DNA of 64,000 bases from an uncultured Acidimicrobiia bacterium. Lineage in GTDB: Bacteria > Acidobacteriota > Terriglobia > Versatilivoradales > Versatilivoraceae. The first letter of the stretch is position 1. Each line of letters begins with the position of its first letter. This document shows positions 1 to 64,000 of this stretch, in pieces. The position numbers were made by a program, and so were the translations under genes. The notes under the pieces are model-generated. The model had not been told where the DNA came from, did not search any database, and saw only the letters and a program-made list of their open reading frames with translations. The DNA is taken from positions 19,407 to 83,406 of the forward strand of contig CAWBTP010000002.1 in assembly GCA_963791795.1 (NCBI GenBank), written 5' to 3'.

Positions 1-27
1 CCGCAAGGGGCGGCTGAAGAGGGTCAC

Positions 28-507
28 GTGGAGAAAGTTTTCGAAAGAGACGCCTTGATCCAAAGGATTCGGCAATTGAAACAGGCTGGACAACGGATCG
101 TTTTTACAAATGGGTGCTTCGACATCCTGCACCCTGGGCACATTCGCTTCCTGCAAGAAGCCCGAAAGCTGGGTGATACGTTGGTCGTCGGAGTAAACAG
201 CGATCGATCGGTTCGGGATCTAAAGGGACAGCAGCGCCCTATTCTTACAGAGCTTGAACGCTGCGAGCTTCTGTCGGGGCTGGAGAGCGTCAACTACGTC
301 ATTGTGTTTGATGAACCCACACCGTTAGGCCTCATTCAAGCAGTTCTGCCCCACGTCCTCGTCAAGGGTGGCGACTGGGGGCTCACCCAAATCGTCGGTC
401 GAGAGGAAGTCGAGGCCAACGGCGGAACGGTAACGTCTCTTCCTTATGAAAAGGGACAATCTACTTCCGGCATCATCGAGAGAATCCTCAGCCGGTATAG
501 ACCCTGA
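28..507 (+). CDS. rfaE2: D-glycero-beta-D-manno-heptose 1-phosphate adenylyltransferase (RfaE domain II)
   Basis: VFTNGCFDILHPGH (HxGH), GVNSDRSV and LVKGGDW motifs. Confidence 0.92.
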   Translation: MEKVFERDALIQRIRQLKQAGQRIVFTNGCFDILHPGHIRFLQEARKLGDTLVVGVNSDRSVRDLKGQQRPILTELERCELLSGLESVNYVIVFDEPTPLGLIQAVLPHVLVKGGDWGLTQIVGREEVEANGGTVTSLPYEKGQSTSGIIERILSRYRP

Positions 508-580
508 TCTTCTCAGCAAGCCGATGGACGAAGGCAGCCACTTCGCGATGTCGCAGAGGAAGCCGCTTCACAACTAGAGA

Positions 581-3500
581 ATGCTCACCCAACATATCTT
601 GGCGCAACTGCTTGAAGATCCCCGGTTGCGGCAGATTCCCCAGCAGCTTCAATTTGGTCAGCGGCACTTCATTCTCACCGGACTGACCCCTTCTGCTAAG
701 GCTGCTTATCTTGCGATTCTGCATCGGTTGTTGAACCAACCCATTCTTTATGTGGGCCTGGATAATGCCCGTCTCGACGAGTTTCGACAGGCCACCAGCT
801 TCTTTCATCGGATGCTTTCGGATAGGAACGATGAGTTCGTGGCCGTATTTCCAGGTCTTGAACCCGGTCCCTATAGTGGATTTTCACCCCACGCCGAAGT
901 GCTTGAGCAACGTGCTCTCACGCTTTGGAAACTCTTTCAGAACAGCGTGGACATCTTACTGGTCGCACCTGCAGCGTTGCTGACCCGAATGCCTGATGCT
1001 CAGGCTTCCTTCGGCGCGGTGCCTCAGGTCGCTGTCGGCGCTGAGCTGCCTCCGGAGGAACTCGCCCAGTTTCTACTGAGATCTGGTTACGTCAGGCAAG
1101 AGCCGGTATCAAGCGTAGGAGCCTTCTCAATCCGAGGTGGCATTCTGGACGTTTTCCCGCCCAATTCTGAGAATCCGCTGCGCATCGAGTTTTTTGGCGA
1201 TGAGATTGAGTCGTTGCGCGAATTCTCGGTGAAGTCGCAGCGATCCATCGGGCCCGTGCAGAAGCTCAGTCTGCCACCGATGCGAGAATTCCCGATCGAA
1301 CCGGAACAGCTCAGGCAGTGGAGCAAGTTTGCCGAACGCACCTTCCCTCCAGAGGAGTATGGCGAATTTCTGGGTAGCCAGGGTGTCCGTGCCCGAAACG
1401 GAGAAGCATTTCCGGGCTGCGAGTACTTGCTTCCCACAGTAGCTCCCTTATCGAAGACTCTCCTCGATTTCACGCCGGACTTTTTTCTAGTTGTTGACGA
1501 ACCTCAGGATCTGAACCGCTGGTTCGAAGGGTGGACAGCTAAGAACGAAAGAGATTTCAGCGAACAGCACTTGATGGGGATTCCCGCGTCCGCCCCATCT
1601 ACGTTGTTCCTCGAGGGCAGTGAGTTGGGGGCATCGCTGCATGAGCGCCGAATACTATTTCTGGACCAGTTGGGAGCGTCCGCTCTGTCGGCCGGCTTTT
1701 TGGCTCCGCAGAACCTCGAGCGCATTGCTACCGGTGAAGATTCGGAAGGTCAAGGCCCGCCTGGTGGCCATCGAACACCAGCACAGACCAGCACCAATTC
1801 GGATTTTGCGCGAGAGCTGTTTCGGGTTGAGTGCCAAACCCGGCCGGTGCGTAAGTACCATGGAAACCTAAAGGAATTGGTTCGTGACCTGGCGCAGTTA
1901 AGTCAACGACAGAGCCAAGTCATCTTTGTACAGTCCAGCCTCGGACGCGCCGAGCGTCTGTACGACATCCTTAGGGAATACGATGCCGCCTGCGTTGCCG
2001 ACTTCAAGCCTGAGGCCCGTGAGGCGACCCTTCTACGGCAAATTGAGCATCGACTTCCTACGATCGTAGTTGGTCAAGTGCTTGACGGGTTTCGAGGCGG
2101 AGGCTGGAAACCTAGTCTTGTTCGGTGACCATGATCTCTTTGATGAGAGTGAGTTGCTGGCGCGTCCCGCCAAGTCGAAAGCGAAGAGCGCTTCATTTAT
2201 TTCGGATTTTCGCGAACTCAAGCCCTTGGACTACGTGGTTCACATTGACCATGGAATTGGCCAGTTTCTGGGAGTGAAACACATGATGTCGGAGGGACTC
2301 GCTCGCGAGTTCATGGTCCTAAACTACTACGGAGATGCCAAGCTCTACGTTCCTCTGGAACGCCTGGACCTGATTCAGAAACACAGCAGCGGTGGTGGCG
2401 GTACCAAGCCCCAACTGGACAAGTTGGGCGGGACGACTTGGGTCAAAACCAAGGCCAGAGTTCGAAGGTCCATGCGTGACATGGCGGAGGAACTGCTAAA
2501 GCTTCACGCAGAAAGGCACATTTCCCCTGGGTTTGCGTTTTCACCGCCTGGCCACTGGCACGACGAGTTCGAAGAAGCCTTTGAGTATTCCGAGACCCCC
2601 GACCAGTTGACAGCCATCCAGGACGTCTATCGAGACATGGAGTCTGAGCGGCCTATGGATCGCTTGCTGTGCGGCGACGTCGGTTTCGGAAAAACCGAGG
2701 TTGCGATGCGGGCGGCCTTCAAGGCGGCCTTTGACGGCAAGCAGGTGGCACTCCTGGCACCCACCACGGTGCTGGTGTACCAGCACTATCTGCGGCTGAA
2801 ACAGCGATTTACAGCATTCCCGATGCAGGTGGAGATGTTGAGTCGCTTTCGAAACCCAAAGGAACAGGCTGAGATCAGTGCAAGACTTGCAGCCGGGAAG
2901 ATCGATATTTTGGTTGGCACGCACCGCTTGCTCTCAAAGGACGTCCAGTTCCGCGATTTGGGCTTGCTCATCGTGGACGAGGAGCAGCAATTTGGTGTCG
3001 TTCATAAAGAGCGTCTGAAGCAGCTGAAAAAGCGCGTGGACACCTTGACCATGACGGCGACCCCGATTCCAAGAACCCTACACATGTCGCTAATAGGGTT
3101 AAGGGACATGTCTGTAATTGAAACACCACCTCGCGATCGACTTGCTATACAGACAGTTGTAGTAGGGTTCAGCAAGTCAGTCATTCAAAGCGCGATAGAT
3201 CAGGAGTTGGCTCGGCAAGGCCAGGTCTACTTTGTGCACAACCGTGTCGAGTCGATCTACTCAGTCGCGTCGATGATTCAAAGAATCTGCCCAAGAGCAC
3301 GAGTCTTGGTGGCACACGGACAGATGGGTGAGAAGGAACTCGAGTCCACGATGCTCAAGTTTGTCCGCCATGAAGCCGATGTTTTGACATCTACTACAAT
3401 TATAGAAAATGGGCTGGACATTCCACTAGTCAACACCCTTGTCGTTAACCGCGCTGACCGCTTCGGCCTCGCCCAGCTGTATCAGTTGCGTGGCCGCGTC

Positions 3501-4208
3501 GGTCGGTCAAACCGCTTGGCCTATGCCTACTTGTTGACACCTCCGGACAAGGCGCTCTCTGGGGTCGCTAGACAACGCCTGGCCGCCCTTAAGGAATTTA
3601 GCGACTTGGGATCCGGCTTCAAGATCGCTGCACTGGATCTGGAATTGCGAGGGGCCGGAAACCTCCTCGGTGGCGAGCAGCATGGGCACATTGATGCCAT
3701 CGGTTTCGACCTCTATTGTCAGATGCTAGAGCGTACCATCGAAGAGATGAGGTCCGGCGCCGAGCTGCCCGAGGTGCAAACTCAGATCAACCTTCGCGTC
3801 ACCGTCAAAATTCCAGAAACCTACATTCCGGACGAAATCCAGCGACTTAGCACATACAAACGCATCTCCTCGCTGAAACTGGACTCAGAAATCGAGGATC
3901 TGCGGGGTGAATTGGAGGACCGTTACGGTACCCTTCCGACCGAAGTGGAAAGCCTGATGGACTATGTGCGCCTTAGACTGCTAGCAGAACGCGTCTTGGT
4001 GAAGTCGATCGACCGCGAACGCGACGGCATCGCCATCAAGTTTCATGAGAGCACGCCGGTTCAACCTCAAAAACTGGTTGAATTGGTCTCAGCTAGTGCC
4101 GGAGTTGTCCTCTCGCCGAACGGGGTGTTAAAGATTCAGTCGGGTGCATTGATGCCCAATGAGATCTTCCCTTCTCTACGCACGCTTCTCTTGGAGCTGG
4201 CGAGCTGA
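581..4208 (+). CDS. mfd: Transcription-repair coupling factor Mfd, split by one +1 frameshift at ~2087-2092 (probably a sequencing error)
   Basis: ORF 581-2128 has the UvrB-like module (GAFSIRGGILDVFPP...RIEFFGDEIESLREF). ORF 2070-4208 has the RID (VVHIDHGIG), GDVGFGKTEVA, DEEQ, QLRGRVGRS and TRCF tail. The frames differ by +1. Confidence 0.93.
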
Positions 4209-4369
4209 CGCCTTCTCTCAAGGGGCGTGCCTTGCACAGACCGCTACTTCGGTCTTAACATCTGCCTGGGTTTAAGCTATTCTTTTCCTTTCGTTATGGA
4301 TTGCTCTTTTTTTGACGAAACTTAAGGAGGGTTCGGCCACTGATGGAGGCCAACCCAAGGGTGCTGGTT

Positions 4370-5437
4370 ATGAAGAAAAAAAATGTCCTGTCAACCGTTC
4401 TCATTTGCCTAATGTGCACTTTGCCGGGTATGACCGCAAGGGCGGAGCAGGTTTTTGAAGAAATCATCGTCCGGGTAAATAATGACATCATCACCAGATC
4501 AGACTACGAAAAGACCAAAGACCTGGTTCGACGAGAGCTCCAGAAGAATTTGAAGGGACCCGAACTGGAGAAAGCGGTGTCTGAACAGGAAAAGGGTCTG
4601 CTGAAGACGATGATCGAAGATCAGTTGATGGTACAGAAGGCCGCCGATCTCAGCCTGAGCGCCGATACTGAGGTCATCAAGTACCTCGATCGAATTCGTC
4701 GCGATCAAAACATAGCCGACATGGAAACCCTGGAGAAAATGATGGTTCAGCAGGGGATCGATCCTGTTGAATTCAAACAGAACATCAAGAATCAGAGCCT
4801 GAAACAGCAACTGCTTGGGCGAGAAGTCTACTCGCGCGTTCAAATTTCCACCGAAGAAATCTCCAAGTACTACGAAGCTCACAAGCAGGAGTTTGACCGT
4901 CCCGAAGAGGTTCGAATTCGAGAAATTCTGATCTCCACAGAGCAAAAAGAGCCCTCCGAAATTCCGGCACTGGAAAAGAAAGCTCAGGAAATCCTGCAGA
5001 AAGCCCGAAGTGGCGAAAAGTTTGACGAGCTCGCCACCAAGAACTCGGACGGCAGCACAGCCAAAGAAGGCGGTGACTTGGGGTTCTTCCCTCGCGGCCA
5101 GATGGTGAAGGAGATCGAAGACGCCGCGTTCAAACTGCGACGGGGCCAGGTAAGTGACATCATCAAAACGAAATTTGGATTTGTCATCATCAAGGTCGAG
5201 GAGAAACACGAAGCGGGAATCCAGAAGATGGAAGTCGTTATGAACGACATCCGCGACCAACTTTTCGGCACCAAGGCCCAACCCGCGGTAGCGGAATACT
5301 TGGTGAAATTGCGGAAGCAGAGTTTCATTGAGGTGAAGCCTGGCTATGTCGACAGCGGTGCTGTGGCTTCAGCCTTGGGAGGCGAGACCAAGCAGGCAGC
5401 CCAGGTCGAGCCCGACAAGAAGGGAAAAAAGAAGTGA
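4370..5437 (+). CDS. SurA/PrsA-like exported peptidyl-prolyl isomerase (parvulin)
   Basis: Signal peptide MKKK..ARA, SurA N-domain (IIVRVNNDIIT), parvulin motifs GGDLGFF and TKFGFVIIK. Confidence 0.85.
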   Translation: MKKKNVLSTVLICLMCTLPGMTARAEQVFEEIIVRVNNDIITRSDYEKTKDLVRRELQKNLKGPELEKAVSEQEKGLLKTMIEDQLMVQKAADLSLSADTEVIKYLDRIRRDQNIADMETLEKMMVQQGIDPVEFKQNIKNQSLKQQLLGREVYSRVQISTEEISKYYEAHKQEFDRPEEVRIREILISTEQKEPSEIPALEKKAQEILQKARSGEKFDELATKNSDGSTAKEGGDLGFFPRGQMVKEIEDAAFKLRRGQVSDIIKTKFGFVIIKVEEKHEAGIQKMEVVMNDIRDQLFGTKAQPAVAEYLVKLRKQSFIEVKPGYVDSGAVASALGGETKQAAQVEPDKKGKKK

Positions 5438-5484
5438 ACCGCGCATCCGAATCGCCGTTGGAGGCATCCCGCGAGGTGCCTTCG

Positions 5485-5757
5485 ATGCGACTCGATCTGT
5501 TTCTGAAGTTTTCCCGAATCATCCCACGGCGCAGCCTGGCGCAAGAGATCTGCGACCACGGAGGCATTGCTGTTAATGGCTCAACCGCCAAGAGCTCCCG
5601 GTTGGTGCGCCCTGGAGACCTGATTCAATGGCGCCAGCGTCATAAGGTGACTACCGTGAGAGTAGCGCAGATTCCCAGGATCCGCCCTGGGAAATCCGAC
5701 GCGGCAGCCTTGTATCTAGCCGTAAGAACCGAAGATGCCCAGCGATCCCCAGAATAA
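5485..5757 (+). CDS. rqcP: S4-domain RNA-binding protein, RqcP/YabO (Hsp15-like)
   Basis: MRLDLFLKFSRIIPRRSLAQEIC..G.IAVNG..AK.S..VRPGD matches the YabO/RqcP pattern; short, with no long Hsp15 C-terminal helix. Confidence 0.7.
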   Translation: MRLDLFLKFSRIIPRRSLAQEICDHGGIAVNGSTAKSSRLVRPGDLIQWRQRHKVTTVRVAQIPRIRPGKSDAAALYLAVRTEDAQRSPE

Positions 5758-7396
5758 GGCCACAAGCCCTGACAGTAACGTTGTAGCTTTGCACCGCCCC
5801 GAGTTTGTGGCTTCGCTCGACAAGAAGCTGTCTGAAGCCCGTAGATTCTTCAGCCTTCATGACTACACCTCCTGTCTTGAATTGGTTCGGGAGGTGCTCG
5901 CTGCCGACCCGCAGAACGCCAAAGCCAAAGCGCTCCACGATCTTTCAGCGATCAAACTCTCGAAGCGAAAACTCTATAAAAAAATCGCGGGGACGCAACC
6001 CTCTCCTCCACCGTCCAACGGCTCCACCGTCACCAACACTTCATCGGCTCCCCCTGACTCCCCGAACACACGGGAGTCACTGGCGGAGAATTCAGGAGCT
6101 GAGCCCGACTCACAGTTTCCGCTACCCAATCCGCATTCCCGTGTTATCGAACCTCTACCTCGACGTCGTCGAGGCTTGCCGGAGTCTGACGGAGCGCCGC
6201 CGGACTCGATGAGGGAAAGAACCATTTCGGCGCTGGTCGACCTCCTGAAGAACACGGACGCCACGCTTCAAGACTGGAAGGGCGATTATCAGTCAAAGAC
6301 TGGCTCACCAACGCCGACGCCTGCTTCACTGTCGCCACACGAACCTGCGAAGCCAGCGACTGCAGAGAATGCTGCCGATTCGTCCTCAGGTATGCAGCGA
6401 TCACAACCCTCAGGTCAGCACCCAGCAGCACTGCCGGATGAACAACACGAGCGAGCAGTACTGAAAGCGAACCGTGACTTCCTGCCAGGATCCTTGGACG
6501 AGCTCTTCGAAGCGAAGCGTGAGAAGCCTGCAGTACTCCCCCAAGTCGAGCCACGACCGCCCGTGGTAGCGACCGGCAACACAGTCCAGAACGGTGTTCC
6601 CTCTCCCACGGCTTTGAGTTCCCCGCCAGAAAATCTGACAAAGATAGCAAAGCCACCTCAGGGACCACTTCCCACGGCGCCCATCGGGACACTCAAGAAG
6701 CCCGAGGTCACCTCACAGCCTCAGCCGCCGTTGTCTCAACCACCAACGGCCAAGAAAGACACTCTGAAAAAGCCCGTGAGCAGCTCTCCGGTCACACCGC
6801 CGCCCTCACTACCGTCTCCGGGAACACCGCGTGTTATCCAGCTTCCAGATATTCGCATTTTCGACCAGATTACGGCTCCTCGTCCTCCGGAGTATCAGAA
6901 GGAGGTCGAACGGAAGATTGAGCAACGGTCAGAGGAACTAAAGAATTCGGAGATCCAGGCAGGTGCTGTTGCGCAGATCAAGAAGTATCTGTATCAGGAA
7001 GAGTACGACCTGTGCGCGCACGATCTGGCGAAGATTCGAGACCAGTTTCCCCAGAATCCTGAGATTCAGGCATTCGTCGAGAACACTTCGAAGCGCCTAG
7101 TGGAGTTGCAGCGGATCAAGAAGTTTGAGGTTCAGGCCAAAGACCTCATGGCCTCTGCCGTTGCATTCTATCAGGAAGGAAAACGTGAAGAGGCGCTAAT
7201 CGCAGTCCGCGAGATCCTCCGAGTCAACCCCAACCACGTGCAGGCCAGGGAGTTTGTCAGTTTTGTCGAACGCCACCACGGAAAAGACAAGAAGAAACAG
7301 TCCACCATTCAGAAAGTGCGGGCCTGCCGGTCGTGTGGCAGCGAAGTCGACGCCGTCAGCCAATTCTGCTTCCACTGCGGGAAGCGTCTTGGTTGA
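5735..7396 (+). CDS. Hypothetical protein: TPR-like helices, long Pro/Ser-rich linker, TPR-like helices, C-terminal zinc ribbon
   Basis: EVLAADPQNAKAK and EILRVNPNHVQA repeats, C-terminal CRSC-x10-CFHCG; overlaps the upstream gene. Confidence 0.7.
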   Translation: MPSDPQNKATSPDSNVVALHRPEFVASLDKKLSEARRFFSLHDYTSCLELVREVLAADPQNAKAKALHDLSAIKLSKRKLYKKIAGTQPSPPPSNGSTVTNTSSAPPDSPNTRESLAENSGAEPDSQFPLPNPHSRVIEPLPRRRRGLPESDGAPPDSMRERTISALVDLLKNTDATLQDWKGDYQSKTGSPTPTPASLSPHEPAKPATAENAADSSSGMQRSQPSGQHPAALPDEQHERAVLKANRDFLPGSLDELFEAKREKPAVLPQVEPRPPVVATGNTVQNGVPSPTALSSPPENLTKIAKPPQGPLPTAPIGTLKKPEVTSQPQPPLSQPPTAKKDTLKKPVSSSPVTPPPSLPSPGTPRVIQLPDIRIFDQITAPRPPEYQKEVERKIEQRSEELKNSEIQAGAVAQIKKYLYQEEYDLCAHDLAKIRDQFPQNPEIQAFVENTSKRLVELQRIKKFEVQAKDLMASAVAFYQEGKREEALIAVREILRVNPNHVQAREFVSFVERHHGKDKKKQSTIQKVRACRSCGSEVDAVSQFCFHCGKRLG

Positions 7397-7455
7397 GAGA
7401 CTCTGATTCTTACGAAGCCTGCAGCAATCTGGATTCCGCTTGCTCCCGCTTCTCG

Positions 7456-9510
7456 TCAATATCCAGAACTGAAGTTGTGGTCGTAGCGCTGATCGACGGC
7501 CGCCTTGAGACTCATTGTTAACGAAATGTTCCCCGGCTTGCCTAGGAGGCGGTAAATCGATTGGGTCGGCTGATAGGCGTCGGGAATCCTGCCAAAGAAA
7601 ATCAGTCGTCGGGGCGCCAGCAAGGCCGCAGCTTCTGGAACGTCGGTATATCGAAGAATGTTCAAGAAGATCGGCCCTTCCCGATGGGAAAGCGTTGGCT
7701 CCATCAGCACCACCTGAGCAATGGATTCGTCGAGAATGGCCGCATAAAGTCCCAACATTCCAGAAACGCCTCGACCTAAAACGGAGATCCGTTGAGGATC
7801 CACATCCGGCTGCTGCTTAAGAGCTTCCACGGATCCCATAACGTCCCACAACCGCATGGAGTCCAGGCTTCTCCCGACGTGCATGGCGTTGCGCAGCACA
7901 TCCCGCTGCGCCGTTCGCCGCCAAGGGACCTCATCGATGCCGCGCGGGAACACAATCAACAATAGCTTTTCATCATTAAGGATCCGCACCAGGGTGCGGC
8001 GGATGGACTCGTCGTCTTCACCCTCGGAAGCTATGTAGACAACGGCCGGTGTTCGCGACGACCCGCGAGGATTTCGAATCAACCCACGAACACGGACACC
8101 TGGCTCGGAAACCAAAGTCCACTCCCGAAATCCCGCGTTTTCTCTGCCCAGAGTCGGTGGTTCAGGCTTCGGTGCACTCGCCGGGAAAGCGCGAAATACG
8201 CGCTTCTTCAGTTCATCGATCAACACCTGCCGGCGTGCCGTCCATGCCGCAGCGGTCTTGGGAACCTCAGGTGATGGGTTGGCCGTCAGCAACTCGTGCA
8301 CGCGAAAATTGAGTGCCTGAGGCGGTGGAGCTCCCGCAAACACAGCTAACTTTTCGGGTGATTCCGGGTCCGTTGTCAAATCGATTGGCCGCTCGGGCAC
8401 CTTCATCAAGAAGCGATCAAACCATTTGATCGCTTGCTCCCTCAAAAACTCTGAGTCCTTGTGCCCCGTATCCACCACCGTGTTCTTGAATTTCTCTCCA
8501 GCACCAAACGCACGATAGAGCGCACCAATCCTTACGTCAAACTCCTCATAACCCGGGACGGGGAACAAGGTATCCTGTTTTCCATGCATCATATGTAGCG
8601 GACGCGGAGCAATCAGTGCACCCTGAGTCATAAGATCGTGTTGGTAGGTATTGATGGGGAACATGCAGTCGCAGTGACCCCTCTGGGTGTTGGCAGCCAC
8701 GTTCGCAGCATAGGTGCTGTTGCCCATGACAGGGACGGCCACCTTCAGTCGCGAGTCCACAGCAGCGCCAAACCAGCTCATCGCTGCGCCACCCGACCGC
8801 CCGGTGATTCCAAACCGTGACTTGTCCACCTCAGGACGTGTTTCCAGATAATCGAGGGCGCGAATCACGTTCCAGACTTCCACGCCGGCAGGGGTGTAAC
8901 CTCGGGCGTACCAGTCGGGCATCTCCAGGTTGTGAACCCCATGATGAAGGGCAAAAGTTTCTGCAATCTGGATGGGATCAATGATCAGGCACGCATAGCC
9001 ATGCTTTGCAAAAGTAATCGCATGATGCTGGTACATCACTTTGCTGCCCTGCGGTGATACCGCATGCCCGCACACATAGATTACGGCTGGAACACGACTC
9101 GAGCGCTTCTTCGGCAGATAGAGATTCGCCGTCGCAAATACCTTGGGCATGCTCTCGAAAGCCAGCTTTTCAATCACATATTCAGCCTTGTCAATCACGC
9201 CGGTGATTTGTGCGTTCAAGGGCGTCCGAGGCGGCAACGGTTCTAGGCCCAGCATGTCGAGCAACTCCAGCCGTCGCTCCTCCTTCACTTTTTCCCAGGA
9301 CGCCTGTGTCTGAAACTCAGCGGCAGACTCGTTGGTCAGCTTCCGCGCCGTGCTGACGAGATATCGGTTCACCATTTCCTGACTCGCCAGCATTCGTTGC
9401 CAAGGAAGGCTGTCGGATTGGGCTTGCAAGACTGGCGTCCAGTGCAGAGCGATGCAGAGCAGCGCGATGATCTTCGCAGAGAGTGTCGGATGCAATGATT
9501 TGATCCTCAC
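7456..9510 (-). CDS. Secreted tandem alpha/beta hydrolase (acetylxylan esterase/CE15-like)
   Basis: Signal peptide, YVCGH, GRSGG nucleophile elbow, HCDC, second degenerate hydrolase domain. Confidence 0.75.
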   Translation of the reverse strand: MRIKSLHPTLSAKIIALLCIALHWTPVLQAQSDSLPWQRMLASQEMVNRYLVSTARKLTNESAAEFQTQASWEKVKEERRLELLDMLGLEPLPPRTPLNAQITGVIDKAEYVIEKLAFESMPKVFATANLYLPKKRSSRVPAVIYVCGHAVSPQGSKVMYQHHAITFAKHGYACLIIDPIQIAETFALHHGVHNLEMPDWYARGYTPAGVEVWNVIRALDYLETRPEVDKSRFGITGRSGGAAMSWFGAAVDSRLKVAVPVMGNSTYAANVAANTQRGHCDCMFPINTYQHDLMTQGALIAPRPLHMMHGKQDTLFPVPGYEEFDVRIGALYRAFGAGEKFKNTVVDTGHKDSEFLREQAIKWFDRFLMKVPERPIDLTTDPESPEKLAVFAGAPPPQALNFRVHELLTANPSPEVPKTAAAWTARRQVLIDELKKRVFRAFPASAPKPEPPTLGRENAGFREWTLVSEPGVRVRGLIRNPRGSSRTPAVVYIASEGEDDESIRRTLVRILNDEKLLLIVFPRGIDEVPWRRTAQRDVLRNAMHVGRSLDSMRLWDVMGSVEALKQQPDVDPQRISVLGRGVSGMLGLYAAILDESIAQVVLMEPTLSHREGPIFLNILRYTDVPEAAALLAPRRLIFFGRIPDAYQPTQSIYRLLGKPGNISLTMSLKAAVDQRYDHNFSSGY

Positions 9511-9524
9511 TTGAGAAAGGTTTT

Positions 9525-9573
9525 GAGTTCAAGCTTCAGCTTGCCCAAAAGAGACAGCCTGCAAGCTGAACTC
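9525..9573. repeat. REP-like imperfect palindrome
   Basis: gagttcaagcttcagcttg...caagctgaactc inverted arms between mutM and the hydrolase gene. Confidence 0.55.
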
Positions 9574-9583
9574 TAAGCTAACT

Positions 9584-10474
9584 TCACTTTCCCTTGGCAG
9601 GCTGGCAGAGTCGGCAGAAATGTGTTCCACGTTGGCCGACGACAATACGCACGATGGGAGTTTTGCAACGACGGCATGCTTCTCCTTCTCGGCCATAAAC
9701 TCGCAACGTTTCCTGGTTGGTGCCGGCTTCGCCTTCGGCGTTCATGTAGCTTCGGAAACTCGTTCCTCCGTGCTTCAAACCTCGTCGCAACACCCTCGGA
9801 ATGGCCTGAAAGAGACGATGCTTCTCTTCGGGCGACAGCGAGTGGGCGAGCCGCTCAGGATGGATGCCTGCTTCAAACAGCGCCTCGTCAGCGTAGATGT
9901 TTCCTACTCCGGCGACAAAACTTTGGTTCAACAGCAGAGATTTGATGCGAAGCTTCCGGCCTCGGAAGCGTTCCAGGAACTTCGGCTGCGTATAGCCTCT
10001 GTCGAATGGTTCCAGCCCGAGCTGCGAGAACTCGCGGGCTTCGTGGAAAGCATCTTTTCGGTACAGGCGCCATTTGCCGAACTGGCGGATGTCCCGGTAG
10101 TGCATGGCGTTCCCGTCCACGAAGTAGAGGCTTACATGGGTATGCTTGTCGACGGAGTGTTGACGGGCCTGCTGCAGGCCAGTGACGGTGACAAAGAACT
10201 TCTCGTCGTCTCTCTGGGTCTTGTCCCAATAGGTGAGCTGACCAGACATGCCGAGATGCACCAACAAGCAGTAGTCATCCAACCTGAAAACAAGAAACTT
10301 TCCTCGTCGCTGGATATCGCGAATCATCTGGCCGGCAAGTGCTTTCGCCATCGCGCGGGGAGCCGGCCGAAGAATGATGCGCTGGCAGCGGATGTCCACG
10401 TGCTCGATGCGCTTGTTGCAAACGCGGCCCAGCAGACCACGGCGAATCGTCTCGACTTCCGGAAGCTCTGGCAT
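9584..10474 (-). CDS. mutM: Formamidopyrimidine-DNA glycosylase
   Basis: N-terminal MPELPEVE, RRGKFL, HLGMSG, GVGNIYADE and a C-terminal zinc finger. Confidence 0.95.
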   Translation of the reverse strand: MPELPEVETIRRGLLGRVCNKRIEHVDIRCQRIILRPAPRAMAKALAGQMIRDIQRRGKFLVFRLDDYCLLVHLGMSGQLTYWDKTQRDDEKFFVTVTGLQQARQHSVDKHTHVSLYFVDGNAMHYRDIRQFGKWRLYRKDAFHEAREFSQLGLEPFDRGYTQPKFLERFRGRKLRIKSLLLNQSFVAGVGNIYADEALFEAGIHPERLAHSLSPEEKHRLFQAIPRVLRRGLKHGGTSFRSYMNAEGEAGTNQETLRVYGREGEACRRCKTPIVRIVVGQRGTHFCRLCQPAKGK

Positions 10475-10705
10475 AAAGCTGTTTCCACTAGCTGCGGTTG
10501 GATTATCAGACACAGCCGGCTCCAATGCAACACGGCGCTGAGAAGGGTAGTGCTCTGAAAGCGCGTTGGCGCACTATGTTAGGGGCGCGGTTGCGATATT
10601 GACAAAAGCAAGCGCGCCTCCAAAAGTCCCTGAAGTGCGGCGTGGCCGCCTCCAGCAGCCCGGGGCTATACTCTCCTGTCGAGCTATGCCAGAATACCTG
10701 GCGCA

Positions 10706-12487
10706 ATGAGACTGCTGCTCTCCTACCTGAAGCAATATTGGAAACTGGTTGTATTGGCGCTCTTCCTGGCCGCCATTAACCAGATCTTCTCCCTTCTGGA
10801 TCCATTCATCTTCCGCCACGTAATCGACGAGTATGCCACTCGTTATCAGGAATACACGACGGCCGAATTCTTCAAAGGCGTCAGTTTATTGTTGGCTGCC
10901 GCGATCGGTGTGGCTTTCGTGTCACGCGTCGCGAAAAATTTCCAGGACTACTTCATCAACGTCATTGTCCAGCGAATGGGCGCCCAGATATACAGCGACG
11001 GTTTGCGGCACTCCCTCGAACTTCCCTATAGCGTCTTCGAGGATCAGCGCAGCGGCGAAACTCTAGGAAAGCTCCAGAAGGTGCGCACTGACGTCGAGAA
11101 GCTGACGGTTGCTGCCATCAATATCGTCTTCACCTCGCTGGTCGGGGTGCTCTGGGTGATGGGATACGCTCTGAGTGTCCACTGGGTGATAGCGCTGGTC
11201 TACTTCATGACGGTCCCGGTGCTGGGCCTGTTGAGCTCCGTGTTGAGCCGCAAGATCAAGCAGATCCAAAAGGTCATAGTCTCTGAAACTACAGCTTTGG
11301 CCGGCGCCACGACGGAGTCGTTGCGAAACATAGAACTGGTGAAGAGTCTTGGGCTCGCGCAACAAGAAATTGAACGGCTGAACAAGACCACGGGAAAGAT
11401 TCTGGAATTGGAACTGAAAAAGGTTCGCTATCTGCGAAGCCTCAGCTTTGTTCAGGGCACCTCGGTTAACTTCCTGCGAAACAGCATTCTGTTCCTGATG
11501 CTTTATTTCATTTTTGCGCGGGAGATCACCGTGGGGCAGTTTTTCGCTTTATGGATCTACTCGTTTTTCATTTTTGGGCCCCTGCAGGAATTGGGCAGTG
11601 TCATCAACACCTATCGCGAGGCTGAAGTCTCGTTGAACAATTTCGAAGAGATTCTCAAGACACCGAAGGAACCCAAACCGGCTGACCCTTTGCCGCTGGC
11701 CGAGATTCGCTGCCTTGAGTTTTCCGAGGTGCACTTTCAGCATCGGTCGGCGGCGACGCGGGCTCTTCAGGGAATATCCTTCAATGTCGAGCGCGGCGAA
11801 ACCATTGCGTTTGTCGGGCCCTCGGGCTCCGGCAAAACCACGCTCGTGAAGTTGCTCGTCGGACTGTACACTCCGCAGGAAGGCGAGATCCTTTACGATG
11901 GCATTCCCATGACTCAAGTCGATCTCGACCGCCTGCGCGAGCGTATCGGTTTCGTCACGCAGGACACTCAACTGTTTTCCGGGTCCATTCGCGAGAACTT
12001 GCTGTTTGTGAATCCGAAAGCATCGGATGCAGATTGCCTGGATGTTTTGCAGAAGGCGGCCTGCCAGAGTCTCTTGGACCGCGCCGACAGAGGTCTCGAT
12101 ACAGTCATTGGCGAGGGAGGCGTGAAGGTTTCAGGCGGGGAGAAGCAACGGCTGTCGATCGCGCGAGCTTTGCTGCGACACCCCAGCCTGCTGGTATTCG
12201 ACGAGGCAACCTCTTCGCTCGATTCCCTGACCGAGGAGGAGATCAGTGAGACCGTTCGTGAAATCTCCATGCGCGGCGACCTGATTACAATCCTGATCGC
12301 TCACCGCTTGTCCACAGTGCTGCACGCCGATCGTATCTTTGTCCTTGAAAAGGGTCAGATCGTTGAATCGGGCCGGCATGAGGAGTTGCTCGACCTTAAA
12401 GGCCTCTATTACGCAATGTGGCGCCAACAAATCGGTGAACGGGAGACTGCTGCGGCTGTCCCCGTCCCACAGAGGGCCCCAGCCTGA
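10706..12487 (+). CDS. ABC exporter, fused permease and ATPase
   Basis: N-terminal TM domain, Walker A GPSGSGKT, signature VSGGEKQR, DEATS, AHRLST. Confidence 0.93.
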   Translation: MRLLLSYLKQYWKLVVLALFLAAINQIFSLLDPFIFRHVIDEYATRYQEYTTAEFFKGVSLLLAAAIGVAFVSRVAKNFQDYFINVIVQRMGAQIYSDGLRHSLELPYSVFEDQRSGETLGKLQKVRTDVEKLTVAAINIVFTSLVGVLWVMGYALSVHWVIALVYFMTVPVLGLLSSVLSRKIKQIQKVIVSETTALAGATTESLRNIELVKSLGLAQQEIERLNKTTGKILELELKKVRYLRSLSFVQGTSVNFLRNSILFLMLYFIFAREITVGQFFALWIYSFFIFGPLQELGSVINTYREAEVSLNNFEEILKTPKEPKPADPLPLAEIRCLEFSEVHFQHRSAATRALQGISFNVERGETIAFVGPSGSGKTTLVKLLVGLYTPQEGEILYDGIPMTQVDLDRLRERIGFVTQDTQLFSGSIRENLLFVNPKASDADCLDVLQKAACQSLLDRADRGLDTVIGEGGVKVSGGEKQRLSIARALLRHPSLLVFDEATSSLDSLTEEEISETVREISMRGDLITILIAHRLSTVLHADRIFVLEKGQIVESGRHEELLDLKGLYYAMWRQQIGERETAAAVPVPQRAPA

Positions 12488-12638
12488 GCCGCCGCTTAGG
12501 TGAAGCTCCGACCGCTGATGCGGTCGGTGTCTCAACGGAGGTCAGGATGCCGCGTGCCACGGCTTACGCCAGTGGTTGGATTTGGCTCCAATGTGTCACA
12601 TTCTTAAGTGCGTTTGTATTGGTGTGAAAGCGAGGCCA

Positions 12639-13532
12639 ATGAAAAGCCGTCCTATTCTGATTGTTCTTGCGTGTGCCCTGTTGATTCCCCAGACGCTGCA
12701 AGCCTGGGGTCTCGACGTTCACCGCCTGGTCACAGGCGGTGCCATCGGAATACTTCCTGCGACAGTTCGGGCTTTCTATGAGAAGCACCGGAATTTCATT
12801 GTCGAGCATTCCGTCGATCCAGATCTGTGGCGGAATGTCGGATTTACGGAAGAGCCGCCTCGCCACTATCTGGATCTGGATTCCTACGGAGCTTATCCAT
12901 TCCGGGAATTGCCACGCGACCGTCAGGCGGCCATTGAGAAATTTGGGCGCGAAAAGGTCGAACAGGAGGGCCAGTTACCTTGGCGAGTCGATGAGGTATA
13001 TGGAAAGCTGGTGCAAGCTTTCCAGCAACAGAAAGCAGGCAGCCATCCTTATTCGCTGGATGACATCAAATTCTTCTCCGCAGTCATCTCCCATTACGTC
13101 GGTGACGCGCATGTGCCGTTCCACGCCGCCAAGAACTATGACGGGCAACTGACGAACCAGCATGGCATTCATTCGCGCTTCGAAACCGAGGCCGTTCTTC
13201 GCTACCAGGCGCGGCTGGCGATTCAACCAGCACCTCCCGCTCCCGTGTCAAACGCCATCGACTTCGTCTTCGATGCGTTGCTGAAAAGCTTTACTCATGT
13301 TGACCCTATTCTCAAGGCCGACCGCGAGGCCGTGCACGGTCGCGAAGAATACGACGACCGGTATTTCGACCAGTTCTTCGGGCAAGTTCGTCCTATTCTC
13401 GAGCGCCGTCTGAACGACTCGATGACAGCTGTCGCATCGATGATCGTCAGCGCCTGGGAAAAAGGCGGCAGGCCCGATCTCCCTCTCGGAGTCAAGCGCG
13501 TGCCCAAGAAAGTGAAACGCGACCGGCCTTGA
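12639..13532 (+). CDS. Secreted S1/P1 nuclease / zinc phospholipase C-like protein
   Basis: Signal peptide then WGxxxH, HYLD, HYVGDAHVPFH, HSRFE zinc ligands. Confidence 0.82.
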   Translation: MKSRPILIVLACALLIPQTLQAWGLDVHRLVTGGAIGILPATVRAFYEKHRNFIVEHSVDPDLWRNVGFTEEPPRHYLDLDSYGAYPFRELPRDRQAAIEKFGREKVEQEGQLPWRVDEVYGKLVQAFQQQKAGSHPYSLDDIKFFSAVISHYVGDAHVPFHAAKNYDGQLTNQHGIHSRFETEAVLRYQARLAIQPAPPAPVSNAIDFVFDALLKSFTHVDPILKADREAVHGREEYDDRYFDQFFGQVRPILERRLNDSMTAVASMIVSAWEKGGRPDLPLGVKRVPKKVKRDRP

Positions 13533-13805
13533 GGATTCTCGCTTGCAGATCCGCTTGCCAGATTGTTGAGAACGTCGAGATCCTCGTTGAGAAACCACCT
13601 ACTGAATCACTGTTTCTCTCTCATCCATTTATCTCGAGAACAAGAAGCACAAGTCCAGTCTGCCCAACTACGTTCAGAGTGACAGTCGTTTGGGTGCAAT
13701 CTACCCCAGTCAGGACAGACGGCTGACTCTGACTTGTCTGCGGAAGATTTGCACAGAGTCTTCCACACATCTGCCGGTCATTTGATCTGTGGGAATTGCG
13801 GCACT

Positions 13806-15092
13806 CTAGGCTTCAACCTGAAATTTCTTGAGCCGCTCGACCACGGACTGGGGAGCTTCCACTTCAATCAATACCTGGTCGTCGACGAATGACCGCTCGA
13901 TGAGCCGGCTGCAGCAGTACAGCTTGGAAAGCAGATTCCCATCCGTTTGCTTGAAAAGAAACCTGGCTCTGGTGAGAGGATCGCCGGAAAGAAGTTCGTC
14001 AATTCTGTGCAGCAGCTTGTCGAGGCCCAGGTTCTGAATTGCGGAAATGCTCAAAGAGTTGCCCTTGGAGAAACGGCCTGCTGCGGAGTTGGACAGATCA
14101 ATCTTGTTGTATACCTCAAGCGTAGGTTTTGATGACACCTCCAGCTCCTCCAGAATGCGCAGAACGGCCTCGCGTTGCTGCTCGCAGTGCGGACTGGACA
14201 CGTCGATGATATGCAACAGCAAGTCAGCCTGGGCCACTTCTTCAAGCGTGGCACGAAAGGCCGAGACCAGAGTGGTCGGCAGCTTGTGGATGAAGCCGAC
14301 CGTGTCTGAGAGGATCACTTCGCGATTTGATGGAAGCTTGATGCGGCGCAGCAACGGGTCGAGGGTCGCGAACAGCTGATTGGAGGCTAAGGCTCCCGCG
14401 CTGGTCAGAGCGTTGAACAGTGTTGATTTGCCCGCGTTGGTGTAGCCCACCAGTGAAACCGTTGGAACGGGAATCGAATGGCGATGGGCCCGGTGCAGAC
14501 CACGATGGGAACGAACGCGTTCCAGATCTTCCTTGATCTTGTGAATGCGCTTGTGGATTTTGCGTTGATCGCTTTCCAGCTTCGTCTCGCCGGGACCCCT
14601 GGTGCCGATGCCGCCGCCCAACCTTGAGAGCTCCACACCGCGTCCTGCGAGGCGGGGCAGCATATAATTGAGCTGCGCCAGCTCGACCTGAAGCTTTCCT
14701 TCGCGAGTGCGCGCACGACTCGCAAAAATGTCAAGGATCAGTTGCGTACGGTCGATGACCCTGCAACCGATCTTTCGCTCAATGTTCCGTTGCTGGGCCG
14801 GTGACAGGTTCTCATCGAAGATCACTACATCCGCCTGGAGCTCCCGGGAAACTTCCTCCAACTCGTTCAGCTTTCCAGAACCAATCAAGAAAGCAGAATC
14901 GTATTGCTCACGCTCCTGAGCGAGCCGCTCCACGACGGAACCACCTGCAGAGGCAGTTAACGAGGCCAGTTCGTCCAGTGATTCTTCGAGGCTGAGGGGG
15001 GCCAGTGTCGTACAAGTTTTGGAGGGGGTCTTGAGGGCACAGCCGACGAGTACTACTCTTTCACGGCGGGAGCTGGCAACATCCATAGTCAA
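13806..15092 (-). CDS. hflX: Ribosome-splitting GTPase HflX
   Basis: [36 protein letters not shown]; directly downstream of hfq. Confidence 0.96.
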
Positions 15093-15349
15093 CCGGCGGT
15101 CTCTACCGAGGCACTGACAGGAGCATTGGCAGCGGCGCTGAAGGAGCGTCCGGCAGCGACGGTGGAGATCGCGTGCTTGAAGATTAGCTGATCCTGGTTG
15201 TTGGATTCGAGAATCACAGAGTACTTGTCGAAGCTCTTAATGCGACCTGTCAGTTTCACTCCGCTCATCAAGTAAATCGTGGTCACCGTTTTGTCCCGGC
15301 GGGCGTTGTTGAGAAAGACATCCTGAATATTCTGCACCGGTTTTTCCAT
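15089..15349 (-). CDS. hfq: RNA chaperone Hfq
   Basis: QNIQDVFLN...[15 protein letters not shown]...LIFKHAIST. Confidence 0.97.
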
Positions 15350-15399
15350 GGTGTTATCTCCAAAGGTTCAACGGTCGACGCTCGAAGCGGACGATTTCT

Positions 15400-15429
15400 A
15401 TTGTAATCGTGTCCACTCACGATTCGCAA
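15400..15429 (-). promoter_or_regulatory. Putative sigma70 promoter of hfq-hflX
   Basis: Minus strand TTGCGA-18 nt-TACAAT about 50 nt upstream of the hfq start. Confidence 0.45.
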
Positions 15430-15506
15430 AGCGAAAGTTTGCCAGCGGAGCGAAGGAGTAGAACCGTTATGGATGATGCGTCCGCGAGACGACGAGATGC
15501 TCTAAG

Positions 15507-15914
15507 CTAGGTATGCTCTTGCCAGTCGATCGAAGCAGCATTCCTGCGGGCGCTGTAGGCGAGAAAGGCAGAGGTAGAGAGGCTGAAGAAGGCGAAGATC
15601 AGCACGTAAAGGGGGCGATCCGCCCAATCGCTGCGTGGGAGGCCGGCGAGTTGCACGGTCAACGCGAGCAGAAACAGAAGCAGGAAACACCAGCCGACGG
15701 AGAGTCCGTTCACGGTGTGCCGGCCCGTCGAGTAGCCAGCCACGGTGGCGAGAAAGCAAACGAACACCGCGATCAACAGGCACTCCTGGCGCACTTGAGA
15801 AGAGACGGGAAGCACCGTCTGCCACTTTTCCAGCAGGGGAATCAGAACGGTTAGAAAGCTTGTGCCGGCCTTGCAAAGCTCATAGTAAGGGCGGATGGCT
15901 TTAGGCAGCAGCAT
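15507..15914 (-). CDS. Small hypothetical membrane protein (3-4 TM)
   Basis: Several hydrophobic stretches; starts immediately after the cytochrome c stop. Confidence 0.55.
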   Translation of the reverse strand: MLLPKAIRPYYELCKAGTSFLTVLIPLLEKWQTVLPVSSQVRQECLLIAVFVCFLATVAGYSTGRHTVNGLSVGWCFLLLFLLALTVQLAGLPRSDWADRPLYVLIFAFFSLSTSAFLAYSARRNAASIDWQEHT

Positions 15915-15919
15915 GCTGG

Positions 15920-16519
15920 TTACCCATGACATTGCTTACAGGCCGTTTCACGAGTCATCTTCAGATGGAACTTCTCTGTGGATCCGTGGGGATTGTGGCA
16001 GAGCACACACTCGGCCAGGACTTCATCGTTGTGGGCATGAGTTCCTGCAAACGACTTTTGCTCGTGGCACGTGAAGCATGTTTCGGAAACAGTAGTCCTC
16101 TTGAAATCCCCTGCTTTTTCTCCCGCGTGACAGTTCTGACATTCTGCCTGAGGAGGATGCGCCCTGTAAGCCTTCCACTCTGGCGGGACCACGGTGTTCG
16201 CAGAGGTTTTGACAATGAATTGAATTCTCTGACGGGTGCCACCGTTCTTCCAAATCAGCTCGTGCCTTCCAGCTGGGATTCGAAGAGAAAGAGCTTGCCG
16301 CATCGCCTGTGTCTGTCGTTCTTTCAGAGATTTACCGTCCAACCAGAGCTCGCCGGGTCGAGCGATTACTTGTACTTCTTCGGTCTCAAGAACAGCTTGG
16401 TCAGTCGGACGTAAAATACCGGCCGTTTCGGGGGTCTGAGCACTCGTGAGGGTGATCGCCTCAGTGAAAACAACGAACAGAAGGACAACACGCCATCTTG
16501 CTGTACCGCGCTTGATCAT
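15920..16519 (-). CDS. Exported tetraheme c-type cytochrome (cytochrome c3-like)
   Basis: Signal peptide and four CxxCH motifs: CQNCH, CFTCH, CVLCH(NPH), CKQCH. Confidence 0.85.
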   Translation of the reverse strand: MIKRGTARWRVVLLFVVFTEAITLTSAQTPETAGILRPTDQAVLETEEVQVIARPGELWLDGKSLKERQTQAMRQALSLRIPAGRHELIWKNGGTRQRIQFIVKTSANTVVPPEWKAYRAHPPQAECQNCHAGEKAGDFKRTTVSETCFTCHEQKSFAGTHAHNDEVLAECVLCHNPHGSTEKFHLKMTRETACKQCHG

Positions 16520-16582
16520 CGTTCTCGAGCAAGAAGATCTGCCTCGGTCTAACAATGACTTCGGCTTCTGGTTGCTGATTCT

Positions 16583-17821
16583 TTAGGTACCCTTGCCCAC
16601 CACCAGCTTCAGAAAACGCCGCTTGCCAACCTTCAAAATGAAAGTGCCGGGTTGGGCGAGGTCAAGTTCCGCTTTGACATTCGAAATCTTCTGGTCATTC
16701 AGGCTGACCGCTTCCTGCTCGATGAGCCGGTTTGCCTCCGCGACCGAACTGGCGAGGCCGAGTTGAGCGATCAGCTTCGCAAGACGCACTCTTTCGGGGC
16801 GCGCTTTCATTCGTTTTTCTTCGATGTTATCGGGCACCAGCCCTTGCTGAAACACCCGATTGAACTCCTCTTCAGCGCGATTCGCTTCTTCAGTGGAGTG
16901 GAAATCACGAATGATTAACTTGGCGAGCTCCGTCTTCGCTTGCTTCGGATGCTGCCTCCCGTGTGAAATGTCATCCCGCAACGCATCAATCTTGGAAACG
17001 GACCAGTCAGTACAAAGTTCGTAGTAGCGAAACATCAGAGTGTCAGGAATCGACATTACCTTCCCAAACATCTCCTTCGGAGCTTCTTTTATGCCGATGA
17101 AGTTGTTCAGCGACTTGGACATCTTCTGAACGCTATCCAGGCCTTCAAGAATCGGCATCGTCAAGACAATCTGAGGCTCCTGCCCGTACTCCTTCTGCAG
17201 CTCCCTTCCCACCAGCAGATTGAACTTTTGATCGGTGCCACCCATCTCGACATCAGCTTCAAGAGCCACCGAATCGTAACCTTGCACAAGCGGGTAAAGC
17301 ATTTCGTGCATCGATATCGGTTGGTTATTCTTGAGACGATTCGCAAACTCGTCCCGTTCCAGCATCCGTGCCACCGTGTAGCGGGAAGCAAGTCGGACGA
17401 AGTCTTCGCTACTCATGGCAGACATCCAGCGACTGTTAAAATCGAGAACGGTCTTGTCAGGATCCAGAATCTTGAACACCTGCTGCTTGTAGGTTTCGGC
17501 ATTCGCCAGCACTTCGTCTTTGTTGAGCTGCCTGCGCGTGACATTGCGTCCGCTGGGGTCGCCGATCAGGCCCGTGAAATCACCGATCAAAAAAATCACC
17601 GTGTGGCCGAGATCTTGAAAGTGCTTCAGCTTTCGGATCAAAACCGTGTGGCCCAGATGCAGGTCGGGTGCCGTCGGATCAAAACCTGCCTTCACCCTTA
17701 GCGGTTTACCCGTCTTAGCGGCTCTCGCGAGCTTCGACTTTAGTTCTTCCTCGCGAATGATCTCGACAGCACCCTTCTTGAGGTACTCAAACTGCTCTTC
17801 GATTGTCAGCGTGGAAGACAT
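16583..17821 (-). CDS. tyrS: Tyrosine--tRNA ligase
   Basis: [27 protein letters not shown]-terminal S4 domain (KVGKRRF). Confidence 0.97.
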
Positions 17822-17830
17822 CGGGTTGGC

Positions 17831-18436
17831 TTACCGGGAGGCGTGAAGGGCACGCCGACCATCGATTCGGATTTGCCCGTCAAGCACGTGCTGGATTGCC
17901 TTGGAATAGATCTGGTGTTCCTGTTCAAGAATCCTGGCGGAGAGGGAGTCCTCGGTGTCTTCATCCAGGACAGGCACCACAGCCTGCAAGATAATCGGTC
18001 CCGAGTCGAGGCCCTCATCCACGAAATGCACCGTGCAACCCGAAACCTTCACACCATACTCCAGCGCTTGGCGCTGAGCATCGAGTCCCGGGAAGGCGGG
18101 CAACAGTGAAGGATGGATGTTGAGAATACGATTGCGAAAGGCCTGGATGAATGCCGGGCTCAAAAGACGCATGAAGCCGGCCAGACAAACGAGATCGACC
18201 CGCTTCTCCTCTAAAACCCGGATTACTTGACGATCGAACGCTTCCCGGCTCAAGCCTTTTGAGTTCACCCAAAGAGCATCAAAGCCGCGTTCGTGCGCTC
18301 GTTGCAGGCCCGGTGCCGATTCCACGTTACTGACAACGACAGCGACCTCGGCCCTCAGGCTGCCCTCGTCGATGTGCCGGGCGATGGCTTCAAAGTTCGA
18401 ACCTCGACCAGAAAGCAGGATGCCAATCCGTTTCAT
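17831..18436 (-). CDS. purN: Phosphoribosylglycinamide formyltransferase
   Basis: SGRGSNF, LAGFMR, NIHPSLLP, HFVDEGLDSGPII. Confidence 0.97.
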   Translation of the reverse strand: MKRIGILLSGRGSNFEAIARHIDEGSLRAEVAVVVSNVESAPGLQRAHERGFDALWVNSKGLSREAFDRQVIRVLEEKRVDLVCLAGFMRLLSPAFIQAFRNRILNIHPSLLPAFPGLDAQRQALEYGVKVSGCTVHFVDEGLDSGPIILQAVVPVLDEDTEDSLSARILEQEHQIYSKAIQHVLDGQIRIDGRRALHASR

Positions 18437-19473
18437 GGTTCGTAAATCACTCGCCGCTTGCCGGATCGAATTTCACCGATGACATAGACTGGCTGCTTTC
18501 GACTCTTGAAGTAAGCCTGAATCTTTGTCACGCGACGTGAAGAAACGATGACAGCCATGCCAATGCCCATGTTAAACGTGCGCAGCATTTCCAGTTCGTC
18601 AATTCGGCCCATTTTCTGAAGAATGCCGAAGATCGGCTGACCGGGCCAACTTCCTACACGGACAATGGCAGCGCAGCCCACAGGCAGGATGCGCGGAATG
18701 TTCTCGGTGAGGCCGCCACCAGTGATGTGGGCCATTCCTTTGATCCATTTTCGATCCACGAGCGGCTTTAGAACCGGCAAGTAGTTGAGGTGCGGAGCCA
18801 GCAGAGTCTCGCCGATCGGCTTCTTGAGGCCGGGAAGCCGCGTTTCCGTGTTATATCCGGATCTTTCCAGCAGCAGCTTCCGAGCCAGTGAATAACCGTT
18901 TGTGTGCAAACCAGCCGAGGGCAGTCCCAACACGACGTCACCTGCCCGAATGCTGCTGCCATTGACAATCCTGCTCTTATCGACAACACCGACAACAAAC
19001 CCAGCGAGATCGTATTCCCCTACTTTGTAGAAGCCCGGCATTTCGGCGGTCTCACCGCCCAGAAGGGCACATCCAGACTCACGACAACCTACAGCAACGC
19101 CTTCGACAACTTTGGCGATGATCTCAGGAACCATCCTGCCAGTAGCGATGTAGTCCATGAAAAACAGCGGCGTGGCACCTTGAACCAGGATGTCGTTGAC
19201 GCAGTGAGAAACCAGATCGCGGCCTACGGTATGGTGAATGCCCGTGACAAACGCGACCTTGAGTTTGGTTCCCACTCCGTCCACGCTGGAAACCAGCACC
19301 GGACTGGATGGTCTGCCTCGCCTGAGAGAAAACAACCCTCCAAATCCGCCGATTTCTGTGAGTACGCCCGGAGTGAAGGTGCGTCGCGCGAGCGCTTTGA
19401 TCCTCTTCTTGGCGAGATTAGCCTGATCGATGTCTACGCCAGCGTCGCGATAGCTGGAAACAAGTTGGGGCAT
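18433..19473 (-). CDS. purM: AIR synthase (phosphoribosylformylglycinamidine cyclo-ligase)
   Basis: YRDAGVDI, DGVGTK, GGETAEMP, HITGGG, TFNMGIG. Confidence 0.97.
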   Translation of the reverse strand: MPQLVSSYRDAGVDIDQANLAKKRIKALARRTFTPGVLTEIGGFGGLFSLRRGRPSSPVLVSSVDGVGTKLKVAFVTGIHHTVGRDLVSHCVNDILVQGATPLFFMDYIATGRMVPEIIAKVVEGVAVGCRESGCALLGGETAEMPGFYKVGEYDLAGFVVGVVDKSRIVNGSSIRAGDVVLGLPSAGLHTNGYSLARKLLLERSGYNTETRLPGLKKPIGETLLAPHLNYLPVLKPLVDRKWIKGMAHITGGGLTENIPRILPVGCAAIVRVGSWPGQPIFGILQKMGRIDELEMLRTFNMGIGMAVIVSSRRVTKIQAYFKSRKQPVYVIGEIRSGKRRVIYEP

Positions 19474-19516
19474 GTTGGGCTGTCAGTGCTTCGAGAGTGA
19501 GGTCTCCAGAAAAGAT

Positions 19517-19540
19517 GGGGCGTGGTGTCCTCACCACGCC
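19517..19540. repeat. REP-like hairpin inside the pur operon
   Basis: ggcgtggtg-tcct-caccacgcc perfect 9-bp stem. Confidence 0.5.
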
Positions 19541-19606
19541 GGTCTGCACATGATATTGGGGCTTGACGACTGGTTGTGTGAGGCCAGCCCTCTCGCCCCG
19601 TAGACC

Positions 19607-21013
19607 TTAACGGGGCACTGGATCGCCAATCTGCACCAAGGCACTGGCAGGAAATTCAACGGGATAGTTTCCGGTGTAGCAGGCGGTGCAAAAGTGAGGC
19701 TGCTTATCCGAATCGCCGCAAGCGCGCAACATCCCCTCGTGACTGAGGTAGCCCAGCGAGTCTGCTTCGATGTACTTGCAGGTTTCCTCAACGGAGTGGC
19801 TGGCGGCGATCAGTTCCCGCTTGTTGGGAGTGTCCACTCCGTAATAGCAGGGCGAGATCGTCGGAGGACAACTGATGCGCATATGGACCTCGGTAGCACC
19901 AGCCGCCCGTACCATCTTGACGATCTTCCGGCTGGTCGTTCCACGAACGATCGAATCGTCCACGAGCACTACGCGTTTGCCGCGCAAGAGATCTTCGACC
20001 GGATTCAGTTTGATCCTGACGCCAAAGTGCCGGATGGCTTGTTTGGGCTCGATAAAAGTGCGGCCCACATAGTGGTTGCGAATCAGGCCGAACTCGAACT
20101 GGAGACTACTCTCCCGCGAGAACCCGAGAGCGGCGGCGACGCCAGAATCGGGGATGGGCACCACGATGTCAGCTCCAACAGGCTGTTCTTGCGCCAGGAA
20201 CTTTCCCAGCAGGTAACGGCTCTGATACACCGAGCGGCCAAAGATCCGGCTGTCGGGCCGTGAGAAATAGACATGTTCAAAAATGCAGAACGATGGGGGT
20301 GCAGCCGGAAGCATCTTGCGTGATTCAACACCACTTTCCGAGAAGATCAGCATCTCCCCCGGTTCCACTTCGCGCTCAAACTCCGCATCGATGAGATCAA
20401 ACGCGCAAGTTTCCGAGCCCACCACGGGCGAACCATCCAGCCATCCAAAGCAAAGGGGTCGGAACCCGCGTGGATCGCGTACCACGATCATCTTCTCTTC
20501 AGTCAGGATAATCAGAGAGTAGGCGCCCGTTACCTGCAGCAGGGCTTCCTGGACGGCTTCCTCAATCGTGGGCTTGTGCGACCGGGCGATGAGGTGAAGA
20601 ATGACCTCGCTGTCGCTCGTTGACCAGAAAATTGAACCCTCTGCCTCAAGCATGCTGCGAATCTCGTCGGCATTCACGAGGTTTCCGTTGTGACAGAGCG
20701 CCAGATCGCCTTTGCTGCACTTCACCTGAATCGGTTGGGCGTTCTTTACCGAGCTGTCGCCCGCTGTTGAATAGCGGGTGTGGCCGATGGCCACGTCGCC
20801 TTTCAATTCTTCAAGATTGGCCTCGGTGAAAATGTCAGCCACATGCCCCATGCCCTTGCAAGTATGGAGTTCATGACGGTCTGAGGAGACAATGCCCGCG
20901 CTCTCCTGCCCCCGATGCTGCAGAGCATAGAGCCCTAGATAGGTGATTCTCGCGGCATCGGCATGTTTGTATACCCCGAAGATGCCACATTCCTCATGAA
21001 ATTTGTCGTCCAT
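19607..21013 (-). CDS. purF: Amidophosphoribosyltransferase
   Basis: EECGIFG propeptide and catalytic Cys, LQHRGQE, GHTRYST, VDDSIVRGTT. Confidence 0.97.
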   Translation of the reverse strand: MDDKFHEECGIFGVYKHADAARITYLGLYALQHRGQESAGIVSSDRHELHTCKGMGHVADIFTEANLEELKGDVAIGHTRYSTAGDSSVKNAQPIQVKCSKGDLALCHNGNLVNADEIRSMLEAEGSIFWSTSDSEVILHLIARSHKPTIEEAVQEALLQVTGAYSLIILTEEKMIVVRDPRGFRPLCFGWLDGSPVVGSETCAFDLIDAEFEREVEPGEMLIFSESGVESRKMLPAAPPSFCIFEHVYFSRPDSRIFGRSVYQSRYLLGKFLAQEQPVGADIVVPIPDSGVAAALGFSRESSLQFEFGLIRNHYVGRTFIEPKQAIRHFGVRIKLNPVEDLLRGKRVVLVDDSIVRGTTSRKIVKMVRAAGATEVHMRISCPPTISPCYYGVDTPNKRELIAASHSVEETCKYIEADSLGYLSHEGMLRACGDSDKQPHFCTACYTGNYPVEFPASALVQIGDPVPR

Positions 21014-21056
21014 AGGTGTTCCAGGATATCTCGCATTGAGCGCCAGCAAAAGCTAG

Positions 21057-23336
21057 CTAGCGCTGAAAGTATTGTCCCAGCGAATGCCTCCAAATGCTTT
21101 CTAATTCGGCCACTGCTTCGTCGATCAGATTCGAGCCTCCGTCCTGGATCGTGAGCCGGTCGCCACCTGTGGTCCCCAACCGCAGCAACTCGATTCCATG
21201 TCCGGCTGCAATCTTCTGGAGTGCTCCCCAGTCGGCCTCATCAAGCGTTACGAGAATCCGCGACTGATACTCTCCGAACAACACTCCGGCGGGGAAATCT
21301 GCAGCGGTCAAGTTGATACGGGCTCCCTGCCGCGGTGACCGGAAACTTGAAAAGCTCATTTCCGCCAAGGCCACGGCAAGGCCGCCATCGGAGCAATCGT
21401 GAGCGGCGCGAACCAGCCCGTGCTGAATCCCTTCCAGGCAAGCTCGCTGTACGCTCCGTTCTAGTTGCAGGTCGAGGGGCGGGCAGGGGAGGCGATTGGC
21501 CCAAAGCGTGTACGCATCTCTGCGGCTGCTCAACTCCGGTTCTGTCTCGGTGAAAGCTTCTTCGAGAGCTGACCCATACTCATCGCTTGCCGATCTCAAC
21601 GGTCCAAGCAATGCGACAACTCGCCCCGCGTCCGCAAACCAACATCCGGTGGCATGAGTAACCGGTTCGATCAGCCCCACAATTCCGATAACCGGCGTTG
21701 GATAGATGCCTTCACCCAGAGTCTCGTTGTAGAAACTCACGTTGCCGCCGGTCACCGGTGTTTCGAACACCCGGCACGCTTCGGCCATGCCATCAATGAC
21801 TTCACTGAACTGCCACATGATTTCAGGCTTTTGCGGATTGCCAAAGTTCAGGCAGTTCGTTGCAGCCAAGGGCATCGCGCCCACGCAAACCAGGTTACGG
21901 CAGCATTCGGCCGCGGCGATCTGGGCGCCTCTCTTTGGATCTCGTCGGCAGTAGCGACCATTGCCGTCCAGGCTCATCGCCAAAGCCTTCTCGGTCCCCT
22001 TGATGCGGATGACCGCCGCGTCTCCACCGGGAAGCTGCACAGTGTTGGTCCGGACCATATGGTCGTATTGCTGGTAGACCCATTCTTTCGAAGCCAGGTT
22101 CGGAGAAGAAAGAAATTTTCGGAGCACAGCGCCGCAAGCCAATTTCGTTGGAGCGGACTTAATAGGCCTTCGACCGTTGGAGCTCACCAGCGGCGCTCGA
22201 ATCTGTCGCTGGTAAATCGGTGCCTCGTCCGTTAACGCAGCATTCGGGATCTCGGCAACCACGACGCCATGATCCTTGACCCTGAGCAAGCCATCAGCAG
22301 TGACCCGGCCGACGGTGACTGCATCAATCTCCCACTTGCGAAAGACCTGGAACACTTCTTCTTCGCGGCCGTTTTCCGCAACCAGCAGCATGCGCTCCTG
22401 AGACTCACTCAGCATGATCTCGTAAGGCGTCATGCCGGATTCGCGCTGCGGGACGTATTGCAAATCAATCTCGATGCCCGTGCCTGCCCGCCCACCCATT
22501 TCGCATGTGGAACAGGTGAGACCGGCGGCTCCCATATCCTGAATTCCGACGATTGCGCCGGTTTTCATGGCTTCGAGACACGCCTCAAGCAAGAGCTTCT
22601 CAAGAAATGGATCACCCACTTGCACGTTGGGCCGCTTGCTCTCAGACTCCTCGTCGAATTCTGCGGAGGCCATCGTGGCGCCATGAATACCGTCGCGTCC
22701 TGTCTTGGAGCCCACATAAATCACAGGATTGCCGACCCCCGTCGCCTTGCCGTAGAAGATTTGGTCCTTTCTGAAGATTCCCAGTGCAAAGGCATTCACA
22801 AGGGGGTTGCCAGAATAGGACTCTTCAAAAACCACTTCACCGCCAAGAGTGGGCACTCCGAAACAATTCCCGTAACCGGCGATCCCGGCCACAACCCCTT
22901 CCATGATGGTGCGGTTCTTGACCTGGTCCAGAGGGCCAAATCGCAGCGAGTTCATGGCTGCAATCGGCCGCGCTCCCATCGTGAAGATGTCACGCAAAAT
23001 GCCGCCGACACCAGTGGCTGCTCCCTGATAGGGTTCGATGAAGCTGGGATGATTGTGCGACTCGATCTTGAAAGCGATCGCATAGTCACCGCCTATATCG
23101 ATGATTCCGGCATTCTCGCCGGGTCCCTGCAGAACGCGGGCTCCAGTCGTCGGCAAGCGCTTCAAGTGCACCTTCGAGCTCTTGTAGCTGCAATGCTCAC
23201 TCCACATGACGCTGAAGATGCCCAGTTCGGTAAGATTGGGTTGCCGGCCCAAGATGTGGGCAATGCGCTGGAACTCTTCAGCTGTGACATTGTGGCGGGC
23301 GAGGACTTCAGGCGTTACTTCGAGTTCGGCGATCAT
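21057..23336 (-). CDS. purL: FGAM synthase subunit PurL (small form)
   Basis: [37 protein letters not shown]; start placed at MIAELEV because the upstream in-frame extension is a translated REP. Confidence 0.95.
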
Positions 23337-23399
23337 GATTTGCGGGTCATCTGCAATACCGTGTGGGCAACTATAGTCAGTGTCGTTAATCTCATCGCA

Positions 23400-23455
23400 C
23401 CCCTCATCCGACCTTCGGCCACCCTCTCCCACGGGGAGAGGGCTGGGGCGAGGGG
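23400..23455. repeat. REP-like composite palindrome; empty version of the element at 46162
   Basis: cccctcatccgaccttcggccaccctctcccacggggagagggctggggcgagggg. Confidence 0.75.
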
Positions 23456-23505
23456 TAGCCGCAATACAGAGCGACACTCATGCGAATTTACTTATGTCGC
23501 CCTTT

Positions 23506-24213
23506 TTAGCTGTGCGCAGCCAGAAGTTCGAGCGAATGGACCATCGACTGGAAGACAACCAACCCATCGTCACACCCCAGCACGGCTTCGCTAGCTCGCT
23601 CTGGATGCGGCATCATTCCCAGTACGTTTCTCTGTTCGTTGCAGATGCCTGCAATGTTCGCAAGCGACCCGTTTGGGTTGGCCGCATCAGTGATCTCACC
23701 GTCGGCCGTGCAGTAACGAAAAACTATCTGCTGGTTTTGTTCCAACCGCTTCAGAGTCGCATCATCCGCAAAATAGTTTCCTTCCATGTGACCGATCGGG
23801 ATTTGCAAGACGCTTCCTCGCTCAACCAAGCCCGAAAACGGAGTTTCGATCGACTCCACGCGCACATGGACGTGGCGGCAAACATACTTTAGGCCTTTGT
23901 TCCTCAGCATCGCCCCCGGCAACAGACCCGATTCCAGCAAGATCTGAAACCCGTTACAGATTCCGATGACCAATCCTCCGCCAGCCGCGAATTTTCTAAC
24001 AGACTCCATCACCGGAGAAAATCGGGCAATAGCTCCAGTGCGTAAGTAATCGCCGTAAGAAAAACCGCCTGGAACAATGATCGCGTCGCACCCCTTCAGG
24101 TCCCTGGATTGATGCCAGACGAATTCCACCGGCAGATGGAGCACCTTGCTTACCATGTGATAGGCGTCATGTTCGCAGTTACTACCCGGGAAAACTAGCA
24201 CTCCAAATTTCAT
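23506..24213 (-). CDS. purQ: FGAM synthase glutaminase subunit
   Basis: [30 protein letters not shown]. Confidence 0.97.
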
Positions 24214-24270
24214 GACGACTTCCTCCGGATCCGCAGTTCTCAGCCGAGCCTCAACGGCGCCCGCGACACC

Positions 24271-24534
24271 CTATGCCCGAACCTCGCCCACCTCGAGCTC
24301 GTAACGGAATTCCTCAATGACCGGATTGGTCAACACGGTCTTCGCCATTTTCTCGATTTCCAAACGAGCTTGCTCGGAAGAGAGCTTGGGGTCGAGCGTA
24401 ATCTCGAAAAACTTCCCTTGGCGCACATCCTCCACGTTGCCATATCCCAAGTTCTGTAGGCTGTGGTGGATAGTCTTGCCTTGAGGGTCGAGCACGCTTC
24501 TCTTCAAGCTAACAAACACTCTCGCTTTCATCAA
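24271..24534 (-). CDS. purS: FGAM synthase subunit PurS
   Basis: VLDPQG, VRQGK, LTNPVIE. Confidence 0.95.
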   Translation of the reverse strand: MMKARVFVSLKRSVLDPQGKTIHHSLQNLGYGNVEDVRQGKFFEITLDPKLSSEQARLEIEKMAKTVLTNPVIEEFRYELEVGEVRA

Positions 24535-24555
24535 AGGGTACAGATCCTTTCCGTG

Positions 24556-25851
24556 TCACGATTCGTAGACTCGCCGGTAAATATACTCTACATGACGAAG
24601 TTGATGCTTCAAATCAAAAGTCCTTTCGATATCGGCTTGGGACAGGTGTTTGACAATGTCCTCATCGGCGAGCACAAGCGACTTGAACTCTCCTTCGTTG
24701 GCCCAGACCCGCATGGCATTTCGTTGAACCCACCGATAGGCTTCTTCGCGGGTGGCACCTTTCTTCGTCAAATCGAGCAGGAGCTGACCGGAGAAAACCA
24801 ATCCCTTCATTAAGTTCAAATTCTCTAGCATCCGCTCCGGATAGACAAACATCTTCTGGATCAACTGGGTGGTCTTGGCGAGGAGATAGTCTACCAAGAT
24901 CGCTGAATCGGGTAAGATCACGCGCTCCACCGACGAATGCGAGATATCACGCTCATGCCACAACGCAATGTTTTCCAGGGCGGCCTGTAGATTCGAACGT
25001 ACAAGGCGCGCCAATCCGCAAATCTGTTCGCTCGTCACCGGATTGCGCTTGTGTGGCATCGCGGATGACCCCTTCTGCCCAGGTGCGAAGTACTCCTCCA
25101 CTTCGCGCACCTCTGTCCTCTGCAAGCCACGCACTTCCAAGGCAATCTTCTCCAAGCTCGCTGCCACAATTGCGAGCACAGCCATCAGCTCCGCATGCCG
25201 GTCGCGCTGAATGATCTGTGTGGAGACAGGGTCGAATTGAAGCCCTAGCTTACCGCAGACAGCTTCTTCAACCTGAGGATCAAGGTGAGCGAAAGTTCCC
25301 ACTGCTCCAGAGATCTTGCCCACTGAGACATTGTCAACCGCTTGCTTTAGCCTGCGCAGATTGCGCCGTGCCTCTTCATACCAAACCGTGAACTTTAGCC
25401 CCAAAGTTGTGGGTTCTGCGTGAATGCCATGCGTCCGCCCAATCATCACCGTCGACTTGTGCTCATAGGCCCGCTTCTTGAGAACAGACAGCAGACCATT
25501 CAGCCCTTCGATCAGAAGGCCTGCAGCGGCCTTGAGCTGAAGCGCAAGAGCGGTGTCCACAACATCCGACGAAGTAAGCCCGTAGTGCACATAGCGGGAA
25601 TCGGGTCCGACGAACTCGGCCACCGATGTTGTGAAGGCGATGACGTCGTGTTTGACCTCTTTCTCTATCTCCTGGATGCGGGCGACGTCGAAGTTCGCTT
25701 TGGACTTGATCGTTGCGACCGCATCGAGAGGAATCACGCCGGTCTCGGCCAGAACTTCACAAGCTGCAATCTCCACTGCCAGCCACTGGCGATATCGGTT
25801 TTCTTCGGTCCAAATGGCACCCATCTGCGGACGGGTGTAACGGGAGATCAA
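24556..25851 (-). CDS. purB: Adenylosuccinate lyase
   Basis: MISRY, HDVIAF, GRTHGIHAEP, GSSAMPHKRNP. Confidence 0.97.
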   Translation of the reverse strand: MISRYTRPQMGAIWTEENRYRQWLAVEIAACEVLAETGVIPLDAVATIKSKANFDVARIQEIEKEVKHDVIAFTTSVAEFVGPDSRYVHYGLTSSDVVDTALALQLKAAAGLLIEGLNGLLSVLKKRAYEHKSTVMIGRTHGIHAEPTTLGLKFTVWYEEARRNLRRLKQAVDNVSVGKISGAVGTFAHLDPQVEEAVCGKLGLQFDPVSTQIIQRDRHAELMAVLAIVAASLEKIALEVRGLQRTEVREVEEYFAPGQKGSSAMPHKRNPVTSEQICGLARLVRSNLQAALENIALWHERDISHSSVERVILPDSAILVDYLLAKTTQLIQKMFVYPERMLENLNLMKGLVFSGQLLLDLTKKGATREEAYRWVQRNAMRVWANEGEFKSLVLADEDIVKHLSQADIERTFDLKHQLRHVEYIYRRVYES

Positions 25852-25927
25852 GCAGTTACCCTTTCAAGACATCGAACATGAAAGGAAGATAGAGGCTTCT
25901 CTTCCTCAACACTCAATCCGAAATCCT

Positions 25928-26704
25928 CTAAACCTCGATCACCGGGCTTGGAGTGGTCTTGCTTCCAAGATACAGGTGCTGCAAATCGAATCCGCGCGGT
26001 TGCAGCGCTTCCGCCGCAACCATGCGAGCGATATCCGGATGATTGTTACTCTCGCTCAAATGGGCAAGCACGATGTAGCGTGCCTGGCCGTCGAAGCAGT
26101 CGCTAAAGAATCGGCTGGCCCCCTCGTTAGAGAGATGCCCTTCGCGGCCCATGATGCGCTGTTTCAAGAACCACGGATAAGGTCCAACCTTGAGCATTTC
26201 CAGGTCGTGATTTGACTCCAACACAATCACGTCGCATCCCGCCAATTTATGAATCACCAGTTCTGTCATGTACCCCAGGTCGGTAACATGCGCGATCTTG
26301 ATACCTTCCGACTCAAGAGTGAACCCCAGCGGATCTACGGCGTCGTGGGGAATCGAGAAAGGAGAAATCTTAAGGTCCTTTAACTGGAAAGGTTCGCCGG
26401 CAGAAATGAATTCCAGTGAACCGCACTCAATGTTTGGACTGATGGCAGCGAAAGTTTTGTCGCCAATGTACACCGGGATGGAGCGTTTGCCCAACAACCC
26501 CGGAATACCGCAAATGTGGTCGGTGTGTTCGTGGGAGACGATCACCGCATCGATCTCATCCAGCGACTCACCAATGGCATTCAGGCGTTTAAGAGTTTGG
26601 GTTGGATTCAAGCCTGCATCCAGCAAGACTCTTACTTGGGAGGTTGCGACGAAGGTACAGTTCCCCGAGCTGCTGCTGCCTAAGACTGAAATCTTCACAG
26701 ACAC
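25928..26704 (-). CDS. Metallo-beta-lactamase-fold hydrolase (YycJ/WalJ-like)
   Basis: LGSSSSGN, SHEHTDH, HDAVDP, TDLG, ESNHD, GHLSN, HLSESNN. Confidence 0.88.
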   Translation of the reverse strand: MSVKISVLGSSSSGNCTFVATSQVRVLLDAGLNPTQTLKRLNAIGESLDEIDAVIVSHEHTDHICGIPGLLGKRSIPVYIGDKTFAAISPNIECGSLEFISAGEPFQLKDLKISPFSIPHDAVDPLGFTLESEGIKIAHVTDLGYMTELVIHKLAGCDVIVLESNHDLEMLKVGPYPWFLKQRIMGREGHLSNEGASRFFSDCFDGQARYIVLAHLSESNNHPDIARMVAAEALQPRGFDLQHLYLGSKTTPSPVIEV

Positions 26705-26779
26705 GGTTGACCGACCTGTCTGATACTCTGGCTTGTTTTTTTCAACGAGGGCTCGGTTCTCCTCATGCTGGCTGGTGAT

Positions 26780-26808
26780 TATTTAGAGCAGTCGTTCCTT
26801 TGTGTCAA
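26780..26808 (-). promoter_or_regulatory. Putative sigma70 promoter upstream of the MBL-pur run
   Basis: Minus strand TTGACA-17 nt-TAAATA (imperfect -10). Confidence 0.4.
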
Positions 26809-26893
26809 TCGGTTATTTCCCGTCTCATTCTTCCATCGCTCTGGACTGAACAGAAGCATGCGTCCACGACAATAGGGACACGAATAGCGGTGC

Positions 26894-28162
26894 TTAGTTG
26901 CAATCCAACCGCTCACGGGAAATCTTAAGCCCCTCCAAATTTCCAAGCACCGTCAGGGCAATCTGGCGCGTATCGAAAGAGGTGTTCGCCATCTGCTGGA
27001 TGGATTCGGTGGTCACCGTTTCGATACTGCTGATGAGCTCATCCAAAGAGATGTGCTTCCCAAAATACATCTCCTGCCGAGCCAGATTGGACATGCGACT
27101 CGAAGTCGATTCCAAGCCCAGCATGAGACTGCCTTTCAGGTAGTCCTTCGCCCGGCGAAGCTCCTCGGCGTCCACGGGATCCCTCTTCAGATTCCGCAAC
27201 TCCTGAACAATCATGTCGACCACGCGTTCTGCCGTCTCCAGCGACGTGCCGGCATAAATCGAAAGGCAGCCTGTGTCGCGGTACGAGTTCAAGCCGGAAA
27301 AGATTGTGTAAACCAACCCCTCTTTCTCACGAATGTTCTGAAACAACCTTGAGCTCATTCCGCCGCCGAGAATGGTGTTCAAGATGTAGCAGACATACCG
27401 ATTCTCGTGCGAAAGCGAATAGGATGGAACACCCAGGCAGATATGCACCTGCTCCAATTCTTTCTTGTTGCGCATGCTGATGCGACTATGGGTGTGAGCC
27501 GGAACGTCCACATGGCCGTTACGTGAAGTCTTTACGTCGCCGAACTTGCTTCTAATCAGTTCAGCAACCTGTTCGTGTTCCAGGTGTCCCGCGGCAGAAA
27601 TGATCAGGTCGTCGGGCGTGTAGAACTGCTTGAAGAATTCCAGGACTCTGTCGCGATCCAATTTCCCGACCGTCTGCTTGGTCCCCAAAATCGGGCGACC
27701 CAAAGGCTGGTCTTTCCAGAAGTTCTGCATGAAGATTTCGTGGACGAGATCGTCTGGCGTGTCCTCCACCATCTTGATTTCTTCCAGAATGACACTTCGC
27801 TCTTTTTCCATGTCATCTGAATCGAATTTCGGGTTCAGGACGAGGTCAGAAAGAATGTCGAAGGCAATCGGAAGATGCTCATCGAGCACCTTGGTGCTGT
27901 AGCAGATGGTCTCCTTGGCCGTAAAGGCGTCCAAATGGCCCCCAATTGAGTCAACCTGGCGCGCGATCTCTTCGGCAGTCCGGTGTGAAGTTCCTTTGAA
28001 AAGCAAATGCTCAATGAAGTGGGCCACGCCGTTGAGTTCCGAAGTTTCGCTCCGGGAGCCAATCTTCAGCCAGATCCCCATGGAAATTGACCGGACATGT
28101 GGCATCTGCTCCGTGAGGATAGTTAACCCGTTGTCCAGAACTTCTTTCTTGATGGTATTCAT
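26894..28162 (-). CDS. M16 (pitrilysin-family) zinc peptidase
   Basis: HFIEH inverted zincin motif, LGGGMSSRLFQ.IRE..GLVY. Confidence 0.92.
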   Translation of the reverse strand: MNTIKKEVLDNGLTILTEQMPHVRSISMGIWLKIGSRSETSELNGVAHFIEHLLFKGTSHRTAEEIARQVDSIGGHLDAFTAKETICYSTKVLDEHLPIAFDILSDLVLNPKFDSDDMEKERSVILEEIKMVEDTPDDLVHEIFMQNFWKDQPLGRPILGTKQTVGKLDRDRVLEFFKQFYTPDDLIISAAGHLEHEQVAELIRSKFGDVKTSRNGHVDVPAHTHSRISMRNKKELEQVHICLGVPSYSLSHENRYVCYILNTILGGGMSSRLFQNIREKEGLVYTIFSGLNSYRDTGCLSIYAGTSLETAERVVDMIVQELRNLKRDPVDAEELRRAKDYLKGSLMLGLESTSSRMSNLARQEMYFGKHISLDELISSIETVTTESIQQMANTSFDTRQIALTVLGNLEGLKISRERLDCN

Positions 28163-28425
28163 GAACCGGATTTCCTGCTTCGGGTTTTGGTTGGAATTTT
28201 GAGTCGTGTGAGGAGGAAAGTAGCCAATGAGCCGTAGTGAGTTAGCTCAAAGCATCGATGAATCGACCCAAGCCAAAGTAACACATCGGCAGGGTGATTT
28301 CAACCGGAAACTCGGGAATAAAGGGGCGTTCGAAATGCAGATAAAGACTTTGATTACAGCAGCTTATAGCCGAAAAGGGAACCAGATCACTCCCTCAGGA
28401 TGTTTCTTCGCAGCCGAGATGTCGT

Positions 28426-29706
28426 TCATGCCTCAACCCGGTCACTTGGATTGACTCCGACCCAACAGGCTGCGCCCGCCAGGTAGAGCAGGCCTGTGAG
28501 AATCAACGGTGCGTTCCAAGTCTTAAAGTGATTAAAGACCAAGGTAACAATGATTGGGCTAAGTGTGCCCCCGATTTGACCGGCTGTGTTCATGCACCCA
28601 GTCACCACCCCAGCGTGTTTGCCAGCGATATCCACACAGACGCCCCAGCTGGCACCCAAGAGGAAGGCAGAACTGGCGCCAGCGACCCCAATCAGCAGAG
28701 CAGAAAGTAGCGGGTTTTGACTGGCGGCGCTCCCGAGAATAGCAAGACCCGAGACTGCGAGTGATCCGCCTCCCACACCGCACCTACCCCAGCGGAGCCC
28801 GTACCGACGGCTTACGGCGTCCGTCGTGAGTCCGCCCAGCAGATCGGCCGCGACGCTGAGAATCAGCGGAAGGCCGGTTAGTATGCTGAGGGTGGTTGAG
28901 GAGAATCCCTGACTTCTTAGATAGGTTGGGAACCAGGTGATGTAAAAGTAAAAGCCATAGGATTGTGTGAAATACATTCCACAAAGCGCAAGAATGCTGC
29001 GGCTGCGTAAAATGATCTTCCAGGGGACGCGACCGTGTTCTCCGCTGTCGGGCAACCGACCACTTTGGATGTGTTCAAGTTCAGCTTGGCTGACGGCAGA
29101 GTGCTGGGCAGGATCGTCGCGAAACCAACGATACCAGGCTCCTGCCCACACGAATCCGACAGCCCCGAAAATGAGGAACACCATACGCCAGTTGAAATGC
29201 GCCAATAGAGCTGTCACCAGCAGCGGAGTCAGGCCACCGGCCAGGTGAGCACCCATGAAGAAGATTCCCTGGGCAGTGCCGCGCTCGCTCGAAGGAAACC
29301 AGCGGGAGAAGGTCTTGGCCGCGTTTGGCCATGCCCCGGCCTCTCCAACACCGAACAAAAAGCGCACCACGAGCAGAGAGCTATAGTTAAACGCAGCGGC
29401 CGTGGCCATGGTGAAGAACGACCACCAGCTGACAATGCGAGTCAGCACCCGCCTGGTTCCCACCCGATCTCCCCACCATCCCGTCGGGATCTCGAACACA
29501 CCATAGGCAATCGTGAAGGCACTGAATACAAAGCTCATCTGCAGCGGCGAGAGCGACAGCTCACGCATGATATCCGGAGCGGTAATCGATATGCAGACGC
29601 GGTCAAGATAGGTAATCGCAGCGAGGCAAACACCGAATCCAAGGACTTTGTAGCGCACGCGGGAGACAGCGACGTTGGGAACGGTCTGCGGGGCAGGGGA
29701 ATGCAT
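28426..29706 (-). CDS. MFS transporter (ACS / sugar-acid family)
   Basis: ITYLDRVCIS, GWWGDRVGTRR motif A, RFLFGVGEAG, about 12 TM. Confidence 0.9.
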   Translation of the reverse strand: MHSPAPQTVPNVAVSRVRYKVLGFGVCLAAITYLDRVCISITAPDIMRELSLSPLQMSFVFSAFTIAYGVFEIPTGWWGDRVGTRRVLTRIVSWWSFFTMATAAAFNYSSLLVVRFLFGVGEAGAWPNAAKTFSRWFPSSERGTAQGIFFMGAHLAGGLTPLLVTALLAHFNWRMVFLIFGAVGFVWAGAWYRWFRDDPAQHSAVSQAELEHIQSGRLPDSGEHGRVPWKIILRSRSILALCGMYFTQSYGFYFYITWFPTYLRSQGFSSTTLSILTGLPLILSVAADLLGGLTTDAVSRRYGLRWGRCGVGGGSLAVSGLAILGSAASQNPLLSALLIGVAGASSAFLLGASWGVCVDIAGKHAGVVTGCMNTAGQIGGTLSPIIVTLVFNHFKTWNAPLILTGLLYLAGAACWVGVNPSDRVEA

Positions 29707-29817
29707 AAGCGCTCCAATGAAACAAGGCGTTGGCTTCTCTAAATCACAAAGAGTTTCTTTGCCGCGAAGTGGGTCCAGTGCCCTCGCTCCGCCAAAGGAG
29801 CGGAACACTTTTTGCAC

Positions 29818-30669
29818 CTATCGCGCTGGTGGCAGTGTGCGTTGAAGCCAGTGAACCGTCTCGCTAACGGCTTCCAGTAGCGGCTCAGAAGCCTTCTGGA
29901 ACGGATGCCGCGTTCTGAACGTGTGGCCCGCCGATTCGATGATGTGCAGCCTGGATGAGTGCGGATTGGCACCTCGGGAAAGTGCCTGCGCTTCCGCTAG
30001 CTTCACTGGTTTGTCATCCCGGCCATGTATGAACAACACGGGAATGTTCACGGTGCGGATGGCTCGCTGCACGTCCAAACGATGGTGGTTCCGTTCCAGA
30101 GCATCCAACGCCTCAAGTCCCAGCGAGAGCTTCTTGCCTGAAGAGTCTTGGAGGATCTCCAACGCGCCACTCGCTCGCCACTGGCGCTGGGTTTCTGCAT
30201 CATAGCGATGAAACGTCTGAATCGCTCCCCAGGCAACCACCGACTGGATCTGCGGGACGCGCTCGGCCATCAGGATTCCGAAACTTCCGCCCCGGCTGTG
30301 CCCAACAACCCCAAAACCGTCCAGACGCGTGGTTGCCGCATCCGGTAGCCGACCCAACAAGACTGAATCCAAGACCAAGTCCCAATCTGTCAACTCCTGG
30401 GAGGTCGAGTTCCTGGAAAACGCCAGTGAATCCGTAATCTCAAGGGGATTCTCCCGCACACCACAGAAAGCATGGCTGAAAGAGAGTGTTGCAAACCCTG
30501 CAAGGCAAAGTTGCTCAGCTAGAAATGGGAAGAACCCCCAGTCCTTGAATCCAAGAAATCCTGGCGCAATGATTACCAACCGACCCGACGATTGTCGGTG
30601 CGGGCGCCGTAGGGTGCACGGCACAGTAAGTCCATCGAAATGTCTGAGACTGAAGTTCTCTACGATCAA
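29818..30669 (-). CDS. Alpha/beta hydrolase
   Basis: GFKDWGFFP, GHSRGG, IHGRDD, AGHTF triad. Confidence 0.85.
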   Translation of the reverse strand: MIVENFSLRHFDGLTVPCTLRRPHRQSSGRLVIIAPGFLGFKDWGFFPFLAEQLCLAGFATLSFSHAFCGVRENPLEITDSLAFSRNSTSQELTDWDLVLDSVLLGRLPDAATTRLDGFGVVGHSRGGSFGILMAERVPQIQSVVAWGAIQTFHRYDAETQRQWRASGALEILQDSSGKKLSLGLEALDALERNHHRLDVQRAIRTVNIPVLFIHGRDDKPVKLAEAQALSRGANPHSSRLHIIESAGHTFRTRHPFQKASEPLLEAVSETVHWLQRTLPPAR

Positions 30670-30888
30670 GGGTCACTGGATGATCGAGTGGATATCGGCG
30701 CTAGCCGGCGAGAACAATAGCGGCTTCGCCGAGCCATTGGCAACGGTAAAACACGCAGGACGGGAACTGAACATTCATCTTTGTGAGAGGAGCTATGGAC
30801 ACTGTGCTAAATTCGAGCGGTTCGCTACCGGGCAGTTTGCGAGAGAGTTTCATGCCGCCTGCCAGTGCCACGTTCGATGAAACAGCGT

Positions 30889-31008
30889 CCCCCTAAGGGG
30901 GGACTTCAGGGGGGTTTTGGAACGGGAACAAACCCACCCCGGCACTCCGCGACCGCGTGGAGTCTTCTCAAGACCCCACCTTCGCGCCATCCCTCCGGCG
31001 GAGGGGAT
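30889..31008. repeat. REP cluster containing a nested type-B insert (30945-30982)
   Basis: cccctaagggggg...gggggg, then acccaccccggcact[insert]tcgcgccatccctccggcggagggga. Confidence 0.7.
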
Positions 31009-31032
31009 TTCAAAAGTGTTGAGGACTCCGAA

Positions 31033-31617
31033 ATGACGCATTGGGTGCTGGCGTCGTCATCTCCACGACGACAGGAGCTGTTGAAGCTGTTGCTGGCCGA
31101 TTTCGAGGTGGTTCCGAGCAATGTGGACGAGTCGGTTCTGGCTGGCGAATCACCAGAGACACTGGTTGCGCGTCTGGCCCGCGAGAAGGCTCTCGCGGTT
31201 CAGGTGCGCTATCCCGCAGCTCGAATTGTCGGTGCAGACACTGTGGTGGTTCGCGATAGAGAGATTCTGGGGAAACCAGCTTCACATGATGATGGCCGGA
31301 GCATGCTCAGGAAATTGAGCGGGAAAACACATCAGGTTTTGACAGGGATGTGTCTTCTCCACATGGACACTACATTTGTAGAATGCTCGACTACTGACGT
31401 GACTTTTTTCCACTTGACCGATCTGGAAATCGAAACCTACCTGCAATCGGGTGAGCCCTTCGACAAGGCAGGTGCCTATGCAATTCAGGGACTCGGGGCG
31501 CGCTTTGTGGAAAGAATTGATGGTTGCTACTTTAATGTTGTTGGATTGCCCGTTCCAAAGCTTTATCAAATGATGAAACGGCTCGACCTCGAAGTTTCAC
31601 GGAAACAAAGGGGTTAA
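31033..31617 (+). CDS. maf: Maf-family nucleoside triphosphate pyrophosphatase
   Basis: LASSSPRR, GADTVV, ILGKP, DKAGAYAIQG, NVVGLP; GAGGA RBS before ATG 31033. Confidence 0.93.
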   Translation: MTHWVLASSSPRRQELLKLLLADFEVVPSNVDESVLAGESPETLVARLAREKALAVQVRYPAARIVGADTVVVRDREILGKPASHDDGRSMLRKLSGKTHQVLTGMCLLHMDTTFVECSTTDVTFFHLTDLEIETYLQSGEPFDKAGAYAIQGLGARFVERIDGCYFNVVGLPVPKLYQMMKRLDLEVSRKQRG

Positions 31618-31637
31618 AGCAGTGGCAACGCTCAGCC

Positions 31638-33395
31638 ATGATGGATAATCTCAGCTTGGAAGCGCTGGTCAACGAACTCCGAGGACGCCTTCTCAACTCC
31701 GGCATTCATCGGATCAGACTGATCTCAGGCAGGACGCTCGTCCTGGCGTTGCGCTCACACGTGACGGAGTATCTGATCCTTTCCTTCAAGCCTGGTTTCC
31801 CGGGCCTATGCGTTGCGCCGCACGAGATCCCCGCAGAAACTTTATCTTCTGATGTGCAGGTGGCTCTAAGGAAGTATCTCGTCGGGGGCAAGATTACTGC
31901 TCTGCGCAAGTCCCTCGCTGATCGGGTTGTTTTTTTGGAGATCGAAAACTGCCGGCTTTCAGATCGCGCTGAGCGGTTTACCCTCGCGATGGAACTAATT
32001 CCCAACCGGCCTAGGGCTTGCCTGTTGGATTCTGAGCAAGCGGTCCTGGTGTGGCTTTCCTCTATCCCCGGGCCTTTCGGCACCTATTCATCGCACCCTG
32101 CGCCCGCTTGCCGCGTGGATTCAATTGAGGAACTCGAATTCCGCAGCTTGTTCGAGAAAGCCGAGGATGCCCAGCGATTGTCTCCCATCTTCGGACTCAG
32201 TGCGTGGTTCGCTCGCGAGGTACTTTTCCAAAGCCAGCAAGACCCGGACAAGGCTTGGCAGGCCCTGCAAGCGCTCCTGCGACGGGTGGCGAGTGGTCCG
32301 TACTCGCCGCGAATCTATAAAGTTGAACAAATGCCGGCAGGGCCCATTGATGATCCTTCGCGAGAATCGCGGACAAAACTTGTGATTGCTCCGTTTGCAC
32401 TGGAATCTCTAAACTCAGCGCAGTACGAAAGTTTCTCTTCTATGAATGCACTGAGTTTGGAGGTTTTCCATCGATCGTTTGGAAGGGAACCGGGTCTGAA
32501 GGATCTGCAATCCGTCCGCAACAAGATGGCGACCGAGATCAAGAAGAAGGATCGCTTGAAAGAAAAGCTCGAGGCGCAGCTAAAGAAGGCTGGGGAGGCT
32601 GAATCGCTGAAGACCTACGCCGACCTGCTTTACGCCCAGCACGACAAGTCGGCCAAGGGCTCGACGCTTCGAGTGCCCAACCTGTTTGATCCCGAGCTTG
32701 GCGAGGTGGACATTCCTCTGGCCCCCGAACTCTCAATTGTCGAGAATGCCAATCGCTACCACCGGCTGCACCGGAAGGCCGTGCGTTCAATTCCACAGAT
32801 CAATGAGCGGCTCCGTACGCTGGAGTCGGAAATTAGCGCATTGCTGCGAGAACAGGAGAGACTCTTGAAAGCGCATTCTGGAACAACTTCGGCCGCCGGC
32901 CACACCGACGACGTCCGCCATCGAGGAGATACAGGCAAGCCACCAAAACCCGCTGTTTTGGGAGATCAATCCGAACTCCGCTCTGGCGCAGAAACTCTGC
33001 TGCGACGAACCGCCAAGGTATTCCGATCTTCGGAGGGAATGCAGATTCTGGTCGGGAAGAGCAGCAAGGACAATGACACTCTGACGTTGAAGATCGCCCG
33101 AAGCGAAGATTTTTGGCTGCACGTGGCAGGGTACGGTGGATCGCATGTTGTTTTGCGAAATCCGGAGAAGTTGTCGGCTGCCCCGAAACAATCTCTGCTG
33201 GAAGCAGCTCAACTGGCTGCCTACTTCAGCCAGGCTCGAAATGCCCCAAAGGTGGAAGTACACTACACCCAGAAGAAGTTCGTTTCCAAGCCCAAGGGAG
33301 CCAAGGCAGGGCTCGTTCGCTTGAAGGAGTACAAATCGATTTCTGCCAGGCCACAGTTGCTCAAAGAAAGGTCCCCTCAGGAAACCTCGCCATGA
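31638..33395 (+). CDS. rqcH: NFACT / RqcH ribosome quality-control factor
   Basis: NFACT-N (ADRVVFL, MEL), coiled coil (ENANRY..L.RK), NFACT-R (VGKSSKDNDTLT, WLH...GSHV, AAYFS). Confidence 0.85.
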   Translation: MMDNLSLEALVNELRGRLLNSGIHRIRLISGRTLVLALRSHVTEYLILSFKPGFPGLCVAPHEIPAETLSSDVQVALRKYLVGGKITALRKSLADRVVFLEIENCRLSDRAERFTLAMELIPNRPRACLLDSEQAVLVWLSSIPGPFGTYSSHPAPACRVDSIEELEFRSLFEKAEDAQRLSPIFGLSAWFAREVLFQSQQDPDKAWQALQALLRRVASGPYSPRIYKVEQMPAGPIDDPSRESRTKLVIAPFALESLNSAQYESFSSMNALSLEVFHRSFGREPGLKDLQSVRNKMATEIKKKDRLKEKLEAQLKKAGEAESLKTYADLLYAQHDKSAKGSTLRVPNLFDPELGEVDIPLAPELSIVENANRYHRLHRKAVRSIPQINERLRTLESEISALLREQERLLKAHSGTTSAAGHTDDVRHRGDTGKPPKPAVLGDQSELRSGAETLLRRTAKVFRSSEGMQILVGKSSKDNDTLTLKIARSEDFWLHVAGYGGSHVVLRNPEKLSAAPKQSLLEAAQLAAYFSQARNAPKVEVHYTQKKFVSKPKGAKAGLVRLKEYKSISARPQLLKERSPQETSP

Positions 33396-33507
33396 CTTTT
33401 GTCCAGCAAGTGGGCTGGTACGAAGATCTAACCTAAAGCCGTACCCGAAGCGACTTTCCCAAGGCTGCGCGCCACATGACAGACGGCGTGTTGGCATCCT
33501 TTCAAAT

Positions 33508-33535
33508 TTGCATTGTCCAGCAATCACGGTATAAT
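33508..33535 (+). promoter_or_regulatory. Putative sigma70 promoter
   Basis: TTGCAT-16 nt-TATAAT upstream of the nucleotide-sugar dehydrogenase. Confidence 0.55.
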
Positions 33536-33611
33536 CGCCGCTCGTTTTTGCAATCCCAAGAGACGGTTTACGCCGGGCATAATCTAGACAGGTAATCGCC
33601 TGAACACTCCT

Positions 33612-34907
33612 ATGAACGAACTACTGAAAAAGATTGCGGAAAAGCGAGTTCAGCTCGGTGTCATTGGAATGGGCTATGTTGGATTGCCGCTGGCCGTGGA
33701 AATCGCGAATGCTGGCATTCAAGTGGTCGGGATTGATCTGGACCGCTCAAAAGTCGAAAGGATCAACGCAGGAACTTCCTATATTCCTGATGTTCCTTCT
33801 GAAGCGGTTGAGAAGCACGTGAAGGCGAAACGTCTCCGTGCAGTGGCGGATTTTAAAGTCATTCGTGAGCTGGATGCAGTCATCATTTGCGTGCCGACTC
33901 CATTGGGCAAAACGAAGGACCCTGATTTGTCCATGGTTGTTTCAGCTGTCGATCGCATTGCCGAGAACCAGCGGCCTGGCCAGTTGGTGGTGCTTGAAAG
34001 CACCACATATCCAGGCACGACTGAAGAATTGATTCTGCCAAAATTGGAAGAACGAGGCCTAAAAGTCGGGAAGGACTTTTTCCTGGCCTTCTCACCAGAA
34101 CGCGTCGATCCTGGGAATCCAACCTTCCACACTTTCAACACTCCCAAGGTCATCGGAGGCGTGACTCCGCAATGTCTTGACGTTGCTTCGAAGCTGTACA
34201 GCCACTTCATTCAGCGGATCGTGCCCGTCTCCTCCTCCCAGGCAGCCGAGATGGTGAAGCTGCTAGAAAACACGTTCCGAAGCGTGAACATCGGTCTGGT
34301 AAACGAAATGGCCTTGATGTGCGATCGGTTGAAGGTGGACGTTTGGGAAGTGATTGAAGCTGCGGCAACCAAGCCGTTCGGCTTCATGCCGTTCCAGCCA
34401 GGGCCAGGTCTAGGCGGGCATTGCATTCCCATTGATCCGCTCTATCTGTCGTGGAAGCTGAAAACACTCAACTACCGCGCCCGCTTTATCGAACTGGCTA
34501 GCGAAATCAATGCGGATATGCCCCACTACGTGGTGAACAAAGTAAACGACGCGCTCAATGACTTCAGTAAGTCGGTGAAGAACTCCAAGGTCTTGATCCT
34601 AGGCGTCAGCTACAAGAAAGACATCGACGACCTCAGAGAGTCTCCAGCTCTCGACGTCATTCAGTTGCTGCAACAGCGCGGTGCCAAAGTGATGTATCAC
34701 GACCCCTACGTGACGGAACTTGGGTTCGAGCACACCCTGCTCAAGTCCATGCCGCTCGAACAAGGTTTGACGGAAGCAGACTGCGTGGTTATCGTCACCA
34801 ACCACAGCAACATCGACTATCCGAAAGTGGAGCGAATGGCCAAAGTCATTTTGGACACCCGGAATGCGATGCGCGGCATCAAGAGTTCCAAGGTCATCAA
34901 GCTTTAA
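33612..34907 (+). CDS. UDP-N-acetyl-D-hexosamine 6-dehydrogenase (WbpA/TviB-like)
   Basis: GMGYVGLP, CVPTP, ESTTYPG, SPER, KLLEN, GGHCIP. Confidence 0.9.
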   Translation: MNELLKKIAEKRVQLGVIGMGYVGLPLAVEIANAGIQVVGIDLDRSKVERINAGTSYIPDVPSEAVEKHVKAKRLRAVADFKVIRELDAVIICVPTPLGKTKDPDLSMVVSAVDRIAENQRPGQLVVLESTTYPGTTEELILPKLEERGLKVGKDFFLAFSPERVDPGNPTFHTFNTPKVIGGVTPQCLDVASKLYSHFIQRIVPVSSSQAAEMVKLLENTFRSVNIGLVNEMALMCDRLKVDVWEVIEAAATKPFGFMPFQPGPGLGGHCIPIDPLYLSWKLKTLNYRARFIELASEINADMPHYVVNKVNDALNDFSKSVKNSKVLILGVSYKKDIDDLRESPALDVIQLLQQRGAKVMYHDPYVTELGFEHTLLKSMPLEQGLTEADCVVIVTNHSNIDYPKVERMAKVILDTRNAMRGIKSSKVIKL

Positions 34908-35530
34908 TGAATCTGCCGAATTTCCTGACACTGTCGCGGATTTTCGCGGTGCCGTTGCTCGTGGTTGTGTTGTTAACACGGGTCTACAACCCCGCTCGTG
35001 AAGTGGTCGGCGTTTCCATCTATCTAGCGACCGTGATCTTTCTAGGAGCTTCGATCACTGATTATTTCGATGGCTACCTGGCACGAAAGCGCCAGCAAGT
35101 GACCACGCTCGGCATCTTGCTCGATCCTGTTGCCGACAAATTGCTGACTTCCTCTGTGTTCATCTCGCTGGTGGAACTCAAGTGGGTTCCGGCTTGGATG
35201 GTTGTCATCATTGTTGGCCGCGAATTTGCTGTTTCCGGATTGCGCAGTATCGCTTCTTCGCAAGGCTTCACCATTGATGCTTCCGATCTGGGAAAGGTCA
35301 AGATGGTGATGCAGGTGGTGGCGATCACACTCGTCATCCTGAGAAATGTTTTCCCCTGGCTCACCGTGTTCAGCCGGGTAGCGCTAGGGTTGGTTGTGAT
35401 TTTTGCCCTAGCCTCCGCAGTTCAGTATTTTCGTAGATTTTGGAAGAAGGTAGATGACCGCGTCAAAGCCCGTCAGCGAAGAAAGCTCCTCGTCCTGAAG
35501 AAGAGGCAGCGCGATGTCCCCACTCAGTGA
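34907..35530 (+). CDS. pgsA: CDP-diacylglycerol--glycerol-3-phosphate 3-phosphatidyltransferase
   Basis: NLPNFLT.SR, DYFDGYLAR...G..LDPVADK. Confidence 0.9.
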   Translation: MNLPNFLTLSRIFAVPLLVVVLLTRVYNPAREVVGVSIYLATVIFLGASITDYFDGYLARKRQQVTTLGILLDPVADKLLTSSVFISLVELKWVPAWMVVIIVGREFAVSGLRSIASSQGFTIDASDLGKVKMVMQVVAITLVILRNVFPWLTVFSRVALGLVVIFALASAVQYFRRFWKKVDDRVKARQRRKLLVLKKRQRDVPTQ

Positions 35531-36059
35531 GTCTGCTCAGTCGGAACTACTCACTCTCAGCCGCAACAGCCTTCAAGAATTCCTAAAGCAAGGAAGAAAG
35601 CAGATTAAAGAATCAACCTCGCCGGAACTGCTGGAACGTCGAGGTGTGTTCGTTACGCTCCACAAACATGGAGAATTGCGGGGTTGCATCGGCGTTCCCG
35701 AGCCGGTTTCTCCGCTGTTCCAGGCGGCGCAAGAGTGCGCCCTGTCGGCAGCAGGATCAGATCCCAGATTTTCTCCGGTCACCGAGGTCGAACTGCCCGA
35801 CGTAAAGCTTGAGATTTCGGTGCTTTCACCCCTTGAAGCCACGGAAAACATCGACTCGATTGTCATTGGAGTGCACGGGCTGCTGTTGAATCATCAAGGC
35901 CGGCGCGGTCTGCTCCTACCTCAGGTTCCAGTAGAACACGGTTGGGATCGTGAGATGTTTCTCGAGCAACTCTGTCGGAAGGCGCATCTACCAGCGACAG
36001 CTTGGAAGGAAGGCGCGAAGATTCAGCGTTTCAGCGCCTTCGTTTTCGGTGAGAAATAG
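35514..36059 (+). CDS. AMMECR1-domain protein (AmmeMemoRadiSam protein A-like)
   Basis: GVFVTL...LRGCIG, DPRF, EISVLS, LLLPQV. Confidence 0.88.
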   Translation: MSPLSESAQSELLTLSRNSLQEFLKQGRKQIKESTSPELLERRGVFVTLHKHGELRGCIGVPEPVSPLFQAAQECALSAAGSDPRFSPVTEVELPDVKLEISVLSPLEATENIDSIVIGVHGLLLNHQGRRGLLLPQVPVEHGWDREMFLEQLCRKAHLPATAWKEGAKIQRFSAFVFGEK

Positions 36060-36102
36060 GCGGGATTCCCGAGGTTCAAGCAAGAGCTTGAGGTATAAAA
36101 CG

Positions 36103-37336
36103 CTACTCTTTCTCCATGCCGTCACCAACTGCAATGGACTCGGTACTGTGGGTAATCATCATGGTTGACACGTTCGGTTCAACGCGGAGCACGACAGCCT
36201 GGCCAATTACCTTCCGAACGCTGTCGAAAGTTTCCTTGTTCTTTGTGTAGTCCCCTCGATTGAAGAGGCTGATGGTATCCTTATTAAAGCGTCGGATGAC
36301 TCGGAAATAGTCTCCCACTTGGACGTTTTGTTTGCCGCCCGCATCCAGATAGACGATGTGGCCGGTACCGAGGAGCCTTCGGAATTCCTTGGTCATGAAA
36401 ATCCGGCCCGAGGTGTTGTTATTCGGGGCCGCAAACTTGTCAAAAGTGATTTCCGGGCGCTGCAAAGGAGAAACCCTCTGTTCTCCCGCGGTCACCAAAT
36501 CGCCAACCAGAATCTCTTCACAGGCGAAAATGATCTCGGCGGTAGCGGCTTTGTCCTGGGAGAGCAGGACGCGAACCCTGCCGACATCTTGATAGTAGTG
36601 GCCATACTTCTGGGCTGACTTCGCAGGACCAAACTCGGTTCCCCACTTCGCAAAATCCCTGATGAGCCGGACCACTTGAAGCTCGTCGCCTGCTTTGATT
36701 CCCGCAGACGTGCCTTGATTGAGGTAAATGACGTCGCGATCGCTGAATAGCGCCTTCGATTCTGACTCTTCGCCACCCACCAAGATAGCTTTCTGCTGAA
36801 CTGGCTCGGCACTAAAGAAACCCGCGCAGTACAAGTCACTGTAGGTTGCCGCGGGCGGTGGGGCCTACGGGTGCCGTCGGTGTCGGAGGAAGTTGTTGGA
36901 CGGTCTGCGGCGGGGCAGGTGGTGCAGGCGGAGTCGAAACCGGTGGTTCAGGCTGTTTTGCCGGCTCAGGGGTCTTCTCGGCTGGTGCCGTATTCATCAC
37001 AATCAGCTTCTTGATCAGAATCTGGTCGCCAGGATATATCCAGTGTGGGTTCCTGACATGATTGTTCATCTCCCAAATCTGGGGCCACAAGAAGGGATCG
37101 TTTAGGTACTGTTTGCCCAGTTCCCAGAGAGTATCTCCCTGTTTCACAGTATGAACTTCATACCCTTCGGCTCCTGGAGCAGCCGGATTGACAGACCAGT
37201 GATTGGCCGGTTGCTGCTGGGATAATGGTCGAGGGGGAGTTCCTTGAGCAGGCGGCTTTCGAGTTTCTGCCTGTCCCGCTCCCAAGAACAATAATCCAAT
37301 TAAAGTCCAACGAAGTGTTTGAGTCACTTTCATCAC
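36103..37336 (-). CDS. LysM-domain exported protein, split by a +1 frameshift at ~36855-36866
   Basis: LysM HTVKQGDTLW...WPQIW..N....NPHWIYPG; the downstream frame continues ..ATYSDLYCAGF as one protein. Confidence 0.8.
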
Positions 37337-37571
37337 GCACGTCTCCTGAACAATGCCAAGGAATACTCAGGCTGGTTTCATTGCCCGCTTACGGCGCTCG
37401 AATCGATCTGAGAGTCTACGCAACTGACGCTAACAAAAGGACTTTTTGGCTGTCAAGCGATTAGCCCGATGCTGGGGGCTCTCTAGGTTCCCAACGGTCC
37501 TTGTGTTAGACTTGCGTTCTTGCCGCACCCCGTTTATCGGAATCCTTGCGATGGCACTTTAACTTTACTCC

Positions 37572-39089
37572 TTGAAATTCAACTGCATAAGTGAGCGCAG
37601 TTCGGCAGCCGGTAACCCAAGCAGGGTCTGTGTTGTTGTACGCGAGGCAAATCCCGCTTCCATGGAGGCTTCGATTGTCAAAGCTCGAGACTCCAAGGGG
37701 ATCATGGAGTTTCGCCTTGACTACCTGAGACCTGAACATCTTCACGCATCAAACGTTGCGAAGTGGGTGGAGCTCGCGCAAGGTCCGGTTGTGCTCACCT
37801 TGCGTCGAAGAGCCAATGGCGGAGAATTTGATGGTGGCGAAGCGGACCAAGTCCGAGTCCTCGAATCGCTTAGGGGAGCTTTCGTCGATCTGGAGATCGA
37901 AACGATTGAAGGGTTTCTGGGAGGAAGTCTCGCTCCTCTAAAGCCGGCTCCATTCTCCTGGATTGCTTCGTACCACAACTTCCACGAAACGCCGCCAGAT
38001 CTATCGGTCATCTATCGTCGCCTGAGGAACTGTGGAGCCAACATAGTCAAGATTGCAACTCAAGCTCGCAACTTCTCGGACAACATTCGCCTTTTTGAAC
38101 AGGTCGAGGAAGCCCGCCGAGACGGAATCCCAATCATCATTGCCGCAATGGGTGAGTTGGGAACATTCTCACGTCTTACGGCGACTGGCAGGGGTTCGCT
38201 GTGGACGTACGCTTCGCTCCAAAAAGGCCGCGAGAGTGCGCCGGGCCAGTTCACCGCCTCGGAGCTGACGAATCTTTACTCAGTCGATGAGATAGACGAA
38301 GCGACACAATTCTACGGAGTGATTGGCTGGCCCGTAGGTCACTCGCTGTCCCCGCACATCCATAATCCGGCGCTGCGACAATTGGGCATGAATGCCCGGT
38401 ATTTGCCTTTTCCAATTCAGGACCTGAAGGATTTTGGGCCTCACCTGCGACGTTTCGCAGGCTTCAGCGTTACCATCCCGCACAAGGTGCAGATCCTGGA
38501 TTTCGTCGATGTTGTTGACGAGACCGTCAAGGAAACGGGCGCCGCAAACACCCTCGTCCATCGAGCAGGAAAACTGTTTGCCTACAACACCGACGTCTAC
38601 GGAACGCAACAGGCGCTCAAGAAGCCCTTCGACGATGGGGTTGACACAGTAACGATGGTGGGAACGGGGGGTGCCGCTCGGGCCGCGGCGATCGCACTCA
38701 AAAAAATGAACTGCAAGGTAACGGTTCTCGCCAGAGACGTTGAGAAAGCTCAGCGATTTGCGGCAGAGTTTGGATTTGCAGGCAACGCACTGAGCAACGC
38801 GGAACAATGCAAAGGCGATCTCCTGATCAACGCGACATCCGTCGGCATGTCTCCTGGTATCGACCAGTCGCCGATACCTGCTGAGGCGCTGGATTATCGC
38901 TACGTATTCGACATGGTCTACAATCCGCTGGAAACGCGCCTCCTGCGGGAAGCCCGGCGAGGGAGCACTGTCATCAGCGGAGTTGAGATGTTTGTCGCTC
39001 AGGCGGCACGGCAATTCGAGTTGTGGACGGAGCGCAAGGCACCAACACAGTTGATGCGTGAGATCGTCTTGCGGCAGTTGGCAAGCTAG
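37572..39089 (+). CDS. aroE: Bifunctional type I 3-dehydroquinate dehydratase / shikimate dehydrogenase (AroD-AroE fusion)
   Basis: EFRLD, SYHNF, VKIA, AMG, APGQ (AroD) fused to HSLSP, SVTIPHK, NTD, GTGGAA, NATSVG, DMVYNP (AroE); start uncertain. Confidence 0.9.
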   Translation: MKFNCISERSSAAGNPSRVCVVVREANPASMEASIVKARDSKGIMEFRLDYLRPEHLHASNVAKWVELAQGPVVLTLRRRANGGEFDGGEADQVRVLESLRGAFVDLEIETIEGFLGGSLAPLKPAPFSWIASYHNFHETPPDLSVIYRRLRNCGANIVKIATQARNFSDNIRLFEQVEEARRDGIPIIIAAMGELGTFSRLTATGRGSLWTYASLQKGRESAPGQFTASELTNLYSVDEIDEATQFYGVIGWPVGHSLSPHIHNPALRQLGMNARYLPFPIQDLKDFGPHLRRFAGFSVTIPHKVQILDFVDVVDETVKETGAANTLVHRAGKLFAYNTDVYGTQQALKKPFDDGVDTVTMVGTGGAARAAAIALKKMNCKVTVLARDVEKAQRFAAEFGFAGNALSNAEQCKGDLLINATSVGMSPGIDQSPIPAEALDYRYVFDMVYNPLETRLLREARRGSTVISGVEMFVAQAARQFELWTERKAPTQLMREIVLRQLAS

Positions 39090-39138
39090 TGCGCAAGCAA
39101 ACCATGAAAAGCGAACGCCTGCGGCAGTATCTAGACCA

Positions 39139-40107
39139 ATGACTCTTCGGAGATCCATTCAAGTTCCAGCAAGCACTACAAACTTGGGTGCCGGTTTTGA
39201 CGTCCTCGGTCTGGCCTTGCAGCTGTACCTGCGCGTCAACCTTGAAGAAATCTCGCGTCCGCAACCGGAGTTTGAGTTACTGGGAGAAGGTGCCGCTGAC
39301 TTGCCCGCTAGCGAGGAGAACCTACTGTGGAAGGTGACGCGCCATGTCTTTGAGGGAGAAAAGCAATCCGTGCCTGGAGTGCGCCTCAAGATTGAGAACC
39401 AAATTCCGCTTGCCCGAGGCCTGGGAAGCAGTGCTGCAGCGATTGTGGCGGGTATTAGTTGCTTCGAGGCTCTCACCGGGCGCGAACTCTCGCCAGACAA
39501 GTTCTTCCAGTATGCTTTTGAATTCGAAAACCACCCCGACAACATCACAGCTGCTCGATTTGGTGGTTTCACCGTCAGTGCTGTGACCGAAAGTGGGAAG
39601 GTGTCGTTCTTCCGGGCCCCCCTTGCGCCAAAGCTCAAGATCCTGCTCACCGTACCGGAGTTCCATTTGGAAACACAGAAAGCGCGTGCGGCGATTCCAC
39701 AGACCCTCGACCTGCGAGACGCGGTGTTCAACCTTCAACGAAGCTCGCTTACGGTAGCGGCGCTTCTTAGGAGCGAGTTTCATTTTCTCCGCGAAACGCT
39801 CCGCGATAAGCTTCATCAGCCGTTCCGGGCACCGCTGATTCCTGGCTTTGAGGAGATTCTGAGTTTGAATCGGGAAGAGATTTCGGGCCTGGCAGGTATT
39901 TGCCTCAGCGGCGCCGGTCCGAGCGTCCTGACTTTTGCCGAGGGGAATTTGGACGAGATTTATTCCCGAATCGCTGCGATCTTCGAGCGCCACGGTCTTC
40001 GATCCAGACGCTTCGAATTGGAAGTTGACAATCAAGGTAGGAACGATTTCCTAAGAGAAGGCAACCGCGAAGACGCGAAGAACGCGAAGAGAGACCGGTT
40101 AGGGTGA
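39139..40107 (+). CDS. thrB: Homoserine kinase; true stop may be ~40054
   Basis: VPASTTNLGAGFD, PLARGLGSSAA, HPDN, LSGAGPS. Confidence 0.93.
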   Translation: MTLRRSIQVPASTTNLGAGFDVLGLALQLYLRVNLEEISRPQPEFELLGEGAADLPASEENLLWKVTRHVFEGEKQSVPGVRLKIENQIPLARGLGSSAAAIVAGISCFEALTGRELSPDKFFQYAFEFENHPDNITAARFGGFTVSAVTESGKVSFFRAPLAPKLKILLTVPEFHLETQKARAAIPQTLDLRDAVFNLQRSSLTVAALLRSEFHFLRETLRDKLHQPFRAPLIPGFEEILSLNREEISGLAGICLSGAGPSVLTFAEGNLDEIYSRIAAIFERHGLRSRRFELEVDNQGRNDFLREGNREDAKNAKRDRLG

Positions 40108-40301
40108 TGCTCGATGATTCAGGACGTGCTTCCCTGAATTCTAGTGTTTTTGTTCTGGATTGTTTCAGCTCTCATACACCATTCTTCTTTCTGAAAGGAG
40201 ACTTGCCTCACCGTTAGTAGAAGCTAACAAAACGGCTGCGCGAGACAGACCTTGAAGAGCACTGAATCAGTTTTCTTCGCGTTCTTCGCGCCTTCGCGGT
40301 T
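40063..40301. repeat. Inverted-repeat element with arms of three CGCGAAG units
   Basis: aaccgcgaagacgcgaagaacgcgaaga (40063-40090) vs tcttcgcgttcttcgcgccttcgcggtt (40274-40301), 27/28 complementary. Confidence 0.85.
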
Positions 40302-40316
40302 AGTCTTTCTGTCGCT

Positions 40317-41291
40317 ATGAAAACACTCACTCAGATTCCCCTCGGCACCCAGCTCCTGTTCGGCAAAGCTGCCAAGAAACGTCGTCGGATTGAACGGGCG
40401 ATCTTTTCGGTCTTTGAACGCTGGAACTACGACGAGATCATTCCGCCCATCTTCGATTACTACGATGTTTTTGCGAGAGGCATGGGAGCTGCGTTTGAAG
40501 ACACGCTTTATCGTTTCATCGATCGCGAAGGCAACATTCTCGCGCTGCGGCCGGAGTTTACCTCGTTGGTTGCCAAGTCGGTAGCCACGCGACTTGCCGA
40601 TCATCCGAAGCCGTTGCGCCTGTGCTACTGCGGCGAAGTGCTCCGATACGAAGCGCCGCGTGGCGGAAGGCAGCGCGAGTTTTTCCAAATCGGAGTTGAA
40701 CACATCGGCGGAGAGCACATCCAGTCGGATGCTGAGATCATTCTGGTCGCAATCGAGTCCCTCAAAAAGCTGGGCATTCGCAGGTTTCAAATCAATCTCG
40801 GAGAAATCGGCTATTTTTCCGGCATTGTCGAGCGGATGAACTTTTCCCGTGACGATCTGGCGACGATCAAGACCCTGGTGGATCTGAAGGACACCGTCGG
40901 CCTGCGCTCGGAACTCGAACGCCTCGCGCTCTCCGAAAAGCGGCGGAACATCCTCCTCACCCTCGTTCATCTCACTGGCAATTCAGACACGCTGCAAACA
41001 GCCCGCCAGTTGGTCACAAACGAGAAGTCGCTAAAGGCACTGGATCACCTGGAGGCCTTGCTTGCAGAACTGAAGAAGCACAAGGTGGAGGATCACATCA
41101 CGATTGACTTGAGTGAAGTACGCGGGCAGGACTACTACACGGGAACCATTTTCAAGGTCTATGTCCCCGGCCTCGGTTTCGAAATCGGTGGCGGGGGCCG
41201 CTACGACAACCTGTTCAAGAACTTCGGATGTGACTTTCCATCGGTCGGCTTTTCCTTCAGCCTGGAACGCCTGATGGCAATGGGGGAATGA
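40317..41291 (+). CDS. hisZ: ATP phosphoribosyltransferase regulatory subunit
   Basis: HisRS-like LALRPEFT, REFFQIGVE, YYTG, GGGRYD, no anticodon domain; upstream of short hisG. Confidence 0.92.
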   Translation: MKTLTQIPLGTQLLFGKAAKKRRRIERAIFSVFERWNYDEIIPPIFDYYDVFARGMGAAFEDTLYRFIDREGNILALRPEFTSLVAKSVATRLADHPKPLRLCYCGEVLRYEAPRGGRQREFFQIGVEHIGGEHIQSDAEIILVAIESLKKLGIRRFQINLGEIGYFSGIVERMNFSRDDLATIKTLVDLKDTVGLRSELERLALSEKRRNILLTLVHLTGNSDTLQTARQLVTNEKSLKALDHLEALLAELKKHKVEDHITIDLSEVRGQDYYTGTIFKVYVPGLGFEIGGGGRYDNLFKNFGCDFPSVGFSFSLERLMAMGE

Positions 41292-41301
41292 GAGCTATTC
41301 A

Positions 41302-41946
41302 ATGAAGGAAACGATCACCATTGCGCTTTCCAAAGGCCGCTTGCTTGATGAGGCGCTGCTTCTTCTCAAGAAGGCGGGCATCGAGATTGCCGAGTCGAGC
41401 CTGAATTCACGCAAGCTGGTAGTGACAGACACACAGAAACGTTTTCAGTTTTTCATGGTGAAGCCCATCGACGTTCCAACCTATGTCGAGTACGGGGTTG
41501 CCGACGTTGGCATTGCGGGCCGGGATGTTCTGGCCGAATCCAGTGCCGACGTCCATCAGCCTCTCGATTTGCGCATTGGGTTCTGCAGAATGGTGGTGGC
41601 GGCACCCAAAGCAGCGGCGCGACAGGACTACAAAGAACTGTCGGCCGTTCGCATTGCCACGAAGTATCCTCGTGTCACGACCGAATACTTCACGCATCGA
41701 GGCATTCCAGTCGAGATCATTCCTCTTTCGGGAAGTGTTGAACTGGCGCCCCTGCTGGGACTCTCAGACCGAATTGTCGACTTGGTGTCTTCCGGACGGA
41801 CCCTCGCTGAGAACGGTCTCGAGATTGTTGAGCCCATCATGGACATCTCGGCACGACTGGTTGTGAATCGTGCCAGCTATCAAATCAAGCGGTCAGCAAT
41901 CACCGGATTGATCGAGATGCTGTCGAAAGTGGTCGAGAAAGACTGA
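41302..41946 (+). CDS. hisG: ATP phosphoribosyltransferase (short form)
   Basis: IALSKGR, DVPTYVEYG, IATKYP, GSVELAP, DLVSSGRTL. Confidence 0.96.
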   Translation: MKETITIALSKGRLLDEALLLLKKAGIEIAESSLNSRKLVVTDTQKRFQFFMVKPIDVPTYVEYGVADVGIAGRDVLAESSADVHQPLDLRIGFCRMVVAAPKAAARQDYKELSAVRIATKYPRVTTEYFTHRGIPVEIIPLSGSVELAPLLGLSDRIVDLVSSGRTLAENGLEIVEPIMDISARLVVNRASYQIKRSAITGLIEMLSKVVEKD

Positions 41947-41957
41947 AGGTTCCGAGG

Positions 41958-42176
41958 CATTGAGACACAGAGGAAGAAGTTGGACGCAGAATTCGCAGAT
42001 AAACGCAGATCGAGCCAGAGAAAGCAGAGAAACTAAGAACAGCGACCACGCCGGCACTTGTGCGGAACCCTCTTTTGGGACCCGCTTCGAAAAAATCTCG
42101 TAGTTGGCCTGCTTCCATCTGCGTTCATCTGCGCAATCTGCGTCCGATGCTTTTCCTGGGTCTCCGTGCCTCAGTG
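41958..42176. repeat. Two nested inverted-repeat elements with 9-bp periodic arms
   Basis: Inner arms 41982-42010 / 42117-42145 (three CGCAGA units, 26/29 complementary); outer arms 41958-41972 / 42162-42176 (12/15). Confidence 0.8.
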
Positions 42177-42190
42177 GCCATCCCCATCTC

Positions 42191-43484
42191 ATGATCATTC
42201 CGATTTTCGATTGGAATACACCTGAACTCCATAGCTATCTGAAGTGGATTGAGTCCCGCGGCTCAGCGCCCGACGAGGCCATCGAGGCAGCAAGTGTCCG
42301 AAATCGTTACGGCTGTTCGCACGCGGGGAGACGACGCAGTTCGCGAATTCACACACCGTTTTGAAGGAATCGATCTCAAGAGCCTTCGCATTGACCCGGA
42401 GGAGATTCGCAAACTTGCAGCGCAAGCCGACCCAGAGCTGCGGCAAGTGCTCCGGCTTGCGAGGGAAAACATTCGGCGGTTTCACGAGCGCCAGTTGGAA
42501 AAATCCTGGGAGATCGAAGGGGCCGATGGGGTCCGCCTCGGCCAGCGGATTCGTCCGCTCCAGTCGGTTGGGCTTTATGTGCCAGGTGGCACCGCCGCCT
42601 ATCCTTCAACGGTTCTCATGAACGCAGTGCCGGCACAAATTGCAGGGGTGCCGCGAATTGTCGTGACGACACCGCCTCATCAATTCCACAAGAACCCGGT
42701 CATCGCGGCGGTTCTTGAGGAACTGGGGTTGGAGGAGGTCTACGGAATAGGCGGCGCTCAGGCCGTGGCCGCCCTAGCCTATGGTACCGAGACAGTGCCC
42801 AAGGTGAATAAGATTGTTGGGCCGGGCAACATTTATGTGGCTACAGCCAAGCGTCAGGTCTACGGCGTGGTTGATATCGATATGATTGCAGGCCCGAGCG
42901 AGGTCGTTGTGGTCGCGGATGATTCTGTCGACCCGGATTTTGTGGCGGCCGATCTCCTGGCTCAAGCAGAGCACGACGAAAACGCTTGCGCGATTGCTGT
43001 TGTCGTGTCGAAGGAGTTCGCTCTAGCCGTTCAAAACAGCGCGGCTTGTCTCATCAAGAATCTCAACCGGGAGAAGATCATTCAGAAAGCGTTGCAGAAC
43101 TATGGAGCCGTCATTGTCTGCAGCACCTGGGACGAGGTTGCCGAAGCGGTTAATGCCATTGCGCCGGAACATCTCGAATTGTTGATGAACACACCGGAGC
43201 CATTCGCGGAAAAGATCCATTCCGCTGGAGCCATCTTCTTTGGGGTCTATTCGTGCGAGCCAGTCGGCGACTACTTTGCGGGCCCCAACCATGTCCTGCC
43301 AACTTCAGGCGCCGCTCGCTTTGCGTCTCCGCTCGGTGTCTACGATTTCCTCAAAAAAACCAGCCTCATTAAATACACTCAAGCGGCGCTTCAGAAAAAC
43401 CATGGTTACATCGAGAGATTTGCTGAATCGGAAAAACTCGATGCCCATGCCCAGAGTGTCCGTATCCGATTCAAATCCAAGTAG
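42191..43484 (+). CDS. hisD: Histidinol dehydrogenase, +1 frameshift near 42286
   Basis: GLYVPGG, GPGNIYV, AGPSE, QAEHD, APEHLE, GDYFAGPNHVLPT; the N-terminus from ATG 42191 lies in the preceding frame. Confidence 0.93.
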
Positions 43485-43507
43485 CCAACCCTACAATCTC
43501 GAGGCGC

Positions 43508-43565
43508 CGTCATTCCCGCGAAAGAACGTCACCCCGGCGGACAGTAAGCCGGGGCGGGAATCCAG
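43508..43565. repeat. REP-like hairpin (cgtcattcccgcgaaag/cgggaatccag) containing a nested type-A insert (43525-43554)
   Basis: attcccgc/gcgggaat stem interrupted by aacgtcaccccggcggacagtaagccgggg. Confidence 0.75.
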
Positions 43566-43610
43566 TTTCCGTAGCATGCAGCCGCTGAAGCTAAGGGACC
43601 CTCCTCGGGA

Positions 43611-44084
43611 TTAGCGCCGGGGGATGGGTTGGAACTTGAACTCCATCTTCTGATGCTTCCCCTTCTCATCGCCTTCAATCTCGGCACGCAGGGAGCCATC
43701 CGCTTCTTTTGAGTACCGTATGACCTTGGGGTTATCGTGCTGAGGGTTTTCAAACACCGCCCGATTCTCCGATCGCTGCGTCAATTTGAACTCGACGGGT
43801 GGCCGGCCTTGTGGTTGTGCCACGTACACCGGCCCATCCGGCCGGCCCTCGATCCGCAAGAATTCAAAGGAAACAGTGCGGTCCCCTGCAACCGTCCTCG
43901 AAACCCCCAGCATCATGCCTCCCGCCGGCTGGATCCAGTGTTCCTCAATCTGCGCTTTGCCCATTGTTCCCTGCCATCCGCCGGCCAGCCAGGCAAGATC
44001 GGATAAGGACTCCCGGCTCTGTGCGGACAGGTTCGGGCCACCAACGACGAACATCAATAGCGAGAGCGACACAGCAAGCTGCAT
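43611..44084 (-). CDS. Secreted DUF6265-like protein
   Basis: Signal peptide, LAWLAG.W, EEHW, FEFLRI, FENPQHD.PK.IRY. Confidence 0.75.
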   Translation of the reverse strand: MQLAVSLSLLMFVVGGPNLSAQSRESLSDLAWLAGGWQGTMGKAQIEEHWIQPAGGMMLGVSRTVAGDRTVSFEFLRIEGRPDGPVYVAQPQGRPPVEFKLTQRSENRAVFENPQHDNPKVIRYSKEADGSLRAEIEGDEKGKHQKMEFKFQPIPRR

Positions 44085-44154
44085 CTCTTCTATCTCCTTT
44101 ACTGCGAACCAGGCAGCCTTGCCAAGCTGCCATCACAGTTATCGTGTTGATCCC

Positions 44155-44823
44155 TCACTCTCTGTCGTACACGATGCGGCTGAGTTGTCGCAGGTCGTCG
44201 ATCAGAAAATCGGGCTTGGGTTCGTGCAGGGTGTCACTGGCAAGGCCGTAAGTCACGCCGCAAGTGGCAACTGTGGCGCCACGTCCAGTCTGGATGTCGA
44301 TGTAGGAGTCTCCTACCATCACCGTCCGTCCACGCTCAGTCCCGGTGTCGGCTAGGATTTGCTCAATACCCACGGGATGAGGTTTCTTCTGCTCAAAGCT
44401 GTTGCCGCCGTAGACAACCGCAAACCGGTCGTCAATCTGCAGGCCTTGAAGAATTGCCAGCGTCGGTCTGACCGGCTTGTTTGTCAGAACCGCCAGCGTC
44501 AGAGGTCGGAGCGCTTCGAGAGCTTCAGCGACACCCGGATAGAGGGTGGTGTTGTCGAGAAGGTGCTCGCGGTAGTGAGACAGAAAGATCTCCAGTGCCC
44601 GTTGGACGTCCAACTCGCTCAGCCCTTCACCCATGGCGCGACGAATCAGCATCGTTGCGCCATCTCCTATGTAGCTGAAAATGAGTCGATGTTCGAGCTC
44701 TGAAAGCCCTATCTGATGCCGAGTGAAGTTGACACTGTTCGCCAGATCGAGCTTGGAATCGATCAGGGTGCCGTCAAGGTCGAAAATAACGAGATCGTAA
44801 CGTTGCCGGCCATTGGGTTTCAT
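44155..44823 (-). CDS. HAD hydrolase (phosphoglycolate phosphatase-like)
   Basis: FDLDGTLIDS, TNK, KKPHP, MVGDS..DI. Confidence 0.88.
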   Translation of the reverse strand: MKPNGRQRYDLVIFDLDGTLIDSKLDLANSVNFTRHQIGLSELEHRLIFSYIGDGATMLIRRAMGEGLSELDVQRALEIFLSHYREHLLDNTTLYPGVAEALEALRPLTLAVLTNKPVRPTLAILQGLQIDDRFAVVYGGNSFEQKKPHPVGIEQILADTGTERGRTVMVGDSYIDIQTGRGATVATCGVTYGLASDTLHEPKPDFLIDDLRQLSRIVYDRE

Positions 44824-44984
44824 CTTTCCTCGAGTTCACTCCTAATCGCGATCCTTCAACGACCGATGCCTCTGATCATCTCATCGAACCACGATGGTTT
44901 CTAGCAGAGCGTCCGGTGCTCGTCAAGTTGCAGCCCTCGGGTACAGGCGTTGACAGGAGCTAAGCCGGAGAAGACAATCTTTCC

Positions 44985-46083
44985 ATGCCTGCCATTTGGA
45001 TTGCTGCTGTTTTTCTGCTTGGCCTGCCAGACGCCTCGGAAGTTGTCTTTGAAAGAGCAGCCTCGGCTCTGGCAGCACAGGATTACGGCGCGGCAGAGCA
45101 GGGATTCGCCGCCGTTCTCAAGAAGCAGCCTAATCACATCGGAGCCCTCGGCAACCTCGGCGTTGTCTATTCCCGGACACAACGGTCGGCTCGGGCCATC
45201 GAGACTTACCGGCGTGCGCTGGCTTTGAACCCGGGAGACCTGGCCCTGCGCCTGAATCTAGGCTTGGTGTACTTCAAGCAGGAAAACTACCAGCTCGCCG
45301 CCAGGCAGTTTTCTCGGATTGTCGCAAAGCAGCCCAATCATCGTCAGGCACAAGAGCTGCTCGCAACGTGTCAGATTCATCTGGGTGAACCGAAGCTCGC
45401 GATCTCTTCTCTGGAATCCCTCAGAGAGTCTGATCCGAAGAATGCCGGCGTGTTGTATCTCTTGGGTATGGCCTACCTGAGAAACCAGCAGCCAGATAAA
45501 GCAAAGCCGCTTCTCGACGAGATGATGCTGACGGCTCTGAGCCCCGCGCAGGCACACTTCCTCTTGGGGAAGGCCTACTACGATGGCGCCCGATTCGCAG
45601 AATCCAGAGAAGCTTTTCTGAAGGTACTTGAGCTCGAACCTGCTTTCCCCAACGCACAACTGGAGCTTGGCAAGGTGTTGGTAAGTTTGAGGGAGCCCGA
45701 AGAGGCACGGGCCGCTTTTCTGACGGCGATGGAAAGGAATCCTCAAGATAGCGAGGCCCCATATTTCTTGGGGTCTCTCTTAGTGAACGAAGGACGCGTA
45801 GACGAGGCTGCTTGTTCCGCTGGCACGAGCAGAGCAACTAAACCCAGACTTCTGGGGGACGCTTTACTATTTGGGAAAAGCCAAATTGCAACTGAAGAAC
45901 CCAGCGGAAGCCGTCTCTCTTCTGCAGCGAGCTGCGGAGCTGAACAGCGAAGAGGATGCGATCTTCTACCAACTGGCACTCGCTTTGCGCGCCAGCGGTC
46001 GCCAAGCCGAAGCCAAAACAGCCATGGAACGGGTCAGCCAACTGAAAGCAAAAAAAAGAGCCCCGCTGTTGCGGGGCTCTTGA
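44985..46083 (+). CDS. Exported TPR protein, +1 frameshift near 45808
   Basis: Multiple TPRs (ALGNLG, LRLNLG, YLLG, HFLLG); the TPR pattern continues in the 45871-46083 frame. Confidence 0.8.
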
Positions 46084-46161
46084 AGAACGACGTGCGGAGA
46101 TGAGGATCTGAGCATAGCGAGCAACCTCATACCATCGAGGGTTGGCCTCCGCTGTGGACGG

Positions 46162-46253
46162 CCCCTCACCCGGCCTCCGCGACCGCGTGAAGTCTTCTAA
46201 GACTTCACCTTTGGCCACCCTCTCCCAATGGGAGAGGGGTTGGGGGTGAGGGG
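46162..46253. repeat. REP-like composite palindrome containing a nested type-B insert (46175-46211)
   Basis: Same host family as 23400-23455 plus a 34-bp insertion bounded by CCT...CCT. Confidence 0.8.
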
Positions 46254-46305
46254 TCAGTAGTTCAAACAAACTTGACCAAGTTTGAACTACCGCTGCCAAG
46301 TGGAA

Positions 46306-49300
46306 CTAGAAGTAAATCTTGAACCCAAATTGAATGTTTCGCGGGTCGCGGGTCGCATTCACCTGCCCGCTGGTGCCGCGAGTGGCGGCAGTGACTTGGG
46401 CGCCTGGGTTTGCTGCAGCGAGACCCGTATTAATGCCTGCCCACTGGGTATGGTTGAAGGTGTTGAAGGTCTCGAACCGGAACTGCGTGGTGATGCGTTC
46501 TGTGATTTTTGTGTTCTTGAACAGCGAGATATCCCAATTGTTGATGCCGGGTCCGTAGAGAATGCCCTTGCCAGTGGTTCCGAGCGACCCGTTCAGGGGA
46601 CGCGCAAAGACCAGCGGGTTGAAGTACTCTTCACGCGATTTCTTGGCAGGATACAAATCTCCACTCACATAGTCAGCTCGAACTCCGGTAGCTCCATTGA
46701 GTGTTCCTGCGTCAGCATTGTTAGCGTTCATGGTCATAGTCAGCGGCGTGCCACTCCAAAAACGCGTGATTCCCGAGACCTGCCAACCATCGAATACCGT
46801 TCGTCCAACTGCATTGTTCATCCACTTGGTTCCAACGTTTGGTAGCTGATAGACATAATCCAAAGTGAAGACCTGCCTGCGGTCGAATCCGGCAGGACCT
46901 CTTTCCCTCGCTCGATCCAGATAATAGCCGATGCCGGTGCTATCGTTATCCACTTCACTGATCGCCTTGGACCAGGTGTAGTTGGCATTCATGGTCAGAT
47001 TGTTTGCAAAACGCCGGCTTAAGCGGGCCTGAAGCGCGTGGTAGTTGCTGTTGGCTCCGAAGTCGGTGAAATTGATACTCGTGTAGCCTTTGAATGGACG
47101 AACAGCGTTGGCAGTATTATTGGCCTGCTGCAAGATCGTTGTATTGGTGGTTGTACCGAGAGGCAGCTGATTAATATCCCTGACATACTGCAGATGGCGG
47201 GCTGTGTTGCCAATGTAGCCGACGTCGACGGAAGTTTGACGGCCCAGCTCCCGCTGGACACCAAGACTCCAGGTATAGATTGTTGGGATGAGGCCCTGGG
47301 CGTCGAACGCTCTGAGCGCGACGGGGAAACGCGTCCCGCCTCCAACCAGATCCGGTGAGAGGTTGTCGACGTTGCCCCCGTACAGGCTGGGGTTGTAGGT
47401 CAGCGGCGGATTGGCCAACCCGTCGAACGAATTTACGTTCTGCCGGATGCGCTCAAAGAAGTTTCCGAAGCCGCCGCGAATGGAGGTCTTCCCGTCACCA
47501 AAAGGGTCATAAGCGAAGCCAAACCTTGGAGAGATCTGATTCTTGCGGTGCTTGGCAAAGCCCTTGGGAATTCCGTTTCCTTCGATCACGATTCCATTGA
47601 ACGGGTCGCCTGAGTTGGGAATGATGCTGCCGTTCCGCAAGCCCGAAGCTGTTTCGATCTGAACAGCCTTGGACGCGTCGTAGCGCGCCGGATCAAAATA
47701 TGGCTGCAAGAACTCGCCCAGGGTGTAGGTGGGCCCGAGGTAGACATAGCGAGCGCCAAACTCCAACGTCAGTTTTCGGTTCACCTTCCAACTGTCCTGC
47801 CCATAGAACTCCAGACCGTAGAATCTGAAGTCCCCGTAAAAAATGCCGTTGGTCTGAGTAACGCTTGTGTAGTTGCCCAACAGGAGATTCGCGAGCTGGT
47901 TGTTCGAGTCGTTGGGATTCTCCCGGTTCGGGCCAAAATTGAGGTTAATCGAATCGGTCCACGCAGGCTGCTGGCCATTGTCGTTACGATTAAAGAAGAC
48001 GCCTGTCTTGAACGTGTGAGCGCCGAGCACTCGCGTAAAATTGTCGGTCCAGGCAAACGTCTTGCCTTCGCTAAGCCAGCCCGAGGCAAAGCCTGGGAAA
48101 TTGCAATCGCCAATCCCGCAGTTGAAGCGCGGAAACTTGTTTCGGACGTTCACGGCTGGGTAGAGCTCCCTGAACGTAAACCCCAACTTGTCGCGGTCGT
48201 AGAGGCTCGTGTCCGCATCCTCGGTCACGTCGACAACCTGCGTCAGGTGGTTGTACGTGAAGATGAATTCATTGGTCGTCGTGGGCGAGATCACGTTGAC
48301 AAGGTTGCCAGACCAGCTGGAACCGGGCTTCTTGCGGTACTGTGGGAAGACCGGATACGGCGTCGAGGCAAAAATGCCCTGCCGTTTGGTCTTCGCGCTG
48401 TGAATCGTCTGCCCAGCGGAAAAAGAGGTTGGTTTTCGAACTCGCCTGCCAGTCGATCCGCAACACTTTGGCGTTCTTGTTGAACTTGTAACTATCCTGG
48501 AATGGGACACGAACCAATTGCGGACTGTTGGCTACAGGTATGCCTCCCGACCGGTCGAACGCACTCAGGACCTTCAGAAAAGCCGGCGCGTTGCGGCTCC
48601 ACTCTGCTCGTGGAATGATGTTGTCCGGATAGGCAACTCCGCCTGTAATCAAGCCAGCTGCGTTGCGGGTTATAGTTCCGGGGCGGAATACGGTTCCAAT
48701 GTCAAATTGAGGGGCTGTCGCAATCGGGGTTCCACGCAGAAGTCTCCGGAAATCGCCGTTCAGCAGGTCCGGATGAGGCAGATCGCGTGTGTTGTTGCCA
48801 AGCGGGCGCGTTGCGCGGGTGCCTTCGTAGTTGAAGAAGAAAAACAACCCGCGCTTCAAAATCGGGCCGCCGAGATTGCCGCCGAACTGGTTAAAACGCA
48901 ACTTCGGCGTAGTGCCGGTGGTATCGAACGGTTGGCGCGCGTCCAGGGCATTGTTTCTCAGAAATTCGTAAGCAGTGCCGTGAAACTGGCTGCCGCCGCT
49001 GCGGGTTGTGATTGAAAGCAGCACGCCGGGATTCCGGCCGTACTCGGCATTAAAGGCGCTGGTCTGCACTTTGAATTCGCCGACTGCATCCAGGCTGATC
49101 TGAGTGTACTGGCCGTCATTCGCGCCCACGTCGGTGTTAATGCTGCCATCGAGGTAGACGTTATTCGCACTGCCGCGCAGCCCGTTAACGTTGAAAGCAT
49201 CTGTGTTGTTAAAGGCCAGGCGAAAATCCGAGCGATCGTTCGAGACCACGCCAGGTAACGTGCGAATCAGGGACTGAAAGTCTCTTCCATTCAGACTCAA

Positions 49301-49741
49301 CTCGCGAACCTGCTGCGAATCGATGGTAAACGATTTCAGAGCGGAACTGGTTTCGACCAACGGAACCTGGGCTTCGACACTGACCGACTGGGTAATCTCA
49401 CCCAGCTCCAAAGTGAGAGTTCCCAGATTCATGACCTGATAAGGGTCCAAGACCAGCCCTTTGCGCTCAAGGGCCTTGAATCCGCTGCTCTCAGCCTTGA
49501 CGGTGTAGGTGCCGCGTTGCAACGGCTGCAACTGAAACGAACCGTCTTCCGCGGACGTGGTTTCACGAACCACCAACTGCTTCGCCTCATCGAAAGCGCT
49601 AACTTTGGTATTTCCAATCACTCCGCCTTGGGCATCAACCACGATTCCCCGAATGGTGCCGCTCTGACCAAAAACAGAGCTCGTGCCCAGAACAGCAAAA
49701 AGCAGTATGACGAAACTGCTAGTGCTCCAATGGCTATTCAT
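46306..49741 (-). CDS. Oar-like TonB-dependent receptor with carboxypeptidase-regulatory-like N-domain, +1 frameshift near 48380
   Basis: Signal peptide, LNGRDF..L...PGV, EFKVQTS.FNAEYG, NQFGGNLGGP, barrel ending RNIQFGFKIYF. Confidence 0.88.
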
Positions 49742-50237
49742 GGCTACTCCTTGTGTAATCTATAACCACGAGTCAGGAAAGGACCTGTCAGAAAACAAGT
49801 CTTGCGCCGTGGATTTAGTGGTGGCACGCGATCGAGAGAAGTTACGTTCTCCCAATCTTGGGAATGCTCTGAGCGGCCCGCGTAATCGTGGTTCTCAAGC
49901 GGACTTGCTGAGGCACAGCTTTACGGCGCTAGGACAATTACACTAAGTCTAAAGCAGTCCTGAACAAAGTCAAGACATCGAGAGATAAGACTCATCGGGA
50001 TATAGAACCTCTTCAGTTCGCTGTCTTCCGGAAGTTGCCCGACCACAGGCAGCCGTCCAGCGCCTCGGAAGCGCAACCCCGGTCGTCGCCACTTAAGGTC
50101 TCTGCAGAAAACCATTCCGAGGCCTCGCGTGCTACGGGCTCGTTCTGGAAGAAGCTGGGAAGTCTTGTGCTATAGTCCGGCTCTTGCTGCGAGCTGATGA
50201 AGTACCTTCTGCAATGTCTGAGGAGCGTTGAATCACG

Positions 50238-51311
50238 ATGTTCAAAACGTTGGAATGGACGCAAGACGGCGTCGTCATGATCGACCAGCGCAAGCTGCCG
50301 GGTGAGGAGCTTTACCCGGTCTTCAAGACGTATCAGGAAGTAGCCGAGGCCATTCGAGACATGGTCGTACGAGGGGCCCCGGCCATCGGCGTAGCTGCCG
50401 CCATGGGCGTGGCGCTGGGGGTGAAGCACATTCAGACAGACAATCCTCAGGAATTCGAGCGGCAGTTTGGCGAAATCTGCCAAACACTCGCCTCAACGCG
50501 CCCGACAGCCGTCAACCTTTTCTGGGCGATTGAGCGCATGAAGCGCGTGTTTCAGCAGCATTTTCCTACAGGTGACTTGCAACGCGTCAAGAGTGCACTC
50601 GAAGCCGAAGCCGTCGGGATGCACGAGGAGGACATCGCTCTCAATCGCCGTATGGGCAGTTTTGGCGCTGGGCTTCTGGGTGAACGAGTCCTAACGCACT
50701 GCAATGCCGGCGCGCTGGCGACTGCCGGCTATGGAACGGCGCTTGGGGTTATCCGTGCCGCGGTGGAGCAGGGGAAAAAGATTCAGGTGTTCGCCGACGA
50801 AACGCGGCCCTTTCTGCAGGGAGCCCGGCTCACCGCCTGGGAGCTGCAAAAGGATCACATTCCGGTCACGCTGATCACAGACAACATGGCGGGCTATTTC
50901 ATGCAACAGGGCAAGATTGACTGCGTTGTCGTCGGGGCGGATCGGATTGCGGCCAATGGAGATGTTGCCAACAAGATTGGAACCTACTCAGTGGCCGTGC
51001 TTGCGAAGGAGAACAATATTCCCTTTTACGTCGCGGCACCCATCTCCACGTTGGACCTCAGCCTGCCTTCAGGAAAACAGATCCCGATCGAGCAGCGTCC
51101 CGGTCGAGAAGTAACTCACATCCAGCAATCAGCCATCGCGCCCGAAGGAGTGCAGGTTGCCAACCCTGCCTTTGACGTGACCCCCAACCGGTATGTGACC
51201 GCAATCATCACCGAACGCGGCGTGGCACGAGCTCCTTACGAACAAAGCTTGAAGACGCTCTCAACTCTCCGATTGACGCCGGTAGTTCGCAGGCGGTGCT
51301 ATCGAAAGTAG
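50238..51311 (+). CDS. mtnA: S-methyl-5-thioribose-1-phosphate isomerase
   Basis: [53 protein letters not shown]. Confidence 0.95.
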
Positions 51312-52306
51312 AAGAGAAGAATCCCATACCCCACGCCTGCTTCGTCGGTTGTTCGGGCGAGCTGAAACGCCATGAAGCGACCGTCAGTGGATACAACAGG
51401 GTTGGAAGCCTTGCCTCCTTCATAATCATTGAAGTTTGTAAGCCGCTGAAAGTCCTTCCCCGTCCCGTCGAGACGGAGCTTCCAGATGTCGATATTGCGA
51501 GACCCATGCTCGCCACCCAATGTCTCGACTTGACGATCCGCTTCCACCAACGTGTGTTTCCCGTCGGGCAGAATTCCTTCCACTTCGTTGTAGGTTCCCG
51601 GAGCCTTTGAGACGTTCTCGGCCCTTCCGGTTTCGAGATCCAGAACCATGACCGAAGCCAGGCCCTTCGGTTCGTAACAGGTAAAAGTCAGCTTCCGGTC
51701 ATTGTCGAAAAAATCTTGCGATTCCACCCGGCAATCAGCGCTGCGGCTTTCATAAACCATGCGCTTGTTGGTTAGCCGCGGCGTCTTGCCCGAAGGATCC
51801 ATATCCGCCACGAACAACTGGGACTGTTCTGGCGCCAGCGTGGGGTCTTGCGCGCTGAGCACCGCGAATGAGATTTTCAGGCTCGTCTTCGAAAGGGCAG
51901 CCCCTTCACTCATCTTCTGCCCGAAGCGCACAGGTTTCGACCCAGTCCGCTTGCTCAGGAACCACAGCTCGTTGTCTTCCCTCCGGCTGGTGCGCAGTTC
52001 TTTGAATCGCTCAGGCCCGATAAGGATGTAGTCACCGGAAACCAGATGCATGATGCGGAGAAACGCAGCTCCCGGGACGCTGCAGGTCAGGCAGCGGATT
52101 TTTCGGTCTTTCAGGCCGACAACAAACGCATCTCCGAAACTCTTGTTCATGAAGGCAATCTGTTGGTTGTCGGGTGAAATGTCGGCGCGCTCTCCAAAAT
52201 GAGTCACCACTTCAACATTCTTCGGCAAGTGCTCCATGGGATTCTCGGGCTTCCTTTGCGCATAGGCACACCCTGCCATCAGGAGAACAATGACGAAACG
52301 AACCAT
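51299..52306 (-). CDS. Secreted TolB/PD40-like beta-propeller protein
   Basis: Signal peptide; repeats [27 protein letters not shown]. Confidence 0.7.
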
Positions 52307-52390
52307 CTGCTTCCCTCCTCAATCAGACAGCGCGCTTTGGTAGGGGGCGCTGCTTGGGATTCGGTGCGAAAGCCTTGCCGCCCATGCACC

Positions 52391-53683
52391 CTACTGCCGG
52401 GTTCCGACATCAAGAGCCAGGAGACTCTTGCGGTCCCGCACGTAGAGTGTGTTCCCAACCAGAGAAGGGGCTGTCCAGGCAATGTGAGTCAGAAGTGGGA
52501 CTTTGGAGTGAATCTGCAAGCCACTCGGTGAAACAGTAGCCAGGGCCAGATTCCCATCTTCGTCGACCAGAAAGAACTTCCCATCTGCATAAACAAAGCT
52601 TGCTTTGGAGAGGCCGCGATTTTGCCAGGCAACCTCGCCGGTCTTGATGTCCACGGCAGAAAAGAAGGCCGGGCCAAAATCACCGCTGGAGCCGTAGATG
52701 TGGGCCCCAATGCGCACAGCGTTTCCGATGTGGATGCGCAATCGGTTTGTAAACCATAGTTGCCGGACGGTGGTCTTTCCTGCTTGTTGCGAAAGTTGCA
52801 GGAGCCGACTGCCTCCGCTGTAGGCCGAAGTGCAGAACAACAGGTTCCCTTCCGACCACACGGGTAGGCTGATGTTAAGTCCCCAGTCTGTCTTGTGAGG
52901 ATGGCTCCATAACAAGGTGCCGTTGTTTGGATCGAAACCAGCGATGATATCGCCCAGGAATGCGACTAGCTGATCCTGCCCATCCACGTTGATGATCAGG
53001 GGAGATGATGGAGAGGATGCCAGATCGTGCTGCTTCCAGGCCACACTCCCATCCTTCTGGTTGAATGCCATCAAAGCCTGGCCCGTTCCGCCGACTGGAA
53101 GAATCACAGTCTGTTTGTAGGCGACCGGGCTGCAGGAATAGCCACGATCCCTGCGGGGCGCGCGGTATTCCTTCAGGAGGTCGTGGTACCAGAGCGTCTT
53201 TCCGGTGTTCTTGTCTTTGCAATAAAACTTGCCCGTAATACCCACCGTGTAAATCTGATTTCCTACCACCAGTGGCGTGACATGGGGGCCGGGGCCGTTC
53301 TCCATTTTCATGCCAGGTTCGAAGGGAGCATCGTAGGGGTCTTCCCACAACGTTTTCCCGGTTTGTGCGTCCAGCGCTACGACCACTTCCCGGTTAAACT
53401 TGCTGCCGGCTTGTGCAGTCGAAACCCGGTACATCGTGTAGAGCTTGCCGACGTCCGAGGCGATTCCCGAGTAACCTTCGCCTAATGGGCGGCTCCAAAC
53501 CTTCCGTGGGCCCTCGGCAGGCCAAGTATTGGCCAGACCTTTTGAAGGCGAAGTGAAGTTGCGCAGGGGGCCTCCGAACTGAGGCCATCCTGCAGGAGTC
53601 TGTGCTCCAAGGTTCATAGGACCAAACGCGGAAAGCAGCGCCACTGAAAGGATATAGTCGCGAAAACTGGTGGAGTGCGTCAT
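52391..53683 (-). CDS. PQQ-like (BamB-type) beta-propeller protein
   Basis: WPQFGGP.RN, repeated ALD..TGK..W, AWTAPSL...LYVR. Confidence 0.85.
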   Translation of the reverse strand: MTHSTSFRDYILSVALLSAFGPMNLGAQTPAGWPQFGGPLRNFTSPSKGLANTWPAEGPRKVWSRPLGEGYSGIASDVGKLYTMYRVSTAQAGSKFNREVVVALDAQTGKTLWEDPYDAPFEPGMKMENGPGPHVTPLVVGNQIYTVGITGKFYCKDKNTGKTLWYHDLLKEYRAPRRDRGYSCSPVAYKQTVILPVGGTGQALMAFNQKDGSVAWKQHDLASSPSSPLIINVDGQDQLVAFLGDIIAGFDPNNGTLLWSHPHKTDWGLNISLPVWSEGNLLFCTSAYSGGSRLLQLSQQAGKTTVRQLWFTNRLRIHIGNAVRIGAHIYGSSGDFGPAFFSAVDIKTGEVAWQNRGLSKASFVYADGKFFLVDEDGNLALATVSPSGLQIHSKVPLLTHIAWTAPSLVGNTLYVRDRKSLLALDVGTRQ

Positions 53684-54129
53684 GAGTCCCTCGCCAATGA
53701 GTCTGGTCTCGGTTGACTCTGGGGTTTTTCGAACTCCAGAACGCTATCCCGAAGTTCGTCTGAAATGGGTTTGGCTCGCTTCGTCTCCGAGTCAAAACAG
53801 GCCTGAACGGTCAACCCGTCGGCGACGACGCGTCCTGTCTGGCTCTCAACAATCTGATACTCAAAAACGAAACTCGACTTCTTGAGCTCGGAAACTTTGG
53901 CGAATAATCGCAGCATTTCCCCGACGTGCGCGGGAGAACGATAGTTGCACTCGGCGCGCACAACCACAAAACTATGCCGACTGAATGCCTCGCTGCCAAA
54001 GAGATTCTTCCAGTAGTGCAATCGGGCGATCTCAAAGTAAGTGAGGTAGACCGCGTTGTTCACATGTCCGAGGGCATCCAGGTCACGGAAGCGGACTTCG
54101 ATTTGAGTTGAAAACTTGAACGCAGACAT
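53680..54129 (-). CDS. Acyl-CoA thioesterase (4HBT/FadM-like hotdog fold)
   Basis: VRFRDLDALGHVNNAVYLTYFE. Confidence 0.9.
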   Translation of the reverse strand: MSAFKFSTQIEVRFRDLDALGHVNNAVYLTYFEIARLHYWKNLFGSEAFSRHSFVVVRAECNYRSPAHVGEMLRLFAKVSELKKSSFVFEYQIVESQTGRVVADGLTVQACFDSETKRAKPISDELRDSVLEFEKPQSQPRPDSLARDS

Positions 54130-54181
54130 CCCAGGAAACGATTGTTTGGGCGAGCTTGGACACAAACCCAGCGATGGACTT

Positions 54182-54319
54182 TTCACCGCAGAGGACGCGG
54201 AGACCGCAGAGAATCTGAGAAGTCGTTCACGATTCGCCGAACCATCTTTGAGAACAGTAACATTGAAGTTGATGAGCAGCCGCAATGATCTTGCCTGTTA
54301 TCGCGTTCTCTGCGATGAA
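54182..54319. repeat. Degenerate inverted-repeat element with 9-bp periodic CGCAGAG arms
   Basis: ttcaccgcagaggacgcggagaccgcagaga vs tcgcgttctctgcgatgaa (16/19 complementary). Confidence 0.65.
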
Positions 54320-54320
54320 T

Positions 54321-55340
54321 CTAGCCGCCGAGCCAGGATTCCAGAGCCAGACGCGCAGCCCCTCGAGCGCCCGCCATGTCGCCGTCGGGGGCGATCTCAA
54401 CCGTCACACCCATCTGTTCATCCCGCAGAGGCAGGTGCTTCCGCAGCACCCCAAGAAACCACTCGCGGAACTCAGGCATCGTCTGCATCACGCCGCCGCC
54501 GACAAAAAACGCGTCCAGGTCGAGAAACTGCATTGCAATATCAAAAAGCACTGCCAAAGCGATGGCTTGTTTCTCGAAGATCTGCCGGGCCATCGGATCG
54601 CCATTCTCTCCAAAGGCCCGAACCTGCTTTGACCTTGCTCCGCCGGCATCGTTCACCTGCCAGAGAGGGTGATTCGGATATTTCTGCAGGTAGTAAGGCA
54701 GAAGATTATTTCGGATGCCGGTGAGAGACGCCCATGCTTCGGCATCACCTTCGCGGCCGCAGTTGCACTTGGGCATCGGTTGGCCGGGCTCCAGAAGACC
54801 GTGGGAAGGGAGAACCACGTGACCTGTCTCGGCCGCAAAACCGGTGTTGCCGACCACAAGCTGGCCATTCACGACGACACCGCCTCCCAAGCCGGTTCCA
54901 ACAGCGGCAGTCATGGAAGAGAATTTCGAATCCCGGCCGAACTTCACGCGGTGGCAGTGCAGCGCGGCTGCGTTGCCATCGTTCGCGTACAGCGTGGGCA
55001 GACCGATCACGTCCTGGAACGCCTCACGGATTGGAAACCTCGCCCACTCGCTGTTGCCAAAGTTCGTCGATCCCTGAGCTGAGATCACGCCGTCGGCGCT
55101 TGCGGGTCCCGGGGTGTCGAGGCCCACGGATCTGACGCTTCTCATGTCGATCTCGCTGATCTTCGCTGCTTGCTTCAGCGCCACTTCCATCTGCTTCAGC
55201 GTCACCGCTGGTCCCTGCTCGACCAGTGATGGCGACTCCATCATCTCCGAGATGCGGAACGTACCATCCTCTCCCAGAATCGTGACGTTGACTTTGGTGC
55301 CTCCAAGATCAACTCCGGCGAAGAAGTTCTGACTGGACAT
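54321..55340 (-). CDS. ROK-family sugar kinase
   Basis: GVDLGGTK, NDGNAAAL, GTGLGGG, ETGH, CNCG. Confidence 0.9.
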   Translation of the reverse strand: MSSQNFFAGVDLGGTKVNVTILGEDGTFRISEMMESPSLVEQGPAVTLKQMEVALKQAAKISEIDMRSVRSVGLDTPGPASADGVISAQGSTNFGNSEWARFPIREAFQDVIGLPTLYANDGNAAALHCHRVKFGRDSKFSSMTAAVGTGLGGGVVVNGQLVVGNTGFAAETGHVVLPSHGLLEPGQPMPKCNCGREGDAEAWASLTGIRNNLLPYYLQKYPNHPLWQVNDAGGARSKQVRAFGENGDPMARQIFEKQAIALAVLFDIAMQFLDLDAFFVGGGVMQTMPEFREWFLGVLRKHLPLRDEQMGVTVEIAPDGDMAGARGAARLALESWLGG

Positions 55341-55362
55341 GCAGGATCCTCAGTAGTCACTA

Positions 55363-56331
55363 TCACTCAGTACTCATCACTTCGCTCGTAGCAGCAGGTT
55401 CCAACACCCGCGTCGCTTGCATTGTCCGGGAACCGAGGTCGCTGTTCAGGCGCTGGAGAAACTCCGCAAACAGCCGGGCATATCGGTCCAGAACTTCCAG
55501 GCCTCCGCCTTCGAGAAGAGGCGAGCACATTTCGTACGCCACAGCACCCTGAAAGCCTCCTTCGGCCAGCGTTTTCAGGAACTGAGCGTAATCAATGAAC
55601 CCTTCTTCGATGGGAACGGCCTGAACGTAGGGCAGTTGCTCGGAGTAGTTCACGAGCGCGGGATTGTAGTGGTAGCGGGGCCGCCGCTGGTAGTTCGCGA
55701 CCGTGGTCTGTACCGTCAGGGGTGCCAGCTTGCGCGCGGCAGCGACAAGGTCGACTCCGTGCAGCGCTGGCGCCCAAGCGTCGAACATCGCTTTGCAGTT
55801 GGGCTCGTCAACGGCCCGAATCAGATCGTTAAAGCTCTCGTATCCGACTCCGATGTCGTGGTGATTCTGAACGCCAAGGGTCACGCCAAACTCGCTGGCG
55901 CGGCGCGCCGATTCCTTTAGCGCCGCCACGATAAGCTTCCATTGAGCGTGGTACGTACTGGCAGGATTCTCGTAGCCAGTGAAAATCCGCACGAAGCTAC
56001 CTCCCAGATCACTCGCCAAGCGGGCCAACTCGGTAATGTGTTGAATCTGAATTTCCCGGTGCGGTACCTCAGAGTGTTCCAGGTCTGCAGTCAAGTTGTT
56101 ATACCCGGCAATGCACAAGCGTTCGGTCTTTCTGCGCTCCAGTTGCCTGCGCAACTGGGTCCTGGCCTTCGCATCCCAATCCAAAACGGAAAGATGCGGG
56201 CGCTTGGCCATCAGCATAACGCCACCAAAGCCGAGATCTGCGGCTCTGTCGATGAACTGCTCAAGCGAAAGAGCCGCCTGGCCCCACGAGCCGGAGTAGC
56301 TGACGGAGTGCAGCATTGGGACGAAAGACAT
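55363..56331 (-). CDS. Sugar phosphate isomerase/epimerase (xylose isomerase-like TIM barrel)
   Basis: VRIFTG, GVQNHHD, FDAW, YEMC. Confidence 0.8.
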   Translation of the reverse strand: MSFVPMLHSVSYSGSWGQAALSLEQFIDRAADLGFGGVMLMAKRPHLSVLDWDAKARTQLRRQLERRKTERLCIAGYNNLTADLEHSEVPHREIQIQHITELARLASDLGGSFVRIFTGYENPASTYHAQWKLIVAALKESARRASEFGVTLGVQNHHDIGVGYESFNDLIRAVDEPNCKAMFDAWAPALHGVDLVAAARKLAPLTVQTTVANYQRRPRYHYNPALVNYSEQLPYVQAVPIEEGFIDYAQFLKTLAEGGFQGAVAYEMCSPLLEGGGLEVLDRYARLFAEFLQRLNSDLGSRTMQATRVLEPAATSEVMSTE

Positions 56332-56599
56332 CGAGGCCTCCTGTTGATGCAAGAATTGCTTCCAGCCCCCGACAGCCAGCGTCAGCTTCGGCTGATGGAG
56401 CGGTCAGCTCCGATGACAATCTCAAAAGTGAAGGGACGCCGAAGTGGAGGCTACCACTATCCGTCATCGTGGACAACCAGCAGGGGCCGGAATCCAGTTG
56501 TTTCTAGCCAAGCCCGACGACCCTATGGATTCATACAAACTAAATCATGATAGGCTGGCGTCGTTTCAGGGAAGAAACGACTTCAATCGAGGGGGAACC

Positions 56600-57400
56600 A
56601 TGCAGTTTGTGGATCGAACAGTGATTGTTACGGGAGGTGGCTCAGGAATCGGCCAAGTTATGGCGATGCGCTTCGCGGCTGAGCGGGCCGCCGTCGTCAT
56701 CGCCGATCGAAACGGTGAAAGCGCAATGGAGGTTGCCGGAAAAATTGCTGCCTCTGGTGGCAAGGCAATAGCCACTCAGACCGACGTGAGTGTGTCGCAT
56801 GACGTGCAGGCAATGGTGGCACTGGCGGTGAAGTCTTTTGGCGCGGTGGATGTGCTGGTTAATAACGCGGCTGCTGCTGGAGGTGACAATGTGGCGTCGA
56901 TGGATGAAACGACCTGGGACCGCGATCTGTCCGTGTGCCTCAAGAGCGCGTTTCTCTGTTGCCGCTACGTTCTGCCAGGAATGATCGAACGCAAGCGGGG
57001 CGTCATTGTCAATATCGCTTCGGTGAACGCTCTTGGCTACTTCGGCAACGAAGCCTACAGCGCAGCCAAAGCGGGCGTCATCAATCTTACCGAGAGCGTC
57101 GCCGCGCGCTATGGCCGCTACGGCATTCGCGCCAACGCGATTGCCCCGGGCTCGATTCGCACGCCCATCTGGCAGCATCGTATCGAGAAGGACCCGGAAG
57201 TCCTCAAGCGTTTGGAGAAATGGTACCCGCTGGGCCGCATCGGAGAACCCGAAGACGTTGCCAACGCGGCACTGTTTCTAGCTTCAGATGCAGCTGCCTG
57301 GATCTCGGGAGTGGTCTTGCGGGTTGACGGCGGCTTGATGGCAGGAAATCCCTTGATGGCAGATGAACTTCTCGTGGAGTCACGCGAGCAGGCAGGATAG
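56600..57400 (+). CDS. Short-chain dehydrogenase/reductase
   Basis: TGGGSGIG, NNA, YSAAK, NAIAPG, VDGG; RBS before ATG 56600. Confidence 0.92.
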   Translation: MQFVDRTVIVTGGGSGIGQVMAMRFAAERAAVVIADRNGESAMEVAGKIAASGGKAIATQTDVSVSHDVQAMVALAVKSFGAVDVLVNNAAAAGGDNVASMDETTWDRDLSVCLKSAFLCCRYVLPGMIERKRGVIVNIASVNALGYFGNEAYSAAKAGVINLTESVAARYGRYGIRANAIAPGSIRTPIWQHRIEKDPEVLKRLEKWYPLGRIGEPEDVANAALFLASDAAAWISGVVLRVDGGLMAGNPLMADELLVESREQAG

Positions 57401-57410
57401 ATGCGAAGCG

Positions 57411-57460
57411 CAATTCCCCCTTAACAAAGGGGAAAAGGCCGAAGGCCTAGGGGGTTGTCT
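57411..57460. repeat. REP-like element (CCCCCTT..AAGGGG family)
   Basis: caattcccccttaacaaaggggaaaaggccgaaggcctagggggttgtct. Confidence 0.65.
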
Positions 57461-57488
57461 TAGAGCCACTAAACAATTCTGCCCGCTC

Positions 57489-58373
57489 TCACGCCCGACC
57501 TTGCTTCCCTACCGCTTCATTCAACTGCTTCGTAAGGCGGGGCACAGCCACTTCGGCAGCTTCGTCCGCTTCGTACTCTAGCGCCAGGTAGCCCTTGTAT
57601 CCACCCTTGGCAAGCAGGGTCAAAATCCGGTTCCAGTCGGATGGCAGCTTTTTGCCATTCTCCGAAATCTCGGTTTTGAATTGCACATTCACGGCATAGG
57701 GCACGCAGGCTTCGATCTGGGCATACGTGTCACTTCGAAAATTGCCCGTGTCGAGATTGATCCCAACCCAGGGTGAGTTCACCGCTTTGACGATCTGCAC
57801 GACTCTTTCCGCCTTTGACGTGATGCCACCGTGGTTCTCCAGTCCAAGGATGACACCCTTTCTGCCGGCGTAATCCGCGGCGCGCTTCAGGATGCCAACC
57901 ACCCACTCCGCTGCCTGATCCTCCGTCGATCCTTTGGGCACGTCTCCACCGAAGACGCGAATGTGGCCGGCCCCAAGCTTTGCAGCCACCTCCACCCACC
58001 TCTCCAGCCAGGCCGACTCGCGCTCGCGCAGATCCTCGGTAGGTCGGCACATATCTGAGCGAATCGAAATGCTGTAGATCTCGACGCCGTTCTTGTAGGC
58101 CAGTCGGCGCAACGGCAGCAGGAAATCGTCGCTCGTGTTCGGGAACCAATACACGGTGAGATCGAGCCCGTCCACATCGAGCTCCACGGCCAGACGAACG
58201 AGGTCATCGTAGGTCATGGATTTCTTTTTCAGTGCGTCGCGAAATGAATACGCACAAATGGCGGTGCGCAACCGGGCACTGCCCTTGGGCAAAGTGTCAG
58301 CGGCCAGGACGCTGGAAGCGTTCCCGAAAGCAGCGAGCATAGGCAAGGACTTCAGGAGGTCTCTGCGGTTCAT
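57489..58373 (-). CDS. Tat-exported sugar phosphate isomerase/epimerase-family protein
   Basis: MNRRDLLK twin-arginine signal, RVFGG, LENHGG, NLDTGNF, LEYE. Confidence 0.85.
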   Translation of the reverse strand: MNRRDLLKSLPMLAAFGNASSVLAADTLPKGSARLRTAICAYSFRDALKKKSMTYDDLVRLAVELDVDGLDLTVYWFPNTSDDFLLPLRRLAYKNGVEIYSISIRSDMCRPTEDLRERESAWLERWVEVAAKLGAGHIRVFGGDVPKGSTEDQAAEWVVGILKRAADYAGRKGVILGLENHGGITSKAERVVQIVKAVNSPWVGINLDTGNFRSDTYAQIEACVPYAVNVQFKTEISENGKKLPSDWNRILTLLAKGGYKGYLALEYEADEAAEVAVPRLTKQLNEAVGKQGRA

Positions 58374-58493
58374 AGTGTGCCTCTCATAGAATTGGGGGAA
58401 CCAGCAACGGAATTGTCCATCGAGGTGCTCAACATAGCTGTCGAGGCAAGGCATTGTCAAATAGCTCGACTCGACAACCAAAAGGGGTGGCGA

Positions 58494-58540
58494 CAATTCC
58501 CCCTTGAAGGGGGCAGCACCAACAGGTGCGGGGTTTGTCT
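58494..58540. repeat. REP-like element (same family as 57411)
   Basis: caattcccccttgaagggggcagcaccaacaggtgcggggtttgtct. Confidence 0.65.
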
Positions 58541-58778
58541 GAAGAGGCCAGAGAACCCCGAGGCAAGCTGTGAAAACTGTAGTGGCCGCTCTATGAGCGG
58601 TTCGCCGATTCTGAGAACTGGCGCAACACCAGCGCGCCGCGACCGGGGTTTCGGCCGACACAAGCGCTTGTGATGAATACCTCCGACATCTATAATGCGT
58701 CGGTTCACCGTCCACCGGCGCGATAGGTTGATAAGTGCCTGAGGACCACGATGAGAACGATCTTTAATAGGAGCCATC

Positions 58779-60236
58779 ATGGATAGAGAGAGTTGTGACA
58801 TTGGTCTGATCGGGCTGGCTGTGATGGGACAGAACCTGGTTTTGAACATGAACGACCACGGCTATCGCGTGGCAGTGTTCAACCGCACGGTCTCAAAGGT
58901 GGACGAGTTTATCCACAATGAAGCTGCTGGGACTCGCGTCGCTGGGACGCACTCGATCGAGGAGTTCGTTCAGTCCCTGAAGCGTCCGCGGCGCGCCATG
59001 CTGATGGTCAAGGCGGGCTCCACGGTTGATGAAATGATCGCCCAACTCCTGCCCCACCTTGAAAAGGGCGACATTGTCATTGATGGTGGCAATTCGCACT
59101 ACCCGGATACGAACCGTCGCACCCGAGAACTGGCGGAGAAAGGCGTTCTGTTCATCGGGACAGGCGTCTCGGGTGGCGAAGAAGGCGCGCGACACGGCCC
59201 ATCGATCATGCCAGGGGGAAATCCCGCGGCTTGGCCGCACGTGAAGGAAATCTTCCAGGCCATCGCAGCCAAAGTGGAAGACGGATCTCCGTGTTGCGAC
59301 TGGGTGGGCGAGGAAGGCGCAGGGCACTACGTGAAGATGGTGCACAATGGCATCGAGTATGGCGACATGCAGCTCATTTGTGAGGCGTACCACCTGTTGC
59401 ACGAAGGATTGGGGCTGAACGCCGATGAATTGCACGAGGTTTTCGCGGACTGGAATCGCGGAGAGCTGGACAGCTACCTCATCGAGATCACGGCCGAGAT
59501 CTTCAAGAAAAAGGATGAGGACGGCGCACCCCTGATCGACAAGATTCTCGACACGGCCGGTCAGAAGGGCACGGGGAAATGGACGGGCATCAGCGCGCTG
59601 GAGTTGGGAACACCGGTGACGTTGATCGGCGAAGCGGTGTTTGCACGTTGCCTGTCTGCTCTTAAAGACGAACGCGTCAAAGCTTCAGCGGTTCTGACTG
59701 GCCCCAAACCGGCCGTCTCTGCAGATCGCGCCGCCTTCATCGAAGACGTTCGTCGCGCGCTGTATTGTTCGAAGATGATTTCCTACGCTCAAGGCTACAT
59801 GCTGCTGCGCGAAGCGGCGAAGGATCAGAAGTGGAACCTGAATTTTGGCGGCATCGCCTTAATGTGGCGCGGCGGCTGCATTATTCGCAGCCAATTTCTA
59901 GGCAAGATCAAAGAGGCCTATGACAAGAACCCGCAGCTCAACAACCTGCTACTGGATGATTTCTTCAGCAAGCTGCTGAACGACTATCAGGGTTCCTGGC
60001 GGCGAGCCATCGTCCACGCAATTGAAGCCGGTGTCCCGACGCCGGCGTTCTCAACAGCACTGTCCTTCTTCGACGGATACCGTACGGGCCGACTGCCCGC
60101 CAACCTGCTTCAGGCGCAACGCGATTTCTTTGGCGCTCACACCTACGAGCGCGTCGACAAGCCGCGTGGCGAGTTTTTCCACACCAACTGGACAGGTCGC
60201 GGCGGCCGCGTGGCGTCGGGAACATATAACGTGTGA
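58779..60236 (+). CDS. gnd: 6-phosphogluconate dehydrogenase, NADP-dependent, decarboxylating
   Basis: GLAVMG.NL, NRT, GVSGGEEGA, KMVHNGIEYGDMQ, QAQRDFFGAHTY. Confidence 0.97.
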   Translation: MDRESCDIGLIGLAVMGQNLVLNMNDHGYRVAVFNRTVSKVDEFIHNEAAGTRVAGTHSIEEFVQSLKRPRRAMLMVKAGSTVDEMIAQLLPHLEKGDIVIDGGNSHYPDTNRRTRELAEKGVLFIGTGVSGGEEGARHGPSIMPGGNPAAWPHVKEIFQAIAAKVEDGSPCCDWVGEEGAGHYVKMVHNGIEYGDMQLICEAYHLLHEGLGLNADELHEVFADWNRGELDSYLIEITAEIFKKKDEDGAPLIDKILDTAGQKGTGKWTGISALELGTPVTLIGEAVFARCLSALKDERVKASAVLTGPKPAVSADRAAFIEDVRRALYCSKMISYAQGYMLLREAAKDQKWNLNFGGIALMWRGGCIIRSQFLGKIKEAYDKNPQLNNLLLDDFFSKLLNDYQGSWRRAIVHAIEAGVPTPAFSTALSFFDGYRTGRLPANLLQAQRDFFGAHTYERVDKPRGEFFHTNWTGRGGRVASGTYNV

Positions 60237-60240
60237 AACG

Positions 60241-60276
60241 CCGAAGGTGGAACGACCGCGGTCGTTCAACCTTCGG
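60241..60276 (+). terminator. Near-perfect 36-bp palindrome just after gnd (terminator or REP)
   Basis: ccgaaggtggaacgaccgcggtcgttcaaccttcgg followed by gtgttgt. Confidence 0.5.
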
Positions 60277-60497
60277 GTGTTGTCATGATGTTGAGAGCGC
60301 CGACGCAAGAGTGGAAGCGGCTTCCAGCCGCTTACTGGAATTTCTAGACTGTTTGCAGCAGGAGAGACGATAGCCTTGTCGTGCAGGCTGCTAGCCCGCA
60401 ATTGGCTGTTCCAGCAAGCGGCAGGATGAGTTGTCCCCTCATCGGAGGCATCATCTCGAGAGCATGATGGAGGCAGCCACTCAAAGCCAAAAAGACA

Positions 60498-60525
60498 TTC
60501 GAACGAAAAATCCCTGTGATATATT
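60498..60525 (+). promoter_or_regulatory. Putative extended -10 promoter of the tRNA-Gly gene
   Basis: TTCGAA-16 nt-TATATT with TGTG directly upstream (TGnTATATT). Confidence 0.45.
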
Positions 60526-60547
60526 AGTCAGCGATCAAGTCGCACGG

Positions 60548-60614
60548 CTCCCCCTTGCGCGTCACCCCGGCGGATAGTAAGCCGGGGGTAAAAGGGGGAG
60601 ATGAAGAGAGGGTT
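60548..60614. repeat. REP-like element (ctccccctt/aagggggag) containing a nested type-A insert (~60558-60587)
   Basis: Perfect 9-bp host stem around cgtcaccccggcggatagtaagccgggg. Confidence 0.75.
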
Positions 60615-60663
60615 TATTCTCTTCAGGATATTTTTGACCTCATAAGCAACAGCCCACCGCTAA

Positions 60664-60687
60664 GCGGGAGTAATTCAGCGGTAGAAT
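60664..60687 (+). tRNA. 5' fragment of tRNA-Gly (acceptor 5' strand and D-arm), interrupted; probable att site
   Basis: GCGGGAG-TA-ATTC-AGCGGTA-GAAT: Gly-type GCGGGA start, U8/A9, paired D-stem ATTC/GAAT, A14-G15 and GG in the D-loop; followed by AT-rich non-tRNA sequence. Confidence 0.8.
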
Positions 60688-60745
60688 TTTTTATGAAAAC
60701 CAAGAAAAACCATTAGATAAATAAAGATAATATACACAGTAAGTT

Positions 60746-60774
60746 AAAGCCGCCAGAAGTTGTGGGCGGCTTTT
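60746..60774 (+). terminator. Rho-independent terminator-like hairpin in the element end
   Basis: aaagccgcc-agaagttgtg-ggcggctttt. Confidence 0.6.
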
Positions 60775-60876
60775 CTATTTTGCCGGTTTTTCGCTATTTT
60801 TGTTGCATACTTGGTGCACGGAAGGAGTAATATCCCCCGGGTTCTACTCCCAACCTCGGCAGATTCCAGGAGGCCA

Positions 60877-61971
60877 ATGCAAATCAAAGTTCGGCATAAA
60901 TTCCTGCGGGACGGCAAGAGGCGCACGGTTTATTTGGACTTCTACGAAAACGGGCGGCGGCGACTCGAATACTTGGGCCTCTATCTGACAGGCAATCGCA
61001 TCCAGGATAAGGAAACTTTGAGGCTGGCCGAAAACATCGCGGCCAAGCGGCGTTTGGAGTTCGTTAATGATCGGCACGGTTTTGTGATGATGGCGAAGCA
61101 ACAAGCCGATTTCGTCGCCTACTGCCGACGGCTGGGTGAGTCAAGGCAGGCTGCTAACACCCGTCTCGTCTGGCAGAACGCAATCAACCGATTGGAAGCC
61201 TTCACTGGCGGTCCCGTTCCAGTCAGCCAGGTCAATTATTCCTTCCTGCATGGGTTCAAGGATTACCTTCTCAAAGCAGTAAGTCCGAACAGCGCTCTCG
61301 TTTACTTGGCGCGAATCAAGACAGCCTGCCATCAGGCCGTCAAAGATGGCATCTTTTCCAAAAACCCGGCAGCGGACGTTTCCATTAAGAAGCGGGAAAC
61401 GCGACGGCAGTATCTCATTTTGGAAGAGCTGCAACGCTTGGCAGACGCGCCTTGCTCGAACGACCAGGCGAAACAGGCCTTTCTGTTTTCAGCCTTTACG
61501 GGTCTGAGATATTCCGACGTGCACGCTTTGACGTGGCAGAAGGTGAAGTGTCTGAACGGGAGCTTTGTCTTGGAATTCTCCCAAATCAAGACTGGCGAAG
61601 TCGAAACCCTCCCGGTTTCGGAACAGGCGGCGGCGATCCTTAGGAAGCAAGTCAATGCTGAAGTATCGCCTAGGATCATGCAGGAGGTCGTGTCGGATGC
61701 GGTTTTCAAGCTCGGAGCACAGCAAAGTATCGATAAGGCTATTCGACAGTGGGTAAAAAGAACCGGCATCAACAAGAATATTTCCTTCCATTGTGCCCGC
61801 CACACCTTCGCTACTCTTGGCCTGACTTGCGGCGTTGACCTTTACACCATGAGCAAATTGCTCGGGCACCGTGACATTGCTTCAACTCAGATCTATGCCA
61901 AAATCATCGACAAAAAGAAATTGGAAGCAGTGGCGATGCTGCCCACATTGCAATCCCCTATAAAAGACTGA
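60877..61971 (+). CDS. Tyrosine recombinase/integrase with arm-binding N-domain and SAM-like domain (Bacteroidetes NBU/CTn-like)
   Basis: AGGAGG RBS; YLDFYENGRRRLEYLGLYL N-domain; catalytic R (GLRYSD), K (QIKT), HxxR (HCARH), H (LGH), Y (TQIY). Confidence 0.93.
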   Translation: MQIKVRHKFLRDGKRRTVYLDFYENGRRRLEYLGLYLTGNRIQDKETLRLAENIAAKRRLEFVNDRHGFVMMAKQQADFVAYCRRLGESRQAANTRLVWQNAINRLEAFTGGPVPVSQVNYSFLHGFKDYLLKAVSPNSALVYLARIKTACHQAVKDGIFSKNPAADVSIKKRETRRQYLILEELQRLADAPCSNDQAKQAFLFSAFTGLRYSDVHALTWQKVKCLNGSFVLEFSQIKTGEVETLPVSEQAAAILRKQVNAEVSPRIMQEVVSDAVFKLGAQQSIDKAIRQWVKRTGINKNISFHCARHTFATLGLTCGVDLYTMSKLLGHRDIASTQIYAKIIDKKKLEAVAMLPTLQSPIKD

Positions 61972-62105
61972 CGGCCGCCGATCGCTTCAAGGCGGTCGGT
62001 TCCTGTCTTGGAAGACCCCCTCGACTGATCTATACTTCAGATAGGGTGCCTCGGGCCTATGATCCAGAAGTGATAAGAGGCAGTCAAAGTAGCTGGGCTG
62101 AACTC

Positions 62106-62438
62106 ATGAGTCATCGCGTCAATGATGAAATCGGTTTGGAATTGGGGCGCCGAGTTGCGGAGCGACTTGAGGCAGAACCGGAGTTGATCGGGGTCGCACT
62201 CGCCAACCTCGACAATTGGTCCATCAGCAATGCCAAAGTGTCGTCGCTTCTGCGTTGCTATTCGGAATGGCGGGCTGTCCTGAAGCGTCCACTCGTGGAA
62301 ATCTGCGAGTTGCTTCGCTCCGACACTGAGGAAGCACGTCGCCTCCGCCAGAATTCGCCCTTTGTTGGCGTTCTCTCGCCCCGGGAAGTCTGGGAAATCA
62401 AGCGCACGATCCGTCAACATGCACCGGTCTCACCTTGA
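62106..62438 (+). CDS. Small helical protein, putative antitoxin partner of the DUF6036 protein
   Basis: A.ANLDNW...EW..VL...LRQNSPFVGVLS pattern; overlaps the downstream NTase gene by 20 nt. Confidence 0.65.
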   Translation: MSHRVNDEIGLELGRRVAERLEAEPELIGVALANLDNWSISNAKVSSLLRCYSEWRAVLKRPLVEICELLRSDTEEARRLRQNSPFVGVLSPREVWEIKRTIRQHAPVSP

Positions 62439-62949
62439 GCATATCATTCGGGCATCTTCGGCCATTACTGGTGCTACGGAAATCGTTGTGATCGGTAGCC
62501 AGGCCATTCTGGCCCAATTCCCTGACGCACCGGCTGACCTTCTCGTCTCGATCGAAGCAGACGTGTTTACACTGAGGAGTCCCACTGATGCAGAGTTGAT
62601 TGACGGCTCGATTGGCGAGGGATCTCCCTTCCATCATACCTTCGGATACTATGCCCACGGTGTAAGCGAAGACACTGCTGTCCTGCCAGCCAATTGGAAG
62701 AGCCGTCTGGTTCCATTGCGGCATGAAGATACAGGTGGCGCCACGGCATTCTGCATAGAGATTCACGATCTGGCTGTTTCCAAATTGATAGCAGGACGAG
62801 AAAAGGATCTGCAGTTCGTTGCTGGGCTTTTGCGCCTCGAGTTGGTTGAACCGGAAATTTTTCGCCATCGATTGAACGAAACCCCGATAGACGAAGACCT
62901 GCGCGCCTTGTGCGAGGCAAGGTTGCTGCGCTTTTCCACTCAGGCATGA
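62419..62949 (+). CDS. DUF6036-like nucleotidyltransferase, putative toxin
   Basis: LEHIIRA, VIGSQAIL (GS motif), SIEAD, IGEGSPFH.TFGYYAHGV, DLAVSKL.AGREKD. Confidence 0.75.
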   Translation: MHRSHLEHIIRASSAITGATEIVVIGSQAILAQFPDAPADLLVSIEADVFTLRSPTDAELIDGSIGEGSPFHHTFGYYAHGVSEDTAVLPANWKSRLVPLRHEDTGGATAFCIEIHDLAVSKLIAGREKDLQFVAGLLRLELVEPEIFRHRLNETPIDEDLRALCEARLLRFSTQA

Positions 62950-63134
62950 CGATTGATATACCTTCAATCTCATCCTGATCATGCTGCATCCTGGCGAGCC
63001 TGGTTGGGTGCTTCCCCATCGAGACGAAAAGCGCGGTGACGCTGCGGCACTCCAGGCTACGACTACCGTGCTGAATCCGTTGACGCTTGGCGCGCGCCAT
63101 TCGCCGGAGAAATAAACCCACACACACAGCAAGA

Positions 63135-63689
63135 ATGGGCAAACGGCCAGACTCTCCTGCGGGAACCCTCAAACGGGCAAATTGGAAAGGGCGAAAGGCC
63201 CAGCTGGAAGCCCGCATTGCCTGCAAGAAGGTCAAGGTCACATTGGGTGACCATCTACGCCTGGCGGCCGCCGAAGCACGGAAATACTCAGAGAGCCTCG
63301 AGGAGATGATTCAACGCCGGGATGCTCTGCAGGCTAGGGCACCAAAAGGAAGACACAATCCCGAGTTGTACCAGCTTGAAAGGCATATTCGGCGCCGGCA
63401 AACTCATCGTACATTCAGAAGCGGCAAACTATTGCTGGCTGGGCTGCATGGTCGCGGCCGACCCAAGACCTTCTACCGTTTGGCATTGGAAAACGATTCT
63501 TCCTTCACGCCGAAACAGTACCTCGATGATTGGGGTCGAGGGAGATACCTCTCCAAGAAACAGCGGGCCATTGTGATGAAGAGATTGGAAAGGATTAGGG
63601 CTTCATTCTTGCGTTCTCTCAGAAACAGTGGTCAGCCAAGGCTACAGAGGGTATTGCCCTTATCATCGAAAGAGTCGAACGAAAAATAG
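63135..63689 (+). CDS. Hypothetical basic protein (element cargo)
   Basis: 184-codon ORF, Arg/Lys-rich, AT-hook-like GRGRPK; no recognised family. Confidence 0.5.
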   Translation: MGKRPDSPAGTLKRANWKGRKAQLEARIACKKVKVTLGDHLRLAAAEARKYSESLEEMIQRRDALQARAPKGRHNPELYQLERHIRRRQTHRTFRSGKLLLAGLHGRGRPKTFYRLALENDSSFTPKQYLDDWGRGRYLSKKQRAIVMKRLERIRASFLRSLRNSGQPRLQRVLPLSSKESNEK

Positions 63690-64000
63690 CCAAACAGCGT
63701 CAATGACTCTGAGGAGCTTATTTCGATTCGCCCGAAGTGTTCCGACAGGCTGTGGAGAGAATGTGATCGTCTCCTGTCTTTAGGACCAGGCCTTCTGTTT
63801 GCTCTTGAACTTATCAATGGACGATCGAATGGGTCAGAGTGGTGAAGCGGTAAACGTTGCAGTCTACCAGGCGCGACGCGCCTAGACGGGATCTGATCTG
63901 CAATCCGTTTCCCAGGCACTGGCGGCTGAGCAGGACAATTCGTTCGCCAGGTCCTTTAAATACAGCTGCCGCCCTGGCGTTCAGCTTGTCGGGCTCAAAA

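Follow-up and report, generated by a model that had tools for sequence, protein, structure and literature searches.

A 35-base hairpin cassette occurs in this genome as a discrete unit at a fixed motif, the tip of a short side hairpin in composite palindromic repeats, and it is bounded by two copies of that tip. Its distribution among genomes is restricted and patchy, and it comes without a linked transposase gene. The events that moved the unit may have been recombination and copying errors among the many repeats (conversion, template switching and slippage), an account that we hold tentatively. We slightly favour recombination or template switching at 5 nt of microhomology over nicking and joining by an HUH enzyme.

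The cassette and its two copies in the window

The window, that is, the whole stretch of DNA that was analysed (64 kb), is part of contig C2 in an assembly of 7.29 Mb with 35 contigs and 56% GC. The cassette unit consists of a 9-nt tag (CGCGACCGC), a 10-bp hairpin (GTGRARTCTT-CTC-AAGAYTYCAC) and CT. In the initial annotation, the segment at 46175-46211 was said to recur at 30945-30982, and both stretches do have the letters given there. A 20-nt core of the unit matched the window twice with no mismatches, while 100 shuffles gave a mean of 0.01 matches and none of them had two or more. Both copies begin with CT and a variable base, followed by the tag, then by the two 10-nt arms of the hairpin and finally by CT. 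The claim that CT directly adjoins each side of both insertions was confirmed on reading the sequence. The two ends of the cassette (the tag and CAC-CT) are not inverted repeats of each other. The features of the window are as follows.

46162-46255, + strand: core of a composite palindrome of host family A (subfamily A2); DNA fold of -31 kcal/mol, z -6.4, with a three-way junction
46175-46179, + strand: P3 tip motif CTNCG on the left side, in the form CTCCG; the tag starts with its last bases
46178-46186, + strand: cassette tag, which is common to the type A cassette
46187-46208, + strand: type B hairpin GTGAAGTCTT-CT-AAGACTTCAC, with a loop one base short of the consensus CTC
46209-46213, + strand: tip motif on the right side, CTTTG in place of the consensus CTTCG
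30844-31018, + strand: whole composite repeat of host family B, with four consecutive hairpins; a related X20 contig lacks it as one block
30933-31006, + strand: host B core, with CCCACCCC, P3 (GGCAC..GCGCC) carrying the cassette, and P4 (TCCCTCC-ggc-GGAGGGG)
30945-30984, + strand: second cassette with both tip copies (CTCCG, tag, hairpin, CTTCG)
30948-30956, + strand: tag of the second cassette
30957-30979, + strand: hairpin of the second cassette, GTGGAGTCTT-CTC-AAGACCCCAC
30980-30984, + strand: CTTCG of the second cassette
23401-23457, + strand: core of host family A (subfamily A1) with an empty P3, tip CTTCG at 23413-23417; aligned with a filled relative on contig C10
57416-57458, - strand: element of host family D type with an empty P3 (AGGCC-TTC-GGCCT, tip CTTCG)

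The filled host at 46162-46255 has an outer stem (CCCCTCACCC/GGGTGAGGGG), the side hairpin P3 (GGCC..GGCC) with the cassette, and an inner hairpin (CCCTCTCCC-aat-GGGAGAGGG). At 23400-23457, the empty host folds in the same way and its P3 is bare. In the predicted DNA fold, the P3 tip and both cassette junctions are unpaired. The cassette had been described as inserted in the loop of a hairpin. It does sit at a hairpin tip with CT, but the "loop" in question has 3 nt and belongs to the tip of a short side hairpin, not to the main hairpin of the host. Similarly, the element at 23400-23455 had been taken as the empty version of the first host. It does belong to family A, but to subfamily A1, while the filled host at 46162 belongs to A2.

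The hairpin of the first copy folds with -7.6 kcal/mol (z -3.7) and none of 200 shuffles was as good, while the second folds with -6.2 kcal/mol (z -2.0) and six of 200 shuffles were as good. The second fold is weaker because of one A.C pair. The genome consensus of this arm is AAGACTCCAC and the second copy reads AAGACCCCAC. Thus the A-T to G-C compensatory change that had been noted in the stem is present in the second copy, but the same copy also has this uncompensated pair. The covariance models of Rfam gave no match at the gathering score in the 64-kb window, which contains two filled and two empty hosts, and a known structured RNA family was therefore rejected.

Copies across the genome

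Many copies had been predicted genome-wide, and the tagged unit was found in 45 to 53 copies in the 7.3-Mb genome, depending on the method. Searches with blastn-short using three variants of the unit found 76 loci, 53 of them at 40 bits or more. A 32-nt degenerate pattern had 24 exact matches and 45 matches with at most two mismatches, and its reversed control had none. Assigned by their flanks, the 53 copies are in host families A (17; 15 by script and two by eye), B (21; 20 by script and one by eye), C (9) and D (6). CT is found 5' of the unit in 45 of the 53.

We also made a strict census of hairpins with at most one stem mismatch. It contained 52 hairpins, and 37 of them were tagged. Among the tagged hairpins, CT is directly 5' in 33 and directly 3' in 36, the exact CTTCG is on the 3' side in 26, and a host stem of at least 4 bp immediately surrounds the unit in 25. 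The prediction that nearly all copies would be at a hairpin tip with CT was borne out by these counts. The orientation of the cassette relative to the tip is the same in all 37. The other 15 hairpins are untagged. In some of them, GTGAAGGCTT..AAGCCTTCAC comes after a type A cassette and continues directly into the following hairpin of the host, and in others ATGAAGGCTT or GTGAACGCTT replaces P3 or the right half of P3. Cassette orientation showed no bias relative to GC skew (21 versus 32, p 0.17), and relative to the local gene majority it was 27 versus 26.

Host families, the tip motif and cassette arrays

The two hosts in the window had been regarded as unrelated REPs, and this did not hold. 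There are four host families with different sequences but one plan, consisting of C-rich and G-rich hairpins and the side hairpin P3. They are composite palindromic repeats of about 80-175 nt and are MITE- or REP-like. The stem of P3 varies and covaries among hosts (GGCC, GGCGC, GAAGGC, GCGCC, AAGGCC and others). The tip of P3 is always C-T-N-C-G, a three-base loop closed by C-G (CTTCG, CTGCG or CTCCG), and it is the sole sequence common to all host families. The hosts are related composite repeats sharing a target motif. Outside P3 they cannot be aligned between families, and the cassette is near-identical between them. The unit is placed exactly at the tip with a 5-mer on either side, as CTNCG + CGACCGC-hairpin + CTTCG. 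As in a MITE, the cassette is therefore flanked by a target-site duplication, the 5-nt tip CTNCG on both sides. Microhomology-mediated events would also leave a duplicated tip.

The same site is used by a second cassette of 12 nt, type A (CGACCGC[T/C]GTCG), whose first 7-9 bases are common to the type B cassette described above; the two types share 12 nt (CTNCGCGACCGC). Type A occurs alone, doubled (A+A) or 5' of type B, and the arrays read tip-A-tip-B-tip. The order was A then B in all four A+B cases (two on contig C10, one each on C15 and C26), and A was also first in all seven cases of A followed by GTGAAGGCTT. A+B forms are present in hosts A, B and C. For host A, a regular expression gave 52 rows, five of which were chance matches; 27 were empty, 15 had type B, one had A+B and four had type A only, and the expression missed one further filled A1 copy on contig C13. 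For host B, the 48 rows consisted of 13 empty, four A only, one A+A, 13 B only, two A+B, seven A + GTGAAGGCTT and eight long or other forms. Hosts C and D gave 99 rows, and among the matches listed host C had at least three empty copies, at least about 20 with A only and at least four with A+A; nine host C copies with type B were in the set of 53. Empty versions exist for every host family, and filled and empty copies coexist in each.

The arrays could also be explained by loss. If A+B had been present in P3 of a common ancestor of the hosts, the A-only, B-only and empty forms would be slippage deletions, and no insertion would be needed. Hairpins flanked by direct repeats are classic deletion substrates, deletions between the direct repeats of tip-A-tip-B-tip could give every form, A always precedes B, A+B is found in three of the host families, and the 12 nt shared by A and B would make the loss of A easy. 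However, the A+A forms need duplication and not deletion, and very unequal constraint would be needed to keep the cassette near-identical in hosts that cannot be aligned outside P3. Together with the variants and the relatives described below, this makes an origin by deletion alone improbable.

In many copies of hosts B, C and D, a start codon with a Shine-Dalgarno-like AGGAG follows 10-40 nt after the end of the repeat. This arrangement raised the possibility of an obligate RNA element of the 5' UTR, which was rejected, since by crude gene calls the downstream gene is on the same versus the opposite strand in 20 versus 21 cases for host B and 50 versus 40 for hosts C and D. By the same crude calls, host A is mostly antisense to its neighbouring genes (27 versus 9). 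A broader idea is that the cassette is a selected structural module kept for its function, for example a protein-binding hairpin on a terminator-like or leader-like structure. The position of many hosts before start codons would agree with it, as would the untagged hairpins of the same type that replace P3 or its right half in some copies, and the stem pairing that is kept through double changes at four of ten positions (see below). We nevertheless consider such a module very unlikely, because hosts B and C/D have no orientation bias to genes, filled and empty copies coexist in every family, no Rfam family matched in the window, and function does not explain the presence of the same 35 nt in four host families.

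Hairpin variants and filled and empty copies

Stem variants were compared in a set of 61 hairpins with a CTT-loop-AAG core and at least nine of ten pairs, two of which are unrelated chance hairpins. Double-sided changes were found at four of the ten stem positions. Position 4 went from A-T to G-C in 15 cases, and position 7 from T-A to G-C in another 15. At position 6, G-C became A-T in 10 cases and C-G in four, and at position 1 it became A-T in three. Palindrome correction could produce such apparently compensatory changes, as could selection.

The variants largely follow the hosts. All 17 copies in host A are GAAGYC (16 GAAGTC and one GAAGCC) and all nine in host C are GAAATC. Host B is mostly GGAGTC, with 16 copies of GGAG type and five of GAAGTC (the B-like copy C9+42217 included), and host D has three of each. 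Most copies thus look like amplified composites of host and cassette, as indicated by the linkage of variant and host and by the same composites in other genera. Some variants cross hosts: hosts B and D have both GAAGTC and GGAGTC, and GAAGTC is also that of host A. It follows that the unit passed from one host family to another more than once, or was exchanged, and we infer that a few transfers between families took place. That each of these variants is common to several host families also argues against a history of deletions only.

The empty host at 23400 and the filled copy on contig C10 differ by one 34-nt block and otherwise match over about 140 nt. They are sisters (support 97/96) on a tree of 23 host A1 copies made with P3 left out, which is poorly resolved, with one starred branch of 20. 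In a second pair of a filled and an empty copy, on contig C15, the difference is a single 35-nt block. Filled copies are not clustered on the A1 tree, where the filled state needs eight changes and the shuffled mean is 7.4. Cassette state has probably changed repeatedly within a host family. Since two copies of the tip 5-mer bound each cassette, it comes and goes as one clean block.

Distribution among related genomes

In an even draw of 300 other genomes from across the phylum, none had the exact tagged unit. Within the family, the unit with at most two mismatches was present in five of 31 genomes, with 45 copies in the genome under study (G000 in this comparison), 15 in G010, seven in G002, two in G016 and one in G005. 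It was absent from 14 genomes of one genus and from G001, which is of the same genus as G000, although draft assemblies may lose repeats. All 25 copies in the relatives have this register too (ct-n-cgcgaccgc, hairpin, cttcg), and most have the same hosts. In G010, 12 of 15 are in host A2, and in G002, five of seven are in host C with the GAAATC variant. A pattern scan of named genome records found the hairpin at 83 or more loci, labelled Acidobacteria, Terriglobia and, for some, Acidimicrobiia. Among the matches listed, five Solimonas/Pseudomonadota loci (with identical flanks), one Paenibacillus locus and one Dehalococcoidales locus were in unrelated contexts. Spread of the tagged unit across phyla was thus not supported. 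The repeats belong to a single family of soil bacteria, probably Acidobacteriota, as judged by the labels on named MAG records with the same composites.

Host A was present in all five relatives queried, and its empty tips (at most one mismatch) numbered 185 in G010, 77 in G016, 26 in G002, three in G005 and one in G001. Empty hosts therefore outnumber filled ones by over 10 to 1 in both G010 (185 versus 15) and G016 (77 versus 2). These numbers, and the presence of host A in all relatives queried when the tagged cassette is in only five of 31 family genomes, speak against loss from an ancestral array. They fit gain of the cassette, but say nothing on how it was gained. In G010, many host A2 copies have a third nested hairpin in the right arm. 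An exact pattern found 27 copies of this hairpin, eight in cassette-filled hosts and 19 in others, and one filled copy is without it; thus all four combinations of type B cassette and right-arm hairpin exist.

Filled and empty pairs had also been expected across strains. We compared contigs of four public runs over 27100-46900. In one contig of X20, which is about 91% identical, GATA links 30843 to 31019, so the whole 175-nt host B is missing together with its cassette. A second X20 contig (four differences in 403 nt) runs into the cassette at 46175, and the site is thus filled there too. Nucleotide-level synteny around 46162 was found in no relative. Between G010 and G016, whose genes are 85-88% identical, an orthologous spacer is occupied by a host A repeat in one of the two and by some other repeat in the second. 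Whole hosts come and go at orthologous sites, and in these comparisons the differences were of whole hosts and not of cassettes, contrary to what had been expected.

Candidate enzymes

The initial annotation proposed a non-autonomous micro-element mobilised in trans by a TnpA-REP/RAYT or an IS110 enzyme, and suggested that the gene of such an enzyme would be flanked by the hairpin. The enzyme part of this proposal was not supported. The genome has 13 matches to PF01797 (Y1_Tnp), including five intact genes of about 160-175 aa (on contigs C31, C5, C3, C26 and C34), and none of the 13 is flanked by the cassette. Longer RAYT-like genes are on C21 and C3. The nearest cassette is at 1.9 and 2.6 kb for two of them and more than 10 kb away for nine, and the remaining two share no contig with a cassette. 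By our estimate, about 0.6 cassette neighbours within 3 kb are expected by chance, and thus the two are not remarkable. The intact genes are flanked by other REPs or hairpins of their own, and none by a host repeat. They have the Y---Q--HH motif, which is given as that of subclass 1.2 by Quentin et al. (2018, PMC6006769). Of the 31 family genomes, 27 have PF01797, and there are 21-27 matches in some that lack the cassette; a correlation with the cassette at the level of Pfam is therefore uninformative.

The IS110-family element IS621 inserts into REPs through a CT core. The cassette resembles this system in having CT at both junctions and a repeat hairpin as target. Three genes in the genome matched the IS110 profile over the cut-off and a fourth match was weak. 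No host or cassette motif was found within 500 nt of the three strong genes, and no recombinase gene with the hairpin in its ends or target was found. IS110 was therefore rejected as the mobilising enzyme. A partner of TnpB/IS605 type was also excluded, as the genome has no PF07282 match. Finally, the terminal inverted repeats of a MITE would match those of an autonomous transposase element, and no gene with such ends was found.

An HUH enzyme (Y1, RAYT-like or Rep-like) could still act on the tip. It would nick between C and T in the CTNCG tip and rejoin the ends, the cassette would be a non-autonomous micro-transposon, and any segment between two tip motifs could be released or inserted, so that tandem arrays arise. 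We regard this account as possible but on the unlikely side. CT is the cleavage dinucleotide of TnpAREP, and these enzymes cleave between C and T either 5' or 3' of REP hairpins in vitro, according to Corneloup et al. (2021, PMC8266576). The CT borders of the cassette (33/37 and 36/37) appear compatible with such cleavage, and the tip and junctions are unpaired in the predicted fold. The 13 PF01797 matches with five intact genes, the REP-like anatomy of an unpaired tag followed by a hairpin with a conserved stem, the constant orientation in 37 tagged copies, and the patchy occurrence among genera (five of 31 genomes) would also fit. Moreover, the tag shares CCGCGACCG with REP-like structures flanking class 3 TnpAY1 genes (PMC6006769). 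Against an HUH enzyme, no Y1 gene is flanked by the cassette or a host repeat, the intact ones have REPs of their own, the class 3 REP consensus is absent from the genome, and Y1 genes are abundant in cassette-free relatives. Peel-and-paste of the IS200/IS605 type does not predict that the start of the element repeats the next bases of the target (TNCG). The fixed order of A then B needs an extra assumption, and there is no strand bias relative to GC skew, although that test mostly reads the orientation of the host and not of the cassette.

Relation to known repeats

The cassette is similar to REPs and to REPIN-RAYT systems, in which short extragenic hairpins in high copy number have CT at the borders and one end with an unpaired tag. 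REPs are high-copy extragenic palindromes of 20-40 nt, and the cassette has a 22-23-nt hairpin with 10-bp arms in 45-53 copies. The GTAG/CGTC foot of REPs is not present, as CGCGACCGC is directly before the hairpin in all 37 tagged copies and no GTAG or CGTC was found there. No RAYT or Y1 gene flanked by the same repeat was found among the 13 PF01797 matches. Unlike REPs, the cassette has a 5-nt direct repeat of the host tip at its borders, it occurs in A-B arrays, it is found at a single fixed position in the four composite families, and it flanks no RAYT gene. Di Nocera et al. (2013, PMC3733652) described REPs inside small target palindromes in T. roseum (CCGSSCC n3-4 GGSSCGG), A. variabilis and H. 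neapolitanus, and a CGTC REP superfamily without a dedicated transposase.

Class 3 TnpAY1 systems, called REPtron-like, were reported from Acidobacteria and Planctomycetes with flanks of CnGA-GCCGCGACCGTnAGGGAGCG, and there are about 600 copies of the REP-like structures in Solibacter usitatus (Quentin et al. 2018, PMC6006769). The 9-nt stretch common to these structures and the cassette tag is in part 7 of supplementary table S1 of that paper, but the second half of the structure differs from the cassette. Two regular expressions for the class 3 consensus (CnGA + GCCGCGACCGTnAGGGAGCG) gave no match in the genome, and identity with these REPs was rejected.

In yeast mitochondria, GC clusters such as GC42 are mobile hairpin units of 30-45 nt with a short putative target duplication. 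According to Wu and Hao (2015, PMC4478555), units merge and are shuffled and are spread by homologous recombination at their flanks, by a mechanism that is described as unresolved. Repetitive hairpin-forming elements were also reported from sponge mitochondria (PMC2800124). Unlike the cassette, GC clusters are in organelle genomes and in AT-rich spacers rather than at the tip of a host hairpin, and their sequences are unrelated. REPs in small palindromes, REP superfamilies without a transposase and mobile hairpin GC clusters are thus already in print (PMC3733652, PMC4478555). The explicit rule is new here, namely duplication of the CTNCG tip on either side, a pair of cassettes that share their tag, arrays in a set order and four hosts.

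Very small repeats are also present in cyanobacteria. Their SDRs are reportedly about 21-27 nt long and nested in each other and in hairpin contexts, and their mobility is said to have been deduced from the comparison of related genomes. To our knowledge, no enzyme is known for them. Nesting in hairpins and the formation of arrays were seen for the cassette. SDRs are from another phylum and have other sequences. In the literature on acidobacterial extragenic palindromes and on nested REP/RAYT hairpins, we found no description of the Acidobacteria-type repeats studied here, although one may exist.

How the cassette may spread

We rank recombination and copying errors first. They need no unseen gene and explain both the duplicated tip and the fixed order of A then B. 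The cassette would multiply mainly as a passenger of amplifying host repeats. Within a host family, it would be gained or lost by gene conversion, and between families it may be transferred by template switching at the 5-nt (up to 7-nt) microhomology of a stalled hairpin tip. Slippage between the two tip copies would lead to its loss. Several observations argue for recombination. The boundaries of the unit are the same in all hosts and the tip is the sole common sequence. Paralogue pairs differ by one 34-35-nt block, and the filled state is unclustered on the A1 tree. The variants are mostly host-bound, the same composites are found in relatives, and all four combinations are present in G010. 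The order is A then B in 4/4 and 7/7 cases. There is no linked transposase gene, Y1 genes are common in cassette-free family genomes, and the cassette has no orientation bias relative to GC skew.

Other observations argue against recombination. Two template switches at 5 nt of homology would be rare, and we saw no intermediate or footprint. Recognition by a protein would be an equally good explanation, or a better one, for the conservation of tag and hairpin across genera and for the double-sided stem changes. In the fold, tip and junctions are single-stranded, and CT is a known cleavage site of REP-associated Y1 enzymes (PMC8266576). A more specific possibility, which we think rather unlikely, is that the CTNCG triloop tip is the recombination site of a new HUH- or Rep-like nick-and-join system that acts in trans on single strands, shuttles cassettes of 12-30 nt from one repeat hairpin tip to another and builds tip-A-tip-B-tip arrays.

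Significance

For REPs, cyanobacterial SDRs and mitochondrial GC clusters alike, it has long been asked how such tiny palindromic repeats originate, diversify and spread. The repeats described here follow an unusually clean rule: four host families have one 5-nt tip motif in common, which holds two cassettes that share a tag and form ordered arrays. With this rule and with genomes that differ widely in cassette copy number (45, 15, 7, 2, 1 and 0), both main mechanisms can be tested directly. If a nick-and-join system does exist, its cassettes would be the smallest enzyme-mobilised DNA units known in bacteria, and the arrays would be a miniature non-coding analogue of integron cassette arrays. 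The case also shows how composite repeats grow as one hairpin is nested within another. This has effects on genome assembly and intergenic structure, and perhaps also on gene expression where a repeat falls between a promoter and a ribosome-binding site, as at 30844-31018.

Type A cassettes and further nested hairpins

The CTNCG tip of P3, the side hairpin of the host repeats and the site of the type B cassette (hairpin B), is also the site of the type A cassette, which is 12 nt long (CGACCGC[T/C]GTCG). Type A was found singly, doubled, or 5' of type B. In a variant, CACGAC..GTCGTT, both sides have changed and pairing is preserved. In host C, type A is the most frequent state, with at least about 20 copies among the matches listed in the genome of the window (G000). 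Examples in host A are as follows:

C22:154691, + strand, type A cassette
C27, type A cassette
C10, type A cassette

In three host-B copies of G000, two on contig C5 and one on C32, type A is followed by a longer insert (about 60 nt) that ends in the hairpin GGCCGTTGGCC. A related context, followed by hairpin B, is present at a locus from a named MAG (L089).

A third nested hairpin, GGGAGCTTTGAGAAAGCTCCC, is found in the right arm of copies of the host-A subfamily A2 in G010, a relative in the same bacterial family (L106-L120, e.g. L106:1-332). Its loop region is similar to the reverse strand of hairpin B, and all four combinations of presence and absence of the right-arm hairpin and cassette B are present among these G010 copies.

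Repeats within the window

Of the repeat superfamily, the window holds one more member, its fourth, which is of the host-D type:

57416-57458, - strand, host-D-type element with an empty CTTCG tip, ACAACCCCC .. AGGCC-TTC-GGCCT .. CCCCTTTGTTAAGGGGG

The 175-nt host-B composite at 30844-31018 is absent, cassette included, from a contig of about 91% identity in the public sequencing run X20, where GATA replaces it. Directly downstream of the repeat are a Shine-Dalgarno-like GAGGA and an ATG (about 31021-31036). Therefore, the site where the repeat was inserted or deleted separates a gene from the region upstream of it.

Y1 transposase genes and look-alike hairpins

G000 has five intact genes of the Y1_Tnp transposase family (loci L001-L005), encoding about 160-175 aa with the motif Y---Q--HH:

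C31:143054-143395
C5:26096-26440
C3:253580-253918
C26:302164-302502
C34:95737-96081

All five are flanked by REP-like hairpins of their own, e.g. CCAGCCCAGGGC..GCCCTGGG and GGCCTGAAAGGCC, and they are separate REP/Y1 systems within G000.

Among the matches listed for the hairpin pattern, five loci were from Solimonas/Pseudomonadota (L034, L035, L059, L062, and L084). Their flanks are identical on both sides, and they look like a conserved gene or RNA with a similar hairpin by chance. They are not related to the studied repeats.

Possible origin of hairpin B

An untagged hairpin variant, GTGAAGGCTTCTCAAGCCTTCAC, was also observed in G000 (e.g. on C8, C27, and C10). It has TGAAGGCTTC and GCCTTC in common with the host-C P3 hairpin CTGAAGGCTTCGCCTTC (e.g. 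C8:49403). Judging from sequence, hairpin B itself may be a descendant of a P3 hairpin that was elongated at its tip.

Follow-up and report, generated by a model that had tools for sequence, protein, structure and literature searches.

Analysis of a window of contig C2 (the whole stretch of DNA studied, 64,000 nucleotides) revealed that a 24-nt tRNA fragment near its right end constitutes the left junction (attL) of an island that is integrated and probably mobilizable. The reading that we favour with good confidence is that positions 1–24 of the host's own tRNA-Gly(CCC) gene have been pushed aside by an island that starts right after them and runs rightward past the window and the contig, with an integrase that acts in the first 21–24 bases of the gene and a far end that rebuilds the tRNA.

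A displaced 5′ fragment of tRNA-Gly(CCC) at the left edge of the island

Direct reading of the 64-kb window gave GCGGGAGTAATTCAGCGGTAGAAT on the forward strand at 60664–60687. Comparison with the tRNA-Gly(CCC) genes called by ARAGORN in relatives found all 24 bases to be identical to positions 1–24 of these genes, but only 21 of 24 were identical to the tRNA-Gly(TCC) and tRNA-Gly(GCC) of the genome itself. An exact match of 24 nt to one specific tRNA is far above chance expectation in 64 kb. The preliminary description of this DNA had deduced the isotype Gly from the 5′ sequence; this was right, and the anticodon can therefore be named as CCC. The D-loop of the fragment, AGCGGTA, is set between the D-stem strands ATTC and GAAT, and past base 24 the tRNA sequence (gccagcttccc...) gives way to tttttatgaaaacc.

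The preliminary description had also listed a tRNA 5′ segment followed by a hairpin and an integrase, all of which were present, and had held that the rest of the tRNA is absent from the window, which agrees with the 0 tRNAs called there by ARAGORN and the lack of any Rfam tRNA match in 58000–64000 at E ≤10. Its view that the segment is a displaced 5′ tRNA piece at which an element with a tyrosine integrase begins is supported: a displaced tRNA end fragment at one boundary is part of the Islander signature of an island, and here the fragment is identical at 24 of 24 positions.

The junction is not an assembly chimera, a concern that had been raised before. It was found at 96–98% identity in a second assembly (G005:C61), and Logan contigs from three runs (X1, X2 and X3), each of a different study, also span it; one of these runs may be the source sample. 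Even the best-matching public runs share only 0.17–0.36 of the sampled words. The features of the junction and its surroundings are listed in Table 1.

Table 1. Features at and around the left junction of the island (positions in the window)
Feature	Position	Strand	Details
gnd (6-phosphogluconate dehydrogenase), host-side flank of the junction	58779..60236	+	Pfam 6PGD (E 5.5e-136), NAD_binding_2
Host-side intergenic hairpins	60548..60625	+	REP-like palindrome (28-nt core 60560–60587) and terminator-like hairpin (60602–60625)
Displaced 5′ fragment, tRNA-Gly(CCC) positions 1–24, core of attL	60664..60687	+	24/24 identity to relatives; same fragment by homologous integrases in 7/8 assessable loci
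Acceptor strand of the fragment	60664–60670	+	
D-stem strands of the fragment	60673–60676 and 60684–60687	+	
7-nt D-loop, proposed overlap region	60677–60683	+	
A/T-rich spacer, first element-derived DNA (P′ arm)	60688..60745	+	58 nt, 79% A+T; 96–98% identical in G005:C61
Hairpin with T-rich tail, proposed intrinsic terminator	60746..60784	+	−15 kcal/mol
Paired motif GTTGCA-N5-GGTGCA, proposed arm-type site for the N-terminal arm domain of the integrase	60802..60818	+	
Tyrosine integrase, 364 aa, intact	60877..61971	+	Pfam Arm-DNA-bind_5 (2.1e-5), Phage_int_SAM_5 (3.9e-16), Phage_integrase (2.9e-24)
Two overlapping cargo ORFs	62046..62949	+	130-aa protein without family match (62046–62438); DUF6036 nucleotidyltransferase (62419–62949)
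184-aa ORF without family match (63135–63689, +), then island DNA to the window end	63135..64000		

Spacers similar in length and composition (59–79% A+T) were found in all seven left junctions compared. The hairpin behind the spacer (AAAGCCGCC, 10-nt loop, GGCGGCTTT) has a 9-bp stem at 60746–60773 and was not listed by a simple terminator scan because its loop is 10 nt long. Its position is kept while its stem letters vary: in G013 and G007 a hairpin stands at the same offset with other stem letters (GCCACTC/GAGTGGC), plus TTTTCTTTTTT, and a hairpin with a T tail is strong in five of the seven left junctions.

The paired motif was defined as two GTTGYA half-sites, 11 nt apart, with at most one mismatch. 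By this definition it lies at +138 to +140 in 7/7 left junctions and also upstream of 6 of 12 intact tRNA-Gly(CCC) genes (at −66 to −69 before 5), against a background of 9 per 221,843 nt and a chance expectation of about 0.005 per 120 nt. The paired motifs on both arms are probably arm-type sites of the integrase.

Host flank

The gnd orthologues of the same-genus genomes G001 and G002 are 91–92% identical to that of the window. In G002 synteny is retained to the left of gnd and lost just after it; the DNA downstream of gnd differs between G001 and G002, leads into separate regions of the studied genome (C1 and C24), and was found to hold neither a tRNA nor an integrase in either of them. A lack of tRNA-Gly downstream of gnd in relatives had been named beforehand as evidence against an element that splits tRNA-Gly. 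Such a lack was formally observed in these two genomes, but the test is a weak one because the downstream DNA differs in each and because a more distant metagenomic relative shows the same adjacency of gnd and fragment. The 28-nt core of the REP-like palindrome recurs 16 times or more elsewhere in the studied genome (G000) and is also found in G001 and G005, and a weak Rfam 'Pab91' match corresponds to this palindrome. Upstream of the 24-nt fragment, a simple sigma-70 scan found no promoter.

The integrase and its homologues

Residues R211, K238, H305, R308, H331 and Y340 of the integrase, which we take to be the catalytic set of the tyrosine recombinase family, were invariant among the three aligned homologues and, together with the PF00589 match (E 2.9e-24), identify the protein as a tyrosine recombinase. 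The ORF is 99.7% identical between the studied genome and G005:C61.

In homologues with 61–69% identity, the same 5′ fragment precedes the integrase gene by 190–340 nt, or by 1.2 kb in L044. The earlier question whether homologous integrases also adjoin tRNA 5′ fragments can thus be answered in the affirmative for seven of the eight assessable loci, the fragment being found with the integrase in G013, G007/G041, L042, L043, L044 and the near-identical G005:C61. At the eighth locus, metagenome contig L041, the integrase is 98% identical to the studied one and adjoins gnd, and a deletion of about 254 nt took out the fragment with the whole attL region. A distant homologue, L046 (33% identical), has a tRNA 3′-end-like sequence upstream of its gene and no 5′ fragment; 5′ targeting therefore seems to be confined to the close clade. 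Scans of the collections of genome contigs and metagenome contigs used two narrow peptide patterns each and gave only 3 and 6 loci, which is a minimum for the size of the clade; the class-wide search of genomes for homologues scored only 5 candidates per genome.

Complete elements in related genomes

Two complete elements were found. On G013:C33, 36 kb separate the fragment (23/24) from an intact tRNA-Gly(CCC) that comes after it in the same orientation. On G041:C5 the fragment is located at 298407–298429 and the intact tRNA-Gly(CCC) at 310990–311064, the whole element (G007/G041) being 12.6 kb in size. Both end in a tRNA-Gly(CCC) recognised by ARAGORN, of which the first 23 nt and the upstream DNA are element-derived; this upstream DNA is of 17–33% G+C and contains the paired GTTGYA motif. 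An intact cognate tRNA at the far boundary in the same orientation, and with it 5′-side ('reversed') tRNA integration, was thus observed in G013 and G041/G007; the studied genome shows the displaced fragment alone. A sigma-70 scan, whose promoter rules do not cover this phylum, found no consensus on the tRNA strand ahead of either rebuilt tRNA.

Four more genomes (G012, G001, G002 and G005) have an intact tRNA-Gly(CCC) that is preceded by the paired motif as formally defined, and G011 has a two-mismatch variant of it, recognised by eye only. In G002 only a C-terminal integrase remnant is retained, about 280 nt upstream of the intact tRNA. The tRNA of G031, G009, G015, G024 and G020 has ordinary upstream DNA with no paired motif, as expected of unoccupied sites; no second copy of the fragment was found in G009, G015, G024 and G020, and G031 has a second match that is short and imperfect. 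The Logan contigs, which cannot show rare forms and whose uncovered parts are uninformative, contained no excision joint, and neither an attP nor an attB form of this element was seen.

Gene content and far end of the island

The island runs on along C2 to the end of the contig, 1,674 nt past the window. This part carries a frameshifted HTH_17 excisionase-like gene with a 1-nt deletion relative to G005:C61, which could also be an assembly error, and, at the end of C2, a NikA-like mobilization gene. The two overlapping cargo ORFs are also present in G005:C61, where a short TrwB-type coupling protein (347 aa) and a TrwC relaxase split into ORFs of 338 aa and 560 aa follow further along; no type IV secretion or mating-pore genes were found in the 61 kb of G005:C61. 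As judged from its genes, the island looks mobilizable but not self-transmissible, with the NikA-like gene present here and the coupling protein and relaxase only in G005:C61. It also bears signs of decay. The G013 and G041 elements have Prim-Pol or DUF3987 in place of the relaxase.

No Gly(CCC) gene was found among the 35 tRNA genes of the 35-contig assembly, which is 92.9% complete. Regular-expression and blastn-short searches over the whole assembly for the tRNA remainder (acceptor 3′ strand, T-arm, anticodon arm and full tRNA-Gly(CCC)) gave no matches beyond the fragment and the two remaining tRNA-Gly genes of the genome, and no right-junction signature was found next to a tRNA anywhere in the assembly, nor a far end beside the G002-type flank on C18. 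The intact tRNA at the far boundary was not found because C2 ends inside the island, and with an incomplete assembly its absence proves nothing. The copy on G005:C61 extends 61 kb rightward without reaching a tRNA, and no tRNA remnant was found at the right boundary of its mobile genes. C61 is 97–98% identical to the window, whereas the rest of G005 is 71–75% identical; C61 is therefore either mis-binned or recently transferred, and G005:C44 represents a different background. An intact tRNA-Gly(CCC) on C44, which shares almost nothing with the studied genome, was considered as the far end of the island and rejected.

A stranded relic is a serious, though lesser, possibility: an island of the same origin that has lost or rearranged its far junction or is no longer able to excise, so that the stub is a fossil and GGG is read by another tRNA-Gly or by a tRNA-Gly(CCC) encoded elsewhere. 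Decay of this kind would fit the deletion in the excisionase-like gene, the short coupling protein and split relaxase of G005:C61 and its 61 kb without a far end, as well as the loss of attL beside the 98%-identical integrase of L041 and the integrase remnant near the intact tRNA of G002. However, the integrase ORF is intact and nearly identical in two assemblies, the studied genome shows the attL core, spacer, hairpin and motif undamaged, the frameshift may be an assembly error, and the assembly is incomplete, with its 35 tRNA genes and a contig that ends inside the island.

Proposed mechanism of integration and probable position of the crossover

We propose that the tyrosine integrase, with its arm-binding, SAM_5 and catalytic domains, recombines inside the first 21–24 bases of the tRNA gene, and that the exchange most likely takes place in the 7-base D-loop, flanked by the dyad symmetry of the D-stem, as a counterpart of the anticodon loop and T-loop used by classical integrases. 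The far end of the element would carry its own copy of the first ~23 bases of the tRNA behind an A/T-rich upstream region, and integration would join this copy to the remaining host tRNA, giving an intact gene with upstream signals from element DNA. At the near end the host promoter would be orphaned, with only the 24-base stub behind it, and the A/T spacer and terminator hairpin that follow may shield the integrase from read-through by stopping transcripts from the orphaned tRNA promoter ahead of int. The roles of terminator, arm-type site and element promoter are ones that we infer.

In related left junctions the tRNA-like sequence departs at positions 21–24 (GAAT, GAAA, GTAT, GGAT, GGAA), so the exchange should lie at or to the left of the 3′ strand of the D-stem, most simply in the D-loop, inside the arm in which the repeat ends. 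The D-loop is thus a putative crossover point, placed by the end of identity and by analogy. The atypical site at the junction of D-arm and anticodon stem that had been suggested earlier is probably not the one used, since departure has already occurred at these positions.

An exchange closer to the extreme 5′ end of the gene, mirroring the asymmetric 3′-end sublocation and with the D-arm identity serving only to preserve the tRNA, seems unlikely. The identity between left and right junctions covers positions 1–23 plus 1–3 bases upstream in G013 and G007, and sequence alone therefore permits any point within this block. Yet an exchange near position 1 would not need the tRNA-like sequence to end in the D-stem, as it does in all copies, and the bases that follow remain an imperfect imitation of the 3′ strand of the D-stem (GAAT, GAAA, GTAT, GGAT), like a core-type half-site. 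The 7-nt loop with its flanking dyad also fits the canonical layout of overlap and core sites described for the anticodon and T loops in passages of PMC8371274.

Of the two outcomes envisaged in the preliminary description, the two complete elements of 36 kb and 12.6 kb support, for the family, the one in which the far end rebuilds the tRNA with a 5′ part and an upstream region supplied by the element. The other, an excision-dependent switch in which the tRNA gene is broken while the element is integrated and restored only by excision, is very improbable: no tRNA remainder was seen in the studied assembly, as a switch would have it, but the far end of each complete element has an intact tRNA-Gly(CCC), the gene is also intact behind the paired motif in four further genomes and behind its variant in G011, and the far arm brings the first 23 bases in register, which would be purposeless in a switch. 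Finally, an artefact, either a chance match or a chimeric joint, has only the draft metagenome-type assembly in its favour and is practically negligible against a 24/24 match to one specific tRNA, a junction that recurs in a second assembly and the contigs of three runs, and an architecture that recurs at 61–69% protein identity.

Implications

Tentatively, and at a little short of even confidence, we put forward a broader proposal. This Acidobacteriota integrase clade may use a fourth tRNA sublocation on the 5′ side of tRNA-Gly(CCC), formed by the D-loop and the dyad of the D-stem; the element would replace the first ~21 bases and all upstream signals, bringing a host tRNA under its transcriptional control, and the orphaned host promoter would be insulated by a conserved terminator. 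An unrelated P4-type integrase would use the 3′ end of the same tRNA, so that the gene can have an island on either side.

Displaced 3′ fragments and three crossover sublocations underlie both the textbook view and the software used to find islands. A repeat of only 23–24 nt that ends in the D-arm is easily missed, and such islands may therefore be under-counted in soil Acidobacteriota. Since 5′-side integration swaps the promoter and leader of the tRNA for element DNA, a rare-codon tRNA could come to rely on the element for its supply. Conservation of the terminator behind the stub suggests that keeping host transcription off the integrase gene is under selection. For the studied genome the finding is mainly a marker of an island boundary, and a warning that the assembly lacks both the tRNA-Gly(CCC) and the interior of the island.

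Comparison with known systems

Integration at the front end of a tRNA gene is a known, rare arrangement; the putative D-loop site would lie outside the three sublocations of Williams 2002 as given in passages of PMC8371274, namely the anticodon loop, the T-loop and the asymmetric 3′ end. The att identity block reaches none of these and stops at tRNA position 21–24. According to the same passages, at the anticodon-loop and T-loop sublocations a 7-nt loop and its stem dyad form the overlap and core sites (PMC8371274); the D-loop here has the same geometry but belongs to a different arm, on the 5′ side of the tRNA, and therefore the displaced piece is the 5′ one and the element must supply the upstream signals. 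A D-loop crossover was not found described in the literature on tRNA-gene attB sites and integrases, as judged from titles, the starts of abstracts and passages of PMC3293823 and PMC8371274, although a description may still exist.

The earlier contrast between typical and atypical integration was overstated, displaced 5′ fragments being a known minority class that includes archaeal pTN3-like cases and, in the Islander catalogue, 159 of 3,919 islands (PMC4383910). As in the complete related elements, the 5′-fragment islands in passages of that paper are tyrosine-integrase islands bounded by a displaced fragment and an intact tRNA gene in direct orientation, the 5′ fragment being on the upstream side of the gene. 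The same passages sort all islands into anticodon-centred or T-stem/junction attP sites (PMC4383910), whereas the repeat found here is only 23–24 nt long and stops in the D-arm, short of the anticodon stem.

The integrase has the same Arm-DNA-bind_5, Phage_int_SAM_5 and Phage_integrase architecture as Bacteroidota-type integrases, and it is likewise accompanied by mobilization genes (NikA-like, TrwB and TrwC). Among integrases of this type, those of NBU-type elements use tRNA 3′ ends. A system mentioned by Krupovic et al. is said to concern a rhizobial element.

Functional analogies exist in two other groups. The dusA-specific integrases likewise enter the 5′ end of their target gene, but the target is protein-coding and the integrase family a different one (PMC4482086). 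Another likeness, again only functional, is to the archaeal pTN3-like integrases of Thermococcales, which have the 5′ half of a tRNA gene as attB and leave displaced 5′ fragments (passages of PMC8371274). There, as proposed here, integration restores an unbroken tRNA, with element DNA then driving its expression; the target is longer and the rebuilt tRNA is said to use the integrase promoter, whereas the integrase of the present island lies at the opposite end, beside the displaced stub and behind the putative terminator.

Structure of the left junction

The preliminary description of a tRNA 5′ fragment followed by a spacer, a hairpin and an integrase gene, with the rest of the tRNA missing from the window, was confirmed in every detail (see table). 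ARAGORN found no tRNA gene in the window, and no Rfam tRNA match was obtained within positions 58000-64000 even at an E value of 10. The fragment, GCGGGAGTAATTCAGCGGTAGAAT, is identical at 24 of 24 positions to the tRNA-Gly(CCC) genes called by ARAGORN in nine relatives, which continue past position 24 with gccagcttcccaagctgg..., versus tttttatgaaaacc in the window. It differs from the Gly(TCC) and Gly(GCC) genes of the assembly under study (G000) at 3 of 24 positions each. These two are among the 35 tRNA genes found across the 35 contigs of this assembly, a Gly(CCC) gene is not, and the remainder of tRNA-Gly(CCC) was found nowhere in the assembly. The contig (C2) extends only 1,674 nt to the right of the window.

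Between the 6-phosphogluconate dehydrogenase gene gnd and the fragment lies a G + C-rich REP-like palindrome, which caused a spurious weak Rfam 'Pab91' match; its 28-nt core is found at 16 or more other places on G000 contigs, as well as in G001 and G005. To the right of the integrase gene, the first bases of a DUF6036 nucleotidyltransferase gene are overlapped by a 130-aa ORF without family match. This pair is conserved in contig G005:C61, and its layout is that of a two-gene toxin-antitoxin-like or defence module.

Features described in the text and their locations
Feature	Location	Details
REP-like palindrome	window 60548-60603	core 60560-60587
tRNA-Gly(CCC) fragment	window 60664-60687 (+)	tRNA positions 1-24
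D-loop	window 60677-60683	AGCGGTA
Spacer	directly 3′ of fragment	58 nt, 79% A+T
Hairpin	window 60746-60773	9 bp, T-rich tail
Paired motif	window 60802-60818	
Integrase gene	window 60877-61971	intact, 364 aa; Arm-DNA-bind_5, Phage_int_SAM_5, Phage_integrase
Overlapping gene pair	window 62046-62949	
HTH_17 gene	L060:560-745	450-640 nt past window end
G013 element	G013:C33:9627-45865	L014 and L013
G041 fragment	G041:C5:298407-298429	
G041 intact tRNA	G041:C5:310990-311064	
P4-like integrase genes	L013:362-1495; L036:15124-16206; L018:8758-9891	G013; G041/G007; G005:C44
tRNA-Gly(CCC) 3′ fragment	G041:C36:2753-2797	tRNA positions 31-75
tRNA 3′-end-like sequence	L046:2100-2500	
Integrase remnant	G002:C412 (L062) 2586-3015	
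tRNA-Arg(TCG) call	G000:C3:4286-4364	

The possibility that the junction is a chimeric misassembly was refuted by G005:C61, on which gnd, fragment, spacer, hairpin and integrase gene are all present at 96-98% nucleotide identity, and by Logan contigs bridging the junction in three runs from three studies, among which the source sample may be included. In one Logan contig a different spacer, of 261 nt, separates the fragment from the end of gnd, which is only ~86% identical. The last 10 kb of G005:C61, host-side gnd included, is 97-98.5% identical to G000:C2:75104-85080. The remaining G005 sequence is only 71-75% identical to the window, with its own copies of the window's genes on other contigs (window 40000-56000 compared), and therefore G005:C61 is either mis-binned or part of a recently transferred block that exceeds the island in size. 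Another contig, G005:C44, has almost nothing in common with G000. G005:C61 does not count as a separate organism in the ordinary way, but is still an independent assembly of the same junction.

The preliminary description had also held that the lack of a tRNA-Gly gene downstream of gnd in relatives would refute its reading. Such a gene is formally lacking in the same-genus genomes G001 and G002, but this carries little weight, because the genomes are syntenic to the left of gnd and each has different DNA to its right, the tRNA-Gly(CCC) genes of G001 and G002 are located elsewhere behind the right-junction signature of the element family, and the adjacency of gnd and fragment is common to a more distant metagenomic relative.

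Integrase homologues and conserved sites

Among 401 genomes sampled from the class, close homologues of the integrase (E 1e-40 or better, at most five candidates scored per genome) were found in four (G000, G005, G007 and G013), all of one family. Further loci (L028/L029 and L041-L045) came from genome-collection and metagenome scans with narrow peptide patterns, so that locus counts are lower bounds. Nine loci encode integrases at least 61% identical; L045, with only 107 nt upstream, was left out, leaving eight assessable. The preliminary description had suggested checking whether integrase homologues sit beside tRNA 5′ fragments, and they do: a tRNA-Gly-like 5′ fragment was found upstream in seven of the eight (G000, G005:C61, G013, G007/G041, L042, L043 and L044). 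The eighth, the metagenome locus L041, adjoins gnd and encodes an integrase 98% identical, and lacks ~254 nt matching window ~60582-60835 between two CCGGG repeats (L041:1000-1600 compared). This deletion removes fragment, spacer, hairpin and motif, and the L041 copy is fixed in place. A homologue of the same domain type but only 33% identical (L046) has no 5′ fragment upstream; instead, the sequence there (gttcgagtccggctcccggta) is similar to the T-arm and acceptor 3′ end of a tRNA, and ARAGORN made no call on it. This is probably a classical 3′-side site in a distant relative.

A uniform test was made for pairs of GTTGYA half-sites at a distance of 10-12 nt, allowing one mismatch over both. 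In all seven left junctions such a pair is located at +138 to +140 relative to the start of the fragment. The same pair lies upstream of 6 of 12 intact tRNA-Gly(CCC) genes, at -66 to -69 in five (G012, G013, G007, G001 and G002) and at -44 in G005, and a two-mismatch variant was spotted by eye in G011; the background was 9 matches in 221,843 nt, or ~0.005 per 120 nt. Since the integrase has an arm-binding domain, these pairs are putative arm-type integrase sites. No pair was found upstream of tRNA-Gly(CCC) in G031, G009, G015, G024 and G020. The last four also have no second fragment copy, on which basis we read them as unoccupied sites; G031 has a second short, imperfect match to the fragment.

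The hairpin with its T tail keeps its offset with different stems, GCCGCC/GGCGGC in G000 versus GCCACTC/GAGTGGC in G013 and G007, and is strong in five of the seven left junctions, the weak ones being those of L042 and L043. Its position would fit a terminator that keeps transcription from the orphaned host promoter out of the integrase gene.

Complete elements and site of exchange

In G013:C33, an intact tRNA-Gly(CCC) lies 36 kb beyond a fragment (23 of 24 positions) and integrase gene, in the same orientation. Within this element are an HTH_17 excisionase-like gene, a Prim-Pol gene and a defence-type gene set. A second complete element, of 12.6 kb, was found in G041:C5 (same genome as G007), carrying genes for integrase, HTH_17, DUF3987, Beta_protein, an IrrE-like protein and HigB. 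Both have a direct repeat of tRNA positions 1-23 plus 1-3 bases upstream, and the 60 nt before the rebuilt tRNA contain 17-33% G + C. In these elements, integration has thus moved the host 5′ stub to the integrase end, and at the far end the tRNA gene is rebuilt with an element-borne 5′ part and upstream region. The far-end rebuilding that the preliminary description gave as one of two options is supported by both elements; its placing of the exchange at the junction of D-arm and anticodon stem is not, the exchange being placed at or left of position 21.

The latter placement comes from the right edge of the tRNA-like sequence, which reads GAAT in the window, GAAA in G013 and G007, GTAT in L042, GGAT in L044 and GGAA in L043. 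Several of these variants would not pair with the D-stem 5′ strand ATTC, so the right-edge bases are element-derived. The 7-nt D-loop is flanked by an ATTC/GAAT dyad, a geometry matching that of the anticodon loop and T-loop used by classical integrases, as outlined in a review (PMC8371274). By this analogy the overlap region probably lies in the D-loop; the alternative is exchange at an asymmetric site nearer position 1. Judged from sequence, the D-loop sublocation is plausible but unproven.

The G013 element is a defence island, with cargo comprising HamA with a DEAD helicase (Hachiman-like), a PLD nuclease with a helicase, a trypsin-like protease, an Eco57I/MmeI-type methylase, an MZB-domain helicase, a NucS-like nuclease and DUF2779. 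Immediately 3′ of the intact tRNA-Gly(CCC), three genomes carry another, unrelated integrase gene of P4-like type (Phage_int_SAM_3, Phage_int_M and Phage_integrase domains), oriented toward the tRNA gene, and a displaced 3′ fragment is present on another contig of G041. These data indicate that two integrase families use tRNA-Gly(CCC), one at each end, and the gene can be flanked by an island on either side.

State of the element in G000

To the right of the window, C2 carries an HTH_17 excisionase-like gene truncated by a 1-nt deletion when compared with G005:C61. The deletion is a genuine frameshift or else an error of assembly. The contig ends in a NikA-like mobilization gene. G005:C61 continues with a TrwB-type coupling protein gene (347 aa), a TrwC relaxase gene split into two ORFs, and ~50 kb of metabolic and regulatory genes with a type I restriction subunit gene; neither mating-pore genes nor a tRNA were found on this continuation, and none of these 56 kb was found in the G000 assembly. 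The island is large or composite, and is probably mobilizable rather than conjugative. In G002, ~280 nt upstream of the intact tRNA-Gly(CCC), an integrase C-terminus remnant (54% identical over 52 aa) is followed by the paired motif; this is what is left of a collapsed element of the family. The HTH_17 frameshift, split relaxase, L041 deletion and G002 remnant together show decay in place. We consider it possible, though on balance doubtful, that the G000 copy is no longer able to excise.

On another G000 contig, an ARAGORN-called tRNA-Arg(TCG) is identical to the tRNA-Arg(TCG) of C16 from the anticodon stem onward, with an unrelated 5′ part; it looks like a classical displaced 3′ fragment, belonging to another island, that ARAGORN took for a gene.

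Comparison with known integration sites

Although rare, 5′-side integration into tRNA genes has been described. In the Islander survey, a 5′ fragment is listed for 159 of 3,919 islands (PMC4383910), 5′-distal recombination is termed "considerably less frequent" by Krupovic et al. 2019, who cite Zhao & Williams 2002 and archaeal cases (PMC6563490), and a 5′-terminal tRNA-Thr repeat is reported in Caldiarchaeum (PMC3293823). The window junction is a real island boundary of this rare but known type. A full-text literature search, judged on titles, the starts of abstracts and passages of PMC3293823 and PMC8371274, found no description of a D-loop crossover. The element family differs from the three sublocations summarised in the review (PMC8371274) in that its short identity block ends in the D-arm. 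Such a block appears to be new, as do the conserved layout, in which the integrase gene and putative terminator adjoin the stub and the tRNA is rebuilt at the other end, and soil Acidobacteriota as hosts.
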